DNA of 63,703 nucleotides, counting the filler, from an uncultured Methanosarcinales archaeon (GTDB lineage Archaea > Nanobdellota > Nanobdellia > Woesearchaeales > UBA12501), in assembly GCA_964397315.1 (NCBI GenBank). It is 3 parts of 3 records of this genome, joined end to end, with 100 filler letters (N's around TTAATTAATTAA, not from the genome) between each part and the next. Parts side by side here need not be neighbours in the genome. Positions count along the whole stretch, not along the records: positions 27,444 to 46,778 come from CAYNHV010000003.1; 2 more parts are not named here. One strand, given 5' to 3'. The translations under genes and the position numbers were made by a program. Position 1 is the stretch's first letter; each line of letters opens with the position of its first letter. Positions 1 through 63,703 of this stretch are shown here, in pieces. The notes beneath the pieces are model-generated. The model did not search any database. It was not told where the DNA came from and worked only from the letters and a program-made list of their open reading frames with translations.

Positions 1-1
1 T

Positions 2-727
2 AAGCGTTTTCTCGTATGGTTCAGAAAATGCTTCTTCTCCGTAACCTTTTTTGACTTCCGTTTTTAAAATTTTAATTTCTTCTGATGTCAGGAAAAGGAA
101 TTGGCTCAAATCAGAATCATTTTTAACCTCGACAACTTCACCTGAATTGATTAAGTTGTTTAATCGGTCCGATAGTTCCTGAAAGTGTTCAGGGTTATCC
201 CTTTTGTTGCCAACTTTTCTTTTCTTTCTTAAGTAAGAACTCGCCAAGGGATCATGATCTCTTTCGGAATAAAAATCTTCATTTACCTCTCTGCCTGTTT
301 TTTCAGCTTCAAGCCACCCACCAATGCGGAAATGAAAAGCCTGACGGTATGGTGAATAGAACAATTTTAAAAGCTTTTCCCGGTAAAGCTCGACAATTAT
401 TGAGCGTCCGGTATAAGCGCTAACATTCAGTATGGGGCCAGTAATGACCAATAAGCGTGGCTCCGGTTCTTCTTCAGGGGTAATCCCATAGTAAGATGCT
501 AATTGATGAATGAAAGAATATAGTTCATTTCGATACATATCAACGCTGGCTTCACCTGTTACTGAAGCCGCGAAAAGATGGTGATTTTCCAAGCAATTGG
601 CAATTTGATTAGACATCTTTTGCCAGCCGAGGATATCTTTATCCTCATAATAGAGGTCTAATCCCACCGCTTTTACTAAAAATTTGACTAAGTTATTTTC
701 AGAAGCCATGATTCTAGATGTTAGCAT
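2..727 (-). CDS. Hypothetical protein, truncated by the window edge
   Basis: Absent from the ORF track because it has no stop. ATG at 727 follows GAGGTGA; the frame MLTSRIMASENNLVKFLVKAVG... stays open for 242 codons to the edge. Confidence 0.7.
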   Translation of the reverse strand, partial: MLTSRIMASENNLVKFLVKAVGLDLYYEDKDILGWQKMSNQIANCLENHHLFAASVTGEASVDMYRNELYSFIHQLASYYGITPEEEPEPRLLVITGPILNVSAYTGRSIIVELYREKLLKLFYSPYRQAFHFRIGGWLEAEKTGREVNEDFYSERDHDPLASSYLRKKRKVGNKRDNPEHFQELSDRLNNLINSGEVVEVKNDSDLSQFLFLTSEEIKILKTEVKKGYGEEAFSEPYEKTL

Positions 728-989
728 TTTAGTTCACCTCAATATCCTGTTTCCTGCTCGTGGCTGAAATATAAGAGGAGACCATTAAAGGAATAGAAAG
801 GTTTCCTCCTATAAATATCTTTCTGCCGAAAAACTCTCCTTTTTAGGGCTGTTGTGAATGTTGCTATACTTCCCTGCCTCGTCAAGAATAGTAATTATAC
901 TACGAGGAAGAAGCAAAAACAAAAAATCACTTCCGGGTGGAGTTGTACTCTGTGTGCTGGGTTCGCAGAATAAACCCACCCAAGTTGGT

Positions 990-1370
990 TCAAAAGGGGT
1001 AGAGTCGGCTTTGGAAGGAAAAGGGAATCGCCCGGCGGTTTTCTCCATTGAATAGGTGTTGGAGATTGGCCATAGGTGTTGAGTGGCCCCGGGACTTTAA
1101 TCTCCAACCTTCCAATGCTTTCTTGCTATTAAAGTATTTGGTGCTTGTCAGGATGAGGCTTTCGCCGGAGCTATTCGCTTCAGAAGAAGATTTCCCCGAA
1201 CCAACCACATCATTAAGGGCTGTCTCGTTATCATCAAAGTGCATATCCCGGTTTTGAGTTTCTGCCCTTAAGGCCTGAACTCCAGACAGAGTGAACACGG
1301 CTATAGCAAGAATTGCTTTCAGCAGCAGGGAAGCAATACACCTCAATCTCATCCTTTGAATAAGGCCCAT
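990..1370 (-). CDS. Putative exported hypothetical protein, possibly a frameshifted remnant
   Basis: Signal-peptide-like N-terminus (LLLKAILAIAVFTLSGVQALRA) downstream of a sigma70-like promoter; may continue in the 895-1107 frame. Confidence 0.35.
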   Translation of the reverse strand: MGLIQRMRLRCIASLLLKAILAIAVFTLSGVQALRAETQNRDMHFDDNETALNDVVGSGKSSSEANSSGESLILTSTKYFNSKKALEGWRLKSRGHSTPMANLQHLFNGENRRAIPFSFQSRLYPF

Positions 1371-1412
1371 ATTTTACATCCGCCCTCTTGCCATATATAA
1401 GCTAGGCGTTAG

Positions 1413-1441
1413 CTTATACCATATTTTCTTCCTTCCGTCAA
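1413..1441 (-). promoter_or_regulatory. sigma70-type promoter
   Basis: TTGACG-N17-TATAAG on the minus strand, with TG just upstream of the -10 box. Confidence 0.55.
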
Positions 1442-2063
1442 CCATCCCAGGGGGTCAGGTTATCCTTTCTCCCTCAAAAAGATAATCATTACAAAGGCTT
1501 ATGCAAGCACCTCCTGCTTACCTGTAGTCCCAACCTGATAATTAAGGATAATACCCGAAGGAGATAAAAGCAAGGCCAAATCCAATAGGGGGCCGGACTC
1601 TCTTAATCGGAGACCTGTCCCAAGCTTTGGTAAACCATTGATTTTATGCCCGCTTCTGTAGCTGAAGGAATTCATGATAACTGCATTTGATCAAAAAAGG
1701 GATTGCTACCCGTCTCCTTAGGCAGCTTTCCGGCGCTGTCGAGTACGGGGGATAATTCGTCCTCGGCGAAGTGTGGGCCGTTCAGGAGTTCTGAAATGAG
1801 TGTCCCTTGGTTGGGCAGACAGCCAGGCTCACTTCGAATATCAAGAGGTTGAGTCAATCAGGCACTCCGGGTCCTCGTCCTCAGCACTTTTGATAAAAAC
1901 AGTTGGTAGCGGAAGCATACAAGAATTCAGGATAATTGTTGTCTTACAGCAGCGGCAAAACCTGCCGTCTTTGGCCTTCTTCGGCGGTACCGATTCATTA
2001 TCCGGTTTTGAATTTCGTATGGCCTGTGATATGCGGACAACTATTATATTACTAGATGTAGCA

Positions 2064-2092
2064 TTGACATTAATACAAAAATAATATATTGT
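2064..2092 (+). promoter_or_regulatory. sigma70-type promoter
   Basis: TTGACA-N17-TATTGT, about 40 nt upstream of ATG 2135. Confidence 0.6.
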
Positions 2093-2134
2093 GGGCTATG
2101 AGGCTAGTTGGAGGAGAAAATAAGGGAGGAATCT

Positions 2135-2296
2135 ATGGCTGAGTACAGAAGGAGAAAGGACAGTGATACCTGGCATTGGTGCAGAAATTGCGCTAACGAT
2201 CCAAAAAGTAACTATGAAAAAAGCAATAGTAAGCCCTCCACGGGCGAGCTATGCAACCAATGTAGAGCAAAGGAAAAATCCGGAAACTGCAACTAA
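2135..2296 (+). CDS. Small Cys/His putative Zn-binding protein (53 aa)
   Basis: SD GGGAGG; WHWCRNC...ELCNQC motifs. Confidence 0.7.
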   Translation: MAEYRRRKDSDTWHWCRNCANDPKSNYEKSNSKPSTGELCNQCRAKEKSGNCN

Positions 2297-2417
2297 CACT
2301 AAACCCAGTAATTCCAACTAGCCTTTTTAAAATTCATTAACCCTCATCTTAAGGGTTAAAAGTTCTGGTTGGAGTCGGCTGGTAGTCTCGGAAATTTGAA
2401 AGAAGGGAGAGCGGATT

Positions 2418-3158
2418 ATGCTGCAAGCACCCTGGTGGGTTTTTGGTTTGATGATTGTGCTGCTGCCGGTGGCAGTGGTAGCGCTGTTCTTTGCGCATAA
2501 GAGCCTGCCTCAGAGGTTGACCATCTTTCTGGTCAGCGGTTTCATTGTGAATCACTGGATGCAGGTTTGGTGTTATCGCCTGAAGGATAGATTGGAGGAT
2601 CCGGAAAGAGCAACAAATTTGAATTCTCTGTTCCTTTTTTCAATGGATTGGCGCTGGTCACTGCTTTTGGGCTTTGCAGCGTACATTTTGCTTTATGTTC
2701 TTTTAAGCAAAGTGTGGATTCCAGAGGAGAAGGACGTAACCATAAGCCTTATAGCGTTTGTTGGAATCGGTACGATAATTATTTCGCAAGCAGCATCATC
2801 CAGTGTCCCTAAGCTGGCTATAGAGGTTGGAATTCTGGGTATCTACCTGCTGGGCTTGATATCCTGGAAATACTTTCTGGTATATCCAGAAGGATTTAAT
2901 GTGGGTGCCACTCAAGTTCAGAGTGATTCCCTTACTTCCTTCGGACTGATGCTCTCATTCCTCGCTTTGTGGCTTCCTGCCACTTTGACGCTTGGAGACT
3001 TCCTTTACAAGTATTATCAAAATCAGGGGGAGCTGGGAGTTCAACTGCAAATGACGCGATATGCCACTGGAGTGGCTTACTCCTTATCCGGTTTCGCGGT
3101 TGTCATTATGGAGATTTTGCGGAATTTGATTGAAGCGCGTTTGAAGATGCTTAGTTGA
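2418..3158 (+). CDS. Multi-pass membrane protein
   Basis: 246 aa with about seven hydrophobic segments. Confidence 0.7.
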   Translation: MLQAPWWVFGLMIVLLPVAVVALFFAHKSLPQRLTIFLVSGFIVNHWMQVWCYRLKDRLEDPERATNLNSLFLFSMDWRWSLLLGFAAYILLYVLLSKVWIPEEKDVTISLIAFVGIGTIIISQAASSSVPKLAIEVGILGIYLLGLISWKYFLVYPEGFNVGATQVQSDSLTSFGLMLSFLALWLPATLTLGDFLYKYYQNQGELGVQLQMTRYATGVAYSLSGFAVVIMEILRNLIEARLKMLS

Positions 3159-3395
3159 AAGAGGAAAATTTCCGGCAGCACTGTAGATTTTCAAGGAATT
3201 TAAGGAAGGAAAAGCGAAGGAATCACAACCGCAAAGAGAAAAAAGCCCCCTTGGGGGGTTGGGGGGATGAAGAACAATCTGTGGGAAAAGGCGAGTTTTG
3301 GAATAAATCTCGGTTTACACCTTATAAGCCTTTTTGAAGTTTTGAGTGAAGGGATGAAGTTCAAAAAAAGCTTTGTCAGGAAGCAATGCAATTTT

Positions 3396-4385
3396 TTATC
3401 GATTTGATGGTAAAGATAGAAGCTTTTGCACATCGTATTCTAGGAGACGTGAAACACAATGTTCTTTATCTTTTCGGCTCTCTGTAAAAATATATGGATG
3501 TTTCGGATGGAAGGACGTAAATGAAGAATCGTCTAAACTTATAATATTGGCCCAAGAATCTGTACGCCAAATCAGTGTTCTTCCACTTTCATCGCTGGAG
3601 GCAAGGAAATTTCCATCAACAGAAAACGATAAGGTAATTATTCCGTGTGTATTTCCTTTCAAATTAAGTCTTAATTTACAGCTACTTAATGGCCTCATTA
3701 TTTCCATTATTTTGACAGTGTTATCATCATATCCGAAGGCAAGCAGCCTACAATCTGGAGACCATGACAAACTTTTGATTGGGCTGTTATTGTCTTTAGA
3801 AATGATGAGATATTCGCCTGATTGTGCATCCCAAAGAGATATTGAGCGCTCTTCTGAACCTGCAGCAAGCATCGTACCATCTGGTGACCATGATAAACTT
3901 AGAACAGCTTTATTATGAGCATTGTATTGAGATACAATTTTATTAACGTTCAGTTTATTAGAGATTTCCCTTATTTTAACCTCTCCACCCGAAGAACCAG
4001 AGGCAAGTTTTCGTTCTATAGGCGAAAACGCCAGAGATGTAACCGGTTTATTATGCGCAACTTTGATAAGATTTCGCCAATTTCCATTAACAACATTGTT
4101 GAAATTAATTGATTTATTTTTTTGGCCCGCGACTGCTAACCATACACCATTACGAAAAAATGACGCGCTATTAATGTTTGTGATAGGAGAGGATGTTACT
4201 CTTAGGCACTTCCCAGTTTTACTATCATAAAAATGTATAGTATCAGAAGTCACAATTACAAATAACTCTCCACCGGGAAACCAAGTCATAATACCACCAT
4301 AAAGGAACGTCTTCGTTTCCCAAGACAGTCCTAATCCCTGTGGGTAATTAGGATTTATATTGTTATCATCATTTCCAACTTTCAT
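3396..4385 (-). CDS. WD40-repeat protein
   Basis: Repeated H..V.SL.WSPDG..LA.G..D..I.LWD-type units. Confidence 0.85.
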   Translation of the reverse strand: MKVGNDDNNINPNYPQGLGLSWETKTFLYGGIMTWFPGGELFVIVTSDTIHFYDSKTGKCLRVTSSPITNINSASFFRNGVWLAVAGQKNKSINFNNVVNGNWRNLIKVAHNKPVTSLAFSPIERKLASGSSGGEVKIREISNKLNVNKIVSQYNAHNKAVLSLSWSPDGTMLAAGSEERSISLWDAQSGEYLIISKDNNSPIKSLSWSPDCRLLAFGYDDNTVKIMEIMRPLSSCKLRLNLKGNTHGIITLSFSVDGNFLASSDESGRTLIWRTDSWANIISLDDSSFTSFHPKHPYIFTESRKDKEHCVSRLLEYDVQKLLSLPSNR

Positions 4386-4451
4386 AATGTATACTCTCCT
4401 TTTCTTTGATTAAAATCGTATTGTTACATGTTAGAAATCCAATTATAATAT

Positions 4452-4970
4452 TTATTTATATTTTAGTAATCCCCACTTTTTAAGGTGTTGCTCATCCCAG
4501 CTATTATCATAATCTATCCTTGCTCCTGGTTGTGCTGCCTTTTTTATTTCATCTTGTATTTCCAGGTATGTTTCCTCGTCAATGTTACTTAGCTTCAATT
4601 TTTTTCTACCTAATATTTCGAGGATTGTGCTATCTAGCGGGCAGTGCAGAATTTCCTTCATTTTCATATTTCTGTTTTTGGAAAGATAAAAATGATACTT
4701 TAGAATGACGTTAATTGCCTTTTGGGCCTGGCCATAGCTTATTTTGAAATCTTTGTGCAACTTATTGATAGAGCTAACTATTTCCGGCTCTCTCAATTTT
4801 CCCGAATCAAATAAATCAGTTAAACGTTCTAGCTCAGCGAAAGCAGTTCTCTTAAATTTGTTGCTTAATCGTTGATTTTTTAAATCAATCGTTTTGCCTA
4901 TTGACCTCAAAATCATCGTAGCAGAGAAGATTAAAGTATAAACGCTTTTTTGTTGGTCGGTAAGTGGCAT
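4452..4970 (-). CDS. Hypothetical protein with GQAQK..N..LKY and HCPLD motifs (possibly HhH-glycosylase-like)
   Basis: SD GGAGGG before ATG 4970; fold assignment tentative. Confidence 0.6.
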   Translation of the reverse strand: MPLTDQQKSVYTLIFSATMILRSIGKTIDLKNQRLSNKFKRTAFAELERLTDLFDSGKLREPEIVSSINKLHKDFKISYGQAQKAINVILKYHFYLSKNRNMKMKEILHCPLDSTILEILGRKKLKLSNIDEETYLEIQDEIKKAAQPGARIDYDNSWDEQHLKKWGLLKYK

Positions 4971-4989
4971 AATTCCCTCCTTCACTTTT

Positions 4990-5493
4990 TTAAAACTGCC
5001 AGCCTTCTACCCTGCACATCTCGATTATGTTTATGCATTCTATGCCGTAGCCTTGGGAGACGAAGGGGATTCTTATCCTGTTGCCTCTCAATCTTTCTTC
5101 AGTGACTATTATGCGTTCCTTGGCTGTTGGAATGAGGATTCCCTGGGGGTCGTTTTTAAGCTCAACTGCCATTGCTATCACAAAGGGGTCGGCAGCTGCT
5201 TTTTCATTGTTTGATTTAGCCAATGAGGGGTATTTTTTAAGGATTTCCTTGATAATTTCAATTTGCTTTGGGGTAAGGTCTCTGAATAGCTTCTTATGGC
5301 TTTTGGCCCATTCTTTAAGGGCGTCATCTCTATAGGAAATTTCCTTCAACACTTCTTTGTGGGAAATCAAGAGTCCTTTTTCGATTAATTCTTCGACATT
5401 TTTCCAGAGTGTGGGAAAGACATCTATAGGGTAGCGTCTGTTTAATTCTATGAGGGAGCTTGTATCAATAACGTAGTAGTTTATCGTTGTCAT
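4990..5493 (-). CDS. DUF4411 family PIN-domain protein
   Basis: YVIDTSSLI, FPTLW, ADPFVIAMA, IVTEE, RIP motifs; ATGA overlap with the upstream peptidase gene. Confidence 0.85.
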   Translation of the reverse strand: MTTINYYVIDTSSLIELNRRYPIDVFPTLWKNVEELIEKGLLISHKEVLKEISYRDDALKEWAKSHKKLFRDLTPKQIEIIKEILKKYPSLAKSNNEKAAADPFVIAMAVELKNDPQGILIPTAKERIIVTEERLRGNRIRIPFVSQGYGIECINIIEMCRVEGWQF

Positions 5494-6653
5494 TTTTTCG
5501 CTTTAGTCATCACCTTATCAAGGTTTTTTGCTTTTATTGAGAGATAATCCAGGGCGTCGCTGTGGGTTATGAATCCCTTTTCCACGTTGTTCGAGACGAG
5601 GGAGACGAATTTCTGGCCTTTTTCGTTAAGGCATTTTTTATCTGCTTTCTGGGCGAACCCGGTTTGTTTTGATTTTTCCTTCGGCTTATCAATTTGGGGT
5701 TTATATCTATCAAGCACTGCTTCGTATTGAGATTTGGATATAAAGTTAAGCCTATGAATGTTATAGAGAAGCATGGCCTTGCTGACCTTGTATGTCCTCG
5801 ACAAGCTATTCAGTGTCTTAGTGTCCGTAAGGCTGGATTTCCTTTGGCTGAACTCACGCTTGGCAATGTCTTCCGGCAGTAAAAAGGATGTTGCAAAGTC
5901 ATTGCACCATTTTTCAACCGCTTCGGCCTTCTTAACAAAAAGGGCATTTTCCGGCATGCTTATGCCGCTTTCATTCAAGAGCACATGCCCGAACTCGTGC
6001 ATTAAAGTGAAAATCCTTGCTTCTATGAGGTCTTTGGAATTTACAACGATAACTGCGGGGTAGTCATCAACTAAAGTGAAGCCTCTTGCGTCATCTACAG
6101 GCATGGAGATCTGAAAGACAAGAACATTCTCATCTTCAATGAGGTCTCGCAGGTAATTAAAAACATCGTAGGAGTTTTTTAGTTTCGTTTGCTTTTCCTC
6201 GTCAAAATTTAACTCTTTCCTGTATTTTGCAGCTATTTTTTGGGGGTTGTCGGTTAGCTTTACAGTTGCCGTTAGCTTGTTGAGGCTGGCGCTCAGGTTT
6301 TCAGAGAGTTCCTTGCTTATATTCTGGAGCCTTCTTGCTCTTCTTATGGCGAGGATAGTCTTCTTGTCGAACTTGCCTTCCCTGTCCGGCAGCATCCTGT
6401 AATCCTTGGGCATTGGCTTTTCTTTCGGCGGCTCAGGAAGAAAAAAGACGGCCAGAGGCCTTTTGATGACGTTTGCCAGGTCTTCAAGTTGCCTTACGGT
6501 CGGTTTTACTTCGCCGGAAATCCAGCCGTCCAGTACATTGGAGCTTATTTTGAGGCGTTTAATAAGCTCTTCCCTGCTCCAGCCGGAGCGTTCAATAGCC
6601 CACTTTAGAACGGTTGGCTCTACATCAACATTCATTGACTTCTTTCCAGGCAT
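5490..6653 (-). CDS. XRE HTH plus ImmA/IrrE (M78) metallopeptidase
   Basis: N-terminal HTH; FTLMHEFGH zinc motif; EKWCNDFA. Confidence 0.9.
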   Translation of the reverse strand: MPGKKSMNVDVEPTVLKWAIERSGWSREELIKRLKISSNVLDGWISGEVKPTVRQLEDLANVIKRPLAVFFLPEPPKEKPMPKDYRMLPDREGKFDKKTILAIRRARRLQNISKELSENLSASLNKLTATVKLTDNPQKIAAKYRKELNFDEEKQTKLKNSYDVFNYLRDLIEDENVLVFQISMPVDDARGFTLVDDYPAVIVVNSKDLIEARIFTLMHEFGHVLLNESGISMPENALFVKKAEAVEKWCNDFATSFLLPEDIAKREFSQRKSSLTDTKTLNSLSRTYKVSKAMLLYNIHRLNFISKSQYEAVLDRYKPQIDKPKEKSKQTGFAQKADKKCLNEKGQKFVSLVSNNVEKGFITHSDALDYLSIKAKNLDKVMTKAKK

Positions 6654-6713
6654 TTTGGTTGTTGATTCTCCCCGATTAATAAAGTTTTTGCCAATTTCGA
6701 GATAGTCTAGCCC

Positions 6714-9700
6714 TCAAAAGCCCTCCATAACTATACGCTTTTCCTGTTCCGTAAGCCCATACAACCTGAAAACAATTTCGTCAATTAATTTGTCGGTTTC
6801 CTGAAAGCTTTTTTTCATTGGAGTAATTTTTGTTACGCTTCGATTGAACTCATTCTCGAACAATTCCTGAAATTTTCTTCCAGAGGGGTTAACAGAAATA
6901 TTCTTTTTGTTATGTTTCAAAATATCGAGAATTTCATTGGCGCTATGTTCGTGATATTCTTCTATTTTTGTTTTATTCTTCAGATTGTTTAATTTTGTTC
7001 CAATTTCCCTTTCTAACCATATTAAAAAACCAGCAACTTCCATATTTTCATTCTCCTTCAGTTGCATCATAGTACTGGCCAAATAAGAAAGTACATCGTG
7101 CACATATTTATTAACAGTATCTGTTATTTCTTTTTCAACCAATTTTATTGCCTTCAAGTATTCATTTGCCATATACGCTTCAAAGAATGTATCGAGCATC
7201 TGATTTAAATTATTTGGTTTTTTGGACAAACAAGTACAAGGAATTGGAAGATTTCTTAATCCTTCCAGTGTAGTTTGTCTGAAATCATCCTTCTGAGCAA
7301 TAATGTCGCTGTGATAATATACATATGACAGTAACTTGGAATTAATAAGAGCCAAAAAATAATTCACAGAGTGTTCTCCGAGAGGCTTAAAAATGTACAA
7401 GTCCTTTTTGTTTACAAACGTATCTGTGGCAGAAATTGCCATAATCCTATCTTGCCTACTAATCAATCTTCGAATAAGGAGCCTAGGGCCAGTAAAATAA
7501 GAAAAACTTGATGGTGATTCAGGCAAGTCTGACGAATAATCAATATATTTGTCGGGTTGGGATATTTCATATCTCAATAATTCCCCATCAAAAAAGGGGT
7601 TAAGAGATTTAGCTTTTGTTTGGAAGATATGCTTGGGTTTAGCCAGAACACCTCTAGCCGACTTTGTAATCTCGCCTAAGGAAACAAATCTATTGTCTCC
7701 TAATTTTTTAAGTAGTGATATAGTAGGCGGATTTAGAATAATCTTATTATTATCAAGCTCTAGCCAGGAATGCTGAGATATTCTTTCATAATGAAGAGTG
7801 TCAATTGCATATATCTTTAGGTTCTTGGGATATTCATAAACATATGAAATGTGTGATTCATCTTTATAGTTCTTGAGCACGAATATGCATGTATCTATAT
7901 ATGCATCCTTAAAGACATCAAAAGGTAGGTTTACGAGAAATTCAAAACTTACATTATGAAGAAACTTAGTCCTTAGTTCAGAATACATATATCCGGTCTG
8001 CCATGATGTGGGCACAATGAAACTGTGGCATCCATATTTCTTAAGTAGGGAAATTGAATTTTCCATGAACGCAGCATAGATATCATTGCTTTTGGATATA
8101 GTATCAAATTTTGTGCGAAAATAGGATATGGATTCTAAGGCTCCATATGGAGGGTTGCCGATTACACAATCAAAGCCGGGATTCGCCTTTTTTTCGACCT
8201 TCTGTTCAGAATCTCCTGTCCTTTCATAAAAAACTTCAGGGAATTCAATTTCCCAGTGAAACAATTTCGTTTCTTTTGAAACATTTATCGTTTTCTCAAT
8301 GGCAGCTCTTTCCTTTTCGGGCAAGGCCTGTATTGATTCATGAAGTCGGTTTAAATCTATCTTCAAAGCCTCCATTTTAAGCATGTCTTTGGCTTCAGGG
8401 ACTCCAAAGTGCTCTGCTATCAGCATATCAAGTAGTATGCGATACCCTTCCAAGCCTTTGTTTGCATCATCGTATAGTTCGCTTGACCTGTTTACCTGTG
8501 AAATAGTGGCGTCGGGCAGCTCGGAAATAAATAGCATGTCTCGTATTGCTCGTTTAAGCGGCTCAAGATTAAGCCCAAATAGTTCCCCTGCTTTCTCGCC
8601 AATCTTTCCATAGATAAAGGTATCAAGTTCTTCGAGGTCTGTTCCTATTAAGGAATTTCCTATTTTAAGATGGTGGTCTAGGAATGATAAAGGCGCTCCA
8701 AGGGTAAATGAATCGAGCCACAATGAGAGCTTGGCAAGCTCAACGGCCATATCATTCAGGTCTACTCCATAAACGCATCGTTTCATCACAACGCGTTTTA
8801 TCAGATTTACTTCTGTGAGCTTATCCTCATCTATACCTACTCCTTGCCTTTTTAAATCAGATAAAATTTCATTTTTCATATCATGAATTGCTCTGATTAC
8901 GGCATTATCAGGGTAGTCGGCAAGAAAGGTGACAATCCTCTCAGAGATGAAATCTACAGTGTGGACAAGAAAATGCCCGCTTCCCATTGCAGGGTCAAGT
9001 ACCTGGACGTTGAAAAGGGTTTCGTAAAGCTCCTTCTCCTTGCCCTGTATGTCGGTTATATGCTTTCCCTGTGCCTCTTTGGGGTGTTCCCAGTGGTTCC
9101 AGTCTTTCGGCTTTTTAAGTTGTTTACGCTGTTTATTATAAAGTTGGTTAAGCTCATTTATGATTTTTCTCGCTTTATCCAGCCTCTCTTCCAAAACCGG
9201 TCCTACGGTGCTATTGACGATATATTCTACAATGTAATGGGGAGTGTAGTAAGAGCCTGTAGCTTTCCTTTCGTGCCTGGAGTTTTCGATGTAAAGCTCG
9301 CCTTTATTCTTTTCTTTGTAGGTTTTTGTGCCCTTTGTGATTTGGGATGCATTCTTCCAAACAAATCGGCCTTTTTCTTTGACTTCAGTTATCTTTTCTT
9401 TTGCTTGTTTAAGTTGGAATTCAAGCAGGCCTTCGTATATGTCCCCAAGGTGGCGCACGTCGAGGGATGAATAGTCAATGAAGGGAATAACGCCTGAAGG
9501 ATATTTGTCCTCTTTATCGATTGTCAGTTTTTGAATGGCCTCACTAATGTATGGGTCGGACATTTTATGATTTTTGAGAAAACTGTTTTGTTGTTGTTCA
9601 AACAGACCGCCGTTATAAATGGGTACATTAAGAGACGGTTCGCCTTCTGATATTATATTGAACAGGCTTTCCAGCCTGGCCCAGTACGTATAAGATCTTT

Positions 9701-10730
9701 TGCTCATTTTCCCTGAGCCAAGGCGTTGAATGTCCTTGTATATATCTTCTTTAAGCTTTCTTAGGCTTACACTCTGGTAGGCCGGTTCTTCTACAGGTAA
9801 AAGATTTCGGCTTTCAGCATGAAGGATGAATAATAATCTGTATAGTAAAGTCAGACAGCCCTTGAAAACCTCTTTTCTGCTTTCATCGGTTTCCTGGTTA
9901 ATTGAAAGCTCGTTGTTTCGATAATGGATAAAACCTTCGGCCAGCCCTTCAAAGACTTCCTCAAAGATGAGGTCTTTTAGATTTTCGCTTACCTTTCTGG
10001 CATATTCCTCACTGCCTGAAAGGTGAAGGTCAAGCAATGTTTTGTTGCTAACCGGGTCAGGAATGAAAGCGTCTCGTGAGAAGAAAAGGTAAAAATACAG
10101 AAAATCTTCAGGATTGTCCTTTTTGATAATCTCTTCTAGGTCTACTTCATAAAAAGTTCCAGAGCGGGAGGTTGCCCTGTAATAGAACAGTCTCCAAATT
10201 TTTCCATTGGTCAGGACAGCCCAGTTTATTTTCCCGTCAGTGTTATAATGAACGTCCTCAAGATACTTTACCGTTTGCGCGGTAGGGTCACGGCTGTCCA
10301 GAATATCTGATTTGTCTGAATCGTTGAGGCGTCTTCCCCAATATTTCGCTTCCAGGATTGTAGATGCGTAAGTATAGAATCCTTTCTCACTTCGTTTTTT
10401 AGCTTCTTTAAGTGTGTGTTCATCATTAAACAGAGCATAATCAGGCCGTTTCTTTTTGAAACCTCTCCGAGAAGGAGGCTGTACATTGTAGGCAAACCCA
10501 AGGGCTTTAAGAACAGGCCTGATAAACTTATCCTCAAGTTCCGCTTCCTGTCCAGCGCCGATGTTCAGGCCCTTAATGTTTTCATAAACCTTCTTGATTT
10601 CATTGAATGTGGTAGTAGCGCTATCTAAATGCTCACTCCAAAGGGACGTGTCACGCAAATGATAATCGAGATAATTGTTTGAAAATAGACCCCGGTTGGC
10701 CCAAAAGAATAATTTAGCCTGTTCAGCCAC
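6714..10730 (-). CDS. Type IIG (Eco57I-like) restriction-modification enzyme, N6-adenine MTase
   Basis: RPDY...EAK nuclease motif, GSYYTP, LDPAMGSGHFL, GNPPY, C-terminal TRD-like region. Confidence 0.9.
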   Translation of the reverse strand: MAEQAKLFFWANRGLFSNNYLDYHLRDTSLWSEHLDSATTTFNEIKKVYENIKGLNIGAGQEAELEDKFIRPVLKALGFAYNVQPPSRRGFKKKRPDYALFNDEHTLKEAKKRSEKGFYTYASTILEAKYWGRRLNDSDKSDILDSRDPTAQTVKYLEDVHYNTDGKINWAVLTNGKIWRLFYYRATSRSGTFYEVDLEEIIKKDNPEDFLYFYLFFSRDAFIPDPVSNKTLLDLHLSGSEEYARKVSENLKDLIFEEVFEGLAEGFIHYRNNELSINQETDESRKEVFKGCLTLLYRLLFILHAESRNLLPVEEPAYQSVSLRKLKEDIYKDIQRLGSGKMSKRSYTYWARLESLFNIISEGEPSLNVPIYNGGLFEQQQNSFLKNHKMSDPYISEAIQKLTIDKEDKYPSGVIPFIDYSSLDVRHLGDIYEGLLEFQLKQAKEKITEVKEKGRFVWKNASQITKGTKTYKEKNKGELYIENSRHERKATGSYYTPHYIVEYIVNSTVGPVLEERLDKARKIINELNQLYNKQRKQLKKPKDWNHWEHPKEAQGKHITDIQGKEKELYETLFNVQVLDPAMGSGHFLVHTVDFISERIVTFLADYPDNAVIRAIHDMKNEILSDLKRQGVGIDEDKLTEVNLIKRVVMKRCVYGVDLNDMAVELAKLSLWLDSFTLGAPLSFLDHHLKIGNSLIGTDLEELDTFIYGKIGEKAGELFGLNLEPLKRAIRDMLFISELPDATISQVNRSSELYDDANKGLEGYRILLDMLIAEHFGVPEAKDMLKMEALKIDLNRLHESIQALPEKERAAIEKTINVSKETKLFHWEIEFPEVFYERTGDSEQKVEKKANPGFDCVIGNPPYGALESISYFRTKFDTISKSNDIYAAFMENSISLLKKYGCHSFIVPTSWQTGYMYSELRTKFLHNVSFEFLVNLPFDVFKDAYIDTCIFVLKNYKDESHISYVYEYPKNLKIYAIDTLHYERISQHSWLELDNNKIILNPPTISLLKKLGDNRFVSLGEITKSARGVLAKPKHIFQTKAKSLNPFFDGELLRYEISQPDKYIDYSSDLPESPSSFSYFTGPRLLIRRLISRQDRIMAISATDTFVNKKDLYIFKPLGEHSVNYFLALINSKLLSYVYYHSDIIAQKDDFRQTTLEGLRNLPIPCTCLSKKPNNLNQMLDTFFEAYMANEYLKAIKLVEKEITDTVNKYVHDVLSYLASTMMQLKENENMEVAGFLIWLEREIGTKLNNLKNKTKIEEYHEHSANEILDILKHNKKNISVNPSGRKFQELFENEFNRSVTKITPMKKSFQETDKLIDEIVFRLYGLTEQEKRIVMEGF

Positions 10731-10876
10731 TTAAATACCCTCTTTGAGGGGGATGATATATTACGGGAGAAAAAAGTTCAAAATGGGTGTTTACTTGACT
10801 ATTTGTTTGCGTGTTTCAACTTGTTGTGGTATTTTTTTAACGAAAATAAGACTTGTGTAGACAGGGAGGTGAAATC

Positions 10877-11098
10877 ATGGGCAAAAACCAGCATGTGGTA
10901 CCTACCGAAGATGGCTGGGGAGTCCGCGGTGAGGGTAATGACAGGCTCACTTCTATCCATCCGACCCAACAAGATGCAATAAATAGAGCCAGGGGAATAG
11001 CTCAAAACGAACGGAGTGAACTTGTCATTCACAGACCAGACGGAAGCATCCGAGATAAACACAGCTACGGAAATGACCCGTTTCCACCGGAAGGCTGA
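10877..11098 (+). CDS. DUF2188 family protein
   Basis: HVVP..GW.V..EG...TQ..AI..AR......SELVIH..DG.IR...SYGNDPFPP; SD GGAGGTG. Confidence 0.85.
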   Translation: MGKNQHVVPTEDGWGVRGEGNDRLTSIHPTQQDAINRARGIAQNERSELVIHRPDGSIRDKHSYGNDPFPPEG

Positions 11099-11125
11099 AC
11101 GGCAAAAGGGAAATAGCTGATTGGT

Positions 11126-14100
11126 TTAGGCGGTATCCCAGAAATGAATACTTGCTAAGCGGGCTATTTCTTGTTTGACCTCTTCTAGTTGAATTGGAAG
11201 AAGTGCAAATTTAGTTTCAAGGTTTCGATTAAGTTTGCGCAACACATATTTTGGGCTTCTATTCAAAACCAGGCTTTCTATAATCGTTTTCAGAATTAGT
11301 AACCTTCTCTCAGTAGTCCCAGCTTCGAGCCATACCCTCTGCAATAAATTTGCAGCTACTTCAACGGCACTATCTTCCGTGACATCAGGACTTTCAATTG
11401 ATTTTAAAGTAAGTTCAGCATCGGTACATATGGTTGTACAATCTTTATCGAGTTGATGCCAAATAATATCTTCATCAACCCAAATGAATTTATATCCATA
11501 TTTAATCATTTCTTTAACACACTCTGAATATTGACCTGAAGTAATTATGCCCATTTCCTTAAAATAGTTAAGTGTGATCTGGCTCCAACAACCGGGAATT
11601 CTGTAATCATTTTGCGCTATATCTCGGAATCCTTGATCGTCACTAAGCAAAATAGCATTTCGTTCCTTACAAGCAACCAGTGCTCCAAATTGAGCCTCCC
11701 CCAACACCTTCCTGAGTTTTTTCCCATTCGTTAAAATTCCATCTAAAGCGCCAACGGCAGGGACAACTTCGCAGTGTTGCTCAATAAAGGAAATATGAGA
11801 ACTCAGTAATTCAGCAAAGCTATTTTGGTCTTCATTGGTATATTCATGATGAATGTATTTATCCCCCTTCTTGCTCAAAAATCCTTTTGGTCTTGGAGAA
11901 CTGAGATTTTGGTCGTAACAACGTTTAAATTCATCCAAGGTAAGCTGAGATACTATCAAGGGTCGTTTTATTTCAAGAAGTAAGCTTAAAAGCCCAGGTA
12001 TTGAGAAGGTTATAATAACAGTTCCATCAAGTATTATTTCATTGCTTCTATCGTTTAATACACTCTGAGCATATGCACGTTCAACAGTGCTTCCAGAAAA
12101 AACGAAAACTGGTTGGTTAGGCTCACTAATCATTGTCAGATGAGCATCAATAAGGGTTTTCCCTTTCAGCACCCCAATGGCACCAAGCGTAAGCTTTCGT
12201 TCATTATATATTTGGACAATATCACTATCTTTTTTTGCCCCCTCATCGATTATTGATAACATCTGAGAGAAATCATTGTCGGAAACATCAAAACTGTGCA
12301 CGCTTTGGTCATCAGGGAATGAATAATTAAATTCTGTAAGTACTTTCTGGAACGCTCTTACATATTTGGTTTGAAGTTCAAGAACTTTGTAGGTTTTTGT
12401 TTCTAAAGAGAACTCTTCTTCTTTTTTACAACCAATTAATTTCTGCGCTGCATTGGTATCAACAACCCATTTTGTAGCGATTGATTTTTCATCAGTATTA
12501 AAAACTATATGTATCCATATTTCTTTTCCACTATTGTCTTTTAATTTTACCATAATGTCCTCACAAACAGTATCTGGGGGGTCAAGCATCCCCCCATCTG
12601 AATCAGACCTGAGAAAAGTACCTATATATGCTCTTTGGATATGAGGATTGTCATACTCAACCATGAGGGCCTTATATGATAAATCGATAGCATCTTTATA
12701 CTTTCCAGTGAAAGAAGCCAGTTCTGCAGCCGCCATAAGCACATTTGCGCTATGTGGATGATTGTTGGCATATTCTATCATTGCTTTCGTAGCTTCATCC
12801 CGTTCACCCATCCTATATAGCGCGATTTGAGCATTAATTTGGTAGAACTCGTTTTCAGGGTCAGTTTCAATTAATTTAGAGAATAACTCACACGCTTGCT
12901 TAAACGCCCCTACACTCAACAAAGATGAGGCTTCAAATTCGGTTAAGCCTGGTATGACGGTTCCACCAGACTTTTCACGCTCCTCTTTTGCAATCTTATA
13001 GGCTTTTTCTTCATTGCCTATTCGAGTAAGTGAATCCATATATCTAGGCATAAGATGTGTTCCAATAACATTTACTTTTTCATACAAATCAACAGCATCA
13101 TCATATTCACCTATTTGATAAGCTGCGTTTGCAAGGGGAAGGATAGAATTCGTACTTGACTCAGATGGCAACATGCCAATAGCTTTTTTTACATCATGAG
13201 TCGCCTCTTTCTTTCTTCCTGTTTCCCAATAAGCTTGTGCCCTTAGTACGAGTATAGACACATCATCTTCTTTAATTTCCAGTCCTCTATTAAGGATATC
13301 TAATGCAAAGTCATATTCTTGTTCATCAATAAGTGCTCCGGCAATAAAAGAGAAATTATTTAAATCAACTGTCTCTCCTGGGGGCAGGCTCTTATCGAGA
13401 ATACTCTTTGCATCTTTGCTGAAACCATTTTTCAAAAGAGTCCAGAATCTTAAGTTCAGGTCTTTATATCCTTCACCAAGTTTATCCAGCTTATCGAGGG
13501 CTTCTTTAGCAATACTTGCTTTCCTTGATTGGAAACAAATTCGGATTTTGTTCCAAAGAGCATCAACATCCTCTTCGTTGTATTCAAGCACCTTATCAAT
13601 ATCTTCAAGCGCATTCTTAAGCTCGCCCATAAATAAACGACAAGCAGAGCGCGATTGATAAGCCATATATAATTTATGGGGCCTTGAGCTGAAAAGCTGA
13701 ATTGCTTTTGTTAATAGATGCTCAGCTTCATTACAACGTCGCATAGGTAGGGAATCATGTCTTTCTCCGTCTATATAGTTTCCTTCAAGTTCTATTTGTG
13801 CTTGTTGAAGGAATACCTGCGCTAAAAGGAGCATTGTTTGGGGGTCTTCTTCTAATTCCAAACACTGGTAAAACCACTTTTCAGCTGCTCCATAATCTCC
13901 CGTCTGCGAATATACGACACCAAGAGAGAAAGCAACATCTTTAGAAACCTCTTTGTTCTCGTATAGTTTCAATTCATCGAAACGTCCCTGAGAACCAAGA
14001 AGTCGTATGTATATAGCTTTTACTGCTTCATTTGTAGAGTCTAGCTCTAATGCTCTGTTTATTGAATCACTTGCCTTTTTTATTTCTCCACTCTGAAGCC

Positions 14101-14917
14101 TCATCATTACAGAATTTGTCAGTATTTTTATATCATTGGGGTTTAAAACAAGGCCTGATTCAAAGTGTTCTGAAGCCGCTTTGAAATCCCCTTCTTCTAA
14201 AAAACATAGTCCTAAATTATTTTCAATTTTCGCCCTAAGTTCAATGTTTGTAGCATCTTCTTTTTCAATATCTTCTTTAAGCTGCAAATACAATCGCTTG
14301 GCTTCGAGTGAATTACCACTCTGAAGTATTTCCCTTGCAGTTTCATGTCTTACTTCAAAAGACTTTTCATCTCCATTATATCGAGAGTCTTTTACTTTCG
14401 CCTCTCCAGTATGATTTAATAATGTACTTTCAAACTCATTAATTCTCGATAGAATCTTTTCTTCTGAATCTCTAGTTGCTTGAATATTTGCTCTGCCGAA
14501 TTCGGTCGTTCTTTCGCCATAGTGTTCGATGCGCCCTGCGAGGAATAACGGAGCATGATACGAAGTAAGCAGTTCTTGAATCATTGCTTTAATGAAATCT
14601 TCGATAATCTTGGTCGCGCTATCTATAGTCGTTTCATTATCAAAAAATTCCGAAATATGTACAAAAGACGAAACCAAGTCCGCAATTTTTAAATTGCCAT
14701 TACCAGTCACTATCATTTGTTTAAATTTTATGAAATCATTGGAATTAACCCATCCGCCAAGTTGTTCCCTCAATGAGGGAAATTGTTCATGTAGAATAGA
14801 GGTACTGTTGATGGCACGGTCAATGATTCCATCCATTTCAGGACCTTTTAATCTGGCATTTCTACACAAATTGAGAAGAAATTGAATAAGAGAAATTGTT
14901 GGTGACAGGATATCCAT
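11126..14917 (-). CDS. TPR-repeat protein with GreA/B C-terminal-like and PIN domains
   Basis: Long TPR array; AAQKLIGCKKEEEF...YKVLEL (GreAB-C-like); IILDGT, VSQLTLDEF, LLSDD (PIN-like). Confidence 0.75.
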   Translation of the reverse strand: MDILSPTISLIQFLLNLCRNARLKGPEMDGIIDRAINSTSILHEQFPSLREQLGGWVNSNDFIKFKQMIVTGNGNLKIADLVSSFVHISEFFDNETTIDSATKIIEDFIKAMIQELLTSYHAPLFLAGRIEHYGERTTEFGRANIQATRDSEEKILSRINEFESTLLNHTGEAKVKDSRYNGDEKSFEVRHETAREILQSGNSLEAKRLYLQLKEDIEKEDATNIELRAKIENNLGLCFLEEGDFKAASEHFESGLVLNPNDIKILTNSVMMRLQSGEIKKASDSINRALELDSTNEAVKAIYIRLLGSQGRFDELKLYENKEVSKDVAFSLGVVYSQTGDYGAAEKWFYQCLELEEDPQTMLLLAQVFLQQAQIELEGNYIDGERHDSLPMRRCNEAEHLLTKAIQLFSSRPHKLYMAYQSRSACRLFMGELKNALEDIDKVLEYNEEDVDALWNKIRICFQSRKASIAKEALDKLDKLGEGYKDLNLRFWTLLKNGFSKDAKSILDKSLPPGETVDLNNFSFIAGALIDEQEYDFALDILNRGLEIKEDDVSILVLRAQAYWETGRKKEATHDVKKAIGMLPSESSTNSILPLANAAYQIGEYDDAVDLYEKVNVIGTHLMPRYMDSLTRIGNEEKAYKIAKEEREKSGGTVIPGLTEFEASSLLSVGAFKQACELFSKLIETDPENEFYQINAQIALYRMGERDEATKAMIEYANNHPHSANVLMAAAELASFTGKYKDAIDLSYKALMVEYDNPHIQRAYIGTFLRSDSDGGMLDPPDTVCEDIMVKLKDNSGKEIWIHIVFNTDEKSIATKWVVDTNAAQKLIGCKKEEEFSLETKTYKVLELQTKYVRAFQKVLTEFNYSFPDDQSVHSFDVSDNDFSQMLSIIDEGAKKDSDIVQIYNERKLTLGAIGVLKGKTLIDAHLTMISEPNQPVFVFSGSTVERAYAQSVLNDRSNEIILDGTVIITFSIPGLLSLLLEIKRPLIVSQLTLDEFKRCYDQNLSSPRPKGFLSKKGDKYIHHEYTNEDQNSFAELLSSHISFIEQHCEVVPAVGALDGILTNGKKLRKVLGEAQFGALVACKERNAILLSDDQGFRDIAQNDYRIPGCWSQITLNYFKEMGIITSGQYSECVKEMIKYGYKFIWVDEDIIWHQLDKDCTTICTDAELTLKSIESPDVTEDSAVEVAANLLQRVWLEAGTTERRLLILKTIIESLVLNRSPKYVLRKLNRNLETKFALLPIQLEEVKQEIARLASIHFWDTA

Positions 14918-15156
14918 GCTAGTCCCCCACTCCAAAGCCTATACAGGTGTAATCAAGTACTTCGCCGATATTAAGATTTGGAACATTGTTTGCCAATATC
15001 TTAACTTTATTGAACCTCATATATCACCATAATAACTATCCTGATTATTTTTGGCAAATTTGGCCACCTGTTTCTTACACTTTTGATTCTCTCTGCTCCC
15101 TTCCCGCCCTTACTCCGCTTCCCTTTCCTGATTTTAGGGGCTGAGCGGCTTGTGTT

Positions 15157-15506
15157 TGTGCCAGGATTTTCTGTTTTTGTTTTTTTGAGGGGCCTGGGGG
15201 CCTTGTGATTTCCGGCTTTGCGGGCTTTTAAAATGTGCCAGGAATGTGCCAGGATTTGGTGAAATTGGTGGAATTTTTGGGGTTTTGTGGGTTGTGTGGA
15301 ATGCGGCAGCCGACCCGAAAATTTCAATTATTACGGTAACTTAGCGGATTTGATTGGTTTTTTGGATTTGGCGGAAAATGGCTCGTATCGCTTTAGAAGT
15401 CCGTTGCTCTATCCCCTGAGCTACAGGCGCTTTGTCTTTAGAATCAGTTACTTACGCTGTTTTTGATGGTGGCATTTTCTTGAAAATGTGCCAGGATGTG
15501 CCAGGA
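15157..15506. mobile_element. Putative attP of the integrative element
   Basis: TGTGCCAGGA at 15157, 15234, 15245, 15487 and 15497 flanking a tRNA-derived core (15393-15430); IHF consensus AATCAGTTACTTA at 15442-15454; directly downstream of int. Confidence 0.75.
15393..15430 (-). pseudogene. 5' half of tRNA-Arg(TCT) (att core)
   Basis: GCGCCTGTAGCTCAGGGGATAGAGCAACGGACTTCTAA covers acceptor 5' strand, D arm and anticodon loop; no 3' half follows. Confidence 0.85.
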
Positions 15507-15512
15507 TTTGCT

Positions 15513-16523
15513 TTAGATGGCGCTTTTGAGGTCTTCCTCGTCTATTGTGTCGTATCTGGTGAGCATGCTTATTGTCTTGTGTCCGGTTATTGCCATGATG
15601 ACCCTGTCCTGTTTTCCTTCTTTTCTTTTGTTGGTTATGAAGGTGTGTCTGAGGTCGTGGAATCTGAAGTCTTTGATGCCTGCTTTTTTGCATGCGCTCT
15701 TGAACGCTCTTTTTACTGATGCTATGGATTTTCCTGCGTAGGTGAAGACGCTGCCTTCTTTCCTTTTGCTCTGAGTGAGTGTCTCGTGGAGCAGTGTGCT
15801 GATGGGTATTTTTCTTGGCTCGTTTGTTTTTGTCTGCTCCGGCTTTAGTGTGATGAATCCGCTTTCCAGGTCTACCTGCTCCCATTGGAGGCTGAATATT
15901 TCTCCTGCTCTCATTCCTGTCTCGTGGGCTGCTATGAGTATGGGCTTGAGGTGCTTTGGTGATGCTGTAAGCAGTTTTTGGAATTCTTCTTTTGTGAGGA
16001 CTCTGTCTCTTTTGTTGTTCTCCTTCAGGAGCTTTATGTGTTTCATGGGGTTGTTTTCCAGTTTTTCGTTTCTTATTGCCCTGTTGTAGATTGTCCGCAA
16101 ACAGGCGAGTTCCTTGTTTATTGTTGCGGGTGCGGGTTGCTTGCCGTTGCGCATTGTGGATTTCTTCCTGTAGAGTATGTAGTCCTCTATGTGCATTGGC
16201 CTGATGTCTGCTGCTGGGCGGTCTTTGAAGAAGGCCTTGAGGTGTTTTATGCAGTCCTGGTCTCTACGCCAGCTTCGCTTATGAGCTTTGGCGTAAGTTA
16301 GAAAGTCTTCTGCTATGTCAAAGAACGTGACCTTGCGCTGCTGTATTCTTTTCTCGTATGCTCCCCCGCCGATGTCCATGATGATTCTGGCGAGGATTTG
16401 CTCTGCTTCGCGCTGGGTCGTGGCCTTTGTGGCCTTTCGGATGTCCCTGCCGAAGGGGTCATGGTATCTTACGTACCACGTGACCCTGCCGTTGGTTCCG
16501 GCTCGCTTGTAAGTGCTTGCCAT
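15513..16523 (-). CDS. int: Tyrosine recombinase / phage-type integrase
   Basis: TGMRAGE, KT, FHDLRHT, TGH, RY catalytic motifs; arm-binding-like N-terminus (WYVRY); SD AAAGGAG before ATG 16523. Confidence 0.95.
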   Translation of the reverse strand: MASTYKRAGTNGRVTWYVRYHDPFGRDIRKATKATTQREAEQILARIIMDIGGGAYEKRIQQRKVTFFDIAEDFLTYAKAHKRSWRRDQDCIKHLKAFFKDRPAADIRPMHIEDYILYRKKSTMRNGKQPAPATINKELACLRTIYNRAIRNEKLENNPMKHIKLLKENNKRDRVLTKEEFQKLLTASPKHLKPILIAAHETGMRAGEIFSLQWEQVDLESGFITLKPEQTKTNEPRKIPISTLLHETLTQSKRKEGSVFTYAGKSIASVKRAFKSACKKAGIKDFRFHDLRHTFITNKRKEGKQDRVIMAITGHKTISMLTRYDTIDEEDLKSAI

Positions 16524-16590
16524 TAGGCTGCTCCTTTCAACGAGCCGGCTGCCGCTTCCGTTATTAGTATAGCACGGGAGGGCATTTTTT

Positions 16591-16773
16591 TCAGTTCCTC
16601 CTGGCCTCCAGGATCTTTCTTTCAATGTCTTTTTCGCTGAAGCGGATGCATCTCCTGCCGTCATGGCCGAGGTCTATGTAGCTTATTCGTTTTTCGTCTA
16701 TCCACTTGTAGATGGCTGAGACGCTGACGTTGAGCATTTCCGCTGCTTCCTTTGCTGTGAGGAGCTTTTCCAT
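16591..16773 (-). CDS. xis: Excisionase-like HTH_17 protein
   Basis: LLTAKEAAEMLNVS...IYKWI...RF pattern, adjacent to int. Confidence 0.85.
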   Translation of the reverse strand: MEKLLTAKEAAEMLNVSVSAIYKWIDEKRISYIDLGHDGRRCIRFSEKDIERKILEARRN

Positions 16774-16776
16774 GGC

Positions 16777-17379
16777 TTAGTTCCTTTCCGGCTGTTTTAT
16801 TGCCTCAAGAATTTCATTTATTGTTTTGCTTCCGTCTGAGTATTCTATCCATGCCTTGTTGTGCTGGGTGTCGTATTTGATTATTGGTATTGGCTCTCCG
16901 CATGGGAGTGCTTCCCTGTCTGGGTTTTGATATTCCTGGAAAAGCTTGTAAAAGGGTTGGGGTGTTGTCCATTCGTCAAAGAGGTGGGTGTTGTTTTTCT
17001 TCTGCTCCTGTCTTTTCCTGTACCTTTCTTTTATCATGCCGTAGTTGTTGCAGAAGCAGTGGATGAGGTATGGCTGTGCGCTGTTCTTTTCTGCTGTGTG
17101 GTATGCTGCTTTGCGGAATATTCTGAGGGCGAATGTTCCGTCTATTATCACGCTTCTGCCCTCCATGAGGTGCTCTTCTGCCTGCTTTAGGGTTAGGCGG
17201 TATACGTGATGCCTTTCCAGGGGGTTTGTGTTGATGATGCCCGGGTTGTCGCAGTGCCGTTTTCTTATGTCATCAGTGCACACCCTGCTGATGCCCAATC
17301 TTTCGCTGAGTTCTGTTGAGAGTGTTGACTTGCCCGAGCATTGGAGGCCGCAGCAGATTATCATGATTGGGCTGTGCAT
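16777..17379 (-). CDS. AAA_33-type P-loop kinase
   Basis: GLQCSGKST, TDDIRK, SVIIDGTF...R. Confidence 0.8.
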   Translation of the reverse strand: MHSPIMIICCGLQCSGKSTLSTELSERLGISRVCTDDIRKRHCDNPGIINTNPLERHHVYRLTLKQAEEHLMEGRSVIIDGTFALRIFRKAAYHTAEKNSAQPYLIHCFCNNYGMIKERYRKRQEQKKNNTHLFDEWTTPQPFYKLFQEYQNPDREALPCGEPIPIIKYDTQHNKAWIEYSDGSKTINEILEAIKQPERN

Positions 17380-17380
17380 T

Positions 17381-17635
17381 TTATCCTCTCCTTAACAGCT
17401 TTATTGCTGCGATGATGCTTATGAGGAGCATTGCAAGGGATACTGCTGAGAGCACCGGGTTGTTGTGGTGGAGTATGCTGATTTGCGGCAGGTGGAGGCC
17501 TGGAGATGGAATGTTGAATGAGATGTCGTGAGTGAGCAGGTAGTAGGCTATGGTTGCTGTGGTGATTATTATGATGCTGCGCTTCCACGCGATGCGCCTC
17601 AGGAGATTTCTTAAATCTATTTTTTCGAGGTTCAT
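17381..17635 (-). CDS. Small two-TM membrane protein
   Basis: Two hydrophobic stretches; tightly packed in the gene run. Confidence 0.65.
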   Translation of the reverse strand: MNLEKIDLRNLLRRIAWKRSIIIITTATIAYYLLTHDISFNIPSPGLHLPQISILHHNNPVLSAVSLAMLLISIIAAIKLLRRG

Positions 17636-17638
17636 GGC

Positions 17639-18712
17639 TTACTCCAGGTAGTCGTCTATGAGCTTCAGCTCAACGTTCTTTGAGGGCTGGATGCCTGTCT
17701 TTTTCATGGCTTCCTTTAATTCAAAAACAAGAATTGTCTTGTTGAAGCCGTTTTTGAGGTTTCTGTCTATGTTGTCCTGTATGTTTGTGGTGTGGATGCA
17801 CACTTCCACTGCAATAAGCCCTTCAGGTGTTTTTACTGCAACATCGCAGTCCAGGTGTTCCTGTTTGGCTTCGCAGCCGTTTTTTTCATAATATTCGGCA
17901 ATCCTTTTCTCATAGTAGGCATGTTTCAGGCCGCCTTTTCCTGTGTATTTTTTGCTCGTCTTTCCCAGTGCTTTCAAACCTTCTTTTTTTATGTCTGTGA
18001 GGCTTGCCGCTCCTCCCCTGCCTTTTCTTGTTTTTGCTGACTCTTTTGAGACAAGGCCTTTCATTATTAAGGTGTTGAGTGCCTTGTTTCCTTTTGAGGC
18101 TGAAAGGTTGAGCATTTTATAGCGCTCTACTGTGGTGAGGAAAGGGTGCTCGTGTATGTTTTCCAGAAGCATTCCGGCGTCTTTGTCAAAGTAGAATGAG
18201 GGGGCTTCCTTAACAGCTTTCAGTTCAGCTTTTGGAGTTGATTCTGTATTGTATGCTGCCTGCTCTCTTGGTATTACCTGCTTTTGCAGTTCTTTAACCT
18301 TTTGTCTGGCTTCAGGCTTGAGTATTACGGGTTTCTTCCTTATCTCGTCTGCCTTGTTGAATGCCTTGATTATGAACGGCCTTTGTATTCGTCTGGTTGA
18401 GATTATGGCGTGGTAGTTGGGAAGCTTTGAGATCATTTCCTGCTCTTCTCTTGAGAGGCTGCAGGCCTGGCCCATGTATCTCGCGTCTTCAGCATCTGAG
18501 AGGTTGAAGATTATTTTTGTGTAGGCTTCGCTTCTGAGGCTGGACAGGACGAGATGGGGCTGGTGTGTTATGACTACTGCGCCCACGCCTGAAGAGCGTG
18601 ATGTTGTGAACAGTGATGATGCTGTGGGGTATCCTATCATGGCCTGCTCGGCGTGTTTGCTGAAGGTGGTGTCACCTTCATCGTAAACAAGAACTGTGTT
18701 CAGTTTGCTCAT
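17639..18712 (-). CDS. C-terminal part of split HerA/VirB4-like ATPase (Walker B, wHTH, PD-(D/E)xK-like domain)
   Basis: VLVYDE, R..GVGAVVITHQP, E...CDVAV...IAVEV; ATGA overlap and SD GGAGGTG. Confidence 0.7.
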   Translation of the reverse strand: MSKLNTVLVYDEGDTTFSKHAEQAMIGYPTASSLFTTSRSSGVGAVVITHQPHLVLSSLRSEAYTKIIFNLSDAEDARYMGQACSLSREEQEMISKLPNYHAIISTRRIQRPFIIKAFNKADEIRKKPVILKPEARQKVKELQKQVIPREQAAYNTESTPKAELKAVKEAPSFYFDKDAGMLLENIHEHPFLTTVERYKMLNLSASKGNKALNTLIMKGLVSKESAKTRKGRGGAASLTDIKKEGLKALGKTSKKYTGKGGLKHAYYEKRIAEYYEKNGCEAKQEHLDCDVAVKTPEGLIAVEVCIHTTNIQDNIDRNLKNGFNKTILVFELKEAMKKTGIQPSKNVELKLIDDYLE

Positions 18713-19662
18713 TTTCTTTTGTACACCTCCGTTAAGTACTGGTAGATGTTTAAGCATATGAACTCCTGCGAATAATAATCTAAATCCGTGAGGTTTATGA
18801 TTACGAACTCGTGGGCGAGCTTTTCCAGGGGAAGCCCTTTGAGGCAGTCAAATATCTTCCCGCTCTTGTTGCTTAAAAGTCCGGCGAAGCGGTTTTCAAG
18901 AACTCCCTCGTACCTTGTTCTGGGGAGCTTTTTGATTTCCTCGTAAAGCTCGTAAACAGAGAATGGCCTGCCGTTGTGCTGCTTATCCAGCTTTTCAAGA
19001 AGGGTGCTTACCTGGTTGGCGCTTCCTTCGCGGAAGAAGAATACCTCGCCTGCAAGTTTTGTGAAGCGCTGAAAAACTATCTCTCTGTTATGCCCTTCAT
19101 GCCAGAGGGGATTTATTTTTAACGTGTCCGAATCAAGAAAAATTATCTCATCATTAATGTTGTAAAGGTAATCCTCATCAAGCTTCATTGTCTGAAAGAA
19201 AAACATCCCTATACGGTCATCTTCTTTCAATCCGTAAGTTTGATTGAAGCGGTGAATCTCGGACGCCAAAACGTAAAGTATATTGGTCTTGCCGCTTCCT
19301 GTTCCCCCAGCGATGAGGTTTGGGCATGTCAACTCAATGGGGTAGAGGCTGTAGACCGGCTGGTTACTCATAGGCTGGTTGAAGTCGTAGATGACCTGGC
19401 CCAGTTCCAGGGGGCCGTGGGCGTCTTCATGGTTGATTCGGTGCCTGTAGGGGTTTGGGTTCTCACCTGCTGTTGAGTTGGCCGCTATGGTCTGGGTGAG
19501 TTCTTTTTTCACGCTTTGCACGAAGGGTGATTTTTGGTGGCTTTCGTCGAGCTGAAGGAGCTTTAGCGCCTTGAGCGCTCTGCTGTCGCTCTCTTTGCCT
19601 GCGAGCTGTATGAGCTGGAGGAATTGAAACAGGAATGAGTTCTGCGGCGGTCTTGACTTCAT
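18709..19662 (-). CDS. N-terminal part of split HerA/VirB4-like ATPase (Walker A)
   Basis: LIAGGTGSGKT, KINPL, VIINL; SD AAGGAG before ATG 19662. Confidence 0.75.
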   Translation of the reverse strand: MKSRPPQNSFLFQFLQLIQLAGKESDSRALKALKLLQLDESHQKSPFVQSVKKELTQTIAANSTAGENPNPYRHRINHEDAHGPLELGQVIYDFNQPMSNQPVYSLYPIELTCPNLIAGGTGSGKTNILYVLASEIHRFNQTYGLKEDDRIGMFFFQTMKLDEDYLYNINDEIIFLDSDTLKINPLWHEGHNREIVFQRFTKLAGEVFFFREGSANQVSTLLEKLDKQHNGRPFSVYELYEEIKKLPRTRYEGVLENRFAGLLSNKSGKIFDCLKGLPLEKLAHEFVIINLTDLDYYSQEFICLNIYQYLTEVYKRK

Positions 19663-19667
19663 TGCTA

Positions 19668-20213
19668 TTACTCCTTGAGGAAGAGCAGGCTCAGCACTTG
19701 TCCTGTGAGCCAAAGTGTTAGTTTGATGGGGAAGAGCAGGATTGTGGTGGTTATGCTGATGATGTAGGCTCTCCTGCACATTGTCCTGCTGTTGAACTCG
19801 TGCCTGCAATTCCCGCATAGAAGCTCTCTGGAGCTGTGGTATTCGCATGATGCTGCTTCGCTGGCGTGCACCAGGCTTTTGCATTGCGAGCATGCACCAA
19901 GAATGTCCTTGTCCTCGTGTACAAGGTAGCCTGCTCCTGAGGTGTTGAATGAGCGGGTTATGGTCGTGTTCATGCCGCTTTCTGTTTCCTCGTCTATCTG
20001 CTCGCGGTCATACAAAATGCCCTCATTTGAGCGCGTGAGCCTGCCGATGCTTCGCCTTCTTGTTACAAGCTGCGGGTCAGGCTGCTGCACTGTTGCAGGT
20101 TGTGCTGTGTTGTCCTGGAGCTGCCATTGCTGCCCGCAGCTTTGGCATTGGAAGCGGCCTGTTTCAAGAAGCGCAAGGTTGTTGCTGCCGCAGAACGGGC
20201 ACTTTCTCTGCAT
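19668..20213 (-). CDS. Multi-Zn-finger protein with C-terminal membrane anchor
   Basis: CPFC...CQSC, CSQC...C..H...CGNC; hydrophobic C-terminus. Confidence 0.7.
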   Translation of the reverse strand: MQRKCPFCGSNNLALLETGRFQCQSCGQQWQLQDNTAQPATVQQPDPQLVTRRRSIGRLTRSNEGILYDREQIDEETESGMNTTITRSFNTSGAGYLVHEDKDILGACSQCKSLVHASEAASCEYHSSRELLCGNCRHEFNSRTMCRRAYIISITTTILLFPIKLTLWLTGQVLSLLFLKE

Positions 20214-20536
20214 TATTCGCCTTCCTCGTCTGTTTCAAAGGTTTCCTCTTGCTCGTAGGCGTCGTGCTCCTCTGTTTGCTTTCTTATCTCCTCCCATGCC
20301 TCATCATTCTCCATGTGCAGCAGCCTCTCATAATCAAGCTCTACACCCTCTTCCTCTGCATCGTTGAGGGTGCGCTTTACAGTTGAGAGGAGAACCTCAT
20401 CATTCGTGTTGGCCGGCTTGCGCCTGTCATTCTCCCTGCGGTCATTTGTTATGCCGTGATGGATGGAATTCTCCGGGAACTTCTTGTTGTTGAGTCCGGT
20501 GAGCTTGAGGGCCAGTTTTGCCTTTGGTTTTTTCAT
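20213..20536 (-). CDS. Hypothetical protein with acidic C-terminus
   Basis: Purine-rich SD before ATG 20536; TAATG coupling to the next gene; overlaps the E1 tail by 95 nt. Confidence 0.5.
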   Translation of the reverse strand: MKKPKAKLALKLTGLNNKKFPENSIHHGITNDRRENDRRKPANTNDEVLLSTVKRTLNDAEEEGVELDYERLLHMENDEAWEEIRKQTEEHDAYEQEETFETDEEGE

Positions 20537-21932
20537 TTCCTTCTCTCTCCTGCTTTTCGTTTGCTTTTCCCGGTTTTTTTGCCTGGTTTTTCTTTTTCGT
20601 GATTTCCCCGCATAGTGGGCAGTTTTCGCTTTTTTCAAAGTCTGCTGTCATCAGGCTCATCTTTTGCTGGTCGTAGAAGATGGCTTTCTGGCCTTTGAGG
20701 TTTTCGCCGAATACGAGCTTTATGAATTGTGAGATGGCTATGCTGCTGATTGTGCTGTTGAGGTGTATTACTGAGGGTGTGGGGGTTTCGTTTGTGCCCC
20801 GGATGTATCCTGCTTTTTTGTAGTCCTCGGCTATTTCTTCTGTGGTTTCTTCCTGTGCTGCTTCGCTGAGGTCTATTCCGCCGTAGCATATCAGGCAGCC
20901 TTCTCCCGGAATGGTGGTTCTTACCTGGCCTCCGGCGTGGTAGCCCTTCTCTTCTGGTATTATTTCGCTGGCAGCGTCTATGTATGGGATGTCGTGCTCT
21001 GTGGAGATTTGGGTGATGGTTTTTCTTGCTGCTTCTGAGTCCACGCATCCCATTATGACCTGGGCGCTGGTGAGGGTTTCAAGAGTTTCTTTGTCCTGAA
21101 CTTTTTTGTTGACGATAAAGGTTTTAATGTTGGGGTTTTTGTGGGTTGCGTATCTGGCTGCTACCTGCACTTTGGGCTTGCCGATGTCTTCTCTTGTGGC
21201 GTAGGGTATTCTCGGCAAATTTGATTTTTCTATGATGTCATCGTCTATCAGGATGATTTCTCCTTTTCCTTCTCCAACCCCGAGGCAGACGAGCTTCTGG
21301 AATACTTCTGCTCCGATGCCGCCTGCTCCTATGATTGCAACTGTTAAGTTCGGCAGGGCGTGCTGTTTCCAGCCGGGGATGATGTGGTGCCTTGAATACA
21401 TTGCATCTTTCTCTTGTTCCTTCGGCGCTTCATGGTTGTGCATTATGATGGAGGGGCTTCCGAGCACTTCTATTCTTTCCAGTGGAACGAATTCGTTTTT
21501 TGAGTAATTGAAAATCATTCCCGAATATGAGGTGGCGTGGCTGTTGAACACTATGAGGCTGAAGTCCAGGCGCGGCTTGCATTTTGAGAGGAACTCTGCG
21601 TTTCTTCTGCCTTCAGCGTGGTCTGTGCCGCTGAATGATGGGGTTTGCTGGAAGGGATGGCTGTGCACGTCAATCAGTGTGCTTCCGTTTTTCGCTGCCA
21701 CCTCATAGGCCTTGAGCTGGAATTCCTTTTTAGGCTCTACAAACGCGGCCTTGTGCGTTTTCATTTCCTTTTCATCCGGTATCAGTATTTCCTTTACCGA
21801 ATAAGCAAATGTGTCGGGATTGGGTTTTGTCTTCTCACAAAGGATGAAAAGAAATTGCTCCCTCTCATCACTCATGAGATGTTGTCTGATAATTTCATAA
21901 TCGCGGCTTGTCATTCTCAGCAAATGCTTCAT
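20442..21932 (-). CDS. JAB/JAMM peptidase fused to ThiF/E1-like adenylating enzyme
   Basis: E25, H90-S-H92, S101-x-x-D104; GAGGIG, DDDIIEKSNLPR, GKPKV, GCVD, CLIC and CPLC. Confidence 0.9.
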   Translation of the reverse strand: MKHLLRMTSRDYEIIRQHLMSDEREQFLFILCEKTKPNPDTFAYSVKEILIPDEKEMKTHKAAFVEPKKEFQLKAYEVAAKNGSTLIDVHSHPFQQTPSFSGTDHAEGRRNAEFLSKCKPRLDFSLIVFNSHATSYSGMIFNYSKNEFVPLERIEVLGSPSIIMHNHEAPKEQEKDAMYSRHHIIPGWKQHALPNLTVAIIGAGGIGAEVFQKLVCLGVGEGKGEIILIDDDIIEKSNLPRIPYATREDIGKPKVQVAARYATHKNPNIKTFIVNKKVQDKETLETLTSAQVIMGCVDSEAARKTITQISTEHDIPYIDAASEIIPEEKGYHAGGQVRTTIPGEGCLICYGGIDLSEAAQEETTEEIAEDYKKAGYIRGTNETPTPSVIHLNSTISSIAISQFIKLVFGENLKGQKAIFYDQQKMSLMTADFEKSENCPLCGEITKKKNQAKKPGKANEKQEREGNEKTKGKTGPQAHRTQQQEVPGEFHPSRHNK

Positions 21933-21945
21933 CTTGCTACTCCCT

Positions 21946-22557
21946 TCACGTTTTGGGGTTTTTCATGTCCGCCCTTATCATCTCTATTAACACTATCAGG
22001 TCGTCATAGTTGGGATCCCACTTGATGTTTTCATAGCACCACCAGGCCCAATAAGGGTCATCCCTGAAATTGCTTCCTTCGTGAAGGTCTCCGGGTTTTC
22101 TGCCGTGGTAGCGCAGGCTTGAGGGGACGAATATACGGTGGCTGCCCACTCCCGGCGGGGAGAGTGGGTAATCCGGCGGGATCTCTATGAGAATGGGGAT
22201 TCTGCTGAGGTTGTAGCCCGTGGGCAGGTGAACATCGTGAACTTTTATGTGGGAGCCGTCCTCTGAAACGTCCACGGGGCAGGCATAGGAGAGGGCGTCA
22301 ATGTGGTATAAGAGGGTGGGGAAAGGGGCGCTGTGCGCCCCTCCCCTTTTATGTGAGGGAACATCAGCGATGCTGTAGTCCTCGGGAAAAACAAAATTAC
22401 CGCTTGAAGGCACGAGCCGGTTACCACCTCCCGGTGCCTGCAGGACAAGAGACCTGTCGGATGGTATTCCGGCTGCCTTTCTCACGTCTTCAGACCAGAC
22501 AGTTCCGCTTTCGTTTGAGCGAATGTCAACTTCTTTGCCGTTCACAACTCTCCTCAT
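21946..22557 (-). CDS. Ubiquitin-like domain (ends KRGG73) fused to prokaryotic E2/UBC-like domain
   Basis: Internal di-Gly; LPTGYN, LIEIPPDYPLSPP, WAWWC174, WDP..DDL resemble Prok-E2 family E. Confidence 0.75.
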   Translation of the reverse strand: MRRVVNGKEVDIRSNESGTVWSEDVRKAAGIPSDRSLVLQAPGGGNRLVPSSGNFVFPEDYSIADVPSHKRGGAHSAPFPTLLYHIDALSYACPVDVSEDGSHIKVHDVHLPTGYNLSRIPILIEIPPDYPLSPPGVGSHRIFVPSSLRYHGRKPGDLHEGSNFRDDPYWAWWCYENIKWDPNYDDLIVLIEMIRADMKNPKT

Positions 22558-22799
22558 TTTATTACTCCTTTCCTGATGAGTTTTCTCTTGTTATACCTTA
22601 CATACCCAGAGGAGGCGGGCTTTTGAAAGCCCTGCCTTGTGGGTGCGACAGCCTGAAGCAAGGCCCTGAACTGCTGCAGCACGAACAGGGCAAGCTCGGC
22701 CAGCTTAACTCCCAGAAGGATTGTCAGGCAGCCTGCGACAAACCAGCACCCGAACCACATGAGCGCCTCGGAAAACTGAATCATTGCGTCAGCGTTCAT
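22554..22799 (-). CDS. Small single-TM protein
   Basis: SD AAGGAG; hydrophobic segment; ATGA overlap with Ubl-E2. Confidence 0.6.
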   Translation of the reverse strand: MNADAMIQFSEALMWFGCWFVAGCLTILLGVKLAELALFVLQQFRALLQAVAPTRQGFQKPASSGYVRYNKRKLIRKGVIK

Positions 22800-22815
22800 A
22801 GCAAAACTCCTTTCC

Positions 22816-23052
22816 CTAAATCGCTTCCTCAGAAGCATCTTCTGAGAAGCTTTCCTCTATTGGGTGCATCTGGCCTGGCTTAAGCTCAAAGATGACGGGC
22901 ACGTTATTCCCGGGTTGGAAGAAAGTGGCCATTTTTAAGGAGCCGCTGGAGCATTTGCCGGATTTGCAGGCCCAGAGCCTTTGGTTTTTGCCGCGGCATT
23001 GGATTTCAAGGGTTTTCTCGCCGCATTTGGGGCATTTTGCTTTGTTTTGCAT
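22816..23052 (-). CDS. Small Zn-ribbon protein
   Basis: CPKC...WAC....C. Confidence 0.65.
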   Translation of the reverse strand: MQNKAKCPKCGEKTLEIQCRGKNQRLWACKSGKCSSGSLKMATFFQPGNNVPVIFELKPGQMHPIEESFSEDASEEAI

Positions 23053-23091
23053 TTGATTTTCCTTTCTTTGGGGGTTGGGGTGGTTTTCTTT

Positions 23092-23361
23092 CTATTGCCT
23101 TTTCTTTTTGTTTGCTTTCTGGCCTTTATCACCTCCTCCCTGCTGCTTGGGGTATGTGTTGTTCCTTCCTGTTATTAGGCAATATTGGCATGTGCTCACA
23201 GTATGGCTTATAAGTTGCTGTGTGAGGGCAACATTCTTTGAAGCGCCTGATTTTGCTCCGTTTTTCTGCATTTGCCTTTCCCCGGATTTGCTCCTGATTT
23301 TCACCTTGCTTTCCCATAAGATTTCCTTAAGATTGGCCGTGATTGCTCCTGTATTACTCAT
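23092..23361 (-). CDS. Small basic hypothetical protein
   Basis: SD AGGAGG; start overlaps the upstream gene end; CQYC. Confidence 0.45.
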   Translation of the reverse strand: MSNTGAITANLKEILWESKVKIRSKSGERQMQKNGAKSGASKNVALTQQLISHTVSTCQYCLITGRNNTYPKQQGGGDKGQKANKKKRQ

Positions 23362-23767
23362 ATTCCTCCTGATAGCCTCCTTTCTTACGGGTGAAGGGAG
23401 CGTATTCATCAAGGCTTATATAATTGAATGGGAGTTCAGAAGAAGGCTTTTTCGTGGGTGGGTTCTCGACCACAAGCAGGTTGTTTTCAAGAAGTTCAGG
23501 GTTGAACCTGTGCCCAAGCCCGGTGAGGCATTCAATCAACTCACCGGCAGAATCCTTGCCGATTACCTTGCCAAGCCTTTTTCTAAGCTCAAACAGGGAG
23601 TTATCATCAATTTTTTCATCACCTGGGATATAGGGAAGCTCTTCAACCGTGAAGCTTAGATAATAAAGGAGCTTCAGAAGGGCAGCTGGCAGCTTGATGT
23701 ACTCCCCATTCTTGTAGAAGCGCCATGTTTTGGCGTTGAATCGGTATTTGGGGTTTTGTTGTGCCAT
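23354..23767 (-). CDS. OmpR/PhoB-type winged-helix DNA-binding protein (stand-alone)
   Basis: GEYIKL....KLL.YL, LFELRKRL, IECLTGLGHRF. Confidence 0.65.
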   Translation of the reverse strand: MAQQNPKYRFNAKTWRFYKNGEYIKLPAALLKLLYYLSFTVEELPYIPGDEKIDDNSLFELRKRLGKVIGKDSAGELIECLTGLGHRFNPELLENNLLVVENPPTKKPSSELPFNYISLDEYAPFTRKKGGYQEEYE

Positions 23768-24201
23768 AGTGTCCAGCCTTGTTTAAATGCAGGGGTTACT
23801 TGCCTTCTTCACCTTTTACTCGTATTTTTTCCTGCAACTTTTTTGATTGCCGATCCTGATGTAGATATAAGTGAACAATTTTCCACGAATGAAATAGAGG
23901 ATGATTGGCATTTGAACTCTCCTAGCCTTCGATTATGAAAACAGCATACCATAGATAGCAGTGTGAAGAAAAATATTTTATTTAACCTGTCTTTTTCGGA
24001 AATATATCTTTACAAACAGGCAGTTATGAGACATGACCGGTTAAAAATTGGCCTTTTTTTGAGGCTTTTTGGTTTTTGCGGCACGGCTTATCCGATTTTT
24101 CATTCAAATCAGCCACTTATGTGACACAGAAGAAAACGAAAAATTTATAAATACCGGCGAATCGGGGATATACAGTTTATTAACCACTTAAACGTAATAA
24201 A

Positions 24202-25008
24202 ATGGAGTACGAGGGATTTGATAGGGAAGAAGCTAGAAGGTTGTTTGCTTACACTCAGGAAGTGTTTTTCAGCAGACCTAGGCCCATTACGGGATTAGAG
24301 GACAGAATTAGGGCACCACCTATTGTTGCGAATTTTGAACACTTAGAAAGGATTTGCCGTAAATTTGACTTGCCGGTAGATATTTTTTATGATAATAAGC
24401 AAGAGGTTGATCTGAATTGGAGGAATTTTTACGAGTTTTTGCTGGATGACAGGGTACCGTCTAACTTGAAGCGTTTGTCTGGGGAAACTTATCCGGTGTT
24501 GCGGACTGTTTCTCAGTTGTATGAGTCAATAAAGGATTTTGATTTGCCGAGAAATCGCTATCCATATAAGTCCGAAGATCTCGGTAAGCAGGTATATTTG
24601 TATGTTATGAGGACTGCACCATACACATCTCCTGATGAGTCAGAGCAGGTTGAGATGCTTAGCAAGGCGCTTTTCATGACGAGGGACGATTTGGCGTCCA
24701 GGTCGGGGTTAACAAAGAATTATATTACTCGTTTAGAGAAGGGTAACTCTAAGTTGAAGTGGGAGCATATGAATAGGTTAGGTAAAGCGCTTGGTGTTTA
24801 TGAGCATGCTACAGGCACATCAGACTTTTGTGAATACAAAGCTCACAGGCTGGATAAAAGATTCAGGCAATTTTTAAGCGATACCACTGTTCCATCTTTT
24901 AGCAGGGATAGGTTGCCGAGGGTGGAGCATATTCATCCAGACTTGAAATATTCGGTTACCGGAATGTATTTTCTGCTAAAACATTTTAAAGAAATGGAAA
25001 GGTCATGA
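24202..25008 (+). CDS. XRE-family HTH-containing protein
   Basis: MTRDDLASRSGLTKNYITRLEKG......MNRLGKALGV. Confidence 0.7.
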   Translation: MEYEGFDREEARRLFAYTQEVFFSRPRPITGLEDRIRAPPIVANFEHLERICRKFDLPVDIFYDNKQEVDLNWRNFYEFLLDDRVPSNLKRLSGETYPVLRTVSQLYESIKDFDLPRNRYPYKSEDLGKQVYLYVMRTAPYTSPDESEQVEMLSKALFMTRDDLASRSGLTKNYITRLEKGNSKLKWEHMNRLGKALGVYEHATGTSDFCEYKAHRLDKRFRQFLSDTTVPSFSRDRLPRVEHIHPDLKYSVTGMYFLLKHFKEMERS

Positions 25009-27343
25009 AGGACGCGAGTAAATTCCTTAAGCTTGTCCGAAAGGTTGTTGTCCTTAGAGATAAGCACAAATTTAAAGAAAATCAGCAGTATCGTATTTGT
25101 GAGTTGCTTTCGGACTATAATTTTCACACGTATCGAGAGATTTATGATTATTTAAGATGTATCTTGTGCGATGATGGCTCTCCTATTATCAGGACAGAAT
25201 TCGACGAACACAACATTATAGTTCAGATCAATAAAATTCAAAAGAAATTCAATGATTACTTTTTAGTCGGTGATGGAGCAGGTTCTAATCAACAAGTTAA
25301 GATATTACAATTTAACAAGCGGCAAAAACAAGGACAGGGAGAGAATGGTTGCCAATTATTATGGGATAAAAAAGTCATGCCGAAGCCTATTTCTGTTGCG
25401 AAAGAAGAAATTGGAAGCAAAAGAGGACCTGAAATTAATGACAAAGCGTTTTGGGAAGCGAAGTTTAAGGAATACTTACAAAAGCTTGTTGAAGATGAGC
25501 GGTTTTCTCGTTGGGCAGGGAAGGACAAGTACATCGAGCAGCAGACTCTAACTCCTGACAAATCTGAAAAGAAGAAGGATTTATTTGATTATGTTGAGAG
25601 AACAAAGGAATTCAGGAAAAGGGAATTGAAGGGTGAGGGTATTTCTCCTGAATCTTTCGGCTATATTTCCGGGAAGATTCTAGATTTTTTGGGGAAGGCA
25701 GAGAATAAGAAGGCTCTTATTGTTGGCGAGCCTGGTATTGGCAAGACCTCTGCTGTTGAGAAATATTTTTACGATGTTGCTATTGAAGAGTTGAGGAAGA
25801 GTTCCCCTCAAATAATTCCAATATTTCTCGAATCTATTTTCGCACGTAATAAATCATCCTTTTTCGATTTCATTATTGAAGGACTTGAGAACACTATTTC
25901 TGATTTCAGAAGTTTGAGTGAGGATAACCTTGACGATTTTATTGAAAATGGGCGAATCCTTTTGATATTAGACGGTTTTAATGAAATTACTAGCAATGAT
26001 TTAAGGGAGGACATTGAATGTTGGATAAATCGAGGTAATCATAAGAAGCTTAAATGCTTTATTACCACAAGGAAGTTTTTGCATCCCAAATTTCTGAATG
26101 ATTTTGAGCGTTTTGAGTTGCAGTATTTTGATAAAAACAGAGATATACGAAAATTTCTTGAAGTACACTATCCAAAAAAGGCAGCAGGCGCATTGAAACA
26201 AATTGAAAAGCAAAATCTCTTAGGATTGGCCAGCGTTCCCTTTTATTTGAACGCAATTGGAAAAATCTATCAACCGAATGAGGAGCTACCTCCGACTAAA
26301 GGGAAGCTTCTTGAAAGGTTGGTTGAAATCGAATATCTAAAAAAGCGTGAACAAAAAGATGTTGCACTTGACGATAATGACATCGCAGAGATTCTTCCCA
26401 TAATAGCCTTTAAAATCAATAGAAACAGAAGTATAAATTGGGAAATTAGTTTTGACCAAGACAGATACAATGCAATAATTAACGAGTTGCCTGCTGAACG
26501 AAAGCCAGGAAAGGATTTTAAGAATAAAACCATGAGAACGGGCTTATTACACAATGTACATAAAGAATCATTTTTTACTCACCAGATACTTTCCGAATAT
26601 TTCGCAGCATTGGAATTAAAAAGACGGCTTTTAGAGAATGAAGAAGGGCTGCGGGATGAAAAATTTCAGAAGGGTTATCTTAATTATCTTAAATGGACCG
26701 AACCAATATCATTGATGATGGGATTGATTGATGATTTGAATCATGAAAGTCGTATTGTTGTGATTGCCATGGAAGTCGACCTTCTACTTGCGGCAAAACT
26801 GTCCGGTTGTGTAAAGGAGGAACATCAGGACAACACGTTATCAGCATTACTAAGAAAGAAATTGGATAAGTATTCAACGATAGAGATATTGAAAGAGAAT
26901 CAAACAAAATATGCAGCTAATAGACTAACGAATATGTTTAATACGGAAGATAAATTACTTAAACATCTTATAGTTGATGCAATGCTATATATTGATTATG
27001 AATCTGTAGTTTCTGATATTGTTGGAATTATAATAGACAAGGATGAAAGTAGAATTGAACGAAAGTTGGCAATCCGGAAGGTGGGAGAAATCGGTGATAA
27101 ATCTGCTGTCTCTGAGCTTGTTGTTATTAGTAAAGACAAGGGCGAAGACAGTTCGGTTCGGAATTCGGCAATATACGCATTGGGGGAAATCGGTGATGAA
27201 TCTGCTGTCTCTGAGCTTGTTATTATTAGTAAAGACAAGGGCGAAGACAGTTCTGTTCGGGATTCGGCAATAAACGCATTGGGAAAAGTCGGTGATAAAT
27301 CTATTGCCCATGAGCTTGTTGGGATACTCAAGGATAAGGATGA
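25005..27343 (+). CDS. NACHT (STAND) NTPase with HEAT repeats, truncated at contig end
   Basis: GEPGIGKT, LLILDGFNEI, ITTR, LASVPFYL, FTHQILSEYFAA; ALGEIGD HEAT units. Confidence 0.9.
27082..27343 (+). repeat. 99-bp coding tandem repeat (HEAT units)
   Basis: Units start at 27082, 27181 and 27280; the first two differ at 6 positions; the contig breaks inside the array. Confidence 0.9.
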
Positions 27344-27443
27344 NNNNNNNNNNNNNNNNNNNNNNNNNNNNNNNNNNNNNNNNNNNNTTAATTAATTAAN
27401 NNNNNNNNNNNNNNNNNNNNNNNNNNNNNNNNNNNNNNNNNNN
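27344..27443. other. Artificial contig spacer
   Basis: N44-TTAATTAATTAA-N44. Confidence 0.97.
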
Positions 27444-27601
27444 AATCGCCGTCAAACTGAAACAACAGAAAATATTTCATATTTTCTTAGTTCCAAAAAC
27501 AAGCTTTGAAACATTTATGTTTCAGTTAGGCGATTGCTCGGATTTTTATGATTTGCCAGTTCTCCATCTCTTTGTGATAATGAAGCCAATGCAGCCCTAT
27601 A

Positions 27602-28183
27602 TTACGGCTTGCTTTTCATCGCAAGAAGGGATATTGTGAATATCGCAACTATGAGAATGAACAGCATGCCAAGAACCTTTGGATGGAATATGGTGGCGCT
27701 CACGTTCTGGCCGAATGAAGGTGTTCCGGTGCCATCATCCCTGGATTCCGCACCTGAGTCAGAAGCTTCTCCTCCATTTTCAGATGATTCAGAAAGCAGC
27801 CTCTGGCCGTAAACATTAGAGAAAGACGCAACAACTATGACAATGACAATTATGACTATTACCCATATGACCACATTGTCGCTCTTAAGCACTCCTGCTA
27901 TGTCCTCGTCACTCGCCCCGAATATCTTGTAGGCCACCAGCACGAAAAGTATGAATATGAACAAGAGCGCGAACCAGGGAATCATGACTGAAATAATCTT
28001 GGTGATGTCAGGCACCATTATCACAAGAAGCCCGACCACCAGGGCGATGATGCCGTGGAGTCCCTTGTTGTCCCCGAATATCTTGGCCATCTGGAATATG
28101 CCATAGACAATAGCGATGACAAACACAAGAGAGAATATTATGGTGAAATGCTCCAGAATCCCTGACTCAAGTATTGTCACCAT
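27602..28183 (-). CDS. Membrane protein, paralog 3 of tandem trio
   Basis: LVFVIAIVYGI...K.FG.NK....IIALVVGLL. Confidence 0.85.
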   Translation of the reverse strand: MVTILESGILEHFTIIFSLVFVIAIVYGIFQMAKIFGDNKGLHGIIALVVGLLVIMVPDITKIISVMIPWFALLFIFILFVLVAYKIFGASDEDIAGVLKSDNVVIWVIVIIVIVIVVASFSNVYGQRLLSESSENGGEASDSGAESRDDGTGTPSFGQNVSATIFHPKVLGMLFILIVAIFTISLLAMKSKP

Positions 28184-28212
28184 TTTTTACTACGTTTTAG
28201 TTCGGGAATATG

Positions 28213-28800
28213 CTAATGTCCCGGCCTCTTGAAAAAGTCTGATATGCTCTTCAAAGTGCCCTCTCCTTTTGACTCCTTTGGCTCCCTGACTATGAAGTAG
28301 GTTATGAGCCCGAAGACCAGCAGCACTATTATGAGGGCCTGAGTGTCAGGATCCCTCAGCCAGTCAAGCCAGCCTGCATAGGTCCAGAAGTTGGCTGCCG
28401 CGCCGAAGATATAAACCACAAGCACAAAGGCTAGAACGGCTATGAAGCCCGCGAAAGGCCCTGTCACCCAGTTGGCCTCCCCTCCAAAAAGCCCTATGAG
28501 GAGCAGGACCATTATCACAGCCACTATAAGAAGGGACACCTGGGGCAGGGCCCTGTTCATTATGTCAACCACATCATATTGTGAGGGATACCTTCCTGTA
28601 ACATGGGGTATCACCACGGCAAGAGCAAGAAGAAGAGCCACAATAACATTAAGGTTCTTCTTCTCCCTCGGCTCTCCAAGCATCTTTGTCTTCTGCATTA
28701 CAGCAAAAACAATAGCAAAAACAAGGAAGAAAGGCACAATCACGTCAGCAACACCTATCTGATCAAGCCATATTATTGCGTTCTCAAAGTATGACACCAT
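28213..28800 (-). CDS. Membrane protein, paralog 2 of tandem trio
   Basis: DVIVPFFLVFAIVFAVMQKTK.LG....KNLNVIVA. Confidence 0.85.
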   Translation of the reverse strand: MVSYFENAIIWLDQIGVADVIVPFFLVFAIVFAVMQKTKMLGEPREKKNLNVIVALLLALAVVIPHVTGRYPSQYDVVDIMNRALPQVSLLIVAVIMVLLLIGLFGGEANWVTGPFAGFIAVLAFVLVVYIFGAAANFWTYAGWLDWLRDPDTQALIIVLLVFGLITYFIVREPKESKGEGTLKSISDFFKRPGH

Positions 28801-28818
28801 TTTCTGACCCCTCTTTTA

Positions 28819-29397
28819 TCATTCTTCTCCCCCTCCACCTTTTGAGGGTTTTTTCTCGTGCGTGATAAAGAGTATGACTATTATCACAACCACAAGCAGG
28901 ATTATTGAGGCTGTGTAGCTTGTCGCCCAGTTGTTTGCAAGGAAATTCCAGAAAACCCCGAGCCAGCTTTCCCCTCCCTCTGTCTTTATAGCATTGAGGA
29001 ATATCATCACTATTATGACAAACACCACGATCATGAAGAAGCTCCTCCAGCTCCCGACCAGAGAGACCTGCTCTTCATAATGGTAGAATGAGCCCACAAG
29101 CAGCAGGAAGCTTATTGAGACAAGCAGCAGGAGGACTATGTTGGCCATTGCCTCATTGATTGCAGCCACAAGCCTGGTTGATATCACCACAAGGAAGCCC
29201 ACCACAAACGCGACAATCGCATTGATGTTCTTCTTTGTGTACTCAACCCCTTCTATCTTCTCCACGCCAAGGACTCTTGTCTTTTCCAGCACAGCGAACA
29301 CTATGGCAAAAACGAGAAGAAAGGGCAGCACAACATCATAGATTCCAATTTCATCAAGGAATAGCAGTGCACCTCTGAACACTGATTCATCAGCCAT
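28819..29397 (-). CDS. Membrane protein, paralog 1 of tandem trio
   Basis: DVVLPFLLVFAIVFAVLEKT..LG...KNINAIVA; start moved to 29397 because ATG 29424 abuts a BRE/TATA (CGAAACATTTATATA). Confidence 0.85.
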   Translation of the reverse strand: MADESVFRGALLFLDEIGIYDVVLPFLLVFAIVFAVLEKTRVLGVEKIEGVEYTKKNINAIVAFVVGFLVVISTRLVAAINEAMANIVLLLLVSISFLLLVGSFYHYEEQVSLVGSWRSFFMIVVFVIIVMIFLNAIKTEGGESWLGVFWNFLANNWATSYTASIILLVVVIIVILFITHEKKPSKGGGGEE

Positions 29398-29503
29398 TAT
29401 GAGCTGAATTAAATGGTTGTTCATATATAAATGTTTCGTTTTAAAAAACTTTATAAAAAGCCCTTATTAACTTAATATCAGCGCACAGAGAGGTGGGTTT
29501 AAG

Positions 29504-30079
29504 ATGAAGAACACTGCTGAGATTGCTGACTTTTTTTACGAGCTTGGCCAGCTCAAGAGGGTGAAGAGAAGCGGATTCTGGCTTCTCGGAATAGACAATC
29601 CTGAGAGTGTGGCAGAGCACAGCTTCAGGGCAGCGGCAATAGGGCTTGTGCTGGCAAAGATGGAGGGAGCTGACTCATCAAGAGTTGTTGAGATGTGCCT
29701 TTTCAATGACGCTCATGAGAGCAGGCTTAATGACCTCCACAAGGTGGGCCACAGGTACATTGACTTCAGGGCAGCAGAAACACAAGCCCGCAAGGAGCAG
29801 GCAAATGGCCTGGGCAGCATAGGCAAAGAGATTTTATCGCTGCACGAGGAATTCCAGGATCAGGAAACAAAAGAAGCTGTTGTGGCAAGGGACGCTGACC
29901 TTCTTGAGAATGCTGTGCAGGCAAGAGAGTATGTGAAGGCAGGATACAGGGACGCGCAGAACTGGATAGAAAATGTAAAGAAGGTTCTCAGGACAGAGAG
30001 CGCGAAAGAAATTCTCAGGGAGGCAGAGAAGAGAGACCCCAATGAGTGGTGGAAAGGCCTCAAAAAAATAGAAAGATAA
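29504..30079 (+). CDS. HD-domain hydrolase (YfbR/HDDC2-like)
   Basis: LKRVKRSG, ESVAEHSFR, DADLLE; the HD dyad reads ND. Confidence 0.8.
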   Translation: MKNTAEIADFFYELGQLKRVKRSGFWLLGIDNPESVAEHSFRAAAIGLVLAKMEGADSSRVVEMCLFNDAHESRLNDLHKVGHRYIDFRAAETQARKEQANGLGSIGKEILSLHEEFQDQETKEAVVARDADLLENAVQAREYVKAGYRDAQNWIENVKKVLRTESAKEILREAEKRDPNEWWKGLKKIER

Positions 30080-30149
30080 AATAGAAAGAATAATAAGATA
30101 GATAAAAAGATAATCCGGCAGAGGGGCAGGCAAAAGCAGGTGAGAGGCA

Positions 30150-31106
30150 ATGGGCATTTCTATCAGAAAAGCAGCAGAAACAGCGCTGAAGCAGTGTATG
30201 AAACTAAGGAAGGGAGAGACCCTTCTTGTCATAACTGACAGGAAAAGAAAAAGAATAGGTGAGGCGCTGTTTGACAGCGGAATTGAGGCAGGAGCCAGGG
30301 CTGTGCTTGCAGAGATTCCTGAGGGAAAGATGCACGGAGAGGAGCCTCCTGAGAGCCTTGCGGGAATGATGAAAAGCTTTGACGTTATAATGGCCCCCAC
30401 CACAAAATCACTGAGCCACACAGATGCTGTGAGAAACGCCTCAAAGAGCGCGAGGATAGCCACACTGCCGGGAATAACAGAAGAGGTCTTCAGGAGAGGC
30501 ATGTCAGCTGACTACAACAGCATTGCAGAGAGGACCAACAGGATTAAGAAGGCTTTGAACAGGTGCAGGAAGATAAGGGTTGTTACAGCCAAAGGCACCG
30601 ACATAACCATGGGAATGGGCAGGAAGATGGACACCAGAAAAAAGGAGGGGATGATACACAGAAAAGGCCAGGTGAACAATCTTCCTGCAGGAGAGGCGGG
30701 ATTCGCACCTGCACAGGGAACTGCAGAAGGTGTCTTTGTTGTTGACGCCAGCTTCGGAGGCGTTGGAAAAGTGGACAGGCAGGTGAGGATAAGAGTAAAA
30801 AAAGGCTGTGCAGTAAGGATTGAAGGAGGGAAGGCAGCAGAAAAGCTGAGGAAAATGCTAAGAAGATGCGGAAAAGAGGCTTACAACATAGCTGAGCTGG
30901 GAATAGGCACAAACAACAAAGCCAGGATTTCCGGCGTTGTGCTTGAGGATGAGAAGGTCATGGGCACAGCCCACATTGCTCTTGGGAACAGCAGGGGCAT
31001 GGGCGGCAGTGTTTATGCTCCGTGCCACCTTGACGGGGTTTTCAGAAACCCGACAATATACGCGGACAGCAGGAAGATAATGCACAAAGGAAAATTATTA
31101 ATATAA
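30150..31106 (+). CDS. M29-type aminopeptidase
   Basis: NLPAGE, IAELGIGTN, EDEK..GTAHIALG, HLD. Confidence 0.85.
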   Translation: MGISIRKAAETALKQCMKLRKGETLLVITDRKRKRIGEALFDSGIEAGARAVLAEIPEGKMHGEEPPESLAGMMKSFDVIMAPTTKSLSHTDAVRNASKSARIATLPGITEEVFRRGMSADYNSIAERTNRIKKALNRCRKIRVVTAKGTDITMGMGRKMDTRKKEGMIHRKGQVNNLPAGEAGFAPAQGTAEGVFVVDASFGGVGKVDRQVRIRVKKGCAVRIEGGKAAEKLRKMLRRCGKEAYNIAELGIGTNNKARISGVVLEDEKVMGTAHIALGNSRGMGGSVYAPCHLDGVFRNPTIYADSRKIMHKGKLLI

Positions 31107-31135
31107 TGGAGTGAGAGAAGAAAGAGGGTGAGACA

Positions 31136-31762
31136 ATGGAGATTGAAGGAGTCAATATTGAATGGCTGGGCCACGCAGGCTTCAAGGTAAAGAATGACAG
31201 GGTGATATACACAGACCCTTTCAGGATTGAAGGGGGAGAGAAGGCTGATCTCATACTCTTATCCCATGAGCATTTTGACCACTGCAGTGTTGAGGACATA
31301 AAAAAGATAATAAAGCCAGAAACCATAATTGTCACAGTGCCTGACTGCCAGAGCAAACTGTCAGGCCTGGAGATAGCAAACGTAACCCTTGTGAGGCCCG
31401 GAGACAAGGTGAATGTGCAGGGCACCGAGATAGAGGCAGTGGCTGCTTATAACAAGGACAAGCAGTTCCACCCCAAGGAGAATGAATGGGTGGGCTTTGT
31501 GTTCAGGGTCAACGGAAAAAGGATATACCATGCAGGAGACACTGACCACATACCTGAGATGAATTCACTAAAAGACATTGACATAGCCCTTGTCCCTGTG
31601 TGCGGAACTTATGTGATGACAGCAGAAGAGGCTGCAGAAGCAGTGAACAGCGTCAGGCCAAAAGTGGCAATCCCCATGCACTATGGGAGTGTTGTCGGAA
31701 AGAAGGAGGATGCAGAGAGGTTCAGGGAGAAGTGCCGGGTTAGGGTTGAGGTTCTGGGCTGA
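31136..31762 (+). CDS. Metallo-beta-lactamase-fold hydrolase
   Basis: WLGHA, SHEHFDH, YHAGDT, IPMHY. Confidence 0.9.
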   Translation: MEIEGVNIEWLGHAGFKVKNDRVIYTDPFRIEGGEKADLILLSHEHFDHCSVEDIKKIIKPETIIVTVPDCQSKLSGLEIANVTLVRPGDKVNVQGTEIEAVAAYNKDKQFHPKENEWVGFVFRVNGKRIYHAGDTDHIPEMNSLKDIDIALVPVCGTYVMTAEEAAEAVNSVRPKVAIPMHYGSVVGKKEDAERFREKCRVRVEVLG

Positions 31763-31817
31763 TAATATCATTTATTGACAGCAACAACAGTAGAATCTCT
31801 TGTCCATCACCACCACC

Positions 31818-32207
31818 CTATGCTTTCCAGAGGCCGTGGATATTGCAGTATTCCCTTGCTGTCAGGCCCTCTGCAGACTGCTCAAGGCAGAACTCTGCCT
31901 CAGGCTTCTCTCCTGGATAAAGCCTTGCAGATGCAATCACCTTTCCTTCTTTCAACACTTCAATAAGCTTTATGTGGTGCTCCTCCTCCATTGGATGAGG
32001 GACAGAGCCCACCTTAACATTCACCTTATTCCCTTCTGTCTCCGCCACTGGCACGTGCTTTTCCCTGCCTTCCTGCTCCTTTCCCTTTGGCTCCTGCTTT
32101 TCCATTTCCTTATCGCAGCATACGAGACTGCCTTCGTGAGCCTCCAGCACCTCTACAACATTGCCGCATACTGAGCATTTGTATATCGCGTCCTTTTCAG
32201 CCATCAT
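31818..32207 (-). CDS. dfx: Desulfoferrodoxin / superoxide reductase
   Basis: CSVCGN...CC, EKHVP, HPM...HHI, CNIHGLW. Confidence 0.92.
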   Translation of the reverse strand: MMAEKDAIYKCSVCGNVVEVLEAHEGSLVCCDKEMEKQEPKGKEQEGREKHVPVAETEGNKVNVKVGSVPHPMEEEHHIKLIEVLKEGKVIASARLYPGEKPEAEFCLEQSAEGLTAREYCNIHGLWKA

Positions 32208-32213
32208 TTCACC

Positions 32214-32498
32214 TCACTCCCCGACCTCTTCTTTTACTTCCTTCTTTCCTGCTTCAAGCTCCTCAGCCTGCTGCTTGTCCCTGTTGAGAAGCATTGCCTG
32301 GAACTCTCCGACATGGGTTTTCTCCTCCTTTGCCACGTCAAGCAGTATCTCCTTCAGGTTCTTGTCCCTGGCAAGGCCCGCCATCTGCTCGTAAAGGTTT
32401 ATGGCGTCAAGCTCGGCTATTATGGCTGCCCTGAGTATCTCTGTGTCAATGCTCTTCTCATCAATTTTTTCAAGATCTATTGGTATTTTTGAAAGCAT
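32214..32498 (-). CDS. Short ferritin-like protein (EncFtn/Flp-like)
   Basis: AELDAINLYEQ, EEKTHVGE; SD AGGAGGTG. Confidence 0.8.
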   Translation of the reverse strand: MLSKIPIDLEKIDEKSIDTEILRAAIIAELDAINLYEQMAGLARDKNLKEILLDVAKEEKTHVGEFQAMLLNRDKQQAEELEAGKKEVKEEVGE

Positions 32499-32538
32499 TT
32501 TTGCCACCTCCTATTTTTCGGTGTGTTCTGCTGTATTC

Positions 32539-33087
32539 TTACATTCCGCAGCACTCGCAGTCTTCCTGAAAGCACATGCACTCAGGCTCGTAATATTCCC
32601 TTTCATGCTTGCAGGACGGGCATTCCTCTGGAGGCTCCTTGCCCTTGTATATGTAGCCGCACTTGCTGCACTTCCACCTTATGGGCCTCTCCCTTTTGAA
32701 AACAGCGCCCTTTTCCACCATCTCAAGAAGTTTCCTGTACCTTGCTTCATGCTGTTTTTCCACTTCTGCCACTTCCCTGAAGAGCTTTGCAGCCTCATCA
32801 TTCCCCTCCTCTTCTGCATCCTTCTGCATCTTGGGGTACATCTCTGAGTTCTCGTAATGCTCCCCCGCAATGGCTGCCTTGAGGTTGGCCTTTGTGTCGC
32901 CTATTCCTTTCAGGAGCTTGAACTCGTCCTTTGCGTGCTGCATCTCATTAAGCGCGGTCTCCTCAAATATCCTTGCTATGTACAGGTAGCCCTCTTTTCT
33001 GGCTACCTTTGCGAAATAATCATACTTGTTTCTCGCCTGGCTCTCGCCGGAGAATGCTTTTTTCAGGTTTTCCTCTGTTTTTGTCAT
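32539..33087 (-). CDS. rbr: Rubrerythrin
   Basis: GESQARNKY, EMQH, GEHYE, EKQH, CSKCGY...CPSC. Confidence 0.92.
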   Translation of the reverse strand: MTKTEENLKKAFSGESQARNKYDYFAKVARKEGYLYIARIFEETALNEMQHAKDEFKLLKGIGDTKANLKAAIAGEHYENSEMYPKMQKDAEEEGNDEAAKLFREVAEVEKQHEARYRKLLEMVEKGAVFKRERPIRWKCSKCGYIYKGKEPPEECPSCKHEREYYEPECMCFQEDCECCGM

Positions 33088-33203
33088 TCTTATTACCCCC
33101 TAAGATGTTATTATTACTGTCTTATTCCTCTATACAATAGCATATATACATTGTCAGATTACTATTTAACTGTTTTGGTTTCCGGAAAGAAACCATGAGC
33201 AAG

Positions 33204-33251
33204 TCACTTTTTCTTCTTCTTTTTTGACCCGCAATGGCCGCAGCTCATCAT
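33204..33251 (-). CDS. Putative micropeptide MMSCGHCGSKKKKKK
   Basis: GAGGTGA SD at 33253-33259; CxxC plus poly-Lys; 25 nt downstream of ogg. Confidence 0.45.
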   Translation of the reverse strand: MMSCGHCGSKKKKKK

Positions 33252-33276
33252 ATCACCTCTGAAGGGGATGGCTGTT

Positions 33277-33915
33277 TCATTTAAGTATTTTTCCTGTCTC
33301 CATGTACCACAAGTATAGATCAAGCTCTGCAGGGCTTGCGCCTGCCTCATCTGCAAGACGCTTCAGCTTTTCCTCTATAGCCATGTACTTTGAAGGCGTC
33401 AGTGACTTGGGCCTTCTTATGAGCATGTTCCTTGAAAGAATGTCTATTATGTGGAAGTCTATTATTGCCAAGCCCTCATGCCCTGTGTTCCTGAGGAAGT
33501 GGCTTGCCTCCTTGTATCCTATGCCTTTTATGTTTCTGACAAGCCACTCCCGGGCTTCGGCAGAATTTTGCGACGATCTTATCGCATCCTTTATCCTTCT
33601 TTTGTGTTTCCTTGCCTCTGCAATATAACCTGCTCTTTTTGTATGGAACCTGCACGAATGCTGCCTCAGCTTTTCCTTTAGCTGCCTCTCAGGCAGCCTG
33701 AGAAAGCCGGATCCAACCTTGGTGTGGACATCAATGCATCTCTCTGCTGTTGAATTAGCAGTCAGGATGCAGAAGCACAGCTCCCTGAAGTAATCATCAT
33801 CTCCTCCTCTGCCGGTTTTCCTGAATTCTCTCATCCTGCGGTCAACCAGCCTGCCAACCCCGCTTCTCCTGAGCTTCTTAACCTCATCCTGAATGCTTCC
33901 CATGGAATAAACCAC
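33277..33915 (-). CDS. ogg: 8-oxoguanine DNA glycosylase/AP lyase
   Basis: ELCFCILT, KGIGYKEASHFLRN, IIDFH, LDLYLWY.ETGKILK. Confidence 0.9.
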   Translation of the reverse strand: MVYSMGSIQDEVKKLRRSGVGRLVDRRMREFRKTGRGGDDDYFRELCFCILTANSTAERCIDVHTKVGSGFLRLPERQLKEKLRQHSCRFHTKRAGYIAEARKHKRRIKDAIRSSQNSAEAREWLVRNIKGIGYKEASHFLRNTGHEGLAIIDFHIIDILSRNMLIRRPKSLTPSKYMAIEEKLKRLADEAGASPAELDLYLWYMETGKILK

Positions 33916-34200
33916 CTGAATAAATCAACTAATAAACCAACCCCCTGCAAATAAAATATTTGACTAATGGAAATGCCGCCTTTTATATTTTGTCTTTTCC
34001 TGATTCTGCATATGGGATATACCCCTGGAATATGCCTGTGGAATACTGCAAATATTGCATTCAGGAAGAGTGCTGCGGCTGCAGCAGCACCGGACAGTCG
34101 GACAATACCCTATGATAATATTTATATATCATAAGGACATGCAGTAAAACAGTGATATATAATAATATACAAAGATTAAATCGCTAAAAGAGGTGGTAGA

Positions 34201-34956
34201 ATGTTTGACCTTAACGGCAAGACTGCTGTTGTTACAGGCTCGCGAAGGGGCATAGGCAGGAGCATAGCTGAAAGGCTTGCGTATGCAGGAGCCAAGGTTG
34301 TTATTTCTGACATTGAACAGGAAGACTGTGAAAAGACTGCAGGAGAGATTGCAGAGAGATTCGGCGTTGATGCCCTCGGCATCAAGTGCGATGTGAGCAG
34401 CAAGGATGAGGTGGAGAATCTCATCAGCAGGACAATTGAAAAATTCGGCAGGATTGACATTCTTGTCAACAATGCAGGGGTGTTCAAGCTCAAGCCGCTC
34501 CTTGAATTCACTGAAGAGGAATGGATGAAGATCATTGACATCAACCTCAAGGGCACCTATCTTTGCTCACAGGCAGCGGCACGGGAGATGATGAAGAACA
34601 ATTACGGCAAGATAATAAGCGTGGCCTCAATAGCAGGTATTATAGGATTCCAGGGGGCTTCTGCCTACTGCGCGAGCAAGGCAGGAATAATAAACCTGAC
34701 AAGGGAGATGGCAATGGAGTTCTCCAAACACAAGATAAACGTGAACGCTGTCGCGCCGGGAATAATAGAGACCACTATGACAGAATCTATAAGGAACAAT
34801 GAGGAGATGTACAAGAGCATAATGGCCAATGTGCCGTGGGGAAGGCACGGCCAGCCCTCTGACATAGCCAATGCAGTCCACTTCCTCGCTTCTGACGAGG
34901 CAGATTATGTGACAGGCCAGACCCTTGTTGTGGATGGCGGGTGGACAATACATTAA
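34201..34956 (+). CDS. Short-chain dehydrogenase/reductase
   Basis: TGSRRGIG, NNAG, YCASK. Confidence 0.92.
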   Translation: MFDLNGKTAVVTGSRRGIGRSIAERLAYAGAKVVISDIEQEDCEKTAGEIAERFGVDALGIKCDVSSKDEVENLISRTIEKFGRIDILVNNAGVFKLKPLLEFTEEEWMKIIDINLKGTYLCSQAAAREMMKNNYGKIISVASIAGIIGFQGASAYCASKAGIINLTREMAMEFSKHKINVNAVAPGIIETTMTESIRNNEEMYKSIMANVPWGRHGQPSDIANAVHFLASDEADYVTGQTLVVDGGWTIH

Positions 34957-35024
34957 CAGTCCTGATCAGCTACTGGTCAGCCATTCTCAATAAAGGGATT
35001 TTTGGGAATCCTGGGAAAAAGAGC

Positions 35025-35246
35025 ATGGCAAAGAAAAACACCGAGAAATGCCCGAACTGCGGTTCTGAAAACACAGAGCTTGTTGAGTACATGGGATTAA
35101 GGTGCCTTGTGTGCGGTAAATGCGGTTATGACGAGAGGAACGAGCTTGAGACAACGCCCCAGCAGAGGGAAACACAGAGGGAGAAAAGGAGATACAGCCC
35201 TTACAGGAGAGGCGGCAGGATGCTCCGTTCTGTAAAGAGGGGCTGA
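35025..35246 (+). CDS. Small Zn-ribbon protein
   Basis: CPNCGS...CGKCGY. Confidence 0.7.
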   Translation: MAKKNTEKCPNCGSENTELVEYMGLRCLVCGKCGYDERNELETTPQQRETQREKRRYSPYRRGGRMLRSVKRG

Positions 35247-35311
35247 AAGCAGAAGCCATGTTATGGAAGCACACCAAAATATTAATATAGGGCTGAGTCA
35301 ACATACCCCAA

Positions 35312-35857
35312 ATGAAAGATGTTATAAGGTGGGGGCATCCTTTTGAGATAATCTACAAGGAGCATATTGAAAACTATTTTGAAAAGGGTGAACAACCTGA
35401 GGATAATCTCGCGCAGATTCTCCTCAAAGAAATTCCTGTTGCGCTGTATCATGTTAACCCTGATAATCCAGAGCAGTTAAAAACATTGTGGTCTCCTGTG
35501 CATCCTGTAAGATATCATGTGTGGCCGGAGCTTCTTGGAGTTAACCATGACAGATGTGGTGAAGGAATAATCAGAATGGGTTATTCCATCCTGGTGAGGG
35601 ACTTGAGCAAAAGTAACGGAAGAAAGACCTCCTGGCTTCTCCCACGCCAGCCTGAATTTGGCGAGAAAAGATTCTACCTGCACCCTGATGCTGCTTCAGG
35701 GAACAATGGTTCTTCTTTTGGCGTGAGCATGGCCGAAGGCTCAAACATAACGAATGTCTACCTCTGCAGGGGAGACCCGTCAAGGATTCTTAATGAATTG
35801 GAAAGGGAGGGCTTCTCATTCATTAAAGAGCCCATGGGACAACTGGTGAAGGAATAG
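35312..35857 (+). CDS. Hypothetical protein
   Basis: 181-aa ORF behind an AT-rich TATA-like element. Confidence 0.6.
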   Translation: MKDVIRWGHPFEIIYKEHIENYFEKGEQPEDNLAQILLKEIPVALYHVNPDNPEQLKTLWSPVHPVRYHVWPELLGVNHDRCGEGIIRMGYSILVRDLSKSNGRKTSWLLPRQPEFGEKRFYLHPDAASGNNGSSFGVSMAEGSNITNVYLCRGDPSRILNELEREGFSFIKEPMGQLVKE

Positions 35858-36080
35858 GATGCATCCCCACAGGGAAGCTGGAGGAATTTGCCAGGGAAGG
35901 CTTCTAATGATTCCATATTAGATGGTGGAAGGGTTCCGCAGGCTTGAGAGGCTCATTTCTCTCTTTTTCTGCCTGACTCTCCTGCCTGCAGATATAATCA
36001 TCATGCAATCATCATCCCTTCCATCTGAAAGCCATGTTCCTTAAAAACCTTTATAAACAAGCTGTTATACCGGAATTTTG

Positions 36081-38312
36081 ATGAAACGAACCCATACATG
36101 CGGAGAGCTGACAAAAAAGCATGAAAAGAAGAAGGTCACGCTCCAGGGATGGGTGGGCACAAGGAGAGACCATGGCGGCCTGATATTCATAGACCTGAGG
36201 GACAGGCACGGCATCACCCAGATAGTGCTTGACCCGAAATCAAAGGGCTTTGAGCAGGCAGAGCACCTCAGGAGAGAGGACTGCATCCAGGTTACAGGAG
36301 ATGTGAGGCCCAGGCCAAAGGACATGGAAAACCCCGGTCTGAAGACAGGCTACATTGAGGTTTACGTGTCAAAAGAGCTGTTCATACTCAACAAGGCGGA
36401 CACGCCCCCTCTTGAGGTTGATGACAGGAAGGTTGCCAATGAAGAGGCGAGGATGAAGTACAGGTATATTGATTTGAGAAGGCCTGAGATGCAGGAGAGG
36501 CTTGCATTAAGGCACAAGGTGGCTCAGGAAGCGAGAAATTATCTCACTTCAAAAGGCTTTCTGGAGATAGAGACTCCCATGCTTGTGAGGGCAACTCCTG
36601 AAGGGGCAAGGGATTATGTTGTTCCCTCAAGGGTCAACCAGGGAAAGTTCTATGCTCTTCCCCAGTCACCCCAGCTCTACAAGCAGCTGCTCATGGTGTC
36701 AGGCTTTGACAGATATTTCCAGATTGTAAAGTGCTTCAGGGATGAGGACCTGAGGGCAGACAGACAGCCTGAGTTCACCCAGATTGACATGGAAGCAAGC
36801 TTCGTGGACGAGGAGGACATATTCAGCATCGTAGAAGGGATGATGTGCAGGCTGCTTGAGATAATAGGGGTTAAGGTAAAAAAGCCTTTCCCAAGGATGA
36901 CATACCGCGAGGCAATGGAGAGGTACGGCTCTGACAAGCCGGACACAAGATTCGGGCTTGAGCTTGTTGACGTGACAGACATTGTTAAGGATTCAGATTT
37001 TGAGGTTTTCACAAAGGCAATAAGCTCAGGCGGAAAGGCAAAATGCATTAATGCAAAGGGATGCGCGGAATTCTCAAGAAAAGAGATTGAAGAGTTGACT
37101 GACTTTGCCGCAATATATGGGGCAAAAGGCCTTGCGTGGATGAAGGTCAATGACAAGGGAGAGCTTGAAAGCTCAATAATGAAATTCTTCCCTGAGAAGG
37201 TGCAGAAGGAGCTTGCCGGAAGGACAGGCGCGGAAAAAGGCGACCTTCTCCTGTTCGTCTCAGACCACAAGCACTTTGTTGTTGACGACTCCCTAGGGAA
37301 CCTAAGGCTGAAGCTGGGTGAAAAGCTCGGCCTCATACCAAAGGACAGGTTCAGCTTTGTGTGGATCACAGACTTTCCGCTTCTGGAGTATGATGAGGAT
37401 ATGCAGAGGCACATAGCAGTGCATCATCCTTTCACATCCCCAAAGGAGGAGGACCTGCCGCTCATGGACAAGGATCCCTCAAATGTGAGGGCCAGGGCGT
37501 ATGATCTCACTCTCAATGGAGTTGAGCTTGGAGGGGGTTCAATAAGGATACGCCGGAGGGAAGTGCAGGAGAGAATGTTCAGGGTTCTTGGAATAACAAA
37601 AGAGGAGGCAGAGCAGAAGTTCGGTTTCCTCCTCAACGCTTTCAGGTACGGAGCTCCCCCTCATGGAGGCATTGCATTCGGCTTTGACAGGCTCATAGCG
37701 CTCATGGCAGGAGTGCCTGATAATGACATCAGGGAAGTGATAGCATTCCCAAAGAACAAGGCAGCAGAATCCCCTGTTGACGGAGCTCCCACAGACATAG
37801 ACCCTGAACAGCTGAAGGAGCTGAGCATCAAGTCCACTGCTGAGGAGAGAAGCGGCGTGTTTGAAAGAATAAAGGACATGCTTGACGCCAAAGGCATTGA
37901 CTATGAAGTTCTGGAGCACGAGCCGGTGTTCACCTCAGAGAAGGCTGCTGAGGCAAGGGGAACAGGCAGGAAGCAGGGCTGCAAGGCGCTTGTCGTGAAG
38001 AAACAGAAGGGGTATGTAATGGCTGTCGTGTCAGGAGACAGCGAGCTTGACCTCAAAAAGCTGTCCTCTGTAACAGGGGAGAGCAGGTTAAGGCTGGCCA
38101 ACGCAGAGGAAGTAAAGCAGGTGACAGAATGCCACATCGGGTCAGTCCCTCCCTTCGGAAACCTGTTTGACATTCAGGTGTATTTTGACAGGGCAGTCAG
38201 CAGGAATGAGACAGTGGCTTTTAGTGCAGGCTCTCACACAAGTTCAATAAAGATGAAGTACAAGGACCTTTTGTCAGTCACAAAAGGCAAGGAAGCGGAG
38301 TTCTCCAAATGA
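36081..38312 (+). CDS. aspS: Bacterial-type aspartyl-tRNA synthetase with C-terminal YbaK/ProX domain
   Basis: RTHTCGEL, RRDHGG, PQSPQLYKQ, FRDEDLRADRQPEF, GAD insert, PPHGGIAFGFDR; then EH..VFTS..AA, KALVV, GSVPPFG. Confidence 0.92.
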   Translation: MKRTHTCGELTKKHEKKKVTLQGWVGTRRDHGGLIFIDLRDRHGITQIVLDPKSKGFEQAEHLRREDCIQVTGDVRPRPKDMENPGLKTGYIEVYVSKELFILNKADTPPLEVDDRKVANEEARMKYRYIDLRRPEMQERLALRHKVAQEARNYLTSKGFLEIETPMLVRATPEGARDYVVPSRVNQGKFYALPQSPQLYKQLLMVSGFDRYFQIVKCFRDEDLRADRQPEFTQIDMEASFVDEEDIFSIVEGMMCRLLEIIGVKVKKPFPRMTYREAMERYGSDKPDTRFGLELVDVTDIVKDSDFEVFTKAISSGGKAKCINAKGCAEFSRKEIEELTDFAAIYGAKGLAWMKVNDKGELESSIMKFFPEKVQKELAGRTGAEKGDLLLFVSDHKHFVVDDSLGNLRLKLGEKLGLIPKDRFSFVWITDFPLLEYDEDMQRHIAVHHPFTSPKEEDLPLMDKDPSNVRARAYDLTLNGVELGGGSIRIRRREVQERMFRVLGITKEEAEQKFGFLLNAFRYGAPPHGGIAFGFDRLIALMAGVPDNDIREVIAFPKNKAAESPVDGAPTDIDPEQLKELSIKSTAEERSGVFERIKDMLDAKGIDYEVLEHEPVFTSEKAAEARGTGRKQGCKALVVKKQKGYVMAVVSGDSELDLKKLSSVTGESRLRLANAEEVKQVTECHIGSVPPFGNLFDIQVYFDRAVSRNETVAFSAGSHTSSIKMKYKDLLSVTKGKEAEFSK

Positions 38313-38959
38313 CACGCCAGAAAGGAATAATAAAACCAAAACTTGTGGTATTTGACCTTGACGGAGTGATATTTGAGCATGATAATTTCTACAGCCAGAT
38401 GCATGAGAGGTACAGCACAGAAGAAAAGGGCAGAGCCCTTGAGAGAAAGTACCTGAAGAGCAACACGCAAAAGCTGGCAGAGCTTGTGATAGGAAAGCTC
38501 TGGGCAGGAAAGAGCGACAGGGAATACTGGAGCCTGATAGAGAAAGCCAGATTTAATCCAGGAGCTGAGGAGGCAGTAGCAGAGCTGAAGAGAAAGGGCA
38601 TAAAGACGATGATACTCACCTCTGCTGTTGAGGACCTTGCCAGAAAGGCCCAGAAGGAGCTTGGCATAGATTATGTGGCTGCAAACTGGATGGAAACAAA
38701 AGAGGGGAAAATAACAGGCAGGTTCAGGTGGAGGATATTATGGGACGGCAAGGGCCTCATTCTGGAGGACTTCTGCAGGGACAATGGAATAAGGCTTGAG
38801 CAGACCGCATGCGTTGGGGATAATGAGAATGATGTGTCCATGATGAGAAAAGCGGGCTTGAGCATAGCATTCAATACCCGCTCTGAAACACTGAAAGAGC
38901 AGTGTGATGTTGTGATAGACAGCAATGACCTTAGGGAAATACTTAAATATGTCAGCTGA
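38309..38959 (+). CDS. HAD phosphatase, phosphoserine-phosphatase-like
   Basis: FDLDG, ILTS, K, VGDNEND. Confidence 0.85.
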   Translation: MTRQKGIIKPKLVVFDLDGVIFEHDNFYSQMHERYSTEEKGRALERKYLKSNTQKLAELVIGKLWAGKSDREYWSLIEKARFNPGAEEAVAELKRKGIKTMILTSAVEDLARKAQKELGIDYVAANWMETKEGKITGRFRWRILWDGKGLILEDFCRDNGIRLEQTACVGDNENDVSMMRKAGLSIAFNTRSETLKEQCDVVIDSNDLREILKYVS

Positions 38960-38971
38960 AAATTCCATTTC

Positions 38972-39826
38972 ATGGTTCTGCAGCAGGGGCTCATCTTCGC
39001 GATAATAACACTCCTTGGGTGGGGAGCGTCCAAGGTAGTGGTCAAGCCAGCAATAAGGAGTATGGGGCCTTACAATGCGCTCTTCTACGAGCACCTATTC
39101 GTGGCCCTCGCCCTGGCTCTCTTCTCCTCACCATTCATTGACCTTGTCATGCCTGGAACAGGGATTCTGCTTCTGCTGGCAGGGGCAATGATTGTAGGCG
39201 CTCTTGCAGTATACTCCCTCTTCAGGGCTTTTGACATAGGAAAGCTGTCAATAACAGCCCCAATAGCCCAGTCTGCCACAATATTCACTGTTCTCCTCTC
39301 CTACTTCATATATGAGGAGCAGGTAAGCCTTCTGCAGGCGCTGGCAATCGTGCTGCTCATAATAGGGGTGATCATGATATCATTCAGGTATTCAGACCTG
39401 AAAAGGATAAGGGTAAGCAGGGCAGCTCCCGGAGCAGGATTCGCAGCCCTTACAATGGTCGGCTGGGGCCTTTATTACTTCATGATAAAGCCTGTTGTGA
39501 TTGAGCTGGGCCCTCTCCTCTCTGTGGTATATCTGGAGGTGGGAATCTTAGTTATGATAGCGCTGCCCCTTCTGCTGGGAAAGGCAAGGGTTCCTGACAG
39601 GACAGTCTGCTGGACATTCTTCTCCGGAATCCTCGTGGCGCTGGCTGCATGGGCGTTTAACATGGGAATAATGCGGGCGCCGGTGTCAATAATACACCCT
39701 GTTGCAAACAGCTCAGTGCTTGTGACAGTACTCCTCTCCCGCTTATTTCTGAAGGAGAGGATAGAAACCAACCAGAAAGCGGCAATATTTTTAATAATCA
39801 CAGGACTGATATTTATATCAATATGA
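38972..39826 (+). CDS. EamA/DMT family transporter
   Basis: Ten TM segments in two repeats; LSRLFLKE. Confidence 0.85.
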   Translation: MVLQQGLIFAIITLLGWGASKVVVKPAIRSMGPYNALFYEHLFVALALALFSSPFIDLVMPGTGILLLLAGAMIVGALAVYSLFRAFDIGKLSITAPIAQSATIFTVLLSYFIYEEQVSLLQALAIVLLIIGVIMISFRYSDLKRIRVSRAAPGAGFAALTMVGWGLYYFMIKPVVIELGPLLSVVYLEVGILVMIALPLLLGKARVPDRTVCWTFFSGILVALAAWAFNMGIMRAPVSIIHPVANSSVLVTVLLSRLFLKERIETNQKAAIFLIITGLIFISI

Positions 39827-39827
39827 G

Positions 39828-40520
39828 ATGATAAAAAAGATGGCCATGGACAGGAAAAATAAGAACCGGAAAAGATACCTGCTTGTATGCTTTGACCTTG
39901 ACGGCACAATAGTTGACAAGATAACCAGCATCTGGAAGTTCATAGGCTGTGAGTTCGGGGTTGACCCTGTCAGGAGGGAGAAGGGAACAAGGGAATTCTT
40001 TGACAACATAATATCCTATGATGAATGGGTGGGCAATGATGTCAGGCTGTGGATGGAGAAGGGCATAACAAAGGACCGGTTCATAAGGGCAGTAAGGAAA
40101 CTTAAGCTTATGAGGGGGGCGAGAGAGGCTCTTGACAAGCTCAGGGCAGAAGGCGTGAAGCTTGCTGTGATATCAGACGGTCTTGACATTGTCCTTGAAG
40201 CCCTGATGCCTGATTACAGGAATGTTTTTGATGATGTTTTCATTAACAGGCTGAAGTTTGACAGCAGGGGCAGGCTTGAGGGATGGCAGGCCACTGAATA
40301 CTGCATGGACAGGAAAGCAGACGGCCTTAAAGCAATAGCAAAAAGAGAGGGTATCAGCCTTAGCAAGTGCGCCTTTGTGGGGGACGAGTCCAATGACATA
40401 GGGGCTGTCAGGCTGGCGGGGCTTGGAATAGCATTCAACAGCAGCTCTGAAGAGCTGAACAGGGCGTGTGACATTGTGGTGAGGAAGAAGGACCTCAGGG
40501 AGATTCTAAAATACCTTTAA
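39828..40520 (+). CDS. HAD phosphatase, phosphoserine-phosphatase-like (paralog)
   Basis: FDLDGT, ISDG, VGDESND. Confidence 0.85.
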   Translation: MIKKMAMDRKNKNRKRYLLVCFDLDGTIVDKITSIWKFIGCEFGVDPVRREKGTREFFDNIISYDEWVGNDVRLWMEKGITKDRFIRAVRKLKLMRGAREALDKLRAEGVKLAVISDGLDIVLEALMPDYRNVFDDVFINRLKFDSRGRLEGWQATEYCMDRKADGLKAIAKREGISLSKCAFVGDESNDIGAVRLAGLGIAFNSSSEELNRACDIVVRKKDLREILKYL

Positions 40521-40576
40521 ACCACCATAAACTATATAAAACAACGCGCCTAATGCAGGAGGAGGGTGCAGGAATC

Positions 40577-40861
40577 ATGGAAATCAGCAGGGAGCTAATA
40601 TCAAGAGTGGCTGAGAACGCAAAGCTTGACCTCACAGAGGAAGAGATAAGGGAGTTCACGCCCCAGCTTAAGGAGGTTCTGGAGTTCTTCTCAGAGATTG
40701 ACAAGGCAGACACAAAAGGTATCGAGCCCAGTATGCAGCCTGTTGAGATCAGGAACGTGATGAGGGAGGACAAGAGAGGGGAAAGCCTGAGCCAGGAGGA
40801 GGCTCTCTCAAACACAGAGCACAAGAAGGACGGCTACTTCAAGGGGCCGAAAGCAGTATGA
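40577..40861 (+). CDS. gatC: Asp/Glu-tRNA amidotransferase subunit C
   Basis: VA.NAKL.L..EE, NVMRED, GYFKGP; upstream of gatA and gatB. Confidence 0.88.
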   Translation: MEISRELISRVAENAKLDLTEEEIREFTPQLKEVLEFFSEIDKADTKGIEPSMQPVEIRNVMREDKRGESLSQEEALSNTEHKKDGYFKGPKAV

Positions 40862-40883
40862 ACTTGAGTTACAAGGTATCAAA

Positions 40884-41630
40884 ATGCTAAAGACAGACCT
40901 TCACATACATTCAGTCCACAGCGGGCATGCCTACGGCACATTTTATGATATAATAAACGAAGCAAAGAGGAAGGGAATGAGAATGATAGCCCTGACCGAC
41001 CACGGCTCCTCAATGCCCGGAGCGGCATCAAAGGTGCACTTCAAGAGCGGTTTCAGAAAGCCTGAGACATGCAGCCTGAAGGTGCTTTGGGGATGCGAAG
41101 CCAACATAATTGACAGAGAGGGAACGCTGGATCTTGACAGTGACATCCTCAGGAAGCTTGACATTGTAATAGCCGGGCTGCACATAGGAACATCCTTCAG
41201 GGATGAGGGAAGGGAGGGGAACACCACAGCCATTATAAACTGCCTGAAGAGGTATCCCATCCATATACTTGCCCACCCTTACACAAAATATTATGATTAT
41301 GACATAAGCAGGGTGTGCAGGGCCGCCTGCGATAACGGCGCGCTTATAGAGCTCAACCTTTCATCACTGGCACGCCTTGATGAGGGAAGCAAGAGAACAA
41401 GCATTGAGGATGTGAAGACAGCGGTCAGGACAGCAAGGGACAATGGAAAGAGGGTAATCGTTTGTTCTGACGCCCACTTCCTGCATGAGATAGGGGATGA
41501 CAGCCTGCTTGAGAAATACAGGGATGAGCTGGGCATTGATGATGACATGATAATCAACAATTTTCCTGAAGAGCTGGACGAATTCATGAGGGAGAGATCA
41601 GAAAAATGGAAGGAACTGCAGGAAGCATAA
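40884..41630 (+). CDS. PHP-domain phosphatase (YcdX-like)
   Basis: DLHIHS..SGHAY, TDH, AHP, SDAH. Confidence 0.85.
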   Translation: MLKTDLHIHSVHSGHAYGTFYDIINEAKRKGMRMIALTDHGSSMPGAASKVHFKSGFRKPETCSLKVLWGCEANIIDREGTLDLDSDILRKLDIVIAGLHIGTSFRDEGREGNTTAIINCLKRYPIHILAHPYTKYYDYDISRVCRAACDNGALIELNLSSLARLDEGSKRTSIEDVKTAVRTARDNGKRVIVCSDAHFLHEIGDDSLLEKYRDELGIDDDMIINNFPEELDEFMRERSEKWKELQEA

Positions 41631-43042
41631 AAGAGTTTGCTGAAAAAGTAAGGTCAGGAAAGGCAGACCCTGTCAGCCACACAAAGAAGGTTCTTGATGA
41701 GCTGAAAAAGACAGACATGGATTATCATTACTTCAACCTGATATCAGAGGAGCTGGCACTTGAGCAGGCCGAAAGAGTCAGGGAAAATCCCGCAGGAAAG
41801 CTGGCAGGGGTTCCTGTTTCTGCAAAGGACTGCATACTTGTCAAAGGCATTGAGTCAACAGCAGGAAGCAGGATACTTGAGGGTTACAAGCCATTATTCA
41901 ATGCAACTGCAGTTCAGAAGTGCATTGATGAAGGCGCCATAATAATAGGCAAGACAGCGCAGGACGAGTTCGGGTTCGGAGGGTTCTCAGCAAACACAGG
42001 CCAGGGATTCAGGACTCCTTTAAATCCTTTTGACAAGGAGAGGGCCTGCGGAGGGAGCTCAGGAGGCTCAGGTGGCATAACCAAGAAGGCGTCATTCCCC
42101 CACTTCTCTCTGGGGGAGAGCACAGGAGGCTCCATTGTCAACCCTGCATCATTCTGCGGGGTCTACGGGCTGTGCCCTACCTACGGCAGGGTGTCAAGGA
42201 ACGGGCTTATTGACTACGGCAACAGCCTTGACAAGATAGGGCCGATGGCAAGGAGCATGGAGGATGCTGCCTACGCGCTTGAGATAATCTCAGGCCATGA
42301 CAGCAGTGACTCAACAAGCCTGAACAAGCCTGTTGAAGAGTACTCCTCCCACGCGGGAAAGGGAGTTAAGGGCATGAAGATAGGCATCATAAAAGAAGCA
42401 TTCGGAGAGGGTGTTGATGAGGGGATCAAGGATGCTGTCAGGAAAGGCATAGGCAGCCTGGAAAAGAAAGGCGCGGAGTGCGAGGAGATCTCTCTTCCGA
42501 TAACATCAAAACACGGGCTGTCAGCTTATTACATAATCTCTGCCTCAGAGGCTTCAACAAACCTGGCAAGATACTGCGGCATGAGATACGGCAGGCATGA
42601 GAAGCTTGAGGGAAGCTTCAGCGACTACTTCAGGAAGGTAAGGAGCAGCAATCTCGGCAGGGAGGCAAAGAGAAGGATAATAATAGGAACTTTCGCCAGA
42701 ATGGCTGGGTTCAGGGACGCGTATTACATGAAGGCAATGAGGATAAGAACCAAAGTCATTGAGGAGTACAAGAAGGCATTCAGCAAGTATGATGTTCTGG
42801 CTTCACCCACAGTTCCGGCAGCAGCGCCAAGGTTTGACGAGATAAAGAAGATGAGCCTGCTCCAGAGCTATATGTTTGACAAGCTCACAGTGGGGCCCAA
42901 CCTTGCTGGCCTGCCTCACATTAATGTTCCAGCGGGATTTGAAAAGAAGGACGGAAAGGATCTGCCTGTGGGGATGATGCTTGTGGCAGGCCACCTCCAG
43001 GAGTCAAAACTGGCAAGGGCAGGAGGGGTGTTTGGAGAATGA
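41606..43042 (+). CDS. gatA: Amidotransferase subunit A
   Basis: KD, GGSSGGS, STGGSI..PA, EAKRRI..G. Confidence 0.92.
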   Translation: MEGTAGSIKEFAEKVRSGKADPVSHTKKVLDELKKTDMDYHYFNLISEELALEQAERVRENPAGKLAGVPVSAKDCILVKGIESTAGSRILEGYKPLFNATAVQKCIDEGAIIIGKTAQDEFGFGGFSANTGQGFRTPLNPFDKERACGGSSGGSGGITKKASFPHFSLGESTGGSIVNPASFCGVYGLCPTYGRVSRNGLIDYGNSLDKIGPMARSMEDAAYALEIISGHDSSDSTSLNKPVEEYSSHAGKGVKGMKIGIIKEAFGEGVDEGIKDAVRKGIGSLEKKGAECEEISLPITSKHGLSAYYIISASEASTNLARYCGMRYGRHEKLEGSFSDYFRKVRSSNLGREAKRRIIIGTFARMAGFRDAYYMKAMRIRTKVIEEYKKAFSKYDVLASPTVPAAAPRFDEIKKMSLLQSYMFDKLTVGPNLAGLPHINVPAGFEKKDGKDLPVGMMLVAGHLQESKLARAGGVFGE

Positions 43043-43728
43043 GGATAGAAGATATGACATCAGAGGAGATTAGGAACAAGCAGAAAGAGACAAGAACAGT
43101 CATTGTTCCCATAAGCCCCATAGAGCAGCACGGCCCTCACCTGACAATATCACCTGATCACCTCATAGGGTATGAGGTTTCAAGGAAAGCGGCAGAAGAA
43201 ACAGGGGTTTTCTGCCTCCCTCCCCTCACCCTAGGATACAATCACAAGGGCTCCTCATTTCCGGGCACTGTCTCAATCTCAACCGAAACCCTGAAATCTG
43301 TTGTCAGGGATTTGTGCAGCTCGCTGGAGAGGACAGGCTTCAGGAGGATAATAATCATCTCGGGCCACGCAGGTGGAGGCCATGTCAGGGCTATTAAAGA
43401 GACTGTTGAGGGGCATGACAACATATCCTTTTTCACAGTGAGAGACCTCACAAGCAAAGTTGTAGGCGGCCTGATTGATACAAAGGATGACAGGCACGCA
43501 GGAGAGAAGGAGACATCCCTCATGCTCTACCTTGCTCCAGGCCATGTGAGGATGGACAGGGCAGTGAGCTCATTCCCTGATTATCCCGATGACATAACAC
43601 CAGAGGAATACATGAGGGGCAACCCGTCAGGGGTTTATGGAGATCCCACAAAAGCTACAAAAGAAAAGGGCGAGAAGCTGTTCAGGACTGCGGTAGAAGA
43701 GCTGGCGGGAATTATTGGAGAAAAGTGA
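43039..43728 (+). CDS. Creatininase family amidohydrolase
   Basis: EQHGPHL..D, FPGT, SGH.G, HAGEKETS. Confidence 0.88.
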   Translation: MRIEDMTSEEIRNKQKETRTVIVPISPIEQHGPHLTISPDHLIGYEVSRKAAEETGVFCLPPLTLGYNHKGSSFPGTVSISTETLKSVVRDLCSSLERTGFRRIIIISGHAGGGHVRAIKETVEGHDNISFFTVRDLTSKVVGGLIDTKDDRHAGEKETSLMLYLAPGHVRMDRAVSSFPDYPDDITPEEYMRGNPSGVYGDPTKATKEKGEKLFRTAVEELAGIIGEK

Positions 43729-43743
43729 GAAGGGCGGAAGATA

Positions 43744-45165
43744 ATGAAGGAGAACAAATTCAAGTCAGACATTGTGATAGGGCTTGAGATTCATGTGGAG
43801 CTTGACACAGAAACAAAGCTCTTCTGCAGCTGCTCCACAGAGAATGCTGAAGAGCCCAACACCCACACCTGCCATGTGTGCCTCGGCCACCCTGGCTCAA
43901 AGCCCGTGCTGAACAGGGAGGCTGTTGATTACGGCATAAGGCTGTGCCTTGCCCTGGGCTGCACAATAAGCAAGAGGCTATTTTTCTCAAGAAAAAGCTA
44001 CTTTTATCCTGACATGGCAAAGAACTACCAGATAACACAGTATGAGGTGCCTCTCGGAGAGGGAGGGAAGTTGAGGGCCAATGACGAGAAAGAGGTTGGG
44101 CTGGTGAGGGTCCATCTTGAGGAGGATCCAGCCTCGCTTGTGCATCCCGAAGGCATGCAGGCAAGCAGCTTCGTGCTTGTTGACTACAACAGGTCGGGGA
44201 GGCCTCTTGCAGAGGTAGTGACAAAGCCTGAGATTAACAGCCCTGCAGAAGCAAGGGATTTCATGAAGAAGCTCATAACAGTTCTTAATTACATAGGAAT
44301 ATTTGACAGGGAGAACTGCGTGATTAAGGCTGACGCTAACGTGAGCGTGAAGGAAACAGGGTATGTGAGGGCAGAAGTGAAGAACATAACAGGATTCAGG
44401 GAGATTGAAAGGGCTCTCAAGTATGAGGTTGACAGGCACAGGAAGGCTGCAAGCAGGGGAGAGGACATAGTGCAGGAGACAAGAGCCTGGGATGCATCAA
44501 AAGGCGTTACATCAAGGATAAGGGTTAAGGAGACTGAGGAGGACTATGGGTACATACTTGACCCGGACCTTGTGGCAGTAGACCTGACTGACGACTGGAT
44601 CTCTGATGTGAAGAATGGGATGCCTGAACTCGCGCAGGATAAGGTGCAGAAGTTCGTGAAGGATTATGGCATTGACAGGACCGACGCTGAGGTGATAGCA
44701 GAAGAGAGAATACTTGCAGAGCTGTTTGAGAAGGTCGCGGAGAAAGTGAATCCTGTTCTTACAGCAAGATGGCTGAGGAGGGAGCTTGTAAGAGTTATGA
44801 ACTACAATGACCGGGCTTTTGAAGAGCTGGACATTGACGAGAAGCATCTTGTTGAGCTGCTGGAAATGATTGAGAAAAAGGAGATAACCGACAATGTGGC
44901 AAAGCAGATAATGGAGAAGCTCATGGAAGAGCCGTTCTCTCCAAGGGATTATGTCCGGGCAAAAGGCCTCAGGGTGATGTCTGACGAGTCAGAGCTTGAG
45001 TCAATATGCAGTCAGGTTGTTAAGGAGAATCCAGAGGCTGTGGCCGAATATGCGGCAGGAAATGAGAAGTCAATCCACTTCCTTATAGGCCAGGTCATGA
45101 AAAAGACAAAAGGCCAGGCAGCTCCCGCGAAAGTGCATGAGACGCTTAAGAAGATGGTTGGATAA
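43744..45165 (+). CDS. gatB: Amidotransferase subunit B
   Basis: IGLEIHVEL, RKSYFYPD, HLEED, DYNRSG, EVKN. Confidence 0.95.
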   Translation: MKENKFKSDIVIGLEIHVELDTETKLFCSCSTENAEEPNTHTCHVCLGHPGSKPVLNREAVDYGIRLCLALGCTISKRLFFSRKSYFYPDMAKNYQITQYEVPLGEGGKLRANDEKEVGLVRVHLEEDPASLVHPEGMQASSFVLVDYNRSGRPLAEVVTKPEINSPAEARDFMKKLITVLNYIGIFDRENCVIKADANVSVKETGYVRAEVKNITGFREIERALKYEVDRHRKAASRGEDIVQETRAWDASKGVTSRIRVKETEEDYGYILDPDLVAVDLTDDWISDVKNGMPELAQDKVQKFVKDYGIDRTDAEVIAEERILAELFEKVAEKVNPVLTARWLRRELVRVMNYNDRAFEELDIDEKHLVELLEMIEKKEITDNVAKQIMEKLMEEPFSPRDYVRAKGLRVMSDESELESICSQVVKENPEAVAEYAAGNEKSIHFLIGQVMKKTKGQAAPAKVHETLKKMVG

Positions 45166-45170
45166 TAGGA

Positions 45171-46394
45171 TTATTTAATATCAATAACCTTTTCTGCATC
45201 TTCAAGAACTCTTTTTTCAAAGTCAGCCGCCTTTTCCCCCTCTTCTTTCTCAAGGCTTAATGCTTTCATCAGCCCCTCAATCATCTCTTTCTCCTTCTCT
45301 CCGGGGCTGCTGCTCTTGCTTTCCCTGATGTACTTTTCTATTATCTCGCTCTCAGTGTCCTCAACTGACTCAGCCTCAACCTTCACATCCTCAAACTCTC
45401 TTGAGCTGACAAGAGATGTGCTTTTCATTACAAAATAGGCTGACTTCTGCCTGAGAATATCAAATATGTCCTTGAAGTTTATGTCTGATGCCCTGCCTGA
45501 CTCAAGCGTTCCCCTGACCCTTATGAGAACTATGGTGTTTATGAATTCCTTGTTTTTCACCCTCTCCTTTATCTCCTCCTCAACCTGCTTCGGGTTCTTG
45601 CCTGCGCAGTCAATCTCAATGTTCATGGTGGGCTTTACCTGCACTGGATGCCATTCAGCTGTTGTGCTTCCATTCTTGCGCTCTACGATGTAGAAGCCTC
45701 CCCTGCCGTACTTCTCAAGCTCTGCAAAGTTAGCGGGAAACAAGGCTCCCGGATATGCCATAATGCCGTAGCCCTCCCTTTCCTCCTTGTGGATGTAATG
45801 GACATGGCCTCCTGCATAATAGTCAAAGCCTTTTGGAAGGTATGACATGGGCGCTGACTCTATCCTCTCCAGCTCTTTTGGCTTTAGCTCGTCTATTGCA
45901 GTGTGGAAGAGGAATATCTTGAATCCCTGCTCTGACTCAAGGCTTGCCTTGTCCAGCTGCTGGTAGTATTTCCTGTCAAGCATTCCTTTTTTTCCTTTTA
46001 TTCCTGTGAGCTTCGCCCCTGTTTTCCTGTCTGTGGTGAAATTCAGCTTTAGGGTCTCGTTCTCAACACGGCCCCTGAAGACGTTTACGAACAGGCCCGC
46101 CCTCTCCAGGACATCCAGCATTGTCTTTCCTGAAGCAGAATAATCATGAGAGCCTGCAATGCCGTATATGGGTATTCCCTTGTCATTCAGCTCCTTGAAC
46201 CTTTCTGTGACTGTCTTGAGATTGTCCACAGCAGGCAGTGAAGTGTGGAAGAGGTCTCCTGAGATGATTATGAAGTCCACACCCTGCTTCTCGCACCCCT
46301 CCAGGGCTTTCAGAAATGCTTTAAGGCTTAAGTCCCTCAGTTTCTGGTCCCTCCAGGAGCCTATGTGGCAGTCAGCAAGGTGAGCGAATTTCAT
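45171..46394 (-). CDS. mre11: Mre11/SbcD DNA repair nuclease
   Basis: ADCHIG, GDLF, GSHD, YYAGGHVH, YPG. Confidence 0.88.
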   Translation of the reverse strand: MKFAHLADCHIGSWRDQKLRDLSLKAFLKALEGCEKQGVDFIIISGDLFHTSLPAVDNLKTVTERFKELNDKGIPIYGIAGSHDYSASGKTMLDVLERAGLFVNVFRGRVENETLKLNFTTDRKTGAKLTGIKGKKGMLDRKYYQQLDKASLESEQGFKIFLFHTAIDELKPKELERIESAPMSYLPKGFDYYAGGHVHYIHKEEREGYGIMAYPGALFPANFAELEKYGRGGFYIVERKNGSTTAEWHPVQVKPTMNIEIDCAGKNPKQVEEEIKERVKNKEFINTIVLIRVRGTLESGRASDINFKDIFDILRQKSAYFVMKSTSLVSSREFEDVKVEAESVEDTESEIIEKYIRESKSSSPGEKEKEMIEGLMKALSLEKEEGEKAADFEKRVLEDAEKVIDIK

Positions 46395-46554
46395 CAATAT
46401 CCCCTTTATAGGCCTGAGAGCCTCTCATTTAAATATTATTGGGTTTCCAGGCTATTCTTTATCATACATCATTTATTCATTCACTACTAAACAATGATGA
46501 TAAAATAGAAACATTTATATATCACAATATCATTACCTCCCTTGTGATGCCTGT

Positions 46555-46778
46555 ATGGAAGATGATGCAGTTGATTACCATGTTATGGAATACCTCATGA
46601 AGGCCATGGGCCCTGAATTTGACAGCCACCCCCATTTTAAAAGAATAAAGGGTCTTCTTGACTCAGGAGAGTTGAACCCTGAATTCGCGCTGAATCTTAA
46701 TGTCAGGAACATAAAAAATAGCAGCATGCTGGTGGGCCACCATTATGTGGCTGAGCTTGATGATGGCTCAGAAAAATC
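46555..46778 (+). CDS. Hypothetical protein, truncated at contig end
   Basis: Open frame after BRE/TATA GAAACATTTATATA. Confidence 0.5.
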
Positions 46779-46878
46779 NNNNNNNNNNNNNNNNNNNNNN
46801 NNNNNNNNNNNNNNNNNNNNNNTTAATTAATTAANNNNNNNNNNNNNNNNNNNNNNNNNNNNNNNNNNNNNNNNNNNN
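46779..46878. other. Artificial contig spacer
   Basis: N44-TTAATTAATTAA-N44. Confidence 0.97.
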
Positions 46879-46963
46879 AACTCCACAGGATGCTAAGCAC
46901 AAACCTGTGCTAAAGAGCTAAACAAATACAAATTTAAATATAAAATGGAATATTTGTTCCATC

Positions 46964-47416
46964 ATGGTGGAAATATTGGATGAAAAAGATAAAAGGATAC
47001 TTGACATTCTTAAGGATAACAGCAGGTTTTCAACACAGCAGATAGCAAAGAAAACCAGAATTCCAATAACTACTGTGCATAACAGAATAAAAAAACTTGA
47101 GAAAGAGGGTGTTATAAAAGGCTACACTTTTACGCCGGATTATAAAAAGATTGGTAAGCACATAGCGGCATATATCCTGATAACAGTGGATTATACTCTT
47201 CTTAAGAAAATAGGCGTATCTCAACATGATCTTGCTAAGAAAATAAAGAAGAATCCTGATGTTGAGGGAGTTTCCATGGTTGCAGGAAGCACCGATATTT
47301 TGCTGAATGTAAGGGTTGCTGATATGGACGCTCTTGACGAGTTTGTCACGAAATACTTGAGAAATGTGGATGGTGTTGAAAGAACGCAGACGATGATTGT
47401 ATTGCATGAGTTCTAA
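46964..47416 (+). CDS. Lrp/AsnC transcriptional regulator
   Basis: LDEKDKRIL..L..NSR...IA...TVHNRIKKLEKEGVI. Confidence 0.92.
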   Translation: MVEILDEKDKRILDILKDNSRFSTQQIAKKTRIPITTVHNRIKKLEKEGVIKGYTFTPDYKKIGKHIAAYILITVDYTLLKKIGVSQHDLAKKIKKNPDVEGVSMVAGSTDILLNVRVADMDALDEFVTKYLRNVDGVERTQTMIVLHEF

Positions 47417-47426
47417 AAAAGTAATA

Positions 47427-48719
47427 TCACTCAATAAAATCCTCCTCATACTCTGTCCTGTCTGTTATCTCTCCCCTGAGGTTCTGCGCCATAAGCTCTT
47501 TCACTTTTTCCCTGTCATTAGGGTAATTGCCGAGAAGCCAGGCCAGCTTCACAAAAGCAGTCTCAGGCAGCATGTCCTCACAGAAAACACACCCGATATC
47601 TGACAGCTTTCTTAGATTAGTATAAACTGAGGGGTTTACCCTGCCATAAATACATTGGGATGTCACGGCCACTACGCCTCCCTTTTTGATGTAATCCTTG
47701 AGAACCCCATAATTTTTCAGGTTTTCTTTAGTGCTTATAGGAACATGTCCCAGGCCAGTTCCTTCAATAACAATCCCCTTGTAATTTTTGGTGTAATATT
47801 TAAAAATATCTGTGCTGATTTCCGGATGTGTCTTGAGCAACCCCACTTGCGCCTCTACTCTTTCCTTGAGCACTGTTTTCTCGTCCTTTGAGCCATGCTC
47901 TTTGAGGAATTCAGTATTTCCTTTATTTTGGTCAACCAGTGCAACAGGCTTGTCATTCACTGCCCTGAATGCATCCCTTCTGCTTGTGTGCATCTTCCTT
48001 GTCTTTGTTGCAGGCAGTATCGCGCATTTATCGTCAGAGCTGTGGTGGTGCATGCATATGGCTATCCCTTTGAAATCAGAATTGGTGATGAATCTTGCTG
48101 CGCAAATAAGGTTCATCCCTGCATCAGTGCTGCCCCTGTCAGATGACCTTTGAGAGCCGACAAGAAGCACAGGAATGCTAATCTTCTCAAACATAAAAGA
48201 GAGCGAAGCAGCAGTGTAACCCAATGTGTCAGTGCCGTGCCCTATTATTACACCATCCACGCCATTTTCAGCGTGTTTCTTAACTGCTTTGGCTATCTTC
48301 TGGTGATCAGAGAAATGCATATCCTCTGACATCATGTTGGCAACAAGCTCTGTCTCTATGTTCGCTATCTTCACAAGCTCAGGGAATATGCTGATGAGGT
48401 CTTCTGAAGAGAATCTGGCAACAACACCTCCCGACTCGTAATCCACCCTGCTTGCTATTGTCCCTCCGGTGTGAAGTATCGCAATGGTCGGAAGCTTAGG
48501 GTTCTGCTTCACTTTCCCTTTTGCCTCTTTTTTCTCTTTCAGGGCCTCAACAACCTTTATCTCCTTTATCTTCTTCCTGTCAATACCCATGTTGTAGCCT
48601 GAGTCCAGCTTTATGATGAGAGAATCAGCAGCATCTGAGGGCATCATCACGCCCTCAATCTCCTCGTCTCTGCATATAACCCTTATCCTGTCGCCCTCTT
48701 TTGCTTCCGCCTTTGCCAT
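47427..48719 (-). CDS. gatD: Glu-tRNA(Gln) amidotransferase subunit D
   Basis: IKLDSGYN.G, TGGTIASRVDY, HGTDT, SQRSSDRG, RKMHTSRRDAF. Confidence 0.95.
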   Translation of the reverse strand: MAKAEAKEGDRIRVICRDEEIEGVMMPSDAADSLIIKLDSGYNMGIDRKKIKEIKVVEALKEKKEAKGKVKQNPKLPTIAILHTGGTIASRVDYESGGVVARFSSEDLISIFPELVKIANIETELVANMMSEDMHFSDHQKIAKAVKKHAENGVDGVIIGHGTDTLGYTAASLSFMFEKISIPVLLVGSQRSSDRGSTDAGMNLICAARFITNSDFKGIAICMHHHSSDDKCAILPATKTRKMHTSRRDAFRAVNDKPVALVDQNKGNTEFLKEHGSKDEKTVLKERVEAQVGLLKTHPEISTDIFKYYTKNYKGIVIEGTGLGHVPISTKENLKNYGVLKDYIKKGGVVAVTSQCIYGRVNPSVYTNLRKLSDIGCVFCEDMLPETAFVKLAWLLGNYPNDREKVKELMAQNLRGEITDRTEYEEDFIE

Positions 48720-48836
48720 ACGCCTGCAGAACCCCTCCATGTTTATAAATTTTTATGTAAGCCAAAAGAAAATATTTATAAATAAGCCCTAAATCAGCCA
48801 GTATACCTTTACAATCAGCGAGGTCAGGCTTTCAAA

Positions 48837-49481
48837 ATGATTCCCACAAGTGTTTTCTTTGTCAAGGGGCTTGGAGTGCACAGGGAAAAGCTAGCTTCTT
48901 TTGAGAGGGCGCTGAGGGACGCAGGCATACAGCACCTCAATCTTGTGCACGTCTCGTCAATATTCCCTCCCAACTGCAAGATTGTCTCAAAAGAGGACGG
49001 CCTGAATATGCTCAAGCCGGGGCAGATAGTTTATGTTGTTCTCGCAAGGGCCCAGACTAATGAGGCCAGGAGGATGCTCGCAGCCTCAATAGGCCTTGCC
49101 CTTCCCGCAGACCCCAATGCTTATGGTTATCTGAGCGAGCATCACAGCTTCGGCGAGACAGAGGAGTTCGCAGGGGAGTATGCAGAGGATCTTGCTGCTG
49201 AGATGCTTGCCTCCACCCTTGGTGTTGAGTTTGACCCTGACAAGAGCTATGACGAGAAGAGGGAGATATTCAAGATTTCCGACAAGATGGTCCACACAGA
49301 GAACATAACCCAGGCAGCCAAGGCTGACAGGGGAGGGAGGTGGACTAGCGCTGTGGCTGCTGCCATGTTTGTCTGCGACGAGTACAAGTCTGTGAGGGAC
49401 ATCAAGGAAAAGAAAATAAAGAAAAAGAAAAAAGCAAAGATGAAGAGGGAGATACCTGACATAGATCCCAACGGTGACTGA
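48837..49481 (+). CDS. pdaD: Pyruvoyl-dependent arginine decarboxylase
   Basis: SFE.ALRDAGI...NLV.VSSIFPP (Ser-Ser cleavage site), GYLSEH. Confidence 0.9.
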   Translation: MIPTSVFFVKGLGVHREKLASFERALRDAGIQHLNLVHVSSIFPPNCKIVSKEDGLNMLKPGQIVYVVLARAQTNEARRMLAASIGLALPADPNAYGYLSEHHSFGETEEFAGEYAEDLAAEMLASTLGVEFDPDKSYDEKREIFKISDKMVHTENITQAAKADRGGRWTSAVAAAMFVCDEYKSVRDIKEKKIKKKKKAKMKREIPDIDPNGD

Positions 49482-49523
49482 TTATCACCCCTCTAATCAT
49501 CGCCTCCCGGCAGTGCGTGACTG

Positions 49524-50594
49524 TCAGGCTTTTGCTGATGCAAACACCCATCTCTCGCAGAATGAAGGTATAAACTCTTTTCTGAACTCAACAGTCCTGA
49601 AGTGTTTTGGAAGGATTCTCCTCAGGGCTTTCTGCGTCTCAATGTCATACTCCCCGCAGCAGTGCATTGTTATGATGCCGCCTTTCTTCATTCCCTTACT
49701 TATGTCCGAGAAGAGCCTGTTGAGGTATCTTTTCCTCTCATCTGTGGTCATGGCCTCGGGGTGCATGGTGAGATCATATACTACAGCGTCAAACTCCTTC
49801 TTGTGCTGTTTCATGTAATTCCTGACATCATCTATGGCAATCCTCACTTTTGGATTGTCAAAAGCTCCTTTTGATATTGTCTTCAAATGTTTTCTTGAGG
49901 CCTCAATCACGTCCCTGTCCATGTCTATGAGGAATACCTCCTCAGGATTGAGCGCAAGCGCGTGGTGCAGCAACCCTCCGTCACCACCTCCAAGCACGGC
50001 AATCCTTTTTGGCCTTGCCTTTGCAAGAGGGGCTGTCATCATCTTATTAAAAACGTGCTCGTCCTTCTCAGCCACCTGCAGGTCATTGTCCAGGAAGAGC
50101 ATCCTGCCGAACTCATCGTTCTCTATTATCTCAATCTTCTGGAACTCTGACTGCTTCAGGAAGACCCTCTTCTTCACATGATATCTTGTCTCAAAACCGT
50201 AGGATGAGAATGCCACAATCCAGTCCTTCTCCCTTATGTTTAGCGGGCTTCCCCTCACCACTTCCATTGTCCTTGATGTTTTGGGCCTGAACTTATTCTT
50301 AAGGTAATCAAGCAGCTTCAGGGGCCCGTCAAAGTCAGGGGTACAAGTGTATATGTCAACAGACACGTGGTTCGCCTCTGGGAATGTGTGTATGCCTATG
50401 TGGGATTCTGTCACCACAGCAACAACTGTAGCCCCTATCGGCTCAAACTTCCTCCCTCTTATGTCTGTGATGTGCAGGCCTGCCTTTTTCCCTCCGTCGC
50501 TGAGGGCCTTCTCTATCCCCCTTACATCATCAAGCAGCTTCCTGTTTGAGCAGTTGATGAATTCTGCCATCACCTGAGATCCTTTAGGCCTCAT
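49524..50594 (-). CDS. AdoMet decarboxylase - aminopropyltransferase fusion
   Basis: ESHIGIHTFPE and DIYTC (SpeD class 1b); SEFQKI, LGGGDGG, YDLT. Confidence 0.88.
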   Translation of the reverse strand: MRPKGSQVMAEFINCSNRKLLDDVRGIEKALSDGGKKAGLHITDIRGRKFEPIGATVVAVVTESHIGIHTFPEANHVSVDIYTCTPDFDGPLKLLDYLKNKFRPKTSRTMEVVRGSPLNIREKDWIVAFSSYGFETRYHVKKRVFLKQSEFQKIEIIENDEFGRMLFLDNDLQVAEKDEHVFNKMMTAPLAKARPKRIAVLGGGDGGLLHHALALNPEEVFLIDMDRDVIEASRKHLKTISKGAFDNPKVRIAIDDVRNYMKQHKKEFDAVVYDLTMHPEAMTTDERKRYLNRLFSDISKGMKKGGIITMHCCGEYDIETQKALRRILPKHFRTVEFRKEFIPSFCERWVFASAKA

Positions 50595-51553
50595 GTGTTT
50601 TCCCGCCCCCTTTTCCCTTTTATGATGTCATCAACAAAATTAGGCAGCACAAAGCTTGCCTTGTGCAGCTCTGTGTTGTAATATCCTGTCTTTATTCCCA
50701 GCTTGTTCCACTCCTCCTCTTTCATGTCCTTTACAGGGTTAAGCTTCTTTGACGCAAACCCAAAGAGCCATAGCGAGGATGGGTAAGTGGGTATGACTCC
50801 CATGTACTGCCTGAATATGGGGAAGATGCTGCTCAGCTTGTCCCTTATCCCCTTCACGTCTTTCTCTGCAACAAAAGGGGCTTCGCTCTGGTTGACAAGA
50901 ATGCCGTCATCATTCAGTATCCTGTGGCAGTCAGAATAGAAGCTTTTTGTGAACAGCCCCTCTCCTACGCTTATCGGATCTGTTGAGTCTATTATTATGA
51001 GGTCATATGTGTTGTCTTCAGCGCCCCTGACGAATTTCACCCCGTCCTCAAACTTAAGATGCACTTTTTCGTTGTCCAGCTCCCCTGATATTGAGGGGAA
51101 GAATTTCCTTGCAACATCACACACCATCCTGTCAATCTCCACCATGTCAATGCGCTCAATTCCGGGGTACTTTACAAGCTCTCTCACCACGCCTCCGTCC
51201 CCAGCCCCTATCACGAGCACCCTTTTTGAGCCGGGCTTTACGCACATTGGCACGTGGGTTATCATGTCATGGTAAACAAACTCGTCCTTCTCAGTGACCA
51301 TCACCAGCCCGTCAAGAAGCATCACATTGCCGAAAAGCCTGTTGCTGAAAACCTCAATCTCCTGGAACTCGCTTTTGCAGCTGAAGAGCTTTTTGTCTTT
51401 TGTCAGTGCAATGCCGAATCCGGGGTTAAGCTCCGAGACCTCAATGAACCATGCGTCCCTGTTCTTTCCTTCTTTGTCAGTGAAATCTCCTGTTCCGCTC
51501 TCAGGCCCGCTCTCGGGCTTCCACTCTCCCTTTCCGGGTTCCTTTTCAGCCAT
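50591..51553 (-). CDS. speE: Polyamine aminopropyltransferase (spermidine synthase family)
   Basis: LDG....EKDEFVYH.M..H, GAGDGG, DSTDP, IPTYP. Confidence 0.92.
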   Translation of the reverse strand: MAEKEPGKGEWKPESGPESGTGDFTDKEGKNRDAWFIEVSELNPGFGIALTKDKKLFSCKSEFQEIEVFSNRLFGNVMLLDGLVMVTEKDEFVYHDMITHVPMCVKPGSKRVLVIGAGDGGVVRELVKYPGIERIDMVEIDRMVCDVARKFFPSISGELDNEKVHLKFEDGVKFVRGAEDNTYDLIIIDSTDPISVGEGLFTKSFYSDCHRILNDDGILVNQSEAPFVAEKDVKGIRDKLSSIFPIFRQYMGVIPTYPSSLWLFGFASKKLNPVKDMKEEEWNKLGIKTGYYNTELHKASFVLPNFVDDIIKGKRGRENT

Positions 51554-52526
51554 TTTTGAAACCTCCCAGCACAAGGAGAGGGAATATTATTGTGGCATCC
51601 CCCTCAATGTCCGCGCTTCTTGATTCCTGCCTGAGCTTGCCCCATGAAACTCCCTCTCTTGTTCTTGCTCCTGAAAGGCTGCCGTCCCCTTCTGTGCCTG
51701 TTGAGACATAGACTGCATAGTCAGCTCCCTCCCTGAAAAGGTTCGCGTTTATTGCATGATGCTTTGGAAGAGCTCCTCCAAGGCATATGACTCCTGCCCT
51801 CTCAGCATTAATCGCCAGGTCATTTATCCTGACTATGTCGTCGCTTATGTCAATCCTGAAGCCAGGGTTCTTCTTTTTGTAGAAGTAGAGCATGTCACCT
51901 ATTGAGCCGTCTGTGAGTGGAGGGCAGAAAACAGGGATATTGTTCTTTGAAGCCCAGTATAATATGCTGTTGCCGTCCTCAACCTCCTTTCCGAGCTCTT
52001 GTATGAATTCAGACGCTGAGATTATCCCTTTTTCATCCTGCTTTTTGTGCAGCTTCTCAAAGAAGGGGTTCATGAGCTTTTCAAACATTATGTACCTGTC
52101 ATTGGGCACGAGTATGTTGCCTATCCTGTTTATCCCCTTCCTGCTCAGCTCCCTGTCATCGCAGTCAAAGCTGCCCACAAGGAAGGGCTTGAGGCACTTT
52201 ATTATGTCCTCTTCAACACCTCCTGCTGTGGTGACAAGAACATGAACAAGCCTGTTCTTCACAAGCCATGCTATTATCTCCCTCAACCCAGAGCTGACCA
52301 TGTTGGATGTGTAGGCGAGGAATATTACCGCCTTTTCCTTCCTCATCTCCTTTATTATGCGGATGCCCTCTGCAAGATGTGTTGCCTGAAATCCTGTTGT
52401 TTTGTATGAGCTGAGGAACTCGCCTATGTCAAACTCCCCGGAGAAGTCAAAACCCCTTGCTTCAGGAAGCCCTTCCGGCTCTGTGGATTCCCTGAATACT
52501 ATGTCCTCAGGCTTTTTCTCAGGCAT
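51546..52526 (-). CDS. dys: Deoxyhypusine synthase
   Basis: GFQAT, YTSNMVSSGLR, GGVEED, NRIGN, DGSLSGA, EGVSWGK. Confidence 0.93.
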   Translation of the reverse strand: MPEKKPEDIVFRESTEPEGLPEARGFDFSGEFDIGEFLSSYKTTGFQATHLAEGIRIIKEMRKEKAVIFLAYTSNMVSSGLREIIAWLVKNRLVHVLVTTAGGVEEDIIKCLKPFLVGSFDCDDRELSRKGINRIGNILVPNDRYIMFEKLMNPFFEKLHKKQDEKGIISASEFIQELGKEVEDGNSILYWASKNNIPVFCPPLTDGSIGDMLYFYKKKNPGFRIDISDDIVRINDLAINAERAGVICLGGALPKHHAINANLFREGADYAVYVSTGTEGDGSLSGARTREGVSWGKLRQESRSADIEGDATIIFPLLVLGGFKNG

Positions 52527-52579
52527 ATGCGGGCTGAAAAGAGTAAATTTTTTAAAGCTTTCCATGAGTATATGGCAGC

Positions 52580-53446
52580 ATGACAGAAGAATCACCAAAG
52601 GCATCTGCAGAATCATTCATAGAGCCTTTTGAGTATGACAAGAGCTGGGTTGTGATACTTCCTGTGCCTTATGAGGCCACAGTAACTTATGAGAAGGGAG
52701 CTTCAAAAGGCCCCTCAGCCATAATTGAGGCTTCAAGATACCTTGAGTTCTATGAGATGGATTCTGGCGCAAGCCCGAAGGATGCGGGGATATGGACAGC
52801 AGAGCCCCTGAAGCCAGCGGAAACCCCTGAGAAAATGGTTGAGAGCGTCTATAATGAGGCAAAGAAGCATATTGAATCAGGAAAGTTTGTCGTGATGCTT
52901 GGCGGAGAGCACACTCTCACTTTTGGAACAGTGAAGGCCTGCAAGGAGAAATACCCGGACCTTAGCGTGCTTCAGCTTGACGCCCATGCTGACCTCAGGG
53001 AAGAGTACAACAGCATGAGGCTCATGCACGGCACTGTGATGGCAAGGATAAGGGAGCTATGCCCTGTAGTGCCGGCCGGAATAAGAAGCGTGGGCAGGAA
53101 AGAGGCAGAGAGGATAAAGAAAGAAAGCCTGCCTGTGTTCTTTGCAGAGGACATCCATGACAATGACAAGTGGATGGATGAGGCAATAGCAGGGCTTTCA
53201 GATAATGTTTATATAACATTTGATGTTGATGTGCTTGACCCCTCTGTAATGCCTGCGACAGGAACGCCTGAGCCGGGAGGGCTTGGCTGGCATAATGTAA
53301 TAAGGTTTCTCAGGAAAGTGTTCAGGGAAAAGAATGTTGTCGGTTTTGATGTTGTTGAGCTGGCTCCCAAAGAGGGCATGCATCATTGCAACTTCACAGC
53401 AGCAAGGCTGGTGCAGAAGATGATTGGGTATAAGTTTTTTAAGTAG
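52580..53446 (+). CDS. speB: Agmatinase
   Basis: GGEH, DAHAD, DVDVLDP, TGTPEPGG. Confidence 0.92.
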   Translation: MTEESPKASAESFIEPFEYDKSWVVILPVPYEATVTYEKGASKGPSAIIEASRYLEFYEMDSGASPKDAGIWTAEPLKPAETPEKMVESVYNEAKKHIESGKFVVMLGGEHTLTFGTVKACKEKYPDLSVLQLDAHADLREEYNSMRLMHGTVMARIRELCPVVPAGIRSVGRKEAERIKKESLPVFFAEDIHDNDKWMDEAIAGLSDNVYITFDVDVLDPSVMPATGTPEPGGLGWHNVIRFLRKVFREKNVVGFDVVELAPKEGMHHCNFTAARLVQKMIGYKFFK

Positions 53447-53539
53447 TAGAACACCTCAAGATTATTCCTGCGGCTAAATTATCAGGCTGCAATAAAAATG
53501 AAGTAAGAATAATGAAAATCTTGGCTGTTAAGTATATCA

Positions 53540-55816
<2,277 letters not shown>

Positions 55817-55930
55817 CTTGCAGATACCCTTTGTACTTTGGTATATCCTTTCTCTTGAGAAAAAAGCTTATAAATTTTGCGGTCAGCGGCTCAAGAGAGA
55901 GCAAGCAGCAGAAAAGAGGGGCTGCGCCCT

Positions 55931-56371
55931 TTATTTATTGCTTTTCTTGGTGCTTGTGGTCACATTGCTGCTGGATACCTTTGGAAGGGGTATTGGGGGA
56001 GGAAGGTTGAGCTCCTTGCTCATCACAAGGGACTGGACATTGCATCTCATGAGGATTGCATTGACTAAGGGCTCCATGATGCTGTTTGGGAGCTTCTTGT
56101 CCTTGTCCCACCCCTTTTTGAGGTCCTCAACTGCCTTTTCATCCTCCATGTCAAGAATATTGCCCTCAAATATTATCTCAGCCACATTGGGGTTGTATTC
56201 AGACTTGAACTCAAATGATACCTTGAGGCCCTTCTGTTTTGCCTTTCCGAGGCTCAGGTCAGTCTTGCTGACATCTGTGATTGTGACATTGTTCTTTATG
56301 TTGATCTTGCCCCTTGCATCCCCCTTTCTCTCAATGTGCATCTTTGTAAAATTAAATCCCACAACTGCCAT
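55931..56371 (-). CDS. Conserved archaeal protein, possibly SecB-like
   Basis: VGFNFTK, LNLPPPIPLP; fold assignment tentative. Confidence 0.6.
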   Translation of the reverse strand: MAVVGFNFTKMHIERKGDARGKINIKNNVTITDVSKTDLSLGKAKQKGLKVSFEFKSEYNPNVAEIIFEGNILDMEDEKAVEDLKKGWDKDKKLPNSIMEPLVNAILMRCNVQSLVMSKELNLPPPIPLPKVSSSNVTTSTKKSNK

Positions 56372-56495
56372 TTTTTCACCTTTAGGGCTGTATTAGACGC
56401 CTCTTTATAAATATTTTGGTGTGCTAAAACCTGCTGTAAAACCCTGTAAAGCCTGAATAAAGCCCTCAGGAGACCTCACGGCTCGGATGTCTGTC

Positions 56496-56657
56496 TCAGA
56501 TGTTCATCTTCCTCAGCTCAAGGATGAACAAGAGTGCGAGAGCAAATATAATAAGGTAAACAACAGACTTTATTATTATAAAGTGCCTCATGAACCTCTT
56601 CTGGCTTCTTGTTCTTGCCTTTACTCCGAATATCCTGTCAGGCTTTCTCAGCTTCAT
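56496..56657 (-). CDS. Small single-TM protein (53 aa)
   Basis: MKLRKPDRIFG...SVVYLIIFALALLFILELRKMNI; below the ORF-track cutoff. Confidence 0.5.
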   Translation of the reverse strand: MKLRKPDRIFGVKARTRSQKRFMRHFIIIKSVVYLIIFALALLFILELRKMNI

Positions 56658-56761
56658 GATCTCCCTGGTTCTTAGTTTGATGCAAAGATATTTAAATTAT
56701 CTGTTTTAAGCTCTTTAAAGGTCTTATAGATGATTAAGGGAATTCAGGGCCAAAGAGGGGT

Positions 56762-57529
56762 ATGATGGGCTTGGTTGATGTTCACTGCCATCTTGACTTC
56801 AGGCAGTATGGGAAGGATCTGGATAAGGTTATAGAGCGGGCCAGGAAAGCAGGGGTTAAGCGTATTGTGCAGAACGGAGTTAATCCCTCCAGCAACAGAA
56901 GATCCATGAGCATTGCGGAAAAATTTCCTGACATTGTAAGGCCCGCGCTCGGAATATACCCTGTTGACGGGCTTGAGCTTTCTGACGAGGAGTTTGAGAG
57001 AGAGCTTGAGTTCATAAAAAGGCAGGCCGGCAGCATAGTCGGGGTAGGGGAGGTTGGCATTGATTATCACTGGACTAAGGATGAAACAGGGAGGAGGAAG
57101 CAGGAGGAGAACTTCCTCAGGATAATCAGGCTCTCAGAGAGCATGAACAAGCCGCTCATAGTCCACTCAAGAGAGGCGGAGAGGGAGACCTTTGACCTGC
57201 TGAAGAGCTCAAGCGCAAAAAGGGTTGTGATGCACTGCTTCAACGCAAACTTCACCACAATAAAAGAGGCAGAGGACATGGGGTATTACTTCACTATTCC
57301 GGTGATTGTCCTGAGAAACAAGCACTTCAGGAAGATGGCGAAGAGGCTGGCAGCAGACAGGATACTCACAGAGACTGACGGGCCTTACCTCAGCCCATTT
57401 CAGGGGAAGAGGAACGAGCCTGCTTTTGTCAGGCAGGCTGTGGACAAGATAGCTGAGCTCAGGGGGGAGGATGCTGCTGAGATTGAGAGCAGGATAATGG
57501 GGAATTACGAGGAGGTCTTTGGAGCATGA
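56762..57529 (+). CDS. tatD: TatD family nuclease
   Basis: DVHCHL, GEVGID, VHSR, HCF, ETDGP. Confidence 0.92.
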   Translation: MMGLVDVHCHLDFRQYGKDLDKVIERARKAGVKRIVQNGVNPSSNRRSMSIAEKFPDIVRPALGIYPVDGLELSDEEFERELEFIKRQAGSIVGVGEVGIDYHWTKDETGRRKQEENFLRIIRLSESMNKPLIVHSREAERETFDLLKSSSAKRVVMHCFNANFTTIKEAEDMGYYFTIPVIVLRNKHFRKMAKRLAADRILTETDGPYLSPFQGKRNEPAFVRQAVDKIAELRGEDAAEIESRIMGNYEEVFGA

Positions 57530-58794
57530 GAGGCAGGAAGGCAAAAACAGAGAGAGCAAGCGGCGCGAAGAGAGCAGGCAGCTCAAAGAGAAAGGGCAGC
57601 AGAGAGAAAACAGCAGATGCAGGAGGGAAAAAAGGCAGCAGCAGAAAGCAGAACAAAAAGCTGAAGCCTGAGAAGACACCTTACCACAGCTGGAAGATAG
57701 GCAGCATGCCAAAGGGATGCAGGCTGTGCGTGCAGGGAAGGAAGCTTGTTCTCTTTGTTACAGGAGTGTGCTCCAGGCCGTGCTTCTACTGCCCCCTCGC
57801 AGACACCAAAAAGAATCTTGATGTGATATACGCCAACGAGTGGAAGCTGGAGAATGAGAATGACACCGGATCCATACTTGAGGAGGCCAGGCTCACAGGG
57901 GCCAGGGGAGCGGGCATAACAGGAGGGGACCCTCTTGCAAGGCTTGACAGGACATTGAAGTACATCCGGCTGCTCAAGAGAAGGTTCGGAAAGAGCTTTC
58001 ACATACACCTGTACACTCTTCCTGAGCTGATAAGTGAGGATTCGCTTGCAAAGCTTCACAGGGCAGGGCTTGACGAGCTCAGGCTCCACCCTGACATTGA
58101 AAACAAGAAGCACTGGTGGAAGGCGGACCTTGCAAGAGAGTTCAGCTGGGACCTTGGGATTGAGATTCCTGTAATACCAGGAAAGGACAAGGAGATATCA
58201 GTCCTGATAAACAACTTCAAGGACAAGATTGACTTTCTTAACCTTAATGAGCTTGAGGTCGCTGACTCCAATGCATACGAGCTGCTGAAGAGGGGGTTCA
58301 AGCCGAAGGACGGCGCATCCTACGGGGTTGAGGGAAGCAGGGATCTTGCCATGAAACTCATGAAAAAGTATGCAGGGGATATAAAAAGCATTCACTACTG
58401 CACCACCACCCTGAAGGACAGGGTGCAGCTTGCCAGCAGGATAATCATAAGGGCGCGGAAGGTGAGAAAGCCTTTTGACGAGATGACACGGGATGGTATG
58501 CTTGTCCGCGGCGCATTGTACCTGCCCGAGCTCGCGCCGGGAGCGGGGTACAGGAGAAAGCTTGAGAAGGCGAACAAGGAAAGGCTTGCAAATAATCTTG
58601 AGGCAATTATGAAGGACATTGCAAAAAGGCGCAGGATACCCTCAAGAATGATGGCTGTTGACAGGCAGAAGCCGAGAATACTCACCTCAAAGAAGATTGC
58701 GGGAAAACTTAAAAAAGAGGAGGGGATTAAGGCAGCGGTTGTCACAGAGTACCCCACATGGGACCAGACAGAGACCGATGTCAGGTTCCTGTGA
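57526..58794 (+). CDS. Archaeal radical SAM protein
   Basis: GC..C..G.KLVLFVTG.CSRPCFYCP, ITGGDP, HIHLYT. Confidence 0.88.
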   Translation: MRGRKAKTERASGAKRAGSSKRKGSREKTADAGGKKGSSRKQNKKLKPEKTPYHSWKIGSMPKGCRLCVQGRKLVLFVTGVCSRPCFYCPLADTKKNLDVIYANEWKLENENDTGSILEEARLTGARGAGITGGDPLARLDRTLKYIRLLKRRFGKSFHIHLYTLPELISEDSLAKLHRAGLDELRLHPDIENKKHWWKADLAREFSWDLGIEIPVIPGKDKEISVLINNFKDKIDFLNLNELEVADSNAYELLKRGFKPKDGASYGVEGSRDLAMKLMKKYAGDIKSIHYCTTTLKDRVQLASRIIIRARKVRKPFDEMTRDGMLVRGALYLPELAPGAGYRRKLEKANKERLANNLEAIMKDIAKRRRIPSRMMAVDRQKPRILTSKKIAGKLKKEEGIKAAVVTEYPTWDQTETDVRFL

Positions 58795-58808
58795 TCATGC
58801 TGCAATAA

Positions 58809-58952
58809 GGGCCCGTGGTCTAGCGGCTGCGCAGGCAGGCAATTGCTGCCCTGATGCGCCGCAGATGACATCGCCTTCACACGGCGGGGGTCGCCGGTTC
58901 AAAAGCCTGGCCGCGCTCATACGCTGCAGGCATGAAAGTCCGGCCGGGCCCA
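58809..58952 (+). tRNA. tRNA-Val(CAC) with two introns (58829-58864 and 58904-58938)
   Basis: Exons 58809-58828, 58865-58903 and 58939-58952 give a 73-nt cloverleaf with anticodon CAC at 58878-58880; BHB-type junctions at both introns. Confidence 0.9.
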
Positions 58953-58962
58953 TTTAAGAAAG

Positions 58963-59048
58963 CAATTATGCCAGACGAACGGAGTGAGTCGGCATAATTG
59001 GTTTTTAAATGCTTTAAAATCCCAGACGAGCTTTAGCGAGTCGGGATT
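58963..59048. repeat. Two related imperfect hairpins
   Basis: CAATTATGCC-AGACGAACGGAGTGAGTC-GGCATAATTG and AATCCC-AGACGAGCTTTAGCGAGTC-GGGATT. Confidence 0.7.
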
Positions 59049-59153
59049 ATCCGGGTGTTTTTACTCCTCAATATACCGCAAGATTTATATATCTCTTAAC
59101 TATCTGCGAATGGTAATAAGACATTTGGCATGGTGTTTTTGAGGGGTGTTAGA

Positions 59154-59498
59154 ATGAACAGGCATTTTATGGGATTGTTGGCTGGAGTGCTTCTTGTAAC
59201 TGCAATGCTCGGAGTCCAGATGGGATCATTCCGCGCAGCAGCATTTGATGATACTGTTGAGATGCATTATAACGTGCATAATTCAGGAGAGAATGATGTT
59301 GACCATGCTTCTGTAACCCTTTGGATACCTGGGCTGGGCTATTACGAGAAGCTGGATTCCTTTGACATAGGCGACGGAGAGACGCACAGCCAGTTCTATC
59401 ATGACTCAGGATTACAACACGGCACTTATCTTGCCAGGGTGATGGTGTCAAGCGATCACTCAAGACACAGCAGGTGGATATGGCTTGATGTTGAGTAG
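59154..59498 (+). CDS. Small exported Ig-like/CARDB-like protein
   Basis: Signal peptide; V.NSG....., G.Y...V beta-rich pattern. Confidence 0.65.
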   Translation: MNRHFMGLLAGVLLVTAMLGVQMGSFRAAAFDDTVEMHYNVHNSGENDVDHASVTLWIPGLGYYEKLDSFDIGDGETHSQFYHDSGLQHGTYLARVMVSSDHSRHSRWIWLDVE

Positions 59499-59555
59499 AA
59501 CCTGTTTTATTTTCCTGATTATATGATTTGTTCTTGTATTCTTTTTATCACTGCT

Positions 59556-60173
59556 TCAATACATTATTCCCTTGAGGTACTGCTCTCTTATTGTCCTGAA
59601 GCCCGCCTCTGTCGCGGCAATAAATGTCTGGCGCCCCTCTTTCTTTCTCTGCATGAGGCCCAGCTCCTCAAGCCTGGAGACATATCTTGAGACAGCGCTT
59701 GTCTTACCAGCATGATTGTAGGGGTAGAGCTCCTGCACAAGCATCTTCAGCTGTATGAACTCCCCTCCGCATTCCTTTGATATCTTGTGGGAGAGAACAA
59801 GGATTCTCTTCTCCTGGTTGGTGAGCTCGTATTTTATGGCCACCTGTTTCCTGCCTTTCTTTTCAGGCGCGAACAGCTCAACCAGCTGGTCAAACACCTC
59901 TATGAATTCCCTGCCCTTGTTGGTTATGCTCATCACATAATCCTTGTCAACTGAGTCAAAAGCTATGAGCCCGTAGTCAGCCAGCTTCCTCGCTGACCTT
60001 CTTGCCCTGAGTTTTCCTGCTATCCCCCCTCCTGTTTTTCCGGCTATTCTGGAAAGCCTTGTTGTGTAGGAGTTCTTCTGCAGCACTTCGCTGTCATAGA
60101 TCAGCTTTAGAATGTTAACTGCGGTCCTGTCCTTGAGCAGGGGGCGGAGTCTCATAACCTCTTCTTTTTTCAT
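59556..60173 (-). CDS. Tandem winged-helix DNA-binding protein
   Basis: KLADYGLI...SITNKGR and VSRLEELGLMQR...TEAG; divergent from cdc6. Confidence 0.7.
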   Translation of the reverse strand: MKKEEVMRLRPLLKDRTAVNILKLIYDSEVLQKNSYTTRLSRIAGKTGGGIAGKLRARRSARKLADYGLIAFDSVDKDYVMSITNKGREFIEVFDQLVELFAPEKKGRKQVAIKYELTNQEKRILVLSHKISKECGGEFIQLKMLVQELYPYNHAGKTSAVSRYVSRLEELGLMQRKKEGRQTFIAATEAGFRTIREQYLKGIMY

Positions 60174-60375
60174 GCTGTTTTTATTTTTTGTTGTGCTCCT
60201 TAATAACTATTTAAGCCACTAGTATACATAATGCCCTATTGGAATCCAAAGAAGTATCGGAAACATCGGAAATAAGGGAAGGAAAAAACGAAAGGTTTAT
60301 ATAGGACCTTAGCATTACTCCACCTACCAAGTTGGAGGGAAAACCTCACGGTTCTCCCAGGGGTGGTTTGAGAAA

Positions 60376-61551
60376 ATGGAACCAATGACGTTTTCGTCAG
60401 TGCTGAAGAACCCTATATACAGGAAAAGGGATGTGCTCTATGCTTTGGAGCCTCCCACAGGGTTCCTTCACAGGACGGGACAGAAGAACGAGCTGATAAT
60501 GGAGCTTGCTCCTATCCTCATGGGCTCTGCAGTGAGCTGCGTGTTCGTGTACGGCGTGCCCGGCACAGGAAAGACAGGCCTGATAATGGACCTGATGAAG
60601 GAGCTTGAGGATGAGGCAGGCAAAAAAGAAGTGAAGCTAAAGACATCCTACATAAACTGCTCAGAGAACAGGACAGAGACAGCAATCCTCATGGGCCTTC
60701 TCAACCAGCTCAACCCTGACAAGGAGTATCCCAAGATGGGCTGGACAAGGACAAAGGCAATAGACGAGTTCCACAAGGTGCTTGACAGGACAGGAGGCCA
60801 GGTCCTCATAGTGCTGGACGAGGTTGACTACGTGCTGAAGGAAGCGGGAGATGACATACTGTACAGGCTCAGCAGGATAAACAATGACGCGAATGCAAAA
60901 GTCTCCTCCCTCATAATCTCAAATGATGTCAGAGTGGGGGACTACATAAAGCCAAGGACGCAGTCAGCATTCGGCAGGGTCAAAGTAATATTCTCGCCTT
61001 ATAACTCAGAGGAGCTTTTTGACATACTAAGGGACAGGGCAAAGCACGCCTTCAAGCAGGGAGTGGTGTCTGACGCAGTGATAAAGAAGATAGCAGAGAT
61101 AGAGGGCCAGAGGAACGGGGACGCGAGAAAGGCTATGGAGATGCTGGACGCGTGCGCAAAGATAGCGATAGCGAAGAAGAGGAACAAGATAACACTTGAC
61201 CTGGTGGAGGAGGCTGACAGGAATCTTGAGAGGGACCAGATGCTGACCATAGTGACCACTCTGACAAAACACCAGAAGCTGATATACCTCGCGATACTGA
61301 AGAATCAGGACAAGGTGATGGCTGGCTCGGACATCTACAAGCACTACCTTGAGGAGTGCGAGTCATACAACATAAAGCCCCTCTCAGAGAGAAGGGTGAG
61401 GTCATTCATCATAGAACTCACAGAGATGGGCCTCATAGAATCAGAGGTGGGATGGCTCGCAACTGCAAAGAAAAAGACAAGGAAGATATCAGTTAATCTT
61501 GACAGGGCGGTTAAGAACAAGGCAATAAAGCTCATAAGAGACTCAATATGA
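60376..61551 (+). CDS. cdc6: Orc1/Cdc6 replication initiator
   Basis: YGVPGTGKT, YINC, VLDEVD, F.PY..EEL..IL..R, GDARKA, C-terminal wHTH. Confidence 0.93.
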   Translation: MEPMTFSSVLKNPIYRKRDVLYALEPPTGFLHRTGQKNELIMELAPILMGSAVSCVFVYGVPGTGKTGLIMDLMKELEDEAGKKEVKLKTSYINCSENRTETAILMGLLNQLNPDKEYPKMGWTRTKAIDEFHKVLDRTGGQVLIVLDEVDYVLKEAGDDILYRLSRINNDANAKVSSLIISNDVRVGDYIKPRTQSAFGRVKVIFSPYNSEELFDILRDRAKHAFKQGVVSDAVIKKIAEIEGQRNGDARKAMEMLDACAKIAIAKKRNKITLDLVEEADRNLERDQMLTIVTTLTKHQKLIYLAILKNQDKVMAGSDIYKHYLEECESYNIKPLSERRVRSFIIELTEMGLIESEVGWLATAKKKTRKISVNLDRAVKNKAIKLIRDSI

Positions 61552-61724
61552 GAGAGTAAATATGATCATGCTCACTTCGTTTGTGGGGGAAAGAGGTGGC
61601 AGGCAATGGCAGTGCGCCATTGCCTGAATTCCTTTCTCCTTGGCTGAGGCAGCAGAAAAAAAGGCGTAATGGCTGGCTGAAGCCATGAGATCAGGAGAAA
61701 GATTAACCTAGCGAAAGCCATGAG

Positions 61725-62690
61725 GTGATACAAGTGTTCAGACAGGCAGGAATGACAAAGGCAACAGCAGGAGAGGTGCCTGCATCAGGAGCAAAGGAAA
61801 GTGTACTTGGTTATGTCCCTCTTGTAGCATCTGGTGGGGCAGGTGAAAACCAGGAAGAGGGAACCTTCAACGGCATTATCGCATCAAGCTTCACAAAGCT
61901 GGAAAAGGCAATATCAGAAAGAAGAGCCTTGGGCGGGAAAAGCATTGACAGCGAAGCCGGGCTTGTGGAGATGTCAGTTGTAGAGGGCCTTGAGAAGGAT
62001 GTCAGAAACGCAGCTGAGATAATGCTCGGAGAAGAAAGCATCACAAGGCCGGTGAAGAGCCTTTGGGAGGTTGACAATTATCACGGCACGCACTCAGTGG
62101 ACGTGGCAGTGGCATCCCTCCTGCTCGCGGCAGGCTCAGGCTTTTACAATGGCAGGCAGGACGGGCTTGTCTGCGTGGGAATTGCTGCCATGCTGCATGA
62201 CATAGGAAAAGAGAGGTATCCTGAGCTCTACACCAGGCAGGGAGAATTCACTGAAGAGGACCACAAGCTTATGAAAGAGCACCCGATTGACAGCGTCAAT
62301 CTGGTGAAAGACGCGCTCATGGCCCTGCCTGATTACATGAGGTATGTGGTGAAGAGAGGCATTGAGGAGCACCATGAGAACTGGGACGGAACAGGATACC
62401 CTGATGGCATAAAAGGCAGCAGGATAAGCAGGGCAGCCCAGATCATAAGGATTGCAGACTCAATGGAATCCGCAACATCGCCTGTAAGAGCTGCCATGTA
62501 CAACGGAAAGGCAAAGAGCAGGGATGAGATAATGCATGACATAGCAGGCAAGTCAGGGACAATGTACAGCCCTCACCTTGTCAGCGTGCTGCGGAACGGA
62601 TTTGATGAGTTCAGGCTTGACAAGATGAGATACAGCGGAGGACGTAGCCAGGGAGGAACATCTGAAGCTGAGAAAGAGTATCATGCTTAA
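61725..62690 (+). CDS. HD-GYP domain phosphodiesterase
   Basis: HS..VA, LHDIGK, HP, HHENWDGTGYPDG, IAD. Confidence 0.85.
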   Translation: MIQVFRQAGMTKATAGEVPASGAKESVLGYVPLVASGGAGENQEEGTFNGIIASSFTKLEKAISERRALGGKSIDSEAGLVEMSVVEGLEKDVRNAAEIMLGEESITRPVKSLWEVDNYHGTHSVDVAVASLLLAAGSGFYNGRQDGLVCVGIAAMLHDIGKERYPELYTRQGEFTEEDHKLMKEHPIDSVNLVKDALMALPDYMRYVVKRGIEEHHENWDGTGYPDGIKGSRISRAAQIIRIADSMESATSPVRAAMYNGKAKSRDEIMHDIAGKSGTMYSPHLVSVLRNGFDEFRLDKMRYSGGRSQGGTSEAEKEYHA

Positions 62691-62787
62691 CCACAGGGGG
62701 TGGTTAAAAGATGGGGGCTGCCTGTTAGTTGGGGGGCAGGCAGCCTGGCCATCTTTTCCATAATCAATATCGGTTTGGGGGTGTTTT

Positions 62788-63066
62788 ATGTCAGAATATG
62801 TCTGTCTCGGCCATGCGGGGCAGGAAAGGCTGGGGCTTGAAAGATACTGCAGAAAAGCAACAAGGGCAGAAAAGGCAGCATCCTTTTTTCACAAAGCCAG
62901 TAAGAAGGCATTCTTCATCACCTCAGTGCCTTTTTACTGGTTCATACTATTCAAGCATGTTGTGGGATGGTTCAATCCGGGATTTTTTGCTTTTGTTGTC
63001 ATAAGCTCAATAGCGCTCTCAAAGATGGGAGGAACTTGGGGGATAATCAGCGCGGCGATGAGGTGA
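62788..63066 (+). CDS. Small membrane hypothetical protein
   Basis: Two hydrophobic stretches. Confidence 0.4.
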   Translation: MSEYVCLGHAGQERLGLERYCRKATRAEKAASFFHKASKKAFFITSVPFYWFILFKHVVGWFNPGFFAFVVISSIALSKMGGTWGIISAAMR

Positions 63067-63214
63067 GCCGGGCAGGAGGGGTGGACTTATGAAGCTGAAC
63101 TACATGAGGATGAGAAGAAACGTGCTGTCATGGAGGCAGGTTGAGAAAAAGGCAGGCCGGGTTTTCATGAGAATGAAGACAAGGGCCGTGATAACTGTCA
63201 GGGAGGTGGCGTGA

Positions 63215-63592
63215 ATGACCTACTCAGGCGCCTGCTCAGGCGGGGGCTCCTCTTACAACATACATGACATTCACATCATGACAGAAGCTGTTGTGATGTC
63301 AGGCTGCTCTGTGCGTTATGAGAGAAGCAACATACCTTACGAGGGCATGATTGGAGGGGTTGAGTGCCTGGCAAGGGAGATATACCATTCATTGAGGGAT
63401 CCCTCATCCAAAGAGCAGATAAGAAAATCACTGCGTGAGTCAAAACCATTGATGACAGAGCATTGCAGGAATTTTGTTGACACCCTGATGTCACTTCCTG
63501 ACGACATGCCGGAGCCTGAAAGCCTTGTTTCAGCTGTTGAGGGCATGATGAGATTCCGCAAGGCAAAGCCAGAAGGCTACACTCTCCAGTAG
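63215..63592 (+). CDS. Hypothetical protein
   Basis: SD GGAGGTG; 125 aa. Confidence 0.55.
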   Translation: MTYSGACSGGGSSYNIHDIHIMTEAVVMSGCSVRYERSNIPYEGMIGGVECLAREIYHSLRDPSSKEQIRKSLRESKPLMTEHCRNFVDTLMSLPDDMPEPESLVSAVEGMMRFRKAKPEGYTLQ

Positions 63593-63703
63593 CGGGACTT
63601 GCCAAAGGTTTGCATATCTATTTGTTGTGCTTTCCTGCTGCATTCTCTTCAGTATCTCCGAAAGCAAATGATTTCTAAAAAGTAGTTTCAAAAACCGAAA
63701 ATT

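Follow-up and report, generated by a model that had tools for sequence, protein, structure and literature searches.

A Bub-like Ubl-E2/JAB-E1 pair and a HerA-type ATPase-nuclease in a compact integrase element on an archaeal contig

Does a Ubl conjugation pair carried by a small integrative element serve the life cycle of that element, or is it cargo? A sequence-only reading of DNA assigned to an uncultured archaeon had placed such a pair in the element's backbone operon, and had proposed a life-cycle role in a possibly undescribed class of element. We followed this up in the window, the whole stretch of 63,703 nucleotides analysed, which consists of three contigs with N runs between them at 27344–27443 and 46779–46878. 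Since the archaeal contig ends at 27343 and the remainder belongs to other contigs, genes to the right of this position are not neighbours of the element.

An integrase/excisionase element and its operon

Fourteen minus-strand open reading frames (ORFs), among them every gene described below, cover 15513–23767, bearing out the roughly 14 co-oriented genes of the sequence-only reading. They lie in a compositional island of ~8.8 kb (~15.1–23.8 kb) with low-GC defence genes on both sides. Composition shifts at ~14.75–15.0 kb, and the flanking TPR-PIN, type IIG R-M, M78/DUF4411 and NACHT genes are unlike the element in composition, so that the claimed separation of the Ubl pair from these genes stands. 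The non-coding end region of the element (15099–15512) contains five exact copies of TGTGCCAGGA, at 15157, 15234, 15245, 15487 and 15497, within two direct repeats of ~33 nt, together with a 38-nt bacterial-type 5′ half of tRNA-Arg(UCU) on the minus strand (15395–15432) that differs from the genome's own tRNA-Arg(UCU). A variant contig from sequencing run X2 diverges from the window left of 15099. We infer that the end region holds att or arm sites. At ~8.8 kb, this is a compact element of the tyrosine-integrase/excisionase kind, lodged in mobile DNA of the archaeal contig. Capsid, relaxase and T4SS families were not found in the operon, in agreement with the earlier reading, which had also seen no terminase; the only packaging-like match is a weak one of the HerA C-terminal half to a PHROG 'terminase large subunit' (7e-7).

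The integrase, xis and kinase labels given earlier were upheld by profile matches. The tyrosine integrase (15513–16664; Phage_integrase, 3.2e-26; Phage_int_SAM_5, 1.8e-10) is 32% identical to that of locus L013, and its true start is likely 16523, given Met48 and the overlapping xis gene. The latter encodes an excisionase-type HTH protein (16591–16773; HTH_17, 2e-13; TIGR01764 excise, 2.7e-10). The kinase (16777–17379) is of the P-loop type and polynucleotide-kinase-like (AAA_33, 2.6e-19; phrog_505 polynucleotide kinase, 3.2e-9), and these matches led us to reject a protein kinase for this gene; no counterpart was found in related loci at blastp E ≤ 1e-4.

For most of the small genes, too, the motifs or transmembrane (TM) segments described earlier were found. 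The 84-aa TM protein directly after the ATPase (17381–17635; TM at aa 58–83) is the positional counterpart of a 72-aa TM protein in relatives, with no detected sequence similarity to it. Directly upstream of the ATPase, in the window as in relatives, is a Zn-finger protein with a C-terminal TM anchor (19668–20213; CxxC at aa 5, 23, 108 and 133; TM at 149–169) that has weak Zn-ribbon Pfam matches and a counterpart family upstream of HerA in eight loci. A 94-aa membrane protein (22554–22838; TM at aa 24–55) and a 62-aa basic protein (23129–23317; 14 K/R) belong to no family found, and the 78-aa Zn-ribbon protein between them (22816–23052; C7-x2-C10 ... C29-x4-C34) matches Zn_ribbon_IS1595 at an E of only 0.051. 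The operon's first gene (23354–23767; 137 aa) has no Pfam, NCBIfam, PADLOC or PHROG match, and its earlier 'wHTH' label was not borne out, no family being found at E ≤ 0.1. An uncertain gene, the highly charged 141-aa ORF at 20213–20638 (33 K/R, 32 D/E; no family), shares 197 nt with the 3′ end of the JAB-E1 gene and is perhaps shorter than called, or spurious.

The Ubl pair and the HerA-type ATPase-nuclease

Both labels of the pair held. The BubAB-like Ubl-E2 pre-protein (21946–22557) matches Prok-E2_E (PF14462) at 6.9e-6, with 26.3 bits against a cut-off of 25, and its E2 profile matches BubB at 1.7e-6. The Ubl half is shown by the predicted structure (pLDDT 88.2), in which a beta-grasp domain at aa 2–67 ends in HKRG(G) and is followed by a disordered linker (70–78) and then the E2 domain. 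This model matches BubA(155–229) and BubB in Foldseek (BubB 9eae_C, 7.7e-5, TM 0.68; BubA 9ea8_B, TM 0.64). Free-standing Ubl ORFs of relatives end exactly at ...RG or 1–3 residues beyond it, and the E2 cysteine, Cys174 in the window, is invariant in 43 of 43 E2 domains. The BubCD-like JAB peptidase-E1 fusion (20442–21932; ThiF, 5.9e-38; Prok-JAB, 1.6e-4) has Citrobacter BubCD as its best solved relative (9ea4, 1.6e-22, aa 7–408). Residues E25, H90, H92, S101, D104, C346/C349, G375-Y376 and C438/C441 and the GxGGxG motif are kept in 32 relatives. The pair is a cysteine-type variant of published Type I Bub (BubAB/BubCD). By analogy with BubAB/BubCD biochemistry, the JAB domain would cleave the pre-protein after the conserved ...KRG and the E1 domain would adenylate the terminal glycine of the Ubl, which may pass via Tyr376 (equivalent to Tyr370 in BubCD); once released, the E2 would load the Ubl on Cys174 and transfer it to a target.

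The 'split ATPase/nuclease' of the sequence-only reading was right in that both parts are present; in detail, the two ORFs are halves of one HerA-type ATPase-wHTH-PD-(D/E)xK protein, cut at an ATGA overlap. The N-terminal half (18709–19893, true start likely 19662) carries the Walker A motif GGTGSGKT, and its aa 78–392 are 53% identical to aa 1–317 of an unsplit relative, P0040. The C-terminal half (17639–18712) carries Walker B, an arginine sensor, a winged helix and the nuclease domain, and is 52% identical to aa 323–671 of P0040. The junction DNA places its ATG across the stop of the N-terminal half, and the 67%-identical relative P0118 begins at the same Met and shares the split. Its matches to PADLOC mad8 (6.3e-9) and NCBIfam CedD (2.8e-4) are weak, and the catalytic nuclease residues are invariant across 54 sequences. 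The halves would be made by translational coupling, and the ATPase would be membrane-tethered; it is flanked by the Zn-finger-TM and small TM proteins.

Relatives of the element and the role of the pair

Planctomycetota reference genomes (10 loci, all those returned by a pattern scan covering one genome per species) and metagenomes (38 loci) were the only sources of relatives. Outside the window, the family of this element is seen in Planctomycetota. The E2 family was absent from all 400 other genomes of the host phylum, which raises the possibility that the locus is a non-functional passenger in the archaeon, either a bacterial element in decay or a chimera that arose in assembly or binning. 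The bacterial-type tRNA fragment and a coding-strand GC skew of -0.07 to -0.14, against a host mean of +0.13, point the same way. We nevertheless consider this very unlikely: none of the 14 ORFs is interrupted, the two ATPase halves meet in a clean overlap that a relative has too, and a Tyw1-type gene and an intron-bearing tRNA-Val lie on the same contig. Moreover, a Logan contig from run X1, which may be the source sample, covers 11276–20689 without difference, and depth in this run is even (6.5–8.7) over most of 8000–27343, the exceptions being a dip at 22190–22834 and peaks at the tRNA-like fragment and terminal repeats.

The synteny expected from the earlier reading was recovered among relatives. 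Of 13 loci whose upstream sequence extends to 2.5 kb or more, 10 have a Zn-finger-TM/HerA-nuclease/TM trio immediately before the pair; where it extends to 600 nt or more, the HerA-nuclease is directly upstream of the pair in 19 of 31 loci. The three exceptions among the 13, two of them identical, have a TrwC relaxase two genes downstream of the pair. In L013/L014, the relatives closest to the window, the pair is followed by xis-int and preceded by a gene for a Replic_Relax protein (1.9e-19); this Replic_Relax type is represented by two overlapping metagenome contigs. Elements end in xis-int, the integrase abuts a convergent tRNA in all eight loci where this could be judged, and some relatives have a primase-like gene (phrog_16345, 5.7e-28) and a sigma-like regulator. 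A quick JAB-E1 tree places the HerA link on both sides of the midpoint root. Because the window HerA is of a different lineage (25–28% identity to the HerA of other loci) and in a different gene order, the HerA-Ubl pairing has been either kept or re-made. The pair is not, however, a fixed part of the backbone, and, against the earlier reading, related HerA-integrase backbones mostly lack it: among 401 Planctomycetota genomes the ATPase family occurs in 29 and any E2 match in 10, four of them strong. Sister elements with the same tm95-xis-int tail have GrpE-Hsp70-vWA or PP2C and Ser/Thr kinase genes in the slot of the pair, which is therefore dispensable for the backbone.

From these neighbourhoods we suggest, with a probability of about 0.4, that the pair is a swappable accessory that regulates or helps the DNA-processing protein of the element itself, and that it therefore acts on transfer, replication or establishment and is not independent cargo. 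The partner would be the HerA-nuclease in the window and most relatives, and TrwC relaxase or Replic_Relax elsewhere; the core of the present element would be a membrane-tethered HerA-wHTH-PD-(D/E)xK machine with a cysteine-type Type I Bub relative. Against such a life-cycle role stand the modules of the sister elements and the size of the HerA-nuclease family (1,829 representatives at E ≤ 1e-30), which is far larger than the E2 family and mostly lacks the pair. A related idea, in which the pair would promote establishment or counter host defence by tagging immune or proteolytic proteins of the host on entry to a new cell, appears improbable to us. Leading-region genes of conjugative plasmids protect the incoming element, and four loci, with the pair between a recombinase or orphan MT-A70/Type II methyltransferase and a relaxase, resemble that layout; the methyltransferase of relaxase-type loci matches PADLOC MTase_II at 5.3e-43. 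Most loci, however, are of the HerA type without relaxase, and a pair inside a long operon ending in xis-int is not an early-entry layout.

A serious contender, itself short of an even chance, is that the trio and the pair form one conflict system, directed against phages or serving to exclude competing mobile elements, carried by a minimal int/xis element. The HerA-nuclease would then be the effector degrading invading DNA, and the Ubl module its sensor or threshold switch, as would be the Hsp70-GrpE-vWA or PP2C-kinase modules of the sisters. Defence nucleases are often built on a HerA ATPase, and the profile here matches chains of Sir2-HerA, DUF4297-HerA, DptH/DndH and TdpA; five of 10 HerA proteins scanned match PADLOC mad8 (6.3e-9 to 3.1e-15), and MAD7/MAD8 is described as an ATPase-nuclease module required for MADS defence (PMC13662399). 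The invariant nuclease residues, the alternative protein-modifying or chaperone modules beside HerA, and the cassette making up most of the DNA in the smallest elements are also consistent with conflict. Bub, Bil and Cap2 relatives have been linked to immunity, and the E1/E2/JAB pathways whose role is given as shown, Type II CBASS with its relatives and Bil, act in phage defence (PMC11601596). The same Ubl pair nevertheless occurs beside TrwC relaxase or Replic_Relax without HerA, and, as the PADLOC check showed, few neighbours are known defence genes (matches in just 11 of 148 non-HerA neighbours). The authors of the Bub study saw no protection against phages, and so far no Bub operon has been reported to give any (PMC11601596); the membrane-bound HerA-like TdtA of ICEth1 serves, with nucleases, in DNA donation (PMC5365140). 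The HerA-nuclease neighbour in related bacterial elements is a concrete lead to the function of the little-understood Bub-like tagging systems.

Comparison with known systems

Operons of Ubl, E2-like and JAB-E1 genes were described as highly mobile in row 6e of neighbourhoods 6a–6e (Iyer, Burroughs and Aravind 2006, PMC1779556); the window E2 scores above the cut-off of Prok-E2_E. The row 6e E2-like domain is described there as inactive, whereas the window clade has the invariant cysteine, and the descriptions in the available text mention neither HerA-nuclease, integrase nor Planctomycetota. Bil (bacterial ISG15-like) likewise conjugates a Ubl to targets with E2, JAB and E1 proteins, but as separate proteins and with an E1 of tandem adenylation domains and a cysteine domain (as summarised in PMC11601596); PADLOC BilD matches the window E1 at 1.2e-6 only. 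Like Sir2-HerA/Nezha, DUF4297-HerA, DptH, TdpA and MAD7/MAD8 as described, the element joins a HerA-clade ATPase to an effector. Here, however, a wHTH-PD-(D/E)xK domain is fused on as the effector, with the Zn-finger-TM protein, the small TM protein and the Ubl pathway as partners, and no Sir2, DUF4297 or methyltransferase partner was found in the window operon.

The closest system for the pair is Type I Bub (6E.1/DUF6527), whose operons encode BubAB, BubCD and BubE (544 operons in Table S1 of Ye, Gong, Chambers and Corbett, bioRxiv 2024, PMC11601596) and were placed by these authors in mobile elements at tRNA genes. The window pair shares with it the Ubl-E2 pre-protein, the N-terminal JAB-E1 fusion, the best solved sequence and fold matches, the conserved glycine at the Ubl end, the E1 crossover-loop tyrosine (Y376 = Y370) and the location at tRNA genes. 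It differs in having the E2 cysteine in place of the Ser-x-His pair of BubB (an alignment ambiguous by one residue), in retaining CxxC...CPxC motifs in E1 that are absent from the aligned BubCD segment, and in its tight link to a HerA-nuclease; no BubE/DUF6527 protease was found, and the operon has no CapW/BrxR or CapH+CapP regulator. For the element, the precedent is ICEth1 of Thermus thermophilus, a 14-kb tRNA-inserted element that requires nucleases and TdtA, a hexameric membrane ATPase, to donate DNA (Blesa et al. 2017, PMC5365140). These nucleases, a restriction enzyme and a NurA-like protein, are proteins of their own, unlike the fused nuclease here, and the available text reports no Ubl pathway. 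The suggestion of an undescribed class thus gives way to known parts: the pair is a version of the published Type I Bub, and ICEth1 likewise combines small size and insertion at a tRNA gene with a site-specific recombinase, nucleases and an FtsK/HerA-type ATPase, TdtA being likened by description.

The element and its setting on the contig

The 14 ORFs under study lie on the minus strand at 15513–23767. Window positions 1–27343 are the end of contig C2 of a 1.47-Mb archaeal genome in 61 contigs, and the N runs at 27344–27443 and 46779–46878 are the joins between the end of C2, the start of contig C3 and contig C27. We found that the operon forms a compositional island of ~8.8 kb (about 15.0–23.8 kb), with a GC content of 0.45–0.54 against 0.36–0.41 in the flanks. 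The coding strand of the island is unusually A- and C-rich, with an AT skew of up to 0.49 (host mean 0.18) and a GC skew of −0.07 to −0.14 (host mean +0.13). Across 15000–23500 the plus-strand AT skew falls to −0.57, and this strand asymmetry, which differs from that of host genes and of planctomycete relatives, might mirror a single-stranded stage of replication or transfer.

An HTH-M78 (RmrA-like) and DUF4411 pair (4990–6653) shares its neighbourhood with a 1338-aa type IIG R-M/DrmMI-like enzyme (6714–10730), which adjoins the gene for a 1269-aa protein that joins TPRs to a PIN domain of TPR-GreAB-C-PIN type (PF20698, 5.6e-16; 11126–14935 region). A NACHT-HEAT gene at 25005 is truncated by the contig end within 99-nt tandem repeats (26983–27339). 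Because the already known defence genes differ in composition from the island and fall outside it, they are flanks of the element and not its cargo, in keeping with the sequence-only reading, which had set the Ubl module apart from defence cargo. The ~39 kb from a tRNA-Val gene to the end of C2 is mobile DNA, holding a further integrase, a second HerA-family ATPase and an ArdC-M78 protein, and then the window's WD40, DUF4411/HTH-M78, type IIG R-M and TPR-PIN genes. Directly upstream of the window is a second element (L012, G000:C2:75007-87000, G000 being the archaeal genome), whose integrase gene overlaps the intron-bearing tRNA-Val and is followed by a 680-aa HerA/DUF87 protein, 29% identical to the C-half of the window HerA, and then by the ArdC-M78 protein. 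This second HerA-family gene of the genome, beside a different integrase, has no Ubl pair.

Host tRNAs were found only when introns were allowed. A misbinned bacterial contig is disfavoured by the Tyw1-type wyosine gene and the intron-bearing tRNA-Val that C2 bears, and by even depth in the metagenome run X1, possibly the source sample. On C3, the AspRS encoded at 36078–38312 (744 aa) contains a GAD insertion and is fused to a YbaK-type editing domain; the GAD domain is a mark of bacterial-type AspRS and would be unexpected in an archaeal bin.

Family searches upheld most gene labels assigned from the sequence, including the tyrosine integrase and the HTH_17 excisionase (xis). The label that had to be narrowed was 'kinase', as this is an AAA_33 P-loop protein, polynucleotide-kinase-like by PHROG, and not a protein kinase; 'wHTH', for the first operon gene, was left unconfirmed by these searches. 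Sequence analysis agreed with the labels of the small proteins: the 181-aa protein has four CxxC motifs and a TM anchor, the 84-aa and 94-aa proteins both have TM segments, the 78-aa protein is a Zn ribbon and the 62-aa protein is basic. No relaxase, coupling protein or T4SS gene was found in the operon by family searches, and Rfam gave nothing on the window at gathering thresholds.

The Ubl-E2 and JAB-E1 module

JAB-E1 (20442..21932) is a fusion of JAB and E1 domains (ThiF, 5.9e-38; Prok-JAB, 1.6e-4). Its closest solved relative is Citrobacter BubCD (9ea4, 1.6e-22), in a match over aa 7–408 that covers both domains. The model of Ubl-E2 (21946..22557; pLDDT 88.2) has a beta-grasp domain (aa 2–67), a disordered linker (70–78) and an E2 fold, for which Foldseek returned BubB first (7.7e-5, TM 0.68), BubA(155-229) next (TM 0.64) and classical E2s after these. 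The E2-family profile also matches Citrobacter BubB (1.7e-6), the window E2 clears the gathering cut-off of Prok-E2_E (PF14462) with 26.3 against 25 bits, and PF14462 is precomputed for 5 of 7 other homologues. The layout resembles that of Type I Bub (6E.1), with the Ubl fused to the N-terminus of the E2, as in the BubAB pre-protein, and JAB/JAMM at the N-terminus of a homodimer-type E1, as in BubCD. In PMC11601596, the JAB of BubCD cuts the BubAB pre-protein after a conserved glycine, the cascade proceeds by oxyesters on an E1 tyrosine and an E2 serine, and BubE (DUF6527), a serine protease, is the third Bub protein; structures and chemistry of Bub-type pathways are solved, while their biological role and target are given as unknown (Discussion).

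By analogy with BubAB and BubCD, the window module would follow a comparable chemistry. In relatives, the Ubl ends in ...KRG before a linker of variable length, and free-standing Ubl ORFs stop at ...RG or 1–3 residues later, so the predicted mature Ubl end is the Gly of ...KRG. With an Arg before this Gly, trypsin would leave a remnant of one Gly (+57 Da) on a target in place of di-Gly. The JAB metal and E1 ATP motifs are conserved, and the JAB and E1 motifs are intact in the window. In Type I Bub the E1 crossover loop has an invariant tyrosine and lacks cysteine. G375-Y376, which aligns with BubCD Y370, is kept in at least 95% of 32 full-length JAB-E1 relatives. Upstream of the crossover loop there is a conserved C346-x2-C349, which together with C438-P-x-C441 is probably a structural zinc site; ThiF/MoeB has a structural zinc site of similar kind.

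The module departs from Type I Bub at the E2 site. Bub E2s have an invariant serine with His and Asp and no catalytic cysteine, whereas the window's clade has an invariant cysteine, present in 43 of 43 domains covering the site, in the context W-x-W-[WFYLV]-C-[YF] and with mostly E or Q at +2. This cysteine aligns at or beside BubB Ser333, the alignment being ambiguous by one residue. A further difference is the BubE serine protease of Bub operons: BubE had no match among the 14 operon proteins at E<=0.01, and DUF6527 none in the scanned ORFs of related loci at thresholds from 1e-5 to 0.1. Because the module has neither the E2 serine nor a detected BubE, it is a cysteine-type sister of Type I Bub and not a strict member.

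The HerA-nuclease, its neighbourhood and the element ends

Related loci encode the ATPase as one ~680-aa protein, to whose N- and C-parts the two overlapping window ORFs align. These proteins combine Walker A and B motifs and an arginine sensor with a winged helix and a PD-(D/E)xK-like domain whose H, E, D and E residues are invariant. Profile and fold searches (model pLDDT 92.7) placed the ATPase in the HerA clade of the FtsK-HerA superfamily, with matches to Sulfolobus HerA, DndH/DptH, Sir2-HerA, DUF4297-HerA and TdpA, and with TrwB and VirB4 close behind. Three features speak against a pseudogene or −1 frameshift: the N-half stop and C-half start overlap as ATGA, the two halves lie end to end on an unsplit 671-aa relative (P0040) at 52–53% identity, and another relative (P0118, 67% identical, on contigs of up to 13.8 kb) starts at the same Met as the C-half. 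Judged from these alignments, the split is not a random frameshift. HerA-nucleases form a large family, with 27,539 representatives at E<=1e-3, 9,449 at 1e-10 and 1,829 at 1e-30, and the window HerA is only 25–28% identical to the HerA of other loci. Complex prediction for the HerA of one related locus (L008) with its own E2 scored 0.00, which is no answer either way.

A pattern scan of one genome per species recovered 10 loci with the module, all titled Planctomycetota, and a metagenome scan 38 further loci. Of 401 sampled Planctomycetota, 10 had the E2 family (4 strong matches); of 400 other genomes of the host phylum, none did. The viral collection gave no relatives of the E2 alignment or of the HerA C-half; in the plasmid collection, JAB-E1 matched only ThiF-family proteins (24–31% identity) and the HerA of L008 had no match at 1e-8. 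All-against-all ORF comparison gave a recurrent order of [sigma-like regulator] ... Zn-finger-TM, HerA-nuclease, 72-aa TM, Ubl, E2, JAB-E1, 95-aa TM, xis-like and integrase. The window's order differs, the Ubl pair coming first and Zn-finger-TM, HerA and TM after it. Synteny was counted in 44 of the 48 loci, leaving out L009, L010, L033 and L035, in which the E2 ORF was not called; on the map, L033 and L035 also have HerA upstream. JAB-E1 adjoins E2 in 36 of the 44. Upstream, HerA-nuclease is no further than 1.5 kb away in 19 of the 31 loci that extend at least 600 nt in that direction; for loci extending at least 2.5 kb the count is 10 of 13, and thus the synteny proposed from the window holds among these informative loci. 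Of the 12 loci with at least 2.5 kb of downstream sequence, 6 have an integrase no more than 6 kb downstream and 8 have one somewhere in the locus. In a quick, midpoint-rooted JAB-E1 tree (5 rows of deviant composition), the HerA link is present in all main branches.

The pair also occurs beside other DNA-processing genes. The window's nearest relatives (L013–L015; 52% identity in E2, 48–52% in JAB-E1) have the order Replic_Relax (1.9e-19), Ubl-E2, JAB-E1, xis, int. The three exceptions that lack HerA (L011, L044 and L045, of which L044 and L045 share an identical JAB-E1) encode a TrwC relaxase two genes downstream and a serine-recombinase-like protein or MT-A70 methylase upstream. Extra genes in some HerA-type elements encode a primase-like protein (phrog_16345, 5.7e-28), ribonucleotide reductases or a dCTP deaminase. 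The larger members L029 (14811–17231) and L039 (14015–17378) carry ribonucleotide reductase genes (TSCPD-domain class; NrdD with activase) and dCTP deaminase, a virus-like nucleotide metabolism. In L043 (2264–2662) and L046 (1820–2491), a short protein-kinase-domain protein (Pkinase, 1.4e-10) follows JAB-E1 and precedes a primase-like gene.

The sequence-only reading had assigned the Ubl module to the backbone of an integrative element, and here the wider ATPase family told against it. At E<=1e-10 this family is present in 29 of the 401 Planctomycetota genomes, and E2 in 10 of the 401, and therefore most carriers, and with them most related ATPase-integrase backbones, are without the pair. We inspected 19 ATPase-family places without the pair in Planctomycetota. 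Three (L066, L067 and L079) keep the integrase at the end and have GrpE-like, Hsp70 and vWA genes in the slot of the Ubl pair; L079 also retains the 95-aa TM and xis-like genes, and has IS21-type istA/istB after its HerA gene. Another (L074) keeps Zn-finger-TM, HerA and the 72-aa TM, followed by a 268-aa protein, a PP2C phosphatase and a Ser/Thr kinase, with a serine recombinase at the end. The surroundings of other sister places include different integrases, serine recombinases, a KAP NTPase, an SMC-like ATPase or a methylase. The pair is thus clearly dispensable for the backbone, and 'backbone' is therefore too strong a label: what stands of the claim is a conserved accessory of the core cassette.

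Relatives integrate at tRNA genes. In 8 of 8 loci with a complete integrase and continuing sequence, a convergent tRNA gene (Thr, Met, Met, Arg, Phe, Phe, Asp and Phe) overlaps the integrase end or lies within ~100 nt of it. No intact tRNA was found in the window. Positions 15395–15432 (minus strand) hold a 38-nt 5' half of a bacterial-type tRNA-Arg (acceptor, D arm, anticodon loop UCU), which is near the planctomycete tRNA-Arg of L007, a related locus, and unlike the genome's own intron-bearing tRNA-Arg(UCU) on contig C10; community tRNA genes pile onto it to depths of 175–280. Relative to the integrase it points the opposite way from the relatives' tRNAs, and it could not be fitted to a simple integration model. 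The sole repeat common to both element ends is 13 nt long (15276–15288 and 23747–23759), a weak att candidate. Within 15157–15512 there are five exact copies of TGTGCCAGGA, and two ~33-nt direct repeats, placed on either side of the tRNA-like fragment, contain four of the five; these copies are possible integrase arm sites. Two metagenome runs from other samples of the same study (X2 and X3) contain a variant of the 15.1–20.5 kb stretch (int to Zn-finger part), 2–6% divergent and at 2–4 times the flank depth. Its match to the window breaks off at 15099 on one side and on the other at 20537, where JAB-E1 has its 3' end; the latter break, seen in contigs, fits a module boundary there. The variant contigs have a joint at 18685–18788 and are uninformative on the ATPase split. 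The search for runs gave 3 in total, none of them listed as RNA.

Possible roles of the pair and known systems

We favour a reading in which the Ubl pair would assist or gate the element's own DNA-processing protein, and hold it tentatively, at a probability of roughly 0.4. It is favoured because the pair accompanies three kinds of such protein (HerA-nuclease, relaxase and Replic_Relax), because a membrane HerA-like ATPase with nucleases drives DNA donation from ICEth1 (PMC5365140), and because the authors of the Bub work saw no phage protection (PMC11601596). A HerA-nuclease with a swappable protein-state module may instead be a defence or exclusion system riding on the element, as immunity is where HerA-nuclease pairs and bacterial E1/E2/JAB systems typically act; we consider this almost as probable as the favoured reading. 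Around 13 long loci, PADLOC at 1e-8 matched 16 of 148 neighbouring ORFs. Five of these were HerA itself (mad8), and one was scored as pVip but is a radical-SAM NrdG-type protein by Pfam. The others were a Cas3 fragment, a DrmD-like piece, two methylases, a weak SduA, PDC-M41B, a CARF-related protein and, beside L033, a Mokosh-like helicase with a PLD protein and RtcR. With so few known defence genes among the neighbours, the pair is not mainly in unrelated defence islands, a finding on the side of the sequence-only reading.

The Hsp70-GrpE-vWA and PP2C-kinase modules in the same slot of sister elements suggest a general principle for mobile elements, in which interchangeable protein-state modules control their HerA-nuclease machines. 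As the only archaeal member of a family seen elsewhere in this analysis just in bacteria, the window module is also a candidate inter-domain transfer. A fuller proposal, that a thioester-type-E2 Ubl pathway is a built-in control of an as yet undescribed class of small integrative elements that move DNA by a membrane-tethered HerA-nuclease in place of a relaxase and T4SS, the archaeal copy being bacterial-derived, seems to us unlikely. If true, such an element would have passed from bacteria (Planctomycetota-like hosts) to a DPANN-type archaeon, this would be the first prokaryotic 'ubiquitination' to serve horizontal gene transfer instead of immunity, and targets of Bub-like systems would be named. 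The conserved partner set (Zn-finger-TM, HerA-wHTH-nuclease, small TM proteins, xis and int) in elements of 8–11 kb makes the search for Ubl targets and phenotypes small and testable. The clade mixes two chemistries, its E1 tyrosine being Bub-like and its E2 cysteine classical, and this bears on the divergence of thioester and oxyester cascades.

Bub-type conjugation and tRNA-integrating elements with HerA-type ATPases are already known. In the openly accessible literature searched, there was no prior report of a HerA-nuclease with a Ubl-E2/JAB-E1 pair and integrases, nor of a Bub-like E1 with a cysteine E2, of such a module lacking BubE, or of a single copy in an archaeon. In architecture, the element appears analogous to the ICEth1/TdtA-like 'transjugation' elements, which are small and tRNA-inserted and have a hexameric membrane ATPase of HerA/FtsK type, nucleases and a recombinase. 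HerA-based defence systems (Sir2-HerA, DUF4297-HerA and MADS), in which the ATPase works with Sir2, DUF4297 or the MAD1–8 set, are matched at the domain level only, by mad8 and, for the xis HTH, by mad1, and differ in that the window operon has no Sir2, DUF4297 or methyltransferase.

Follow-up and report, generated by a model that had tools for sequence, protein, structure and literature searches.

Two adjoining genes of an archaeal genome probably encode a ubiquitin-like protein (Ubl) conjugation module related to Bub, carried on an integrative mobile element and operating through successive cutting, activation and relay steps. What is new in it, as the alignments place the residues, is a conserved E2 cysteine, Cys174, at the position of the Bub serine described as "invariant", together with an E1 that retains the Bub tyrosine (Y376). 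In the pathway that we propose, the 203-aa protein would be a pre-protein in which a linker joins a Ubl (residues 1-72) to an E2. A cut after G72 (less likely G73) by the JAMM domain of the adjacent 496-aa protein would part the two and leave glycine as the last residue of the Ubl, and the ThiF-type E1 domain would adenylate that glycine. The Ubl would then move to the crossover-loop Tyr376, as in Bub, and on to E2 Cys174 as a thioester, where Bub uses serine, before finally reaching target lysines. The analysis shows the domain folds, the motifs and their conservation, the gene order and the naturally split forms; that the archaeal copy acts in these ways is inferred, as are the relay from Tyr to Cys, its targets and its role. 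The relevant features of the window (the whole stretch of DNA that was analysed, 63,703 nucleotides) are:

15513..16664, minus strand: tyrosine integrase closing the same-strand gene array (PF00589, E 3.2e-26)
17639..19893, minus strand: HerA/FtsK-like ATPase split between two overlapping frames (of 394 aa and 372 aa), a conserved neighbour of the module, recognized with the ATPase profile of relatives
20442..21932, minus strand: JAB-E1 fusion gene, BubCD-like, 496 aa (Pfam and PDB matches)
20445..20597, minus strand: lysine-rich, low-complexity C-terminal tail of JAB-E1, residues 446-496 (from its sequence)
20598..21371, minus strand: ThiF-type E1 adenylation domain, residues 188-445, with the Y376 codon at 20805-20807 and two CxxC pairs
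21417..21932, minus strand: JAMM/JAB peptidase domain, residues 1-172 (E25, H90, H92, S101, D104)
21946..22557, minus strand: Ubl-E2 pre-protein gene, BubAB-like, 203 aa (PF14462, AlphaFold2, Foldseek)
21949..22317, minus strand: E2 (UBC-like) domain, residues 81-203 (PF14462), with the C174 codon at 22036-22038
22318..22341, minus strand: variable linker, residues 73-80 (GAHSAPFP), with the predicted JAB cut at its start
22342..22557, minus strand: Ubl (beta-grasp) domain, residues 1-72, ending R71-G72, with the G72 codon at 22342-22344
22554..22838, minus strand: small hydrophobic ORF of 94 aa; its stop and the start of Ubl-E2 overlap (ATGA)

The two core ORFs, on the same strand with a gap of 13 nt, are exactly as a preliminary description of this DNA had given them (203 aa at 21946-22557 and 496 aa at 20442-21932, minus strand), and a position check located every motif that it had named in the proteins concerned. 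The Ubl-E2 protein carries KRGG at residues 70-73 and WWCY at 172-175, the latter containing C174. A UBC fold had been expected for its E2 part, and this is borne out by the Pfam family PF14462 (Prok-E2_E), which matches residues 97-198 (E 6.9e-6, 26.3 bits; 27.1 bits in the genome scan) and so passes its curated threshold of 25 bits by a narrow margin, and by the Foldseek top match of the AlphaFold2 model, Citrobacter BubB (9eae_C, E 5.3e-5, TM 0.71 on target). The model has a mean pLDDT of 95.4 and is low only in block 71-80 (63). BubB is also the best sequence match of the E2 among solved structures (E 0.02). The beta-grasp fold expected for residues 1-73 was likewise recovered: folded alone, they reach a pLDDT of 92.6 with the beta-grasp order of strands and helix, and Foldseek matches them to Citrobacter BubA (E 5.6e-3, TM 0.67). 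The top VIA match is BubA(155-229) (Z 8.5, rmsd 3.3, 70 aligned), followed by multi-ubiquitin proteins (Z 7.9-8.4) and then ubiquitin and ISG15 (Z 6-7). No Pfam family matches residues 1-73 at E values up to 10, and Multiubiquitin, which we take to be PF14452, goes undetected by sequence. Among relatives the linker varies in sequence and length, with tens of acidic residues in representative P0004.

In the JAB-E1 protein, the JAMM and adenylation sets are complete (E25, H90-S-H92, S101-G-T-D104, GAGGIG at 202-207 and SNLPR at 237-241), and the CxxC pairs are CLIC (346-349) and CPLC (438-441). Pfam finds a single ThiF domain at residues 188-439 (E 5.9e-38), and the Prok-JAB match (E 1.6e-4, 22 bits) falls under its cut-off of 25. 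The best sequence match among solved structures is Citrobacter BubCD, over residues 7-408 (E 1.6e-22). E25, H90, H92, S101 and D104 are invariant in 10 of 10 JAB sequences and are kept in 46/46 to 49/49 covering ORFs, apart from a single exception at S101 and another at D104; the adenylation residues are invariant as well. In the alignment, Y376 falls on the GYI(T)G tyrosine of Citrobacter BubCD, which we read as the catalytic Y370, allowing a chain offset of two residues. This crossover-loop column is tyrosine in all 40 covering ORFs, and crossover-loop cysteines are sporadic (10 ORFs, at non-equivalent places). The C-terminal tails differ among relatives, and JAB-E1 lies downstream of the E2 in 39 of 48 related loci.

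When the E2 domain is aligned with Citrobacter BubB, C174 falls on S333, E176/N177 on H335 and G136 on D299. The pairing of C174 with S333 is weak alone (E 0.02), and a second profile alignment and the fold match concur with it. The nucleophile column holds cysteine in 85 of 92 relatives and serine in 5, and the canonical SRH and SWH triplets share alignment columns with CYE. About 50 related loci combine the E2 cysteine with the E1 tyrosine, and the JAB-E1 tree places the module in a separate, well-supported clade. Judged by sequence, the Cys-type module is an undescribed branch, or sister group, of Bub. Since the Ser/His/Asp set of the E2 and BubE are both missing, the Bub mechanism is not simply transferable to it, and in the literature examined we found no demonstration, for any system, of transfer from a tyrosine ester to a cysteine.

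The search for BubE (DUF6527) covered several scales. Across the genome, which is 93% complete and so may have a copy elsewhere, the best PF20137 match has an E value of 0.13 and lies on another contig with an internal stop codon; our own BubE profile found no match stronger than E 0.08 across the window and the 48 related loci; and among three hosts of related loci the sole DUF6527 match was an unlinked copy in the host of locus L012, on a different contig. Among 401 sampled Planctomycetota genomes, 16 have PF14462. Eight strong PF14462 matches adjoin DUF6527, six of them with S-R-H and two with E2 motifs not resolved by pattern. Four S-[WF]-H loci lie in genomes with no DUF6527, which is likewise absent for three Cys-type loci and one locus with an unresolved E2 motif. 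The S-[WF]-H loci without DUF6527 rule out the simple rule that a module is Cys-type if and only if BubE is absent, and indicate that BubE loss is wider than the Cys branch.

At the junction of Ubl and E2, the preliminary description had named a GG not conserved in homologues as grounds for refuting it, and taken literally this applies, the pair not being conserved. G72 is glycine in 50 of 52 representatives, in all 33 Ubls and, within the 48 loci, in 43 of the 45 Ubl ORFs, and R71 is arginine in 44 of 52 representatives, whereas position 73 varies among L, Q, S, T, C, R, D, W and still other residues. Eight separate Ubls (four representatives and four loci) end exactly at RG, and most other separate Ubls carry tails of 1-5 residues. 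A cut after G72 is more likely than one after G73 because only G72 is conserved and because separate Ubl genes stop at the glycine or 1-5 residues beyond. Such tails need trimming, so a conserved JAB would be useful even without the fusion.

The rival reading that JAB cuts between G73 and A74, as originally proposed, would leave the RGG end present in the 203-aa protein, and ubiquitin itself ends in RGG. Glycine follows the conserved glycine in 6 of 45 Ubl ORFs, and two separate Ubls (P0130 and that of locus L041) end exactly in RGG. We nevertheless regard this site as unlikely, given the variability of position 73, the eight separate Ubls that terminate at the first glycine and the Citrobacter precedent, in which BubCD cleaves BubAB directly after the single conserved junction glycine, as Ye, Gong, Chambers and Corbett showed by Edman sequencing (bioRxiv 10.1101/2024.11.21.623953). 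The idea that JAB cuts a Ubl-E2 pre-protein at its junction thus matches the Citrobacter mechanism, already published for Type I Bub (6E.1), and only the bond needs to move, G72/G73 being likelier than G73/A74. The same preprint reports that BubCD mutants E28A and D104A were inactive in BubAB cleavage and that Y370F abolished the conjugation product.

A complex prediction of the JAB with the Ubl and linker is weakly supportive. JAB(1-172) paired with the Ubl and linker (1-90) scored 0.53, against 0.00 for the best of three controls; 116 of 157 solved complexes reach the mark for a pass, as do 2 of 215 mismatches, and scores up to 0.60 were obtained by just 18 of the 157 solved complexes plus both passing mismatches. 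At least 85% of the contacts agree between runs, and the pLDDT of the partner is 73 or more. Solved JAB-Ubl complexes exist (e.g. 8tyx), so the pass may reflect likeness to known structures.

Eukaryotic enzymes often carry Ubl domains that are never conjugated, and the beta-grasp domain could by the same token be a cis docking or regulatory part of an uncleaved E2, with some other protein being conjugated. We consider this quite improbable: in most relatives the domain is a separate small gene ending at or near RG, the linker is variable and modelled with low confidence, an active-looking JAB is always fused to the E1, and Pfam scans of the same-strand array gave no further Ubl candidate. Among the 48 related loci, Ubl and E2 are separate genes in 32, fused in 11 and cut by a contig end in 5. 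These counts also bear on the earlier proposal that a single cut releases Ubl and E2 in a 1:1 ratio and thereby arms the cascade; arming by cutting agrees with Citrobacter, but the 1:1 ratio cannot be essential, because about 32 of 48 loci encode the two proteins separately. Least probable is a sulfur-carrier or SAMP-like role, in which the E1 would make a Ubl thiocarboxylate with no protein tagging: the host is archaeal and the best NCBIfam matches of the E1 are the SAMP-activating E1 UbaA, ThiF and MoeB, but these lie far under their cut-offs (UbaA NF047750, 96.7 against 450 bits), Pfam and NCBIfam give only Prok-JAB and ThiF-type domains with no sulfurtransferase, the closest solved relative is BubCD and not ThiF or MoeB, the setting is a mobile element and not cofactor genes, and every related locus has a JAB and a conserved-cysteine E2. 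A SAMP/ThiS-type carrier was rejected; the UbaA score is sub-threshold and an E2 is present.

An integrative element in the archaeal chromosome carries the Bub-related module along with the HerA-like ATPase and the integrase. The contig belongs to an archaeon, and the module occurs in none of 300 sampled genomes of the host's class. Integrases homologous to this one are neighbours of the module in 5 of 10 genome loci and in locus L016. The profile of the relatives' upstream ATPase matches the 372-aa ORF with E 1.4e-8 and the 394-aa ORF with E 2e-4, and in L041 one 759-aa protein spans both frames. With its ATPase split in two, the element may be decaying; both core genes are intact. We found no attachment-site repeats around 15.5-24 kb, no tRNAs or Rfam matches in the window, no CapH/CapP or CapW adjoining the module and, with two peptide patterns, no relative on viral contigs. 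From its position the 94-aa ORF is possibly an accessory gene. A conserved small two-helix membrane protein occupies the equivalent place in 14 of 48 related loci; a profile search detected no sequence similarity between it and the 94-aa ORF, which has no homologue beside related modules. This ORF (22554-22838) and those at 22816-23052, 19668-20213 and 23354-23767 match no family except generic zinc ribbons, and the last three, likewise with no homologue beside related modules, are not counted as module parts.

At a guess, the module might serve the mobile element in conflict or defence; Ye et al. saw no phage protection by Bub operons in E. coli (bioRxiv 10.1101/2024.11.21.623953). We tentatively suggest, with more reserve than for the pathway itself, that it belongs to an undescribed Bub-adjacent lineage that mixes a Y376 tyrosine ester with a C174 thioester, lacks BubE and travels as standard cargo of integrase/HerA-ATPase elements in Planctomycetota and Archaea. 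If true, the Cys-type lineage would stand as an extant link between thioester ubiquitination and all-oxyester Bub, and would show which enzyme was the first to switch its nucleophile. The self-arming pre-protein is already proven in bacterial Bub systems, and the value of the present module lies in its Cys variant: an E2 cysteine with an E1 tyrosine offers a test of the reach and evolution of oxyester chemistry. With it, a Bub-type module is placed on the chromosome of an archaeon and linked to a mobile-element backbone that recurs (ATPase, small membrane protein and integrase), a link that may be of use in finding the role of these pathways. The Cys-type sister group lies outside the Bub catalogue of Ye et al., which, according to the header of Table S1, was collected through DUF6527 (bioRxiv 10.1101/2024.11.21.623953).

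Compared with known systems, the earlier assignment to a Bil/Bub-type pathway holds for Bub and fails for Bil, because of the E1 architecture. Bil (BilABCD; Chambers et al. 2023 preprint) has Ubl, E2, JAB and E1 parts in common with the module, and its JAB likewise pre-processes the Ubl to expose a C-terminal glycine, according to Chambers et al. and Ye et al. The module differs from Bil in its one adenylation domain, its fused JAB and its lack of a catalytic Cys domain. A PADLOC match to BilD is partial (residues 198-309, E 1.2e-6), and membership in Bil was ruled out. Operon class 6e (Iyer, Burroughs and Aravind 2006, PMC1779556) likewise pairs a JAB-E1 with a Ubl or polyUbl, which in some cases is joined to an E2-like domain. 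Its E2 is described there as 'inactive E2/RWD-like' without a conserved cysteine and is accompanied by a metal-binding protein, whereas here the cysteine is conserved and no such metal-binding protein was found with the module.

Type I Bub (6E.1), with BubAB, BubCD and BubE of Citrobacter sp. RHBSTW-00271 (PDB 9ea4, 9ea8, 9eae, 9eav), supplies, among solved structures, the top match of each of the three domains by sequence and by fold. Both have a Ubl-E2 fusion with a junction glycine, a full-JAMM JAB fused to a single ThiF-like adenylation domain, an invariant crossover-loop tyrosine with no conserved catalytic cysteine, a mobile-element location and, according to Table S1 of Ye et al., fused as well as split forms of Ubl and E2. 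Bub is described by Ye et al. (bioRxiv 10.1101/2024.11.21.623953) as being without catalytic cysteines and having an invariant E2 serine. In contrast, the E2 Ser/His/Asp set is replaced here, with Cys174 instead; DUF6527/BubE was found in neither window nor genome; the Ubl is a single beta-grasp domain missed by Pfam Multiubiquitin; and the E1 keeps two CxxC pairs that are missing from the aligned stretch of Citrobacter BubCD.

Loci on three haloarchaeal plasmids, of Salinigranum marinum (NZ_CP100464.1), Natribaculum luteum (NZ_CP095398.1) and Natrinema sp. (NZ_CP082247.1), also have a cysteine at the same E2 position and a tyrosine in the JAB-E1, and our BubE profile found no DUF6527 in them. 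They are annotated merely as E2/UBC family or hypothetical proteins plus ThiF family. Their Ubl and E2 genes are unfused in all three loci, with neighbours that differ from those of the module here, and the separate Ubls conserve FG, either terminal or 2 to 6 residues before the end (one of four ends at G). In the JAB-E1 tree they form the sister clade (SH-aLRT 84), and their E2 motif is C-I-H, with histidine at +2 like the S-x-H of Bub, where the module described here has C-Y-E.

The module consists of two adjacent minus-strand genes, and both ORFs have the positions and lengths given in the preliminary description, with every motif that it named present under the same residue numbers:

21946–22557, minus strand, Ubl-E2 gene, 203-aa ORF
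20442–21932, minus strand, JAB-E1 gene, 496-aa ORF

A gap of 13 nt separates the two genes, and the stop of a 94-aa ORF upstream of Ubl-E2 overlaps the Ubl-E2 start as ATGA. In Pfam, Prok-E2_E (PF14462) matches Ubl-E2 residues 97–198 at 26.3 bits (cut-off 25), ThiF matches JAB-E1 (E 5.9e-38), and Prok-JAB reaches 22 bits on JAB-E1, under its cut-off of 25; the Ubl domain goes unrecognised by Pfam even at E 10. No NCBIfam model matches Ubl-E2, those matching JAB-E1 (ThiF, MoeB and UbaA) are all far sub-threshold, and the only PADLOC matches are a partial one to BilD and those to generic E1-E2 models. By sequence, the best solved relatives belong to the Citrobacter Bub operon: BubCD for JAB-E1 (E 1.6e-22, residues 7–408) and BubB for Ubl-E2 (E 0.02). 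The module is real and intact.

The AlphaFold2 model of the 203-aa protein, built on a 100-sequence alignment, has a pLDDT of 95.4, with residues 71–80 as the sole weak block (pLDDT 63). Its first Foldseek match in the PDB is Citrobacter BubB (9eae_C; E 5.3e-5, TM 0.71 on the target), and eukaryotic E2s rank after it. When residues 1–73 were modelled alone (pLDDT 92.6), the best Foldseek match was Citrobacter BubA(155–229) (E 5.6e-3, TM 0.67), which VIA-align, run across 48,161 chains, placed at Z 8.5 (rmsd 3.3, 70 aligned), followed by solved multi-ubiquitin proteins (Z 7.9–8.4) and further by ubiquitin, ISG15 and Fubi (Z 6–7). The expected succession of a beta-grasp and a UBC fold is borne out by these models and searches, because BubA and BubB are the best fold matches.

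It had been proposed that JAB cuts Ubl-E2 after G73, freeing Ubl and E2. Since JAB cleavage of BubAB at its junction glycine has been published, this proposal is the mechanism of Ye, Gong, Chambers and Corbett (bioRxiv 10.1101/2024.11.21.623953). That preprint reports that purified BubCD, or the JAB domain alone, cuts BubAB right after junction glycine G229, as mapped by Edman sequencing, that the BubCD mutants E28A and D104A are inactive in this cleavage, and that the relay runs from E1 Tyr370 to E2 Ser333 (with His335 and Asp299), using no cysteines. The architecture was listed in 2006 as class 6e, with a cysteine-less E2-like domain termed ‘inactive’, by Iyer et al. (PMC1779556). The module in all likelihood works like Type I Bub in its processing and activation steps. 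A complex prediction of JAB(1–172) with Ubl-linker(1–90), each with a custom alignment, scored 0.53 against 0.00 for the best of three controls, with at least 85% contact agreement between runs and partner pLDDT of at least 73; the verdict was ‘weak support’. Of 157 solved complexes, 116 reach the mark for this score, as do 2 of 215 mismatched pairs; scores of 0.60 or below comprise just 18 of those 157 plus both mismatches that passed. Because solved JAB-Ubl complexes exist, the prediction shows likeness to known structures at most.

The site of the predicted cut was examined among relatives, of which a word-indexed search returned 8 proteins and phmmer, run exhaustively over 1.84 billion representatives, returned 129 at E ≤0.001. 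In an alignment of all 136 stored proteins, the G72 column holds G in 50 of 52 covering sequences and the R71 column R in 44 of 52, and the position following G72 varies. Across 33 aligned Ubls, G72 is invariant with no conservation beyond it, and four free-standing Ubls (representatives P0075, P0079, P0118 and P0126) stop exactly at the equivalent glycine. Pattern scans yielded 48 loci, 10 in GTDB genomes (all Planctomycetota MAGs) and 38 in metagenomes, with no related locus in viral contigs. Ubl and E2 form one ORF in 11 of these loci and two neighbouring genes in 32, the remaining five having lost the Ubl side to the contig end; the Ubl glycine column holds G in 43 of 45 ORFs, window included (the other two are unaligned). 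Four of the Ubls encoded separately terminate at RG; most have 1–5 additional residues. JAB-E1 follows E2 in 39 of the 48 loci, and in eight of the nine others the contig stops about 200 nt or less past the E2 stop. JAB is retained even without fusion because short Ubl tails remain. These natural splits mark the Ubl/E2 boundary and the mature Ubl end. The GG pair of the preliminary description is not conserved, so the predicted cut is more likely to fall at G72/G73 than at the G73/A74 bond it had named, the latter being a less probable site that fits the relatives ending in RGG (P0130 and locus L041).

Between 23767 and 15513 every gene is on the minus strand:

23767 downward, minus strand, start of the array: 137-aa ORF, zinc-ribbon ORF, hydrophobic 94-aa ORF
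After the 94-aa ORF, minus strand, middle of the array: Ubl-E2, JAB-E1, zinc-ribbon/hydrophobic ORF
To 15513, minus strand, end of the array: HerA/FtsK-like ATPase, small ORF, AAA_33 P-loop protein, tyrosine integrase
17639–19893, minus strand, the HerA/FtsK-like ATPase: two overlapping frames, 394 aa and 372 aa

Gene order in relatives is ATPase, small two-helix membrane protein, Ubl/E2 and JAB-E1, often followed by an HTH excisionase-like gene and an integrase. The ATPase profile matches 18 of the 48 loci and both window ORFs, the small membrane protein occurs in 14 of 48, and integrases adjoin the module in 5 of the 10 genome loci and in metagenome locus L016. A single 759-aa ATPase homologue (from L041) matches frame -2 to ~18733 and frame -1 from ~18724, which indicates decay, a frameshift or an assembly error close to an A-rich stretch. 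TGTGCCAGGATTT occurs three times immediately downstream of the integrase gene (15157–15512), two copies sharing a longer common flank; these could be integrase arm or attachment sites, and no matching repeat was found at the element's other end. The surroundings are defence-rich, with an Eco57I/MmeI-type restriction-modification protein, IrrE-HTH plus DUF4411, TPR-PIN and NACHT-HEAT. This defence-island-like neighbourhood (window 3396–14935 and 25005–27343) includes a WD40 protein, a DUF4411 gene adjoined by HTH-IrrE (M78), the restriction-modification protein of 1338 aa and a TPR-PIN protein of 1269 aa (TPR-GreAB-C-PIN type). The NACHT-HEAT protein extends into the N gap at 27344, and 99-nt tandem repeats, 94% identical, at 26983–27339 encode the HEAT/PBS-lyase repeats at its end.

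The SSU rRNA of this genome scores 1412 bits with the archaeal model versus 1070 with the bacterial one; the match (L013, G000:C8:868–2515) spans 1648 nt versus 1478 model positions, which may reflect an intron or insertion in the gene. Window positions 1–27343 correspond to contig C2:87167–114509, which also encodes archaeal ribosomal protein S3ae, class I archaeal lysyl-tRNA synthetase, TYW1 and XerA; the window holds 176 N in total, and from the 27344–46878 region on it lies off C2. In a sample of 300 other genomes from the same class, none has JAB-E1 at E ≤1e-20, and the module was therefore probably acquired horizontally. On the same contig, a DNA gyrase B gene (L063:1517–3925, minus strand) contains an intein, with the N-terminal splicing region at residues 443–521, and genes for a further XerA-like integrase and for a CedD-like ATPase (L065:7930–9255 and 12278–14320), ~6–12 kb upstream of the window, may represent another integrated element.

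Against Citrobacter BubB, a HMMER alignment places C174 of the module on S333, E176/N177 on H335 and G136 on D299, and in a second, separate profile alignment the canonical SRH and SWH triplets share columns with CYE. Of 92 representatives, 85 have C in the C174 column; the exceptions are five with S and one each with T and R. The triplets were tallied over 56 E2-profile ORFs, taken from the window, the plasmid loci and the 48 loci: CYE (31), CYQ (10), CIH (3), CFE (2), CYS (2), CYL (1), SWH (1) and SRH (1), the remainder being gaps (three) and rows that are misaligned or non-catalytic (two).

Comparators from tblastn of plasmids with JAB-E1 as query were of two kinds. Canonical loci with annotated DUF6527 (the BubE family) came from Oscillatoria (a locus listed by Ye et al., bioRxiv 10.1101/2024.11.21.623953), Pontibacter, Bradyrhizobium and Rhizobium, with S-R-H or S-W-H E2s; an extra ~490–530-aa gene lies between JAB-E1 and DUF6527 in Bradyrhizobium (L054:5307–6896, hypothetical protein) and Rhizobium (L062:5328–6794, phosphotransferase). 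Three haloarchaeal plasmid loci (Salinigranum, Natribaculum and Natrinema) have C-I-H E2s, Ubls with FG terminal or 2–6 residues short of the end, and no DUF6527 by our own profile. The Natribaculum luteum locus (L057) has two Ubl-like genes and, beside the C-I-H E2, a second E2-like paralogue (2551–2985) reading V-D-V, with neither Cys nor Ser in the catalytic column, which may be a UEV-like partner. A quick maximum-likelihood tree was built from 39 JAB-E1 proteins (12 ORFs <430 aa excluded; midpoint root for drawing only). In it, the window forms a group with L016 and L018, both from metagenomes (SH-aLRT 100; 51% identity to L018), within a 30-row C-Y-type clade (SH-aLRT 100), sister to the haloarchaeal C-I-H clade (SH-aLRT 84), and rows carrying DUF6527 fall outside.

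PF14462 is present in 16 of 401 sampled Planctomycetota genomes. Eight have DUF6527 adjoining (6 S-R-H, 2 not resolved by pattern), four (loci L079–L082; genomes G579, G594, G372 and G548) have an S-[WF]-H E2 with JAB-E1 in a genome without DUF6527, and four more without DUF6527 comprise three Cys-type loci and one with its motif not resolved. BubE loss is not peculiar to the cysteine branch. Table S1 of Ye et al. (bioRxiv 10.1101/2024.11.21.623953) is headed ‘DUF6527-containing operons’, and loci without DUF6527 would therefore be missed by construction; the serine-type group L079–L082 is likewise outside this catalogue. A word search of the table turned up neither Planctomycetota nor Pirellulales, and its one ‘Uncultured Crenarchaeota’ entry is Type II. 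In the literature searched, the cysteine-type branch is nowhere described, BubCD and DUF6527 are named only in two Corbett preprints, of which a journal version may exist, and apart from these BubAB appears solely in an unrelated paper on animal genetics.

Like Citrobacter BubCD, the module E1 retains the crossover-loop tyrosine, Y376 (GYIRG) aligning with that of GYITG, which is chain residue 372 and is read as Y370 because the chain is two residues longer than the native protein. This column is Y in 40 of 40 covering ORFs among 51 JAB-E1 ORFs, fragments included, crossover-loop cysteines are sporadic, and the JAMM and adenylation residues are invariant across a 10-sequence alignment. The 93%-complete genome gave no credible match to PF20137 (DUF6527; best E 0.13), and our profile of BubE, made from four annotated copies on plasmids, gave no match below E 0.08 in the window and the 48 loci. 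The module thus lacks two of the five membership features of Type I Bub, the E2 Ser/His/Asp set and BubE, and is best classed as a cysteine-E2 variant related to Bub, in which a hybrid relay would carry Ubl on the E1 tyrosine and then on the E2 cysteine.

Follow-up and report, generated by a model that had tools for sequence, protein, structure and literature searches.

In a Woesearchaeal (DPANN) archaeon we found a bacterial-type aspartyl-tRNA synthetase (AspRS) that continues in one reading frame into a C-terminal domain with the fold and the intact active-site residues of the INS superfamily, and in related genomes the clade to which this domain belongs is specifically and recurrently coupled to aspS. 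We hold with moderate confidence that post-transfer proofreading, as a module coupled to AspRS, is the most likely role of the domain. The fusion was not described in the literature that we searched; to our knowledge AspRS is treated as a synthetase without need of proofreading, and we know of no report of AspRS misacylation at a level that needs editing.

An AspRS gene extended by an editing domain

The DNA analyzed (the window, 63,703 nucleotides) consists of three contigs joined by N spacers, with the fusion gene and gatC, gatA and gatB on contig C3. It comes from a metagenome-assembled genome (MAG) that is 93% complete, in which absence of a gene is not proof that the organism lacks it. 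A single open frame on the plus strand extends from a TTG at 36078 or an ATG at 36081 to 38312, encoding 743–744 residues (Table 1), and no stop or frame change was found on reading through 36081–38312. The first 587 residues reach the bacterial-type aspS equivalog in NCBIfam (TIGR00459, 796 bits against a cut-off of 374) and match NF001750 with 857 bits, and with the GAD insertion they identify the protein as a bacterial-type AspRS. A bacterial-type AspRS with GAD in an archaeon had been proposed in the first-pass annotation, and the setting agrees with this: GatD, deoxyhypusine synthase, CDC48 and pyruvoyl ArgDC are encoded in the window, and the source names of close homologues are Woesearchaeota or Nanoarchaeota. 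An Rfam scan of the window returned no families at gathering score, and among the public runs listed for the stretch none was of RNA.

Table 1. Positions in the window of the fusion gene, its parts and the genes of the amidotransferase route.
Feature	Position	Strand	Basis or remark
Whole gene, AspRS plus YeaK-like editing domain	36081..38312	+	743 aa from ATG 36081, stop codon included
OB-fold anticodon-binding domain, residues 19-81, holding RRDHGG	36135..36323	+	Pfam PF01336, E 1e-16
Class II catalytic core of bacterial-type AspRS, residues 120-560	36438..37760	+	PF00152 tRNA-synt_2, E 1e-124; TIGR00459, 796 bits
GAD insertion domain, residues 310-401	37008..37283	+	PF02938, E 4e-25
Flexible tether from AspRS C-terminus to editing domain, residues 586-590	37836..37850	+	AlphaFold2 full-length model, pLDDT <50; bridged by contigs
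INS-superfamily YeaK/ProXp-ST1-like editing domain, residues 592-743	37854..38309	+	PF04073, domain model, Foldseek, YeaK identity
Pfam tRNA_edit match (PF04073), residues 613-731	37917-38273	+	E 3.8e-33
K635 codon, catalytic lysine of INS superfamily, within KALVV	37983..37985	+	Residue conservation and published role
GxxxP loop, G687-S-V-P-P691 (GSVPP)	38139..38153	+	G687 and P691 invariant
gatC	40553..40861	+	PF02686, E 4e-19; same contig and strand as fusion gene
gatA	41606..43042	+	PF01425 Amidase, E 5e-112
gatB	43744..45165	+	GatB_N and GatB_Yqey; TIGR00133, 504 bits
gatD	47427-48740		On a contig other than that of the fusion gene

The junction between the two parts was checked on assembled contigs from three public runs, all belonging to one study and one of them possibly made from the source sample. 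These contigs cover 37709–38400, 37716–38400 and 37431–38088, and all three bridge the junction with no differing letters and no indels. Assemblies made independently bear this out: of the 120 best database homologues (query counted), 92 have the four-domain architecture according to Pfam, at 54–74% identity, and the fusion is common to many ultra-small archaea and bacteria. The shared architecture and the unchanged bridging contigs rule out a frameshift or an assembly artefact, and together with the unbroken 743-residue frame they bear out the earlier claim that the fusion is real.

Fold and family of the C-terminal domain

The C-terminal domain has the YbaK-like alpha/beta fold, the catalytic lysine and the GxxxP loop that define the INS superfamily. 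Its predicted structure (pLDDT 94.1) gave 37 PDB matches in Foldseek at E <= 0.001, with a top TM score of 0.88 and values of 0.81–0.88 against structures of ProX (2cx5), lpg1207 (3op6), APE2540 and YbaK; the matches listed were INS-fold chains, apart from designed scaffolds on 2cx5 and the longer 9qzk and 3mem. Both motifs picked out in the first-pass annotation are present and intact, its KALVV lysine being K635 and its GSVPP being G687–P691. Residues H613, R626, K635, G687, P691, G693, D703, F714 and S722 do not vary among 58 fused proteins (54–72% identity to the query, plus one at 41%), and the H, K, G and P are likewise invariant in 55 relatives, 47 of which are free-standing. The active-site motifs are common to fused and separate forms of the domain. 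The lysine equivalent to K635 is described as catalytic and strictly conserved in the INS superfamily (PMC11286415, PMC3532385).

The first-pass annotation had called this a YbaK/ProX-type editing domain, and while the superfamily assignment stands, the subtype does not. The YbaK-type models fall far below their cut-offs (TIGR00011, 72–76 bits versus 153; NF007951, 26–29 versus 243), and E. coli YbaK aligns with only 23% identity and 41 bits in BLASTP, against 34% identity over 154 residues, 86 bits and E 1e-26 for E. coli YeaK. In phmmer the best solved-structure match is Legionella pneumophila lpg1207 (3op6, 74 bits, E 1e-19), followed by ProXp-x (2cx5, 51 bits) and ProXp-ala (5vxb, 43 bits), and the NCBIfam models of bacterial ProRS with INS give only 38–42 bits. 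Judged by these scores, YeaK is nearer in sequence to the domain than YbaK, ProXp-ala and ProXp-x are. A phylogeny among the YbaK and ProXp clades, as had been proposed, placed all 29 aspS-linked domains in one clade of 48 rows with YeaK nested inside, excluding the ProXp-ala-like, ProX/APE2540-like, INS and YbaK rows; support for this clade was moderate (UFBoot 83, SH-aLRT 62), and the reference rows were without ProXp-ST2 and ProXp-7/8/9. The domain thus probably belongs, with moderate support, with YeaK/ProXp-ST1 and lpg1207.

Comparison with these and other systems shows how the fusion differs from what has been described. E. coli YeaK, which RefSeq lists as a mischarged aminoacyl-tRNA deacylase, is ProXp-ST1, a Ser/Thr-tRNA deacylase (PMC11295145). 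It shares the H, RGT, AKAL, PPF and FNAG motifs with the fused domain, but it is a single-domain protein with no adjoining aspS, whereas the domain studied here is not free-standing, being fused to AspRS and lying in relatives at the aspS 3' end. Lpg1207 (PDB 3OP6) shares the PPFGNL and AGSH motifs and superimposes with TM scores of 0.81/0.86, but is a free-standing, uncharacterised bacterial protein. In ProRS with its INS domain, and where ProXp-ala is fused to ProRS in Plasmodium and trypanosomatids, an INS-superfamily domain forms part of a class II synthetase and serves post-transfer editing (PMC11295145, PMC11286415, PMC3532385), and such ProRS fusions are the only INS-superfamily synthetase fusions named in the portion of a 2024 review of editing domains that was available to us (PMC11295145). 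Unlike them, the present fusion involves a class IIb synthetase, AspRS, carries the domain as a C-terminal tail rather than as an insertion or N-terminal domain, and draws on another INS clade. A bacterial SepRS with a ThrRS-type serine-editing domain is, as described, similar in that a synthetase not known as an editor has an added editing domain that looks intact but has no assigned substrate, and of which stand-alone copies occur near pathway genes; it differs in its tRNA-Thr-ED fold, its N-terminal position and its synthetase (PMC8762117). The AspRS-GatC model NF009460 also describes a bacterial-type AspRS with a C-terminal partner and matches residues 6–590 here, but scores 690 bits where the cut-off is 1379; the tail is a predicted deacylase domain rather than GatC, and gatC is a separate gene.

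The asparagine route and the coupling to aspS

In the genome, which is 93% complete, PF00152 matches the fused AspRS alone, which is hence the sole class-IIb synthetase found there; no asnS match was found in this MAG, where absence is not proof, and neither a tRNA-Asp nor a tRNA-Asn gene appeared among the 16–21 tRNA genes detected in total. Because AsnRS was not found, and because gatC, gatA and gatB lie 2–7 kb downstream of the fusion gene on the same strand, the fused AspRS should be non-discriminating, in keeping with what had been suggested earlier. The RRDHGG histidine, which had been offered as a hint in the same direction, is not diagnostic: an alignment showed histidine in the same column in seven of eight GAD-bearing AspRS from genomes with AsnRS and with no GatB found, so that it cannot be used as a marker.

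Gene order was compared in a sample of 201 related genomes, in which all counts are uncorrected for relatedness. The YeaK clade is carried by 43 of them. In 19 genomes it is fused to AspRS (18 verified by Pfam or tblastn, and G147 by frame length alone), and GatB is present in all 19 and AsnRS in two. In 14 others a gene of its own encodes it at the 3' end of aspS or close by, within 150 nt downstream on the same strand in ten and within 0.4–2.5 kb in four, and here AsnRS is present in 14/14 and GatB in 2/14. For the 39 INS domains of known context outside the clade, no aspS lay on the same strand in the 2.5 kb upstream; among the INS clades of the 201 genomes, the YeaK clade alone is tied to aspS. 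Fused and separate forms fall along two AspRS sub-lineages in the alignment, and the division may therefore reflect descent rather than function.

The domain is fused to three types of AspRS: the bacterial one with GAD, the bacterial one lacking it (P0202, P0207) and the archaeal one (P0156, P0265; genomes G184, G103, G077). The fusion occurs in CPR bacteria too (Dojkabacteria L129, Microgenomatus L114), where the domain is also joined to archaeal-type and GAD-less AspRS. A tree of AspRS cores requires the fused state to have changed no fewer than 11 times, six of these changes being forced by well-supported branches, and unfused AspRS occur within the same genus (G001, G004). Since, in addition, only 43 of the 201 genomes carry the clade, the module is dispensable and has been lost repeatedly. 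It is also not redundant with ProRS editing, as the fusion coexists with a ProRS containing INS in G066 and with a ProRS bearing an N-terminal editing domain in G087. The D-aminoacyl-tRNA deacylase DTD2 is rarer in carriers of the clade (15/43) than in non-carriers (116/158), again uncorrected for relatedness; DTD1 was found in just two of the 201 genomes and is therefore uninformative.

Proposed function and alternatives

We infer that the domain is hydrolytic and that its activity is coupled to the products of AspRS. The C-terminal 150 residues would constitute an aminoacyl-tRNA deacylase of the YeaK/ProXp-ST1 branch, held by a short flexible linker to what is probably the organism's only, non-discriminating AspRS. 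A wrong acyl group placed by AspRS on tRNA-Asp or tRNA-Asn would then be hydrolysed at the 3' end, either in cis or after rebinding, while correctly charged Asp-tRNA-Asp would be left alone, as would the Asp-tRNA-Asn on which GatCAB depends. Homology to ProXp-ST1 suggests that the wrong group may be a Ser/Thr-like residue, and the low frequency of DTD2 among carriers points to D-aspartate.

A different explanation is that the domain is a general trans-editor, which clears Ser/Thr (or Ala/Cys) from the tRNAs of other synthetases and uses AspRS as a stable, abundant tRNA-binding scaffold. The wide range of tRNAs that ProXp-ST1 accepts in vitro makes this possible, as this deacylase works on tRNA-Val, -Ile, -Thr, -Ala and -Lys without regard to N73 (PMC11295145). 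The explanation is also in line with the linker being flexible in the model, with the fusion holding the only INS-like domain found in a genome whose own ProRS is of the archaeal type without INS, and with the failure to find aspS near E. coli YeaK and ten sampled clade members, in about 6 kb on each side of the latter or in a shorter flank at contig ends. A scaffold picked at random should differ from case to case, however, and in the rows examined AspRS, of three types, is the partner in every fusion of the clade, the two non-synthetase fusions seen (GmrSD_N and Peptidase_S11) lying off the tree, while adjacent genes of the clade sit at the aspS 3' end. Moreover, carriers have other INS clades as well (G066, G087, G182, G095, G111, G090). 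Comparative genomics thus favours specific AspRS coupling over random piggy-backing, and we consider a general trans-editor rather unlikely.

Deacylation of Asp-tRNA-Asn itself, as quality control of the indirect pathway or as a means of making a relaxed AspRS effectively discriminating, would fit the gene orders aspS-edit-asnS in G053 and aspS-x-edit-asnS in G201, the 12 of 14 adjacent or near cases that lie in AsnRS genomes with no GatB found, and the INS-like domains that occur in gatCAB clusters, between gatA and gatB (G013) or fused to GatB (G089). Neither of the two GatB-linked domains belongs to the aspS-linked clade, however, and the fused form, with the same active-site residues, is kept in genomes obliged to retain Asp-tRNA-Asn, where destroying an obligatory intermediate while tethered to its producer would be futile; this makes Asp-tRNA-Asn an improbable target. 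Appended tRNA-binding domains are common on synthetases, and the domain might merely bind the acceptor end, where it could improve tRNA affinity, aid transfer to GatCAB or help a complex to assemble; the existence of the AspRS-GatC model implies that the AspRS C-terminus accepts pathway partners. Such a non-catalytic role is highly improbable, given that the catalytic lysine, the GxxxP loop and the other pocket residues are invariant over the 58 fused proteins, and that the domain is also a separate gene in genomes without GatCAB.

A bolder form of the proofreading proposal, which we put forward as speculative and unlikely as a whole, is that many DPANN and CPR organisms have an AspRS that edits, and that the module corrects an AspRS-specific error, of which the most interesting candidate would be D-aspartyl-tRNA, thereby replacing DTD2. 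The fusion would then accompany reliance on GatCAB, and the tether would keep a broad deacylase off Asp-tRNA-Asn.

The intact editing domain on a sole AspRS hints at an error-correction step undescribed for this synthetase. In two domains of life, AspRS of three kinds repeatedly have an intact editing domain fused to them or encoded next to them, which implies an error in the translation of Asp/Asn codons, one that organisms with reduced genomes pay to correct. The finding bears on fidelity in the tRNA-dependent asparagine pathway, on the role of uncharacterised YeaK relatives such as lpg1207, and on whether the translation machinery of symbiotic microbes is shaped by D-amino-acid or hydroxy-amino-acid stress.

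Architecture of the synthetase and identity of its last domain

The gene is a single unbroken plus-strand frame (36078/36081-38312) encoding 743 aa counted from the ATG, with four Pfam domains in order (see table), confirming that an AspRS continues in frame into an editing domain. Residues 1-587 score far over the NCBIfam cut-off for a bacterial-type aspartate-tRNA ligase and include a GAD insertion, in agreement with the type assigned by the first-pass annotation. At the junction for which a read check had been proposed (37830-37860), contigs from three public runs, which belong to one study and one of which is possibly the source sample, span the stretch with 0 differing letters and 0 indels. 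Independent recurrence in homologues is a stronger argument for a genuine fusion: the same four domains occur in 92 of the 120 best homologues (query counted; 54-74% identity) from a 5.8-billion-protein collection and, where named, these are Woesearchaeota or Nanoarchaeota. A full-length AlphaFold2 model, built from an alignment of 58 fused homologues, had a mean pLDDT of 86 and a pTM of 0.70. Because pLDDT fell below 50 at residues 586-590, the last domain is predicted to be attached to the synthetase through a short flexible tether.

Domains of the AspRS-edit protein (residues) and genes downstream of its gene (positions in the window)
Feature	Position	Order	Strand	Contig	Source
OB anticodon-binding domain	residues 19-81				Pfam
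Class II core	residues 120-560				Pfam
GAD insertion	residues 310-401				Pfam
tRNA_edit PF04073	residues 613-731				Pfam, E 3.8e-33
HAD hydrolase		first downstream gene, overlaps AspRS-edit stop codon	+	C3	
EamA transporter		after first HAD hydrolase	+	C3	
Second HAD hydrolase		after EamA transporter	+	C3	
gatC	about 40553-40861		+	C3	
PHP-domain gene		between gatC and gatA	+	C3	
gatA	41606-43042		+	C3	
Creatininase-family gene	43039-43728	between gatA and gatB	+	C3	
gatB	43744-45165		+	C3	

The last domain had been described as YbaK/ProX-like. The INS-superfamily deacylase fold stood, the isolated-domain model (pLDDT 94) superposing on ProX, lpg1207, APE2540 and YbaK with TM scores of 0.81-0.88; the YbaK type did not, since identity to E. 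coli YbaK is 23% (41 bits) and the YbaK equivalog model scores well under its cut-off. For E. coli YeaK, identity rises to 34% (86 bits, E 1e-26). By sequence, the PDB matches were Legionella lpg1207 (3op6, uncharacterised; 74 bits), Thermus ProX/ProXp-x (2cx5; 51 bits), APE2540 (45), ProXp-ala (43) and YbaK (25-28). The superfamily lysine and GxxxP loop previously recognised, K635 and G687-P691, are invariant across the 58 fused proteins, along with H613, R626, G693, D703, F714 and S722; the H, K, G and P hold without exception in 55 relatives as well, 47 of them free-standing. Close relatives (P0121, P0123, P0132, P0174 and P0252) show other architectures, namely three or two tandem copies, GmrSD_N-tRNA_edit, and tRNA_edit-D-Ala-D-Ala carboxypeptidase.

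In a domain tree of 98 rows, including E. coli YeaK and YbaK and leaving out tandem-domain proteins and 11 further fusions, all 29 aspS-linked domains fell in one 48-row clade with YeaK inside it (UFBoot 83, SH-aLRT 62). Outside it were a ProXp-ala-like clade (best PDB match 5vxb, 89 bits), a ProX/APE2540-like clade, ProRS INS domains, an N-terminal edit-ProRS fusion and YbaK. No aspS lay within 2.5 kb upstream in any of the 39 context-known rows outside the clade, nor within about 6 kb on each side (less at contig ends) of ten sampled clade members, one of which has its contig ending just upstream. Two genomes carry INS-like domains inside gatCAB clusters, yet these fall outside the clade and were therefore not counted with the aspS-linked ones. 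Genome G013, of the same family, has a free-standing ProX/APE2540-like tRNA_edit gene between gatA and gatB (locus L011, 8926-9402, plus strand), the position of the creatininase-family gene in the window. The GatB of genome G089 carries an N-terminal tRNA_edit domain, for 618 aa in all (locus L018, 804-2660, minus strand; equal to L080), and its gene cluster runs aspS-gatC-gatA-[edit-gatB].

Genomic setting

The window strings together the tail of contig C2, the opening 19.3 kb of C3 (C3:1-19335) and the whole of C27, with spacers at 27344-27443 and 46779-46878 (each 44 N, TTAATTAATTAA, 44 N), and gene neighborhoods that span these points are not real. GatD is on a different contig from the AspRS-edit gene despite its apparent closeness, while the nearby gatCAB genes noted earlier do lie downstream on the same contig and strand. 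The genome (1.47 Mb, 93% complete) has one class-IIb synthetase and one PF04073 domain, both in this gene, and no AsnRS was found in it. Because it has GatCAB and no detected AsnRS, its AspRS should be non-discriminating, which supports the earlier suggestion; in the tRNA-dependent asparagine route, summarised in PMC8762117, GatCAB without AsnRS requires such an enzyme. The genome also has an archaeal/eukaryal-type ProRS without an INS domain and a bacterial-type ThrRS; neither DTD nor DTD2 was found in it. ARAGORN detected 21 tRNA genes and Rfam 16, none of them for tRNA-Asp or tRNA-Asn; introns were predicted in 19 of the 21 ARAGORN genes, one being 1783 nt long.

Other features were observed in this genome. 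Two full-length AsnB-type asparagine synthase homologues are present (C47:1455-2612 and C1:63917-65050). An AdoMet decarboxylase domain fused to a spermidine-synthase domain (49524-50594, minus strand, contig C27) adjoins a second spermidine synthase, deoxyhypusine synthase, agmatinase and pyruvoyl arginine decarboxylase, forming a compact polyamine/hypusine cluster. Two very long minus-strand ORFs (6714-10730 and 11126-14935; 1338 and 1269 aa) occupy a low-GC (0.37-0.41) part of contig C2.

Distribution and linkage to aspS

At genus, family and order level, 41 genomes were compared and only 4 had the full-length fusion; two members of the same genus carry an AspRS (72-78% identity) that is unfused. 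When the AspRS cores of the 120 closest homologues (92 fused, 28 unfused) were placed in a tree, the fused state had to change at least 11 times, and well-supported branches force 6 of these changes; the editing module has thus been repeatedly lost or detached. Across an evenly drawn order sample of 201 genomes, PF04073 occurred in 71 genomes at 79 places. The AspRS, edit, GatA/B/C and ProRS proteins of the window served as queries against 77 of these places and against four PF04073 loci that lie beyond the sample, in close relatives; the other two places are the window's gene, read directly, and a place in genome G147, counted as fused from its 758-aa frame alone. The fusion occurred in 19 genomes, with 18 verified, 4 of these being cut by a contig end or broken by an upstream frame break. 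In 10 genomes, three of them with an archaeal-type aspS, a separate edit gene followed aspS on the same strand at a distance of at most 150 nt; in 4 more it lay 0.4-2.5 kb downstream. An exhaustive domain-only search (4826 matches) also brought up fusions in which the AspRS is archaeal-type and non-discriminating (P0156, P0265) or bacterial-type and GAD-less (P0202, P0207); among relatives of these on genome contigs are fused forms from two MAGs of CPR bacteria, Microgenomatus and Dojkabacteria. Bacterial-type AspRS from which GAD is missing entirely (about 450-475 aa) were also seen in several relatives (genomes G017, G021, G034 and G036; loci L030, 7315-8736, minus strand, and L077).

Among the same 201 genomes (85 with GatB only, 77 with AsnRS only, 28 with both), the 19 fused genomes comprised 17 with GatB only, none with AsnRS only and 2 with both, and the 14 with a separate adjacent or near gene comprised 0, 12 and 2, respectively; these represent 16 and 10 family codes, and the counts ignore deeper kinship. 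The AsnRS, GatB and DTD2 tallies take in the unpublished genomes G128, G137, G147 and G198. In several AsnRS-positive genomes (G053, G201), aspS, edit and asnS are consecutive or nearly so. Like the window, 6 of the 11 further fused loci, those outside the domain tree, have gatC-gatA-gatB downstream on the same strand. The fused/GatCAB group has RRDHGG and a longer loop ahead of the last OB strand, whereas the AsnRS-only group has IRTHG-type sequences and a shorter loop. Because the two groups differ in AspRS sub-lineage, the split may be inherited rather than selected.

Candidate function

We lean toward an AspRS-coupled post-transfer editing module, which would hydrolyse a wrong acyl group on tRNA-Asp/Asn and leave L-Asp. 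The active site is intact in fused and separate forms, and this argues for such a module; that the domain is a non-catalytic appendage seems highly improbable. The specific, repeated link to three types of aspS, across archaea and bacteria, argues the same way, and a general trans-editor with AspRS as its scaffold is an unlikely alternative, though better placed than the other rivals. The fused form is kept in genomes that need Asp-tRNA-Asn; a role as an Asp-tRNA-Asn deacylase fits poorly with this fused form in GatB genomes, and we consider it quite improbable. An editing module also fits the dispensability of the domain and its co-occurrence with ProRS-linked INS domains in two genomes with the fusion (G066, G087). 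One of these, the Woesearchaeal MAG G087, encodes a 662-aa archaeal-type ProRS with an N-terminal tRNA_edit (locus L016, 630-2618, minus strand), the architecture described for protist edit-ProRS; bacterial-type ProRS with an INS insertion was seen in Woesearchaeal genomes G042 (L017, 1696-3423, plus strand) and G066 (L019, 1474-3222, minus strand).

Sequence relationships point to Ser/Thr-like substrates. In a 2024 review (PMC11295145), ProXp-ST1 is a Ser/Thr-tRNA deacylase and its relative FthB a fluorothreonyl-tRNA deacylase; the same review treats superfamily members other than INS as single-domain proteins, and the only fusions it names are those to ProRS and a plant C-terminal domain. 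Our full-text literature search, whose scope did not extend to Liu 2015 and Kuzmishin Nagy 2020, found no description of an AspRS with an INS-type domain. The AspRS-edit protein joins a familiar editing fold in cis to a synthetase for which no editing is known.

The scarcity of DTD2, the archaeal D-aminoacyl-tRNA deacylase, in carriers of the aspS-linked clade is a new lead. In the order sample, DTD2 was present in 15 of 43 carriers (35%) versus 116 of 158 non-carriers (73%; naive Fisher p 8e-6, not corrected for phylogeny), with 5/23 versus 61/82 among genomes with AsnRS and 10/20 versus 55/76 among those without. AspRS is among the few synthetases reported to charge tRNA with a D-amino acid, and D-Asp-tRNA would therefore be a natural target of the module.
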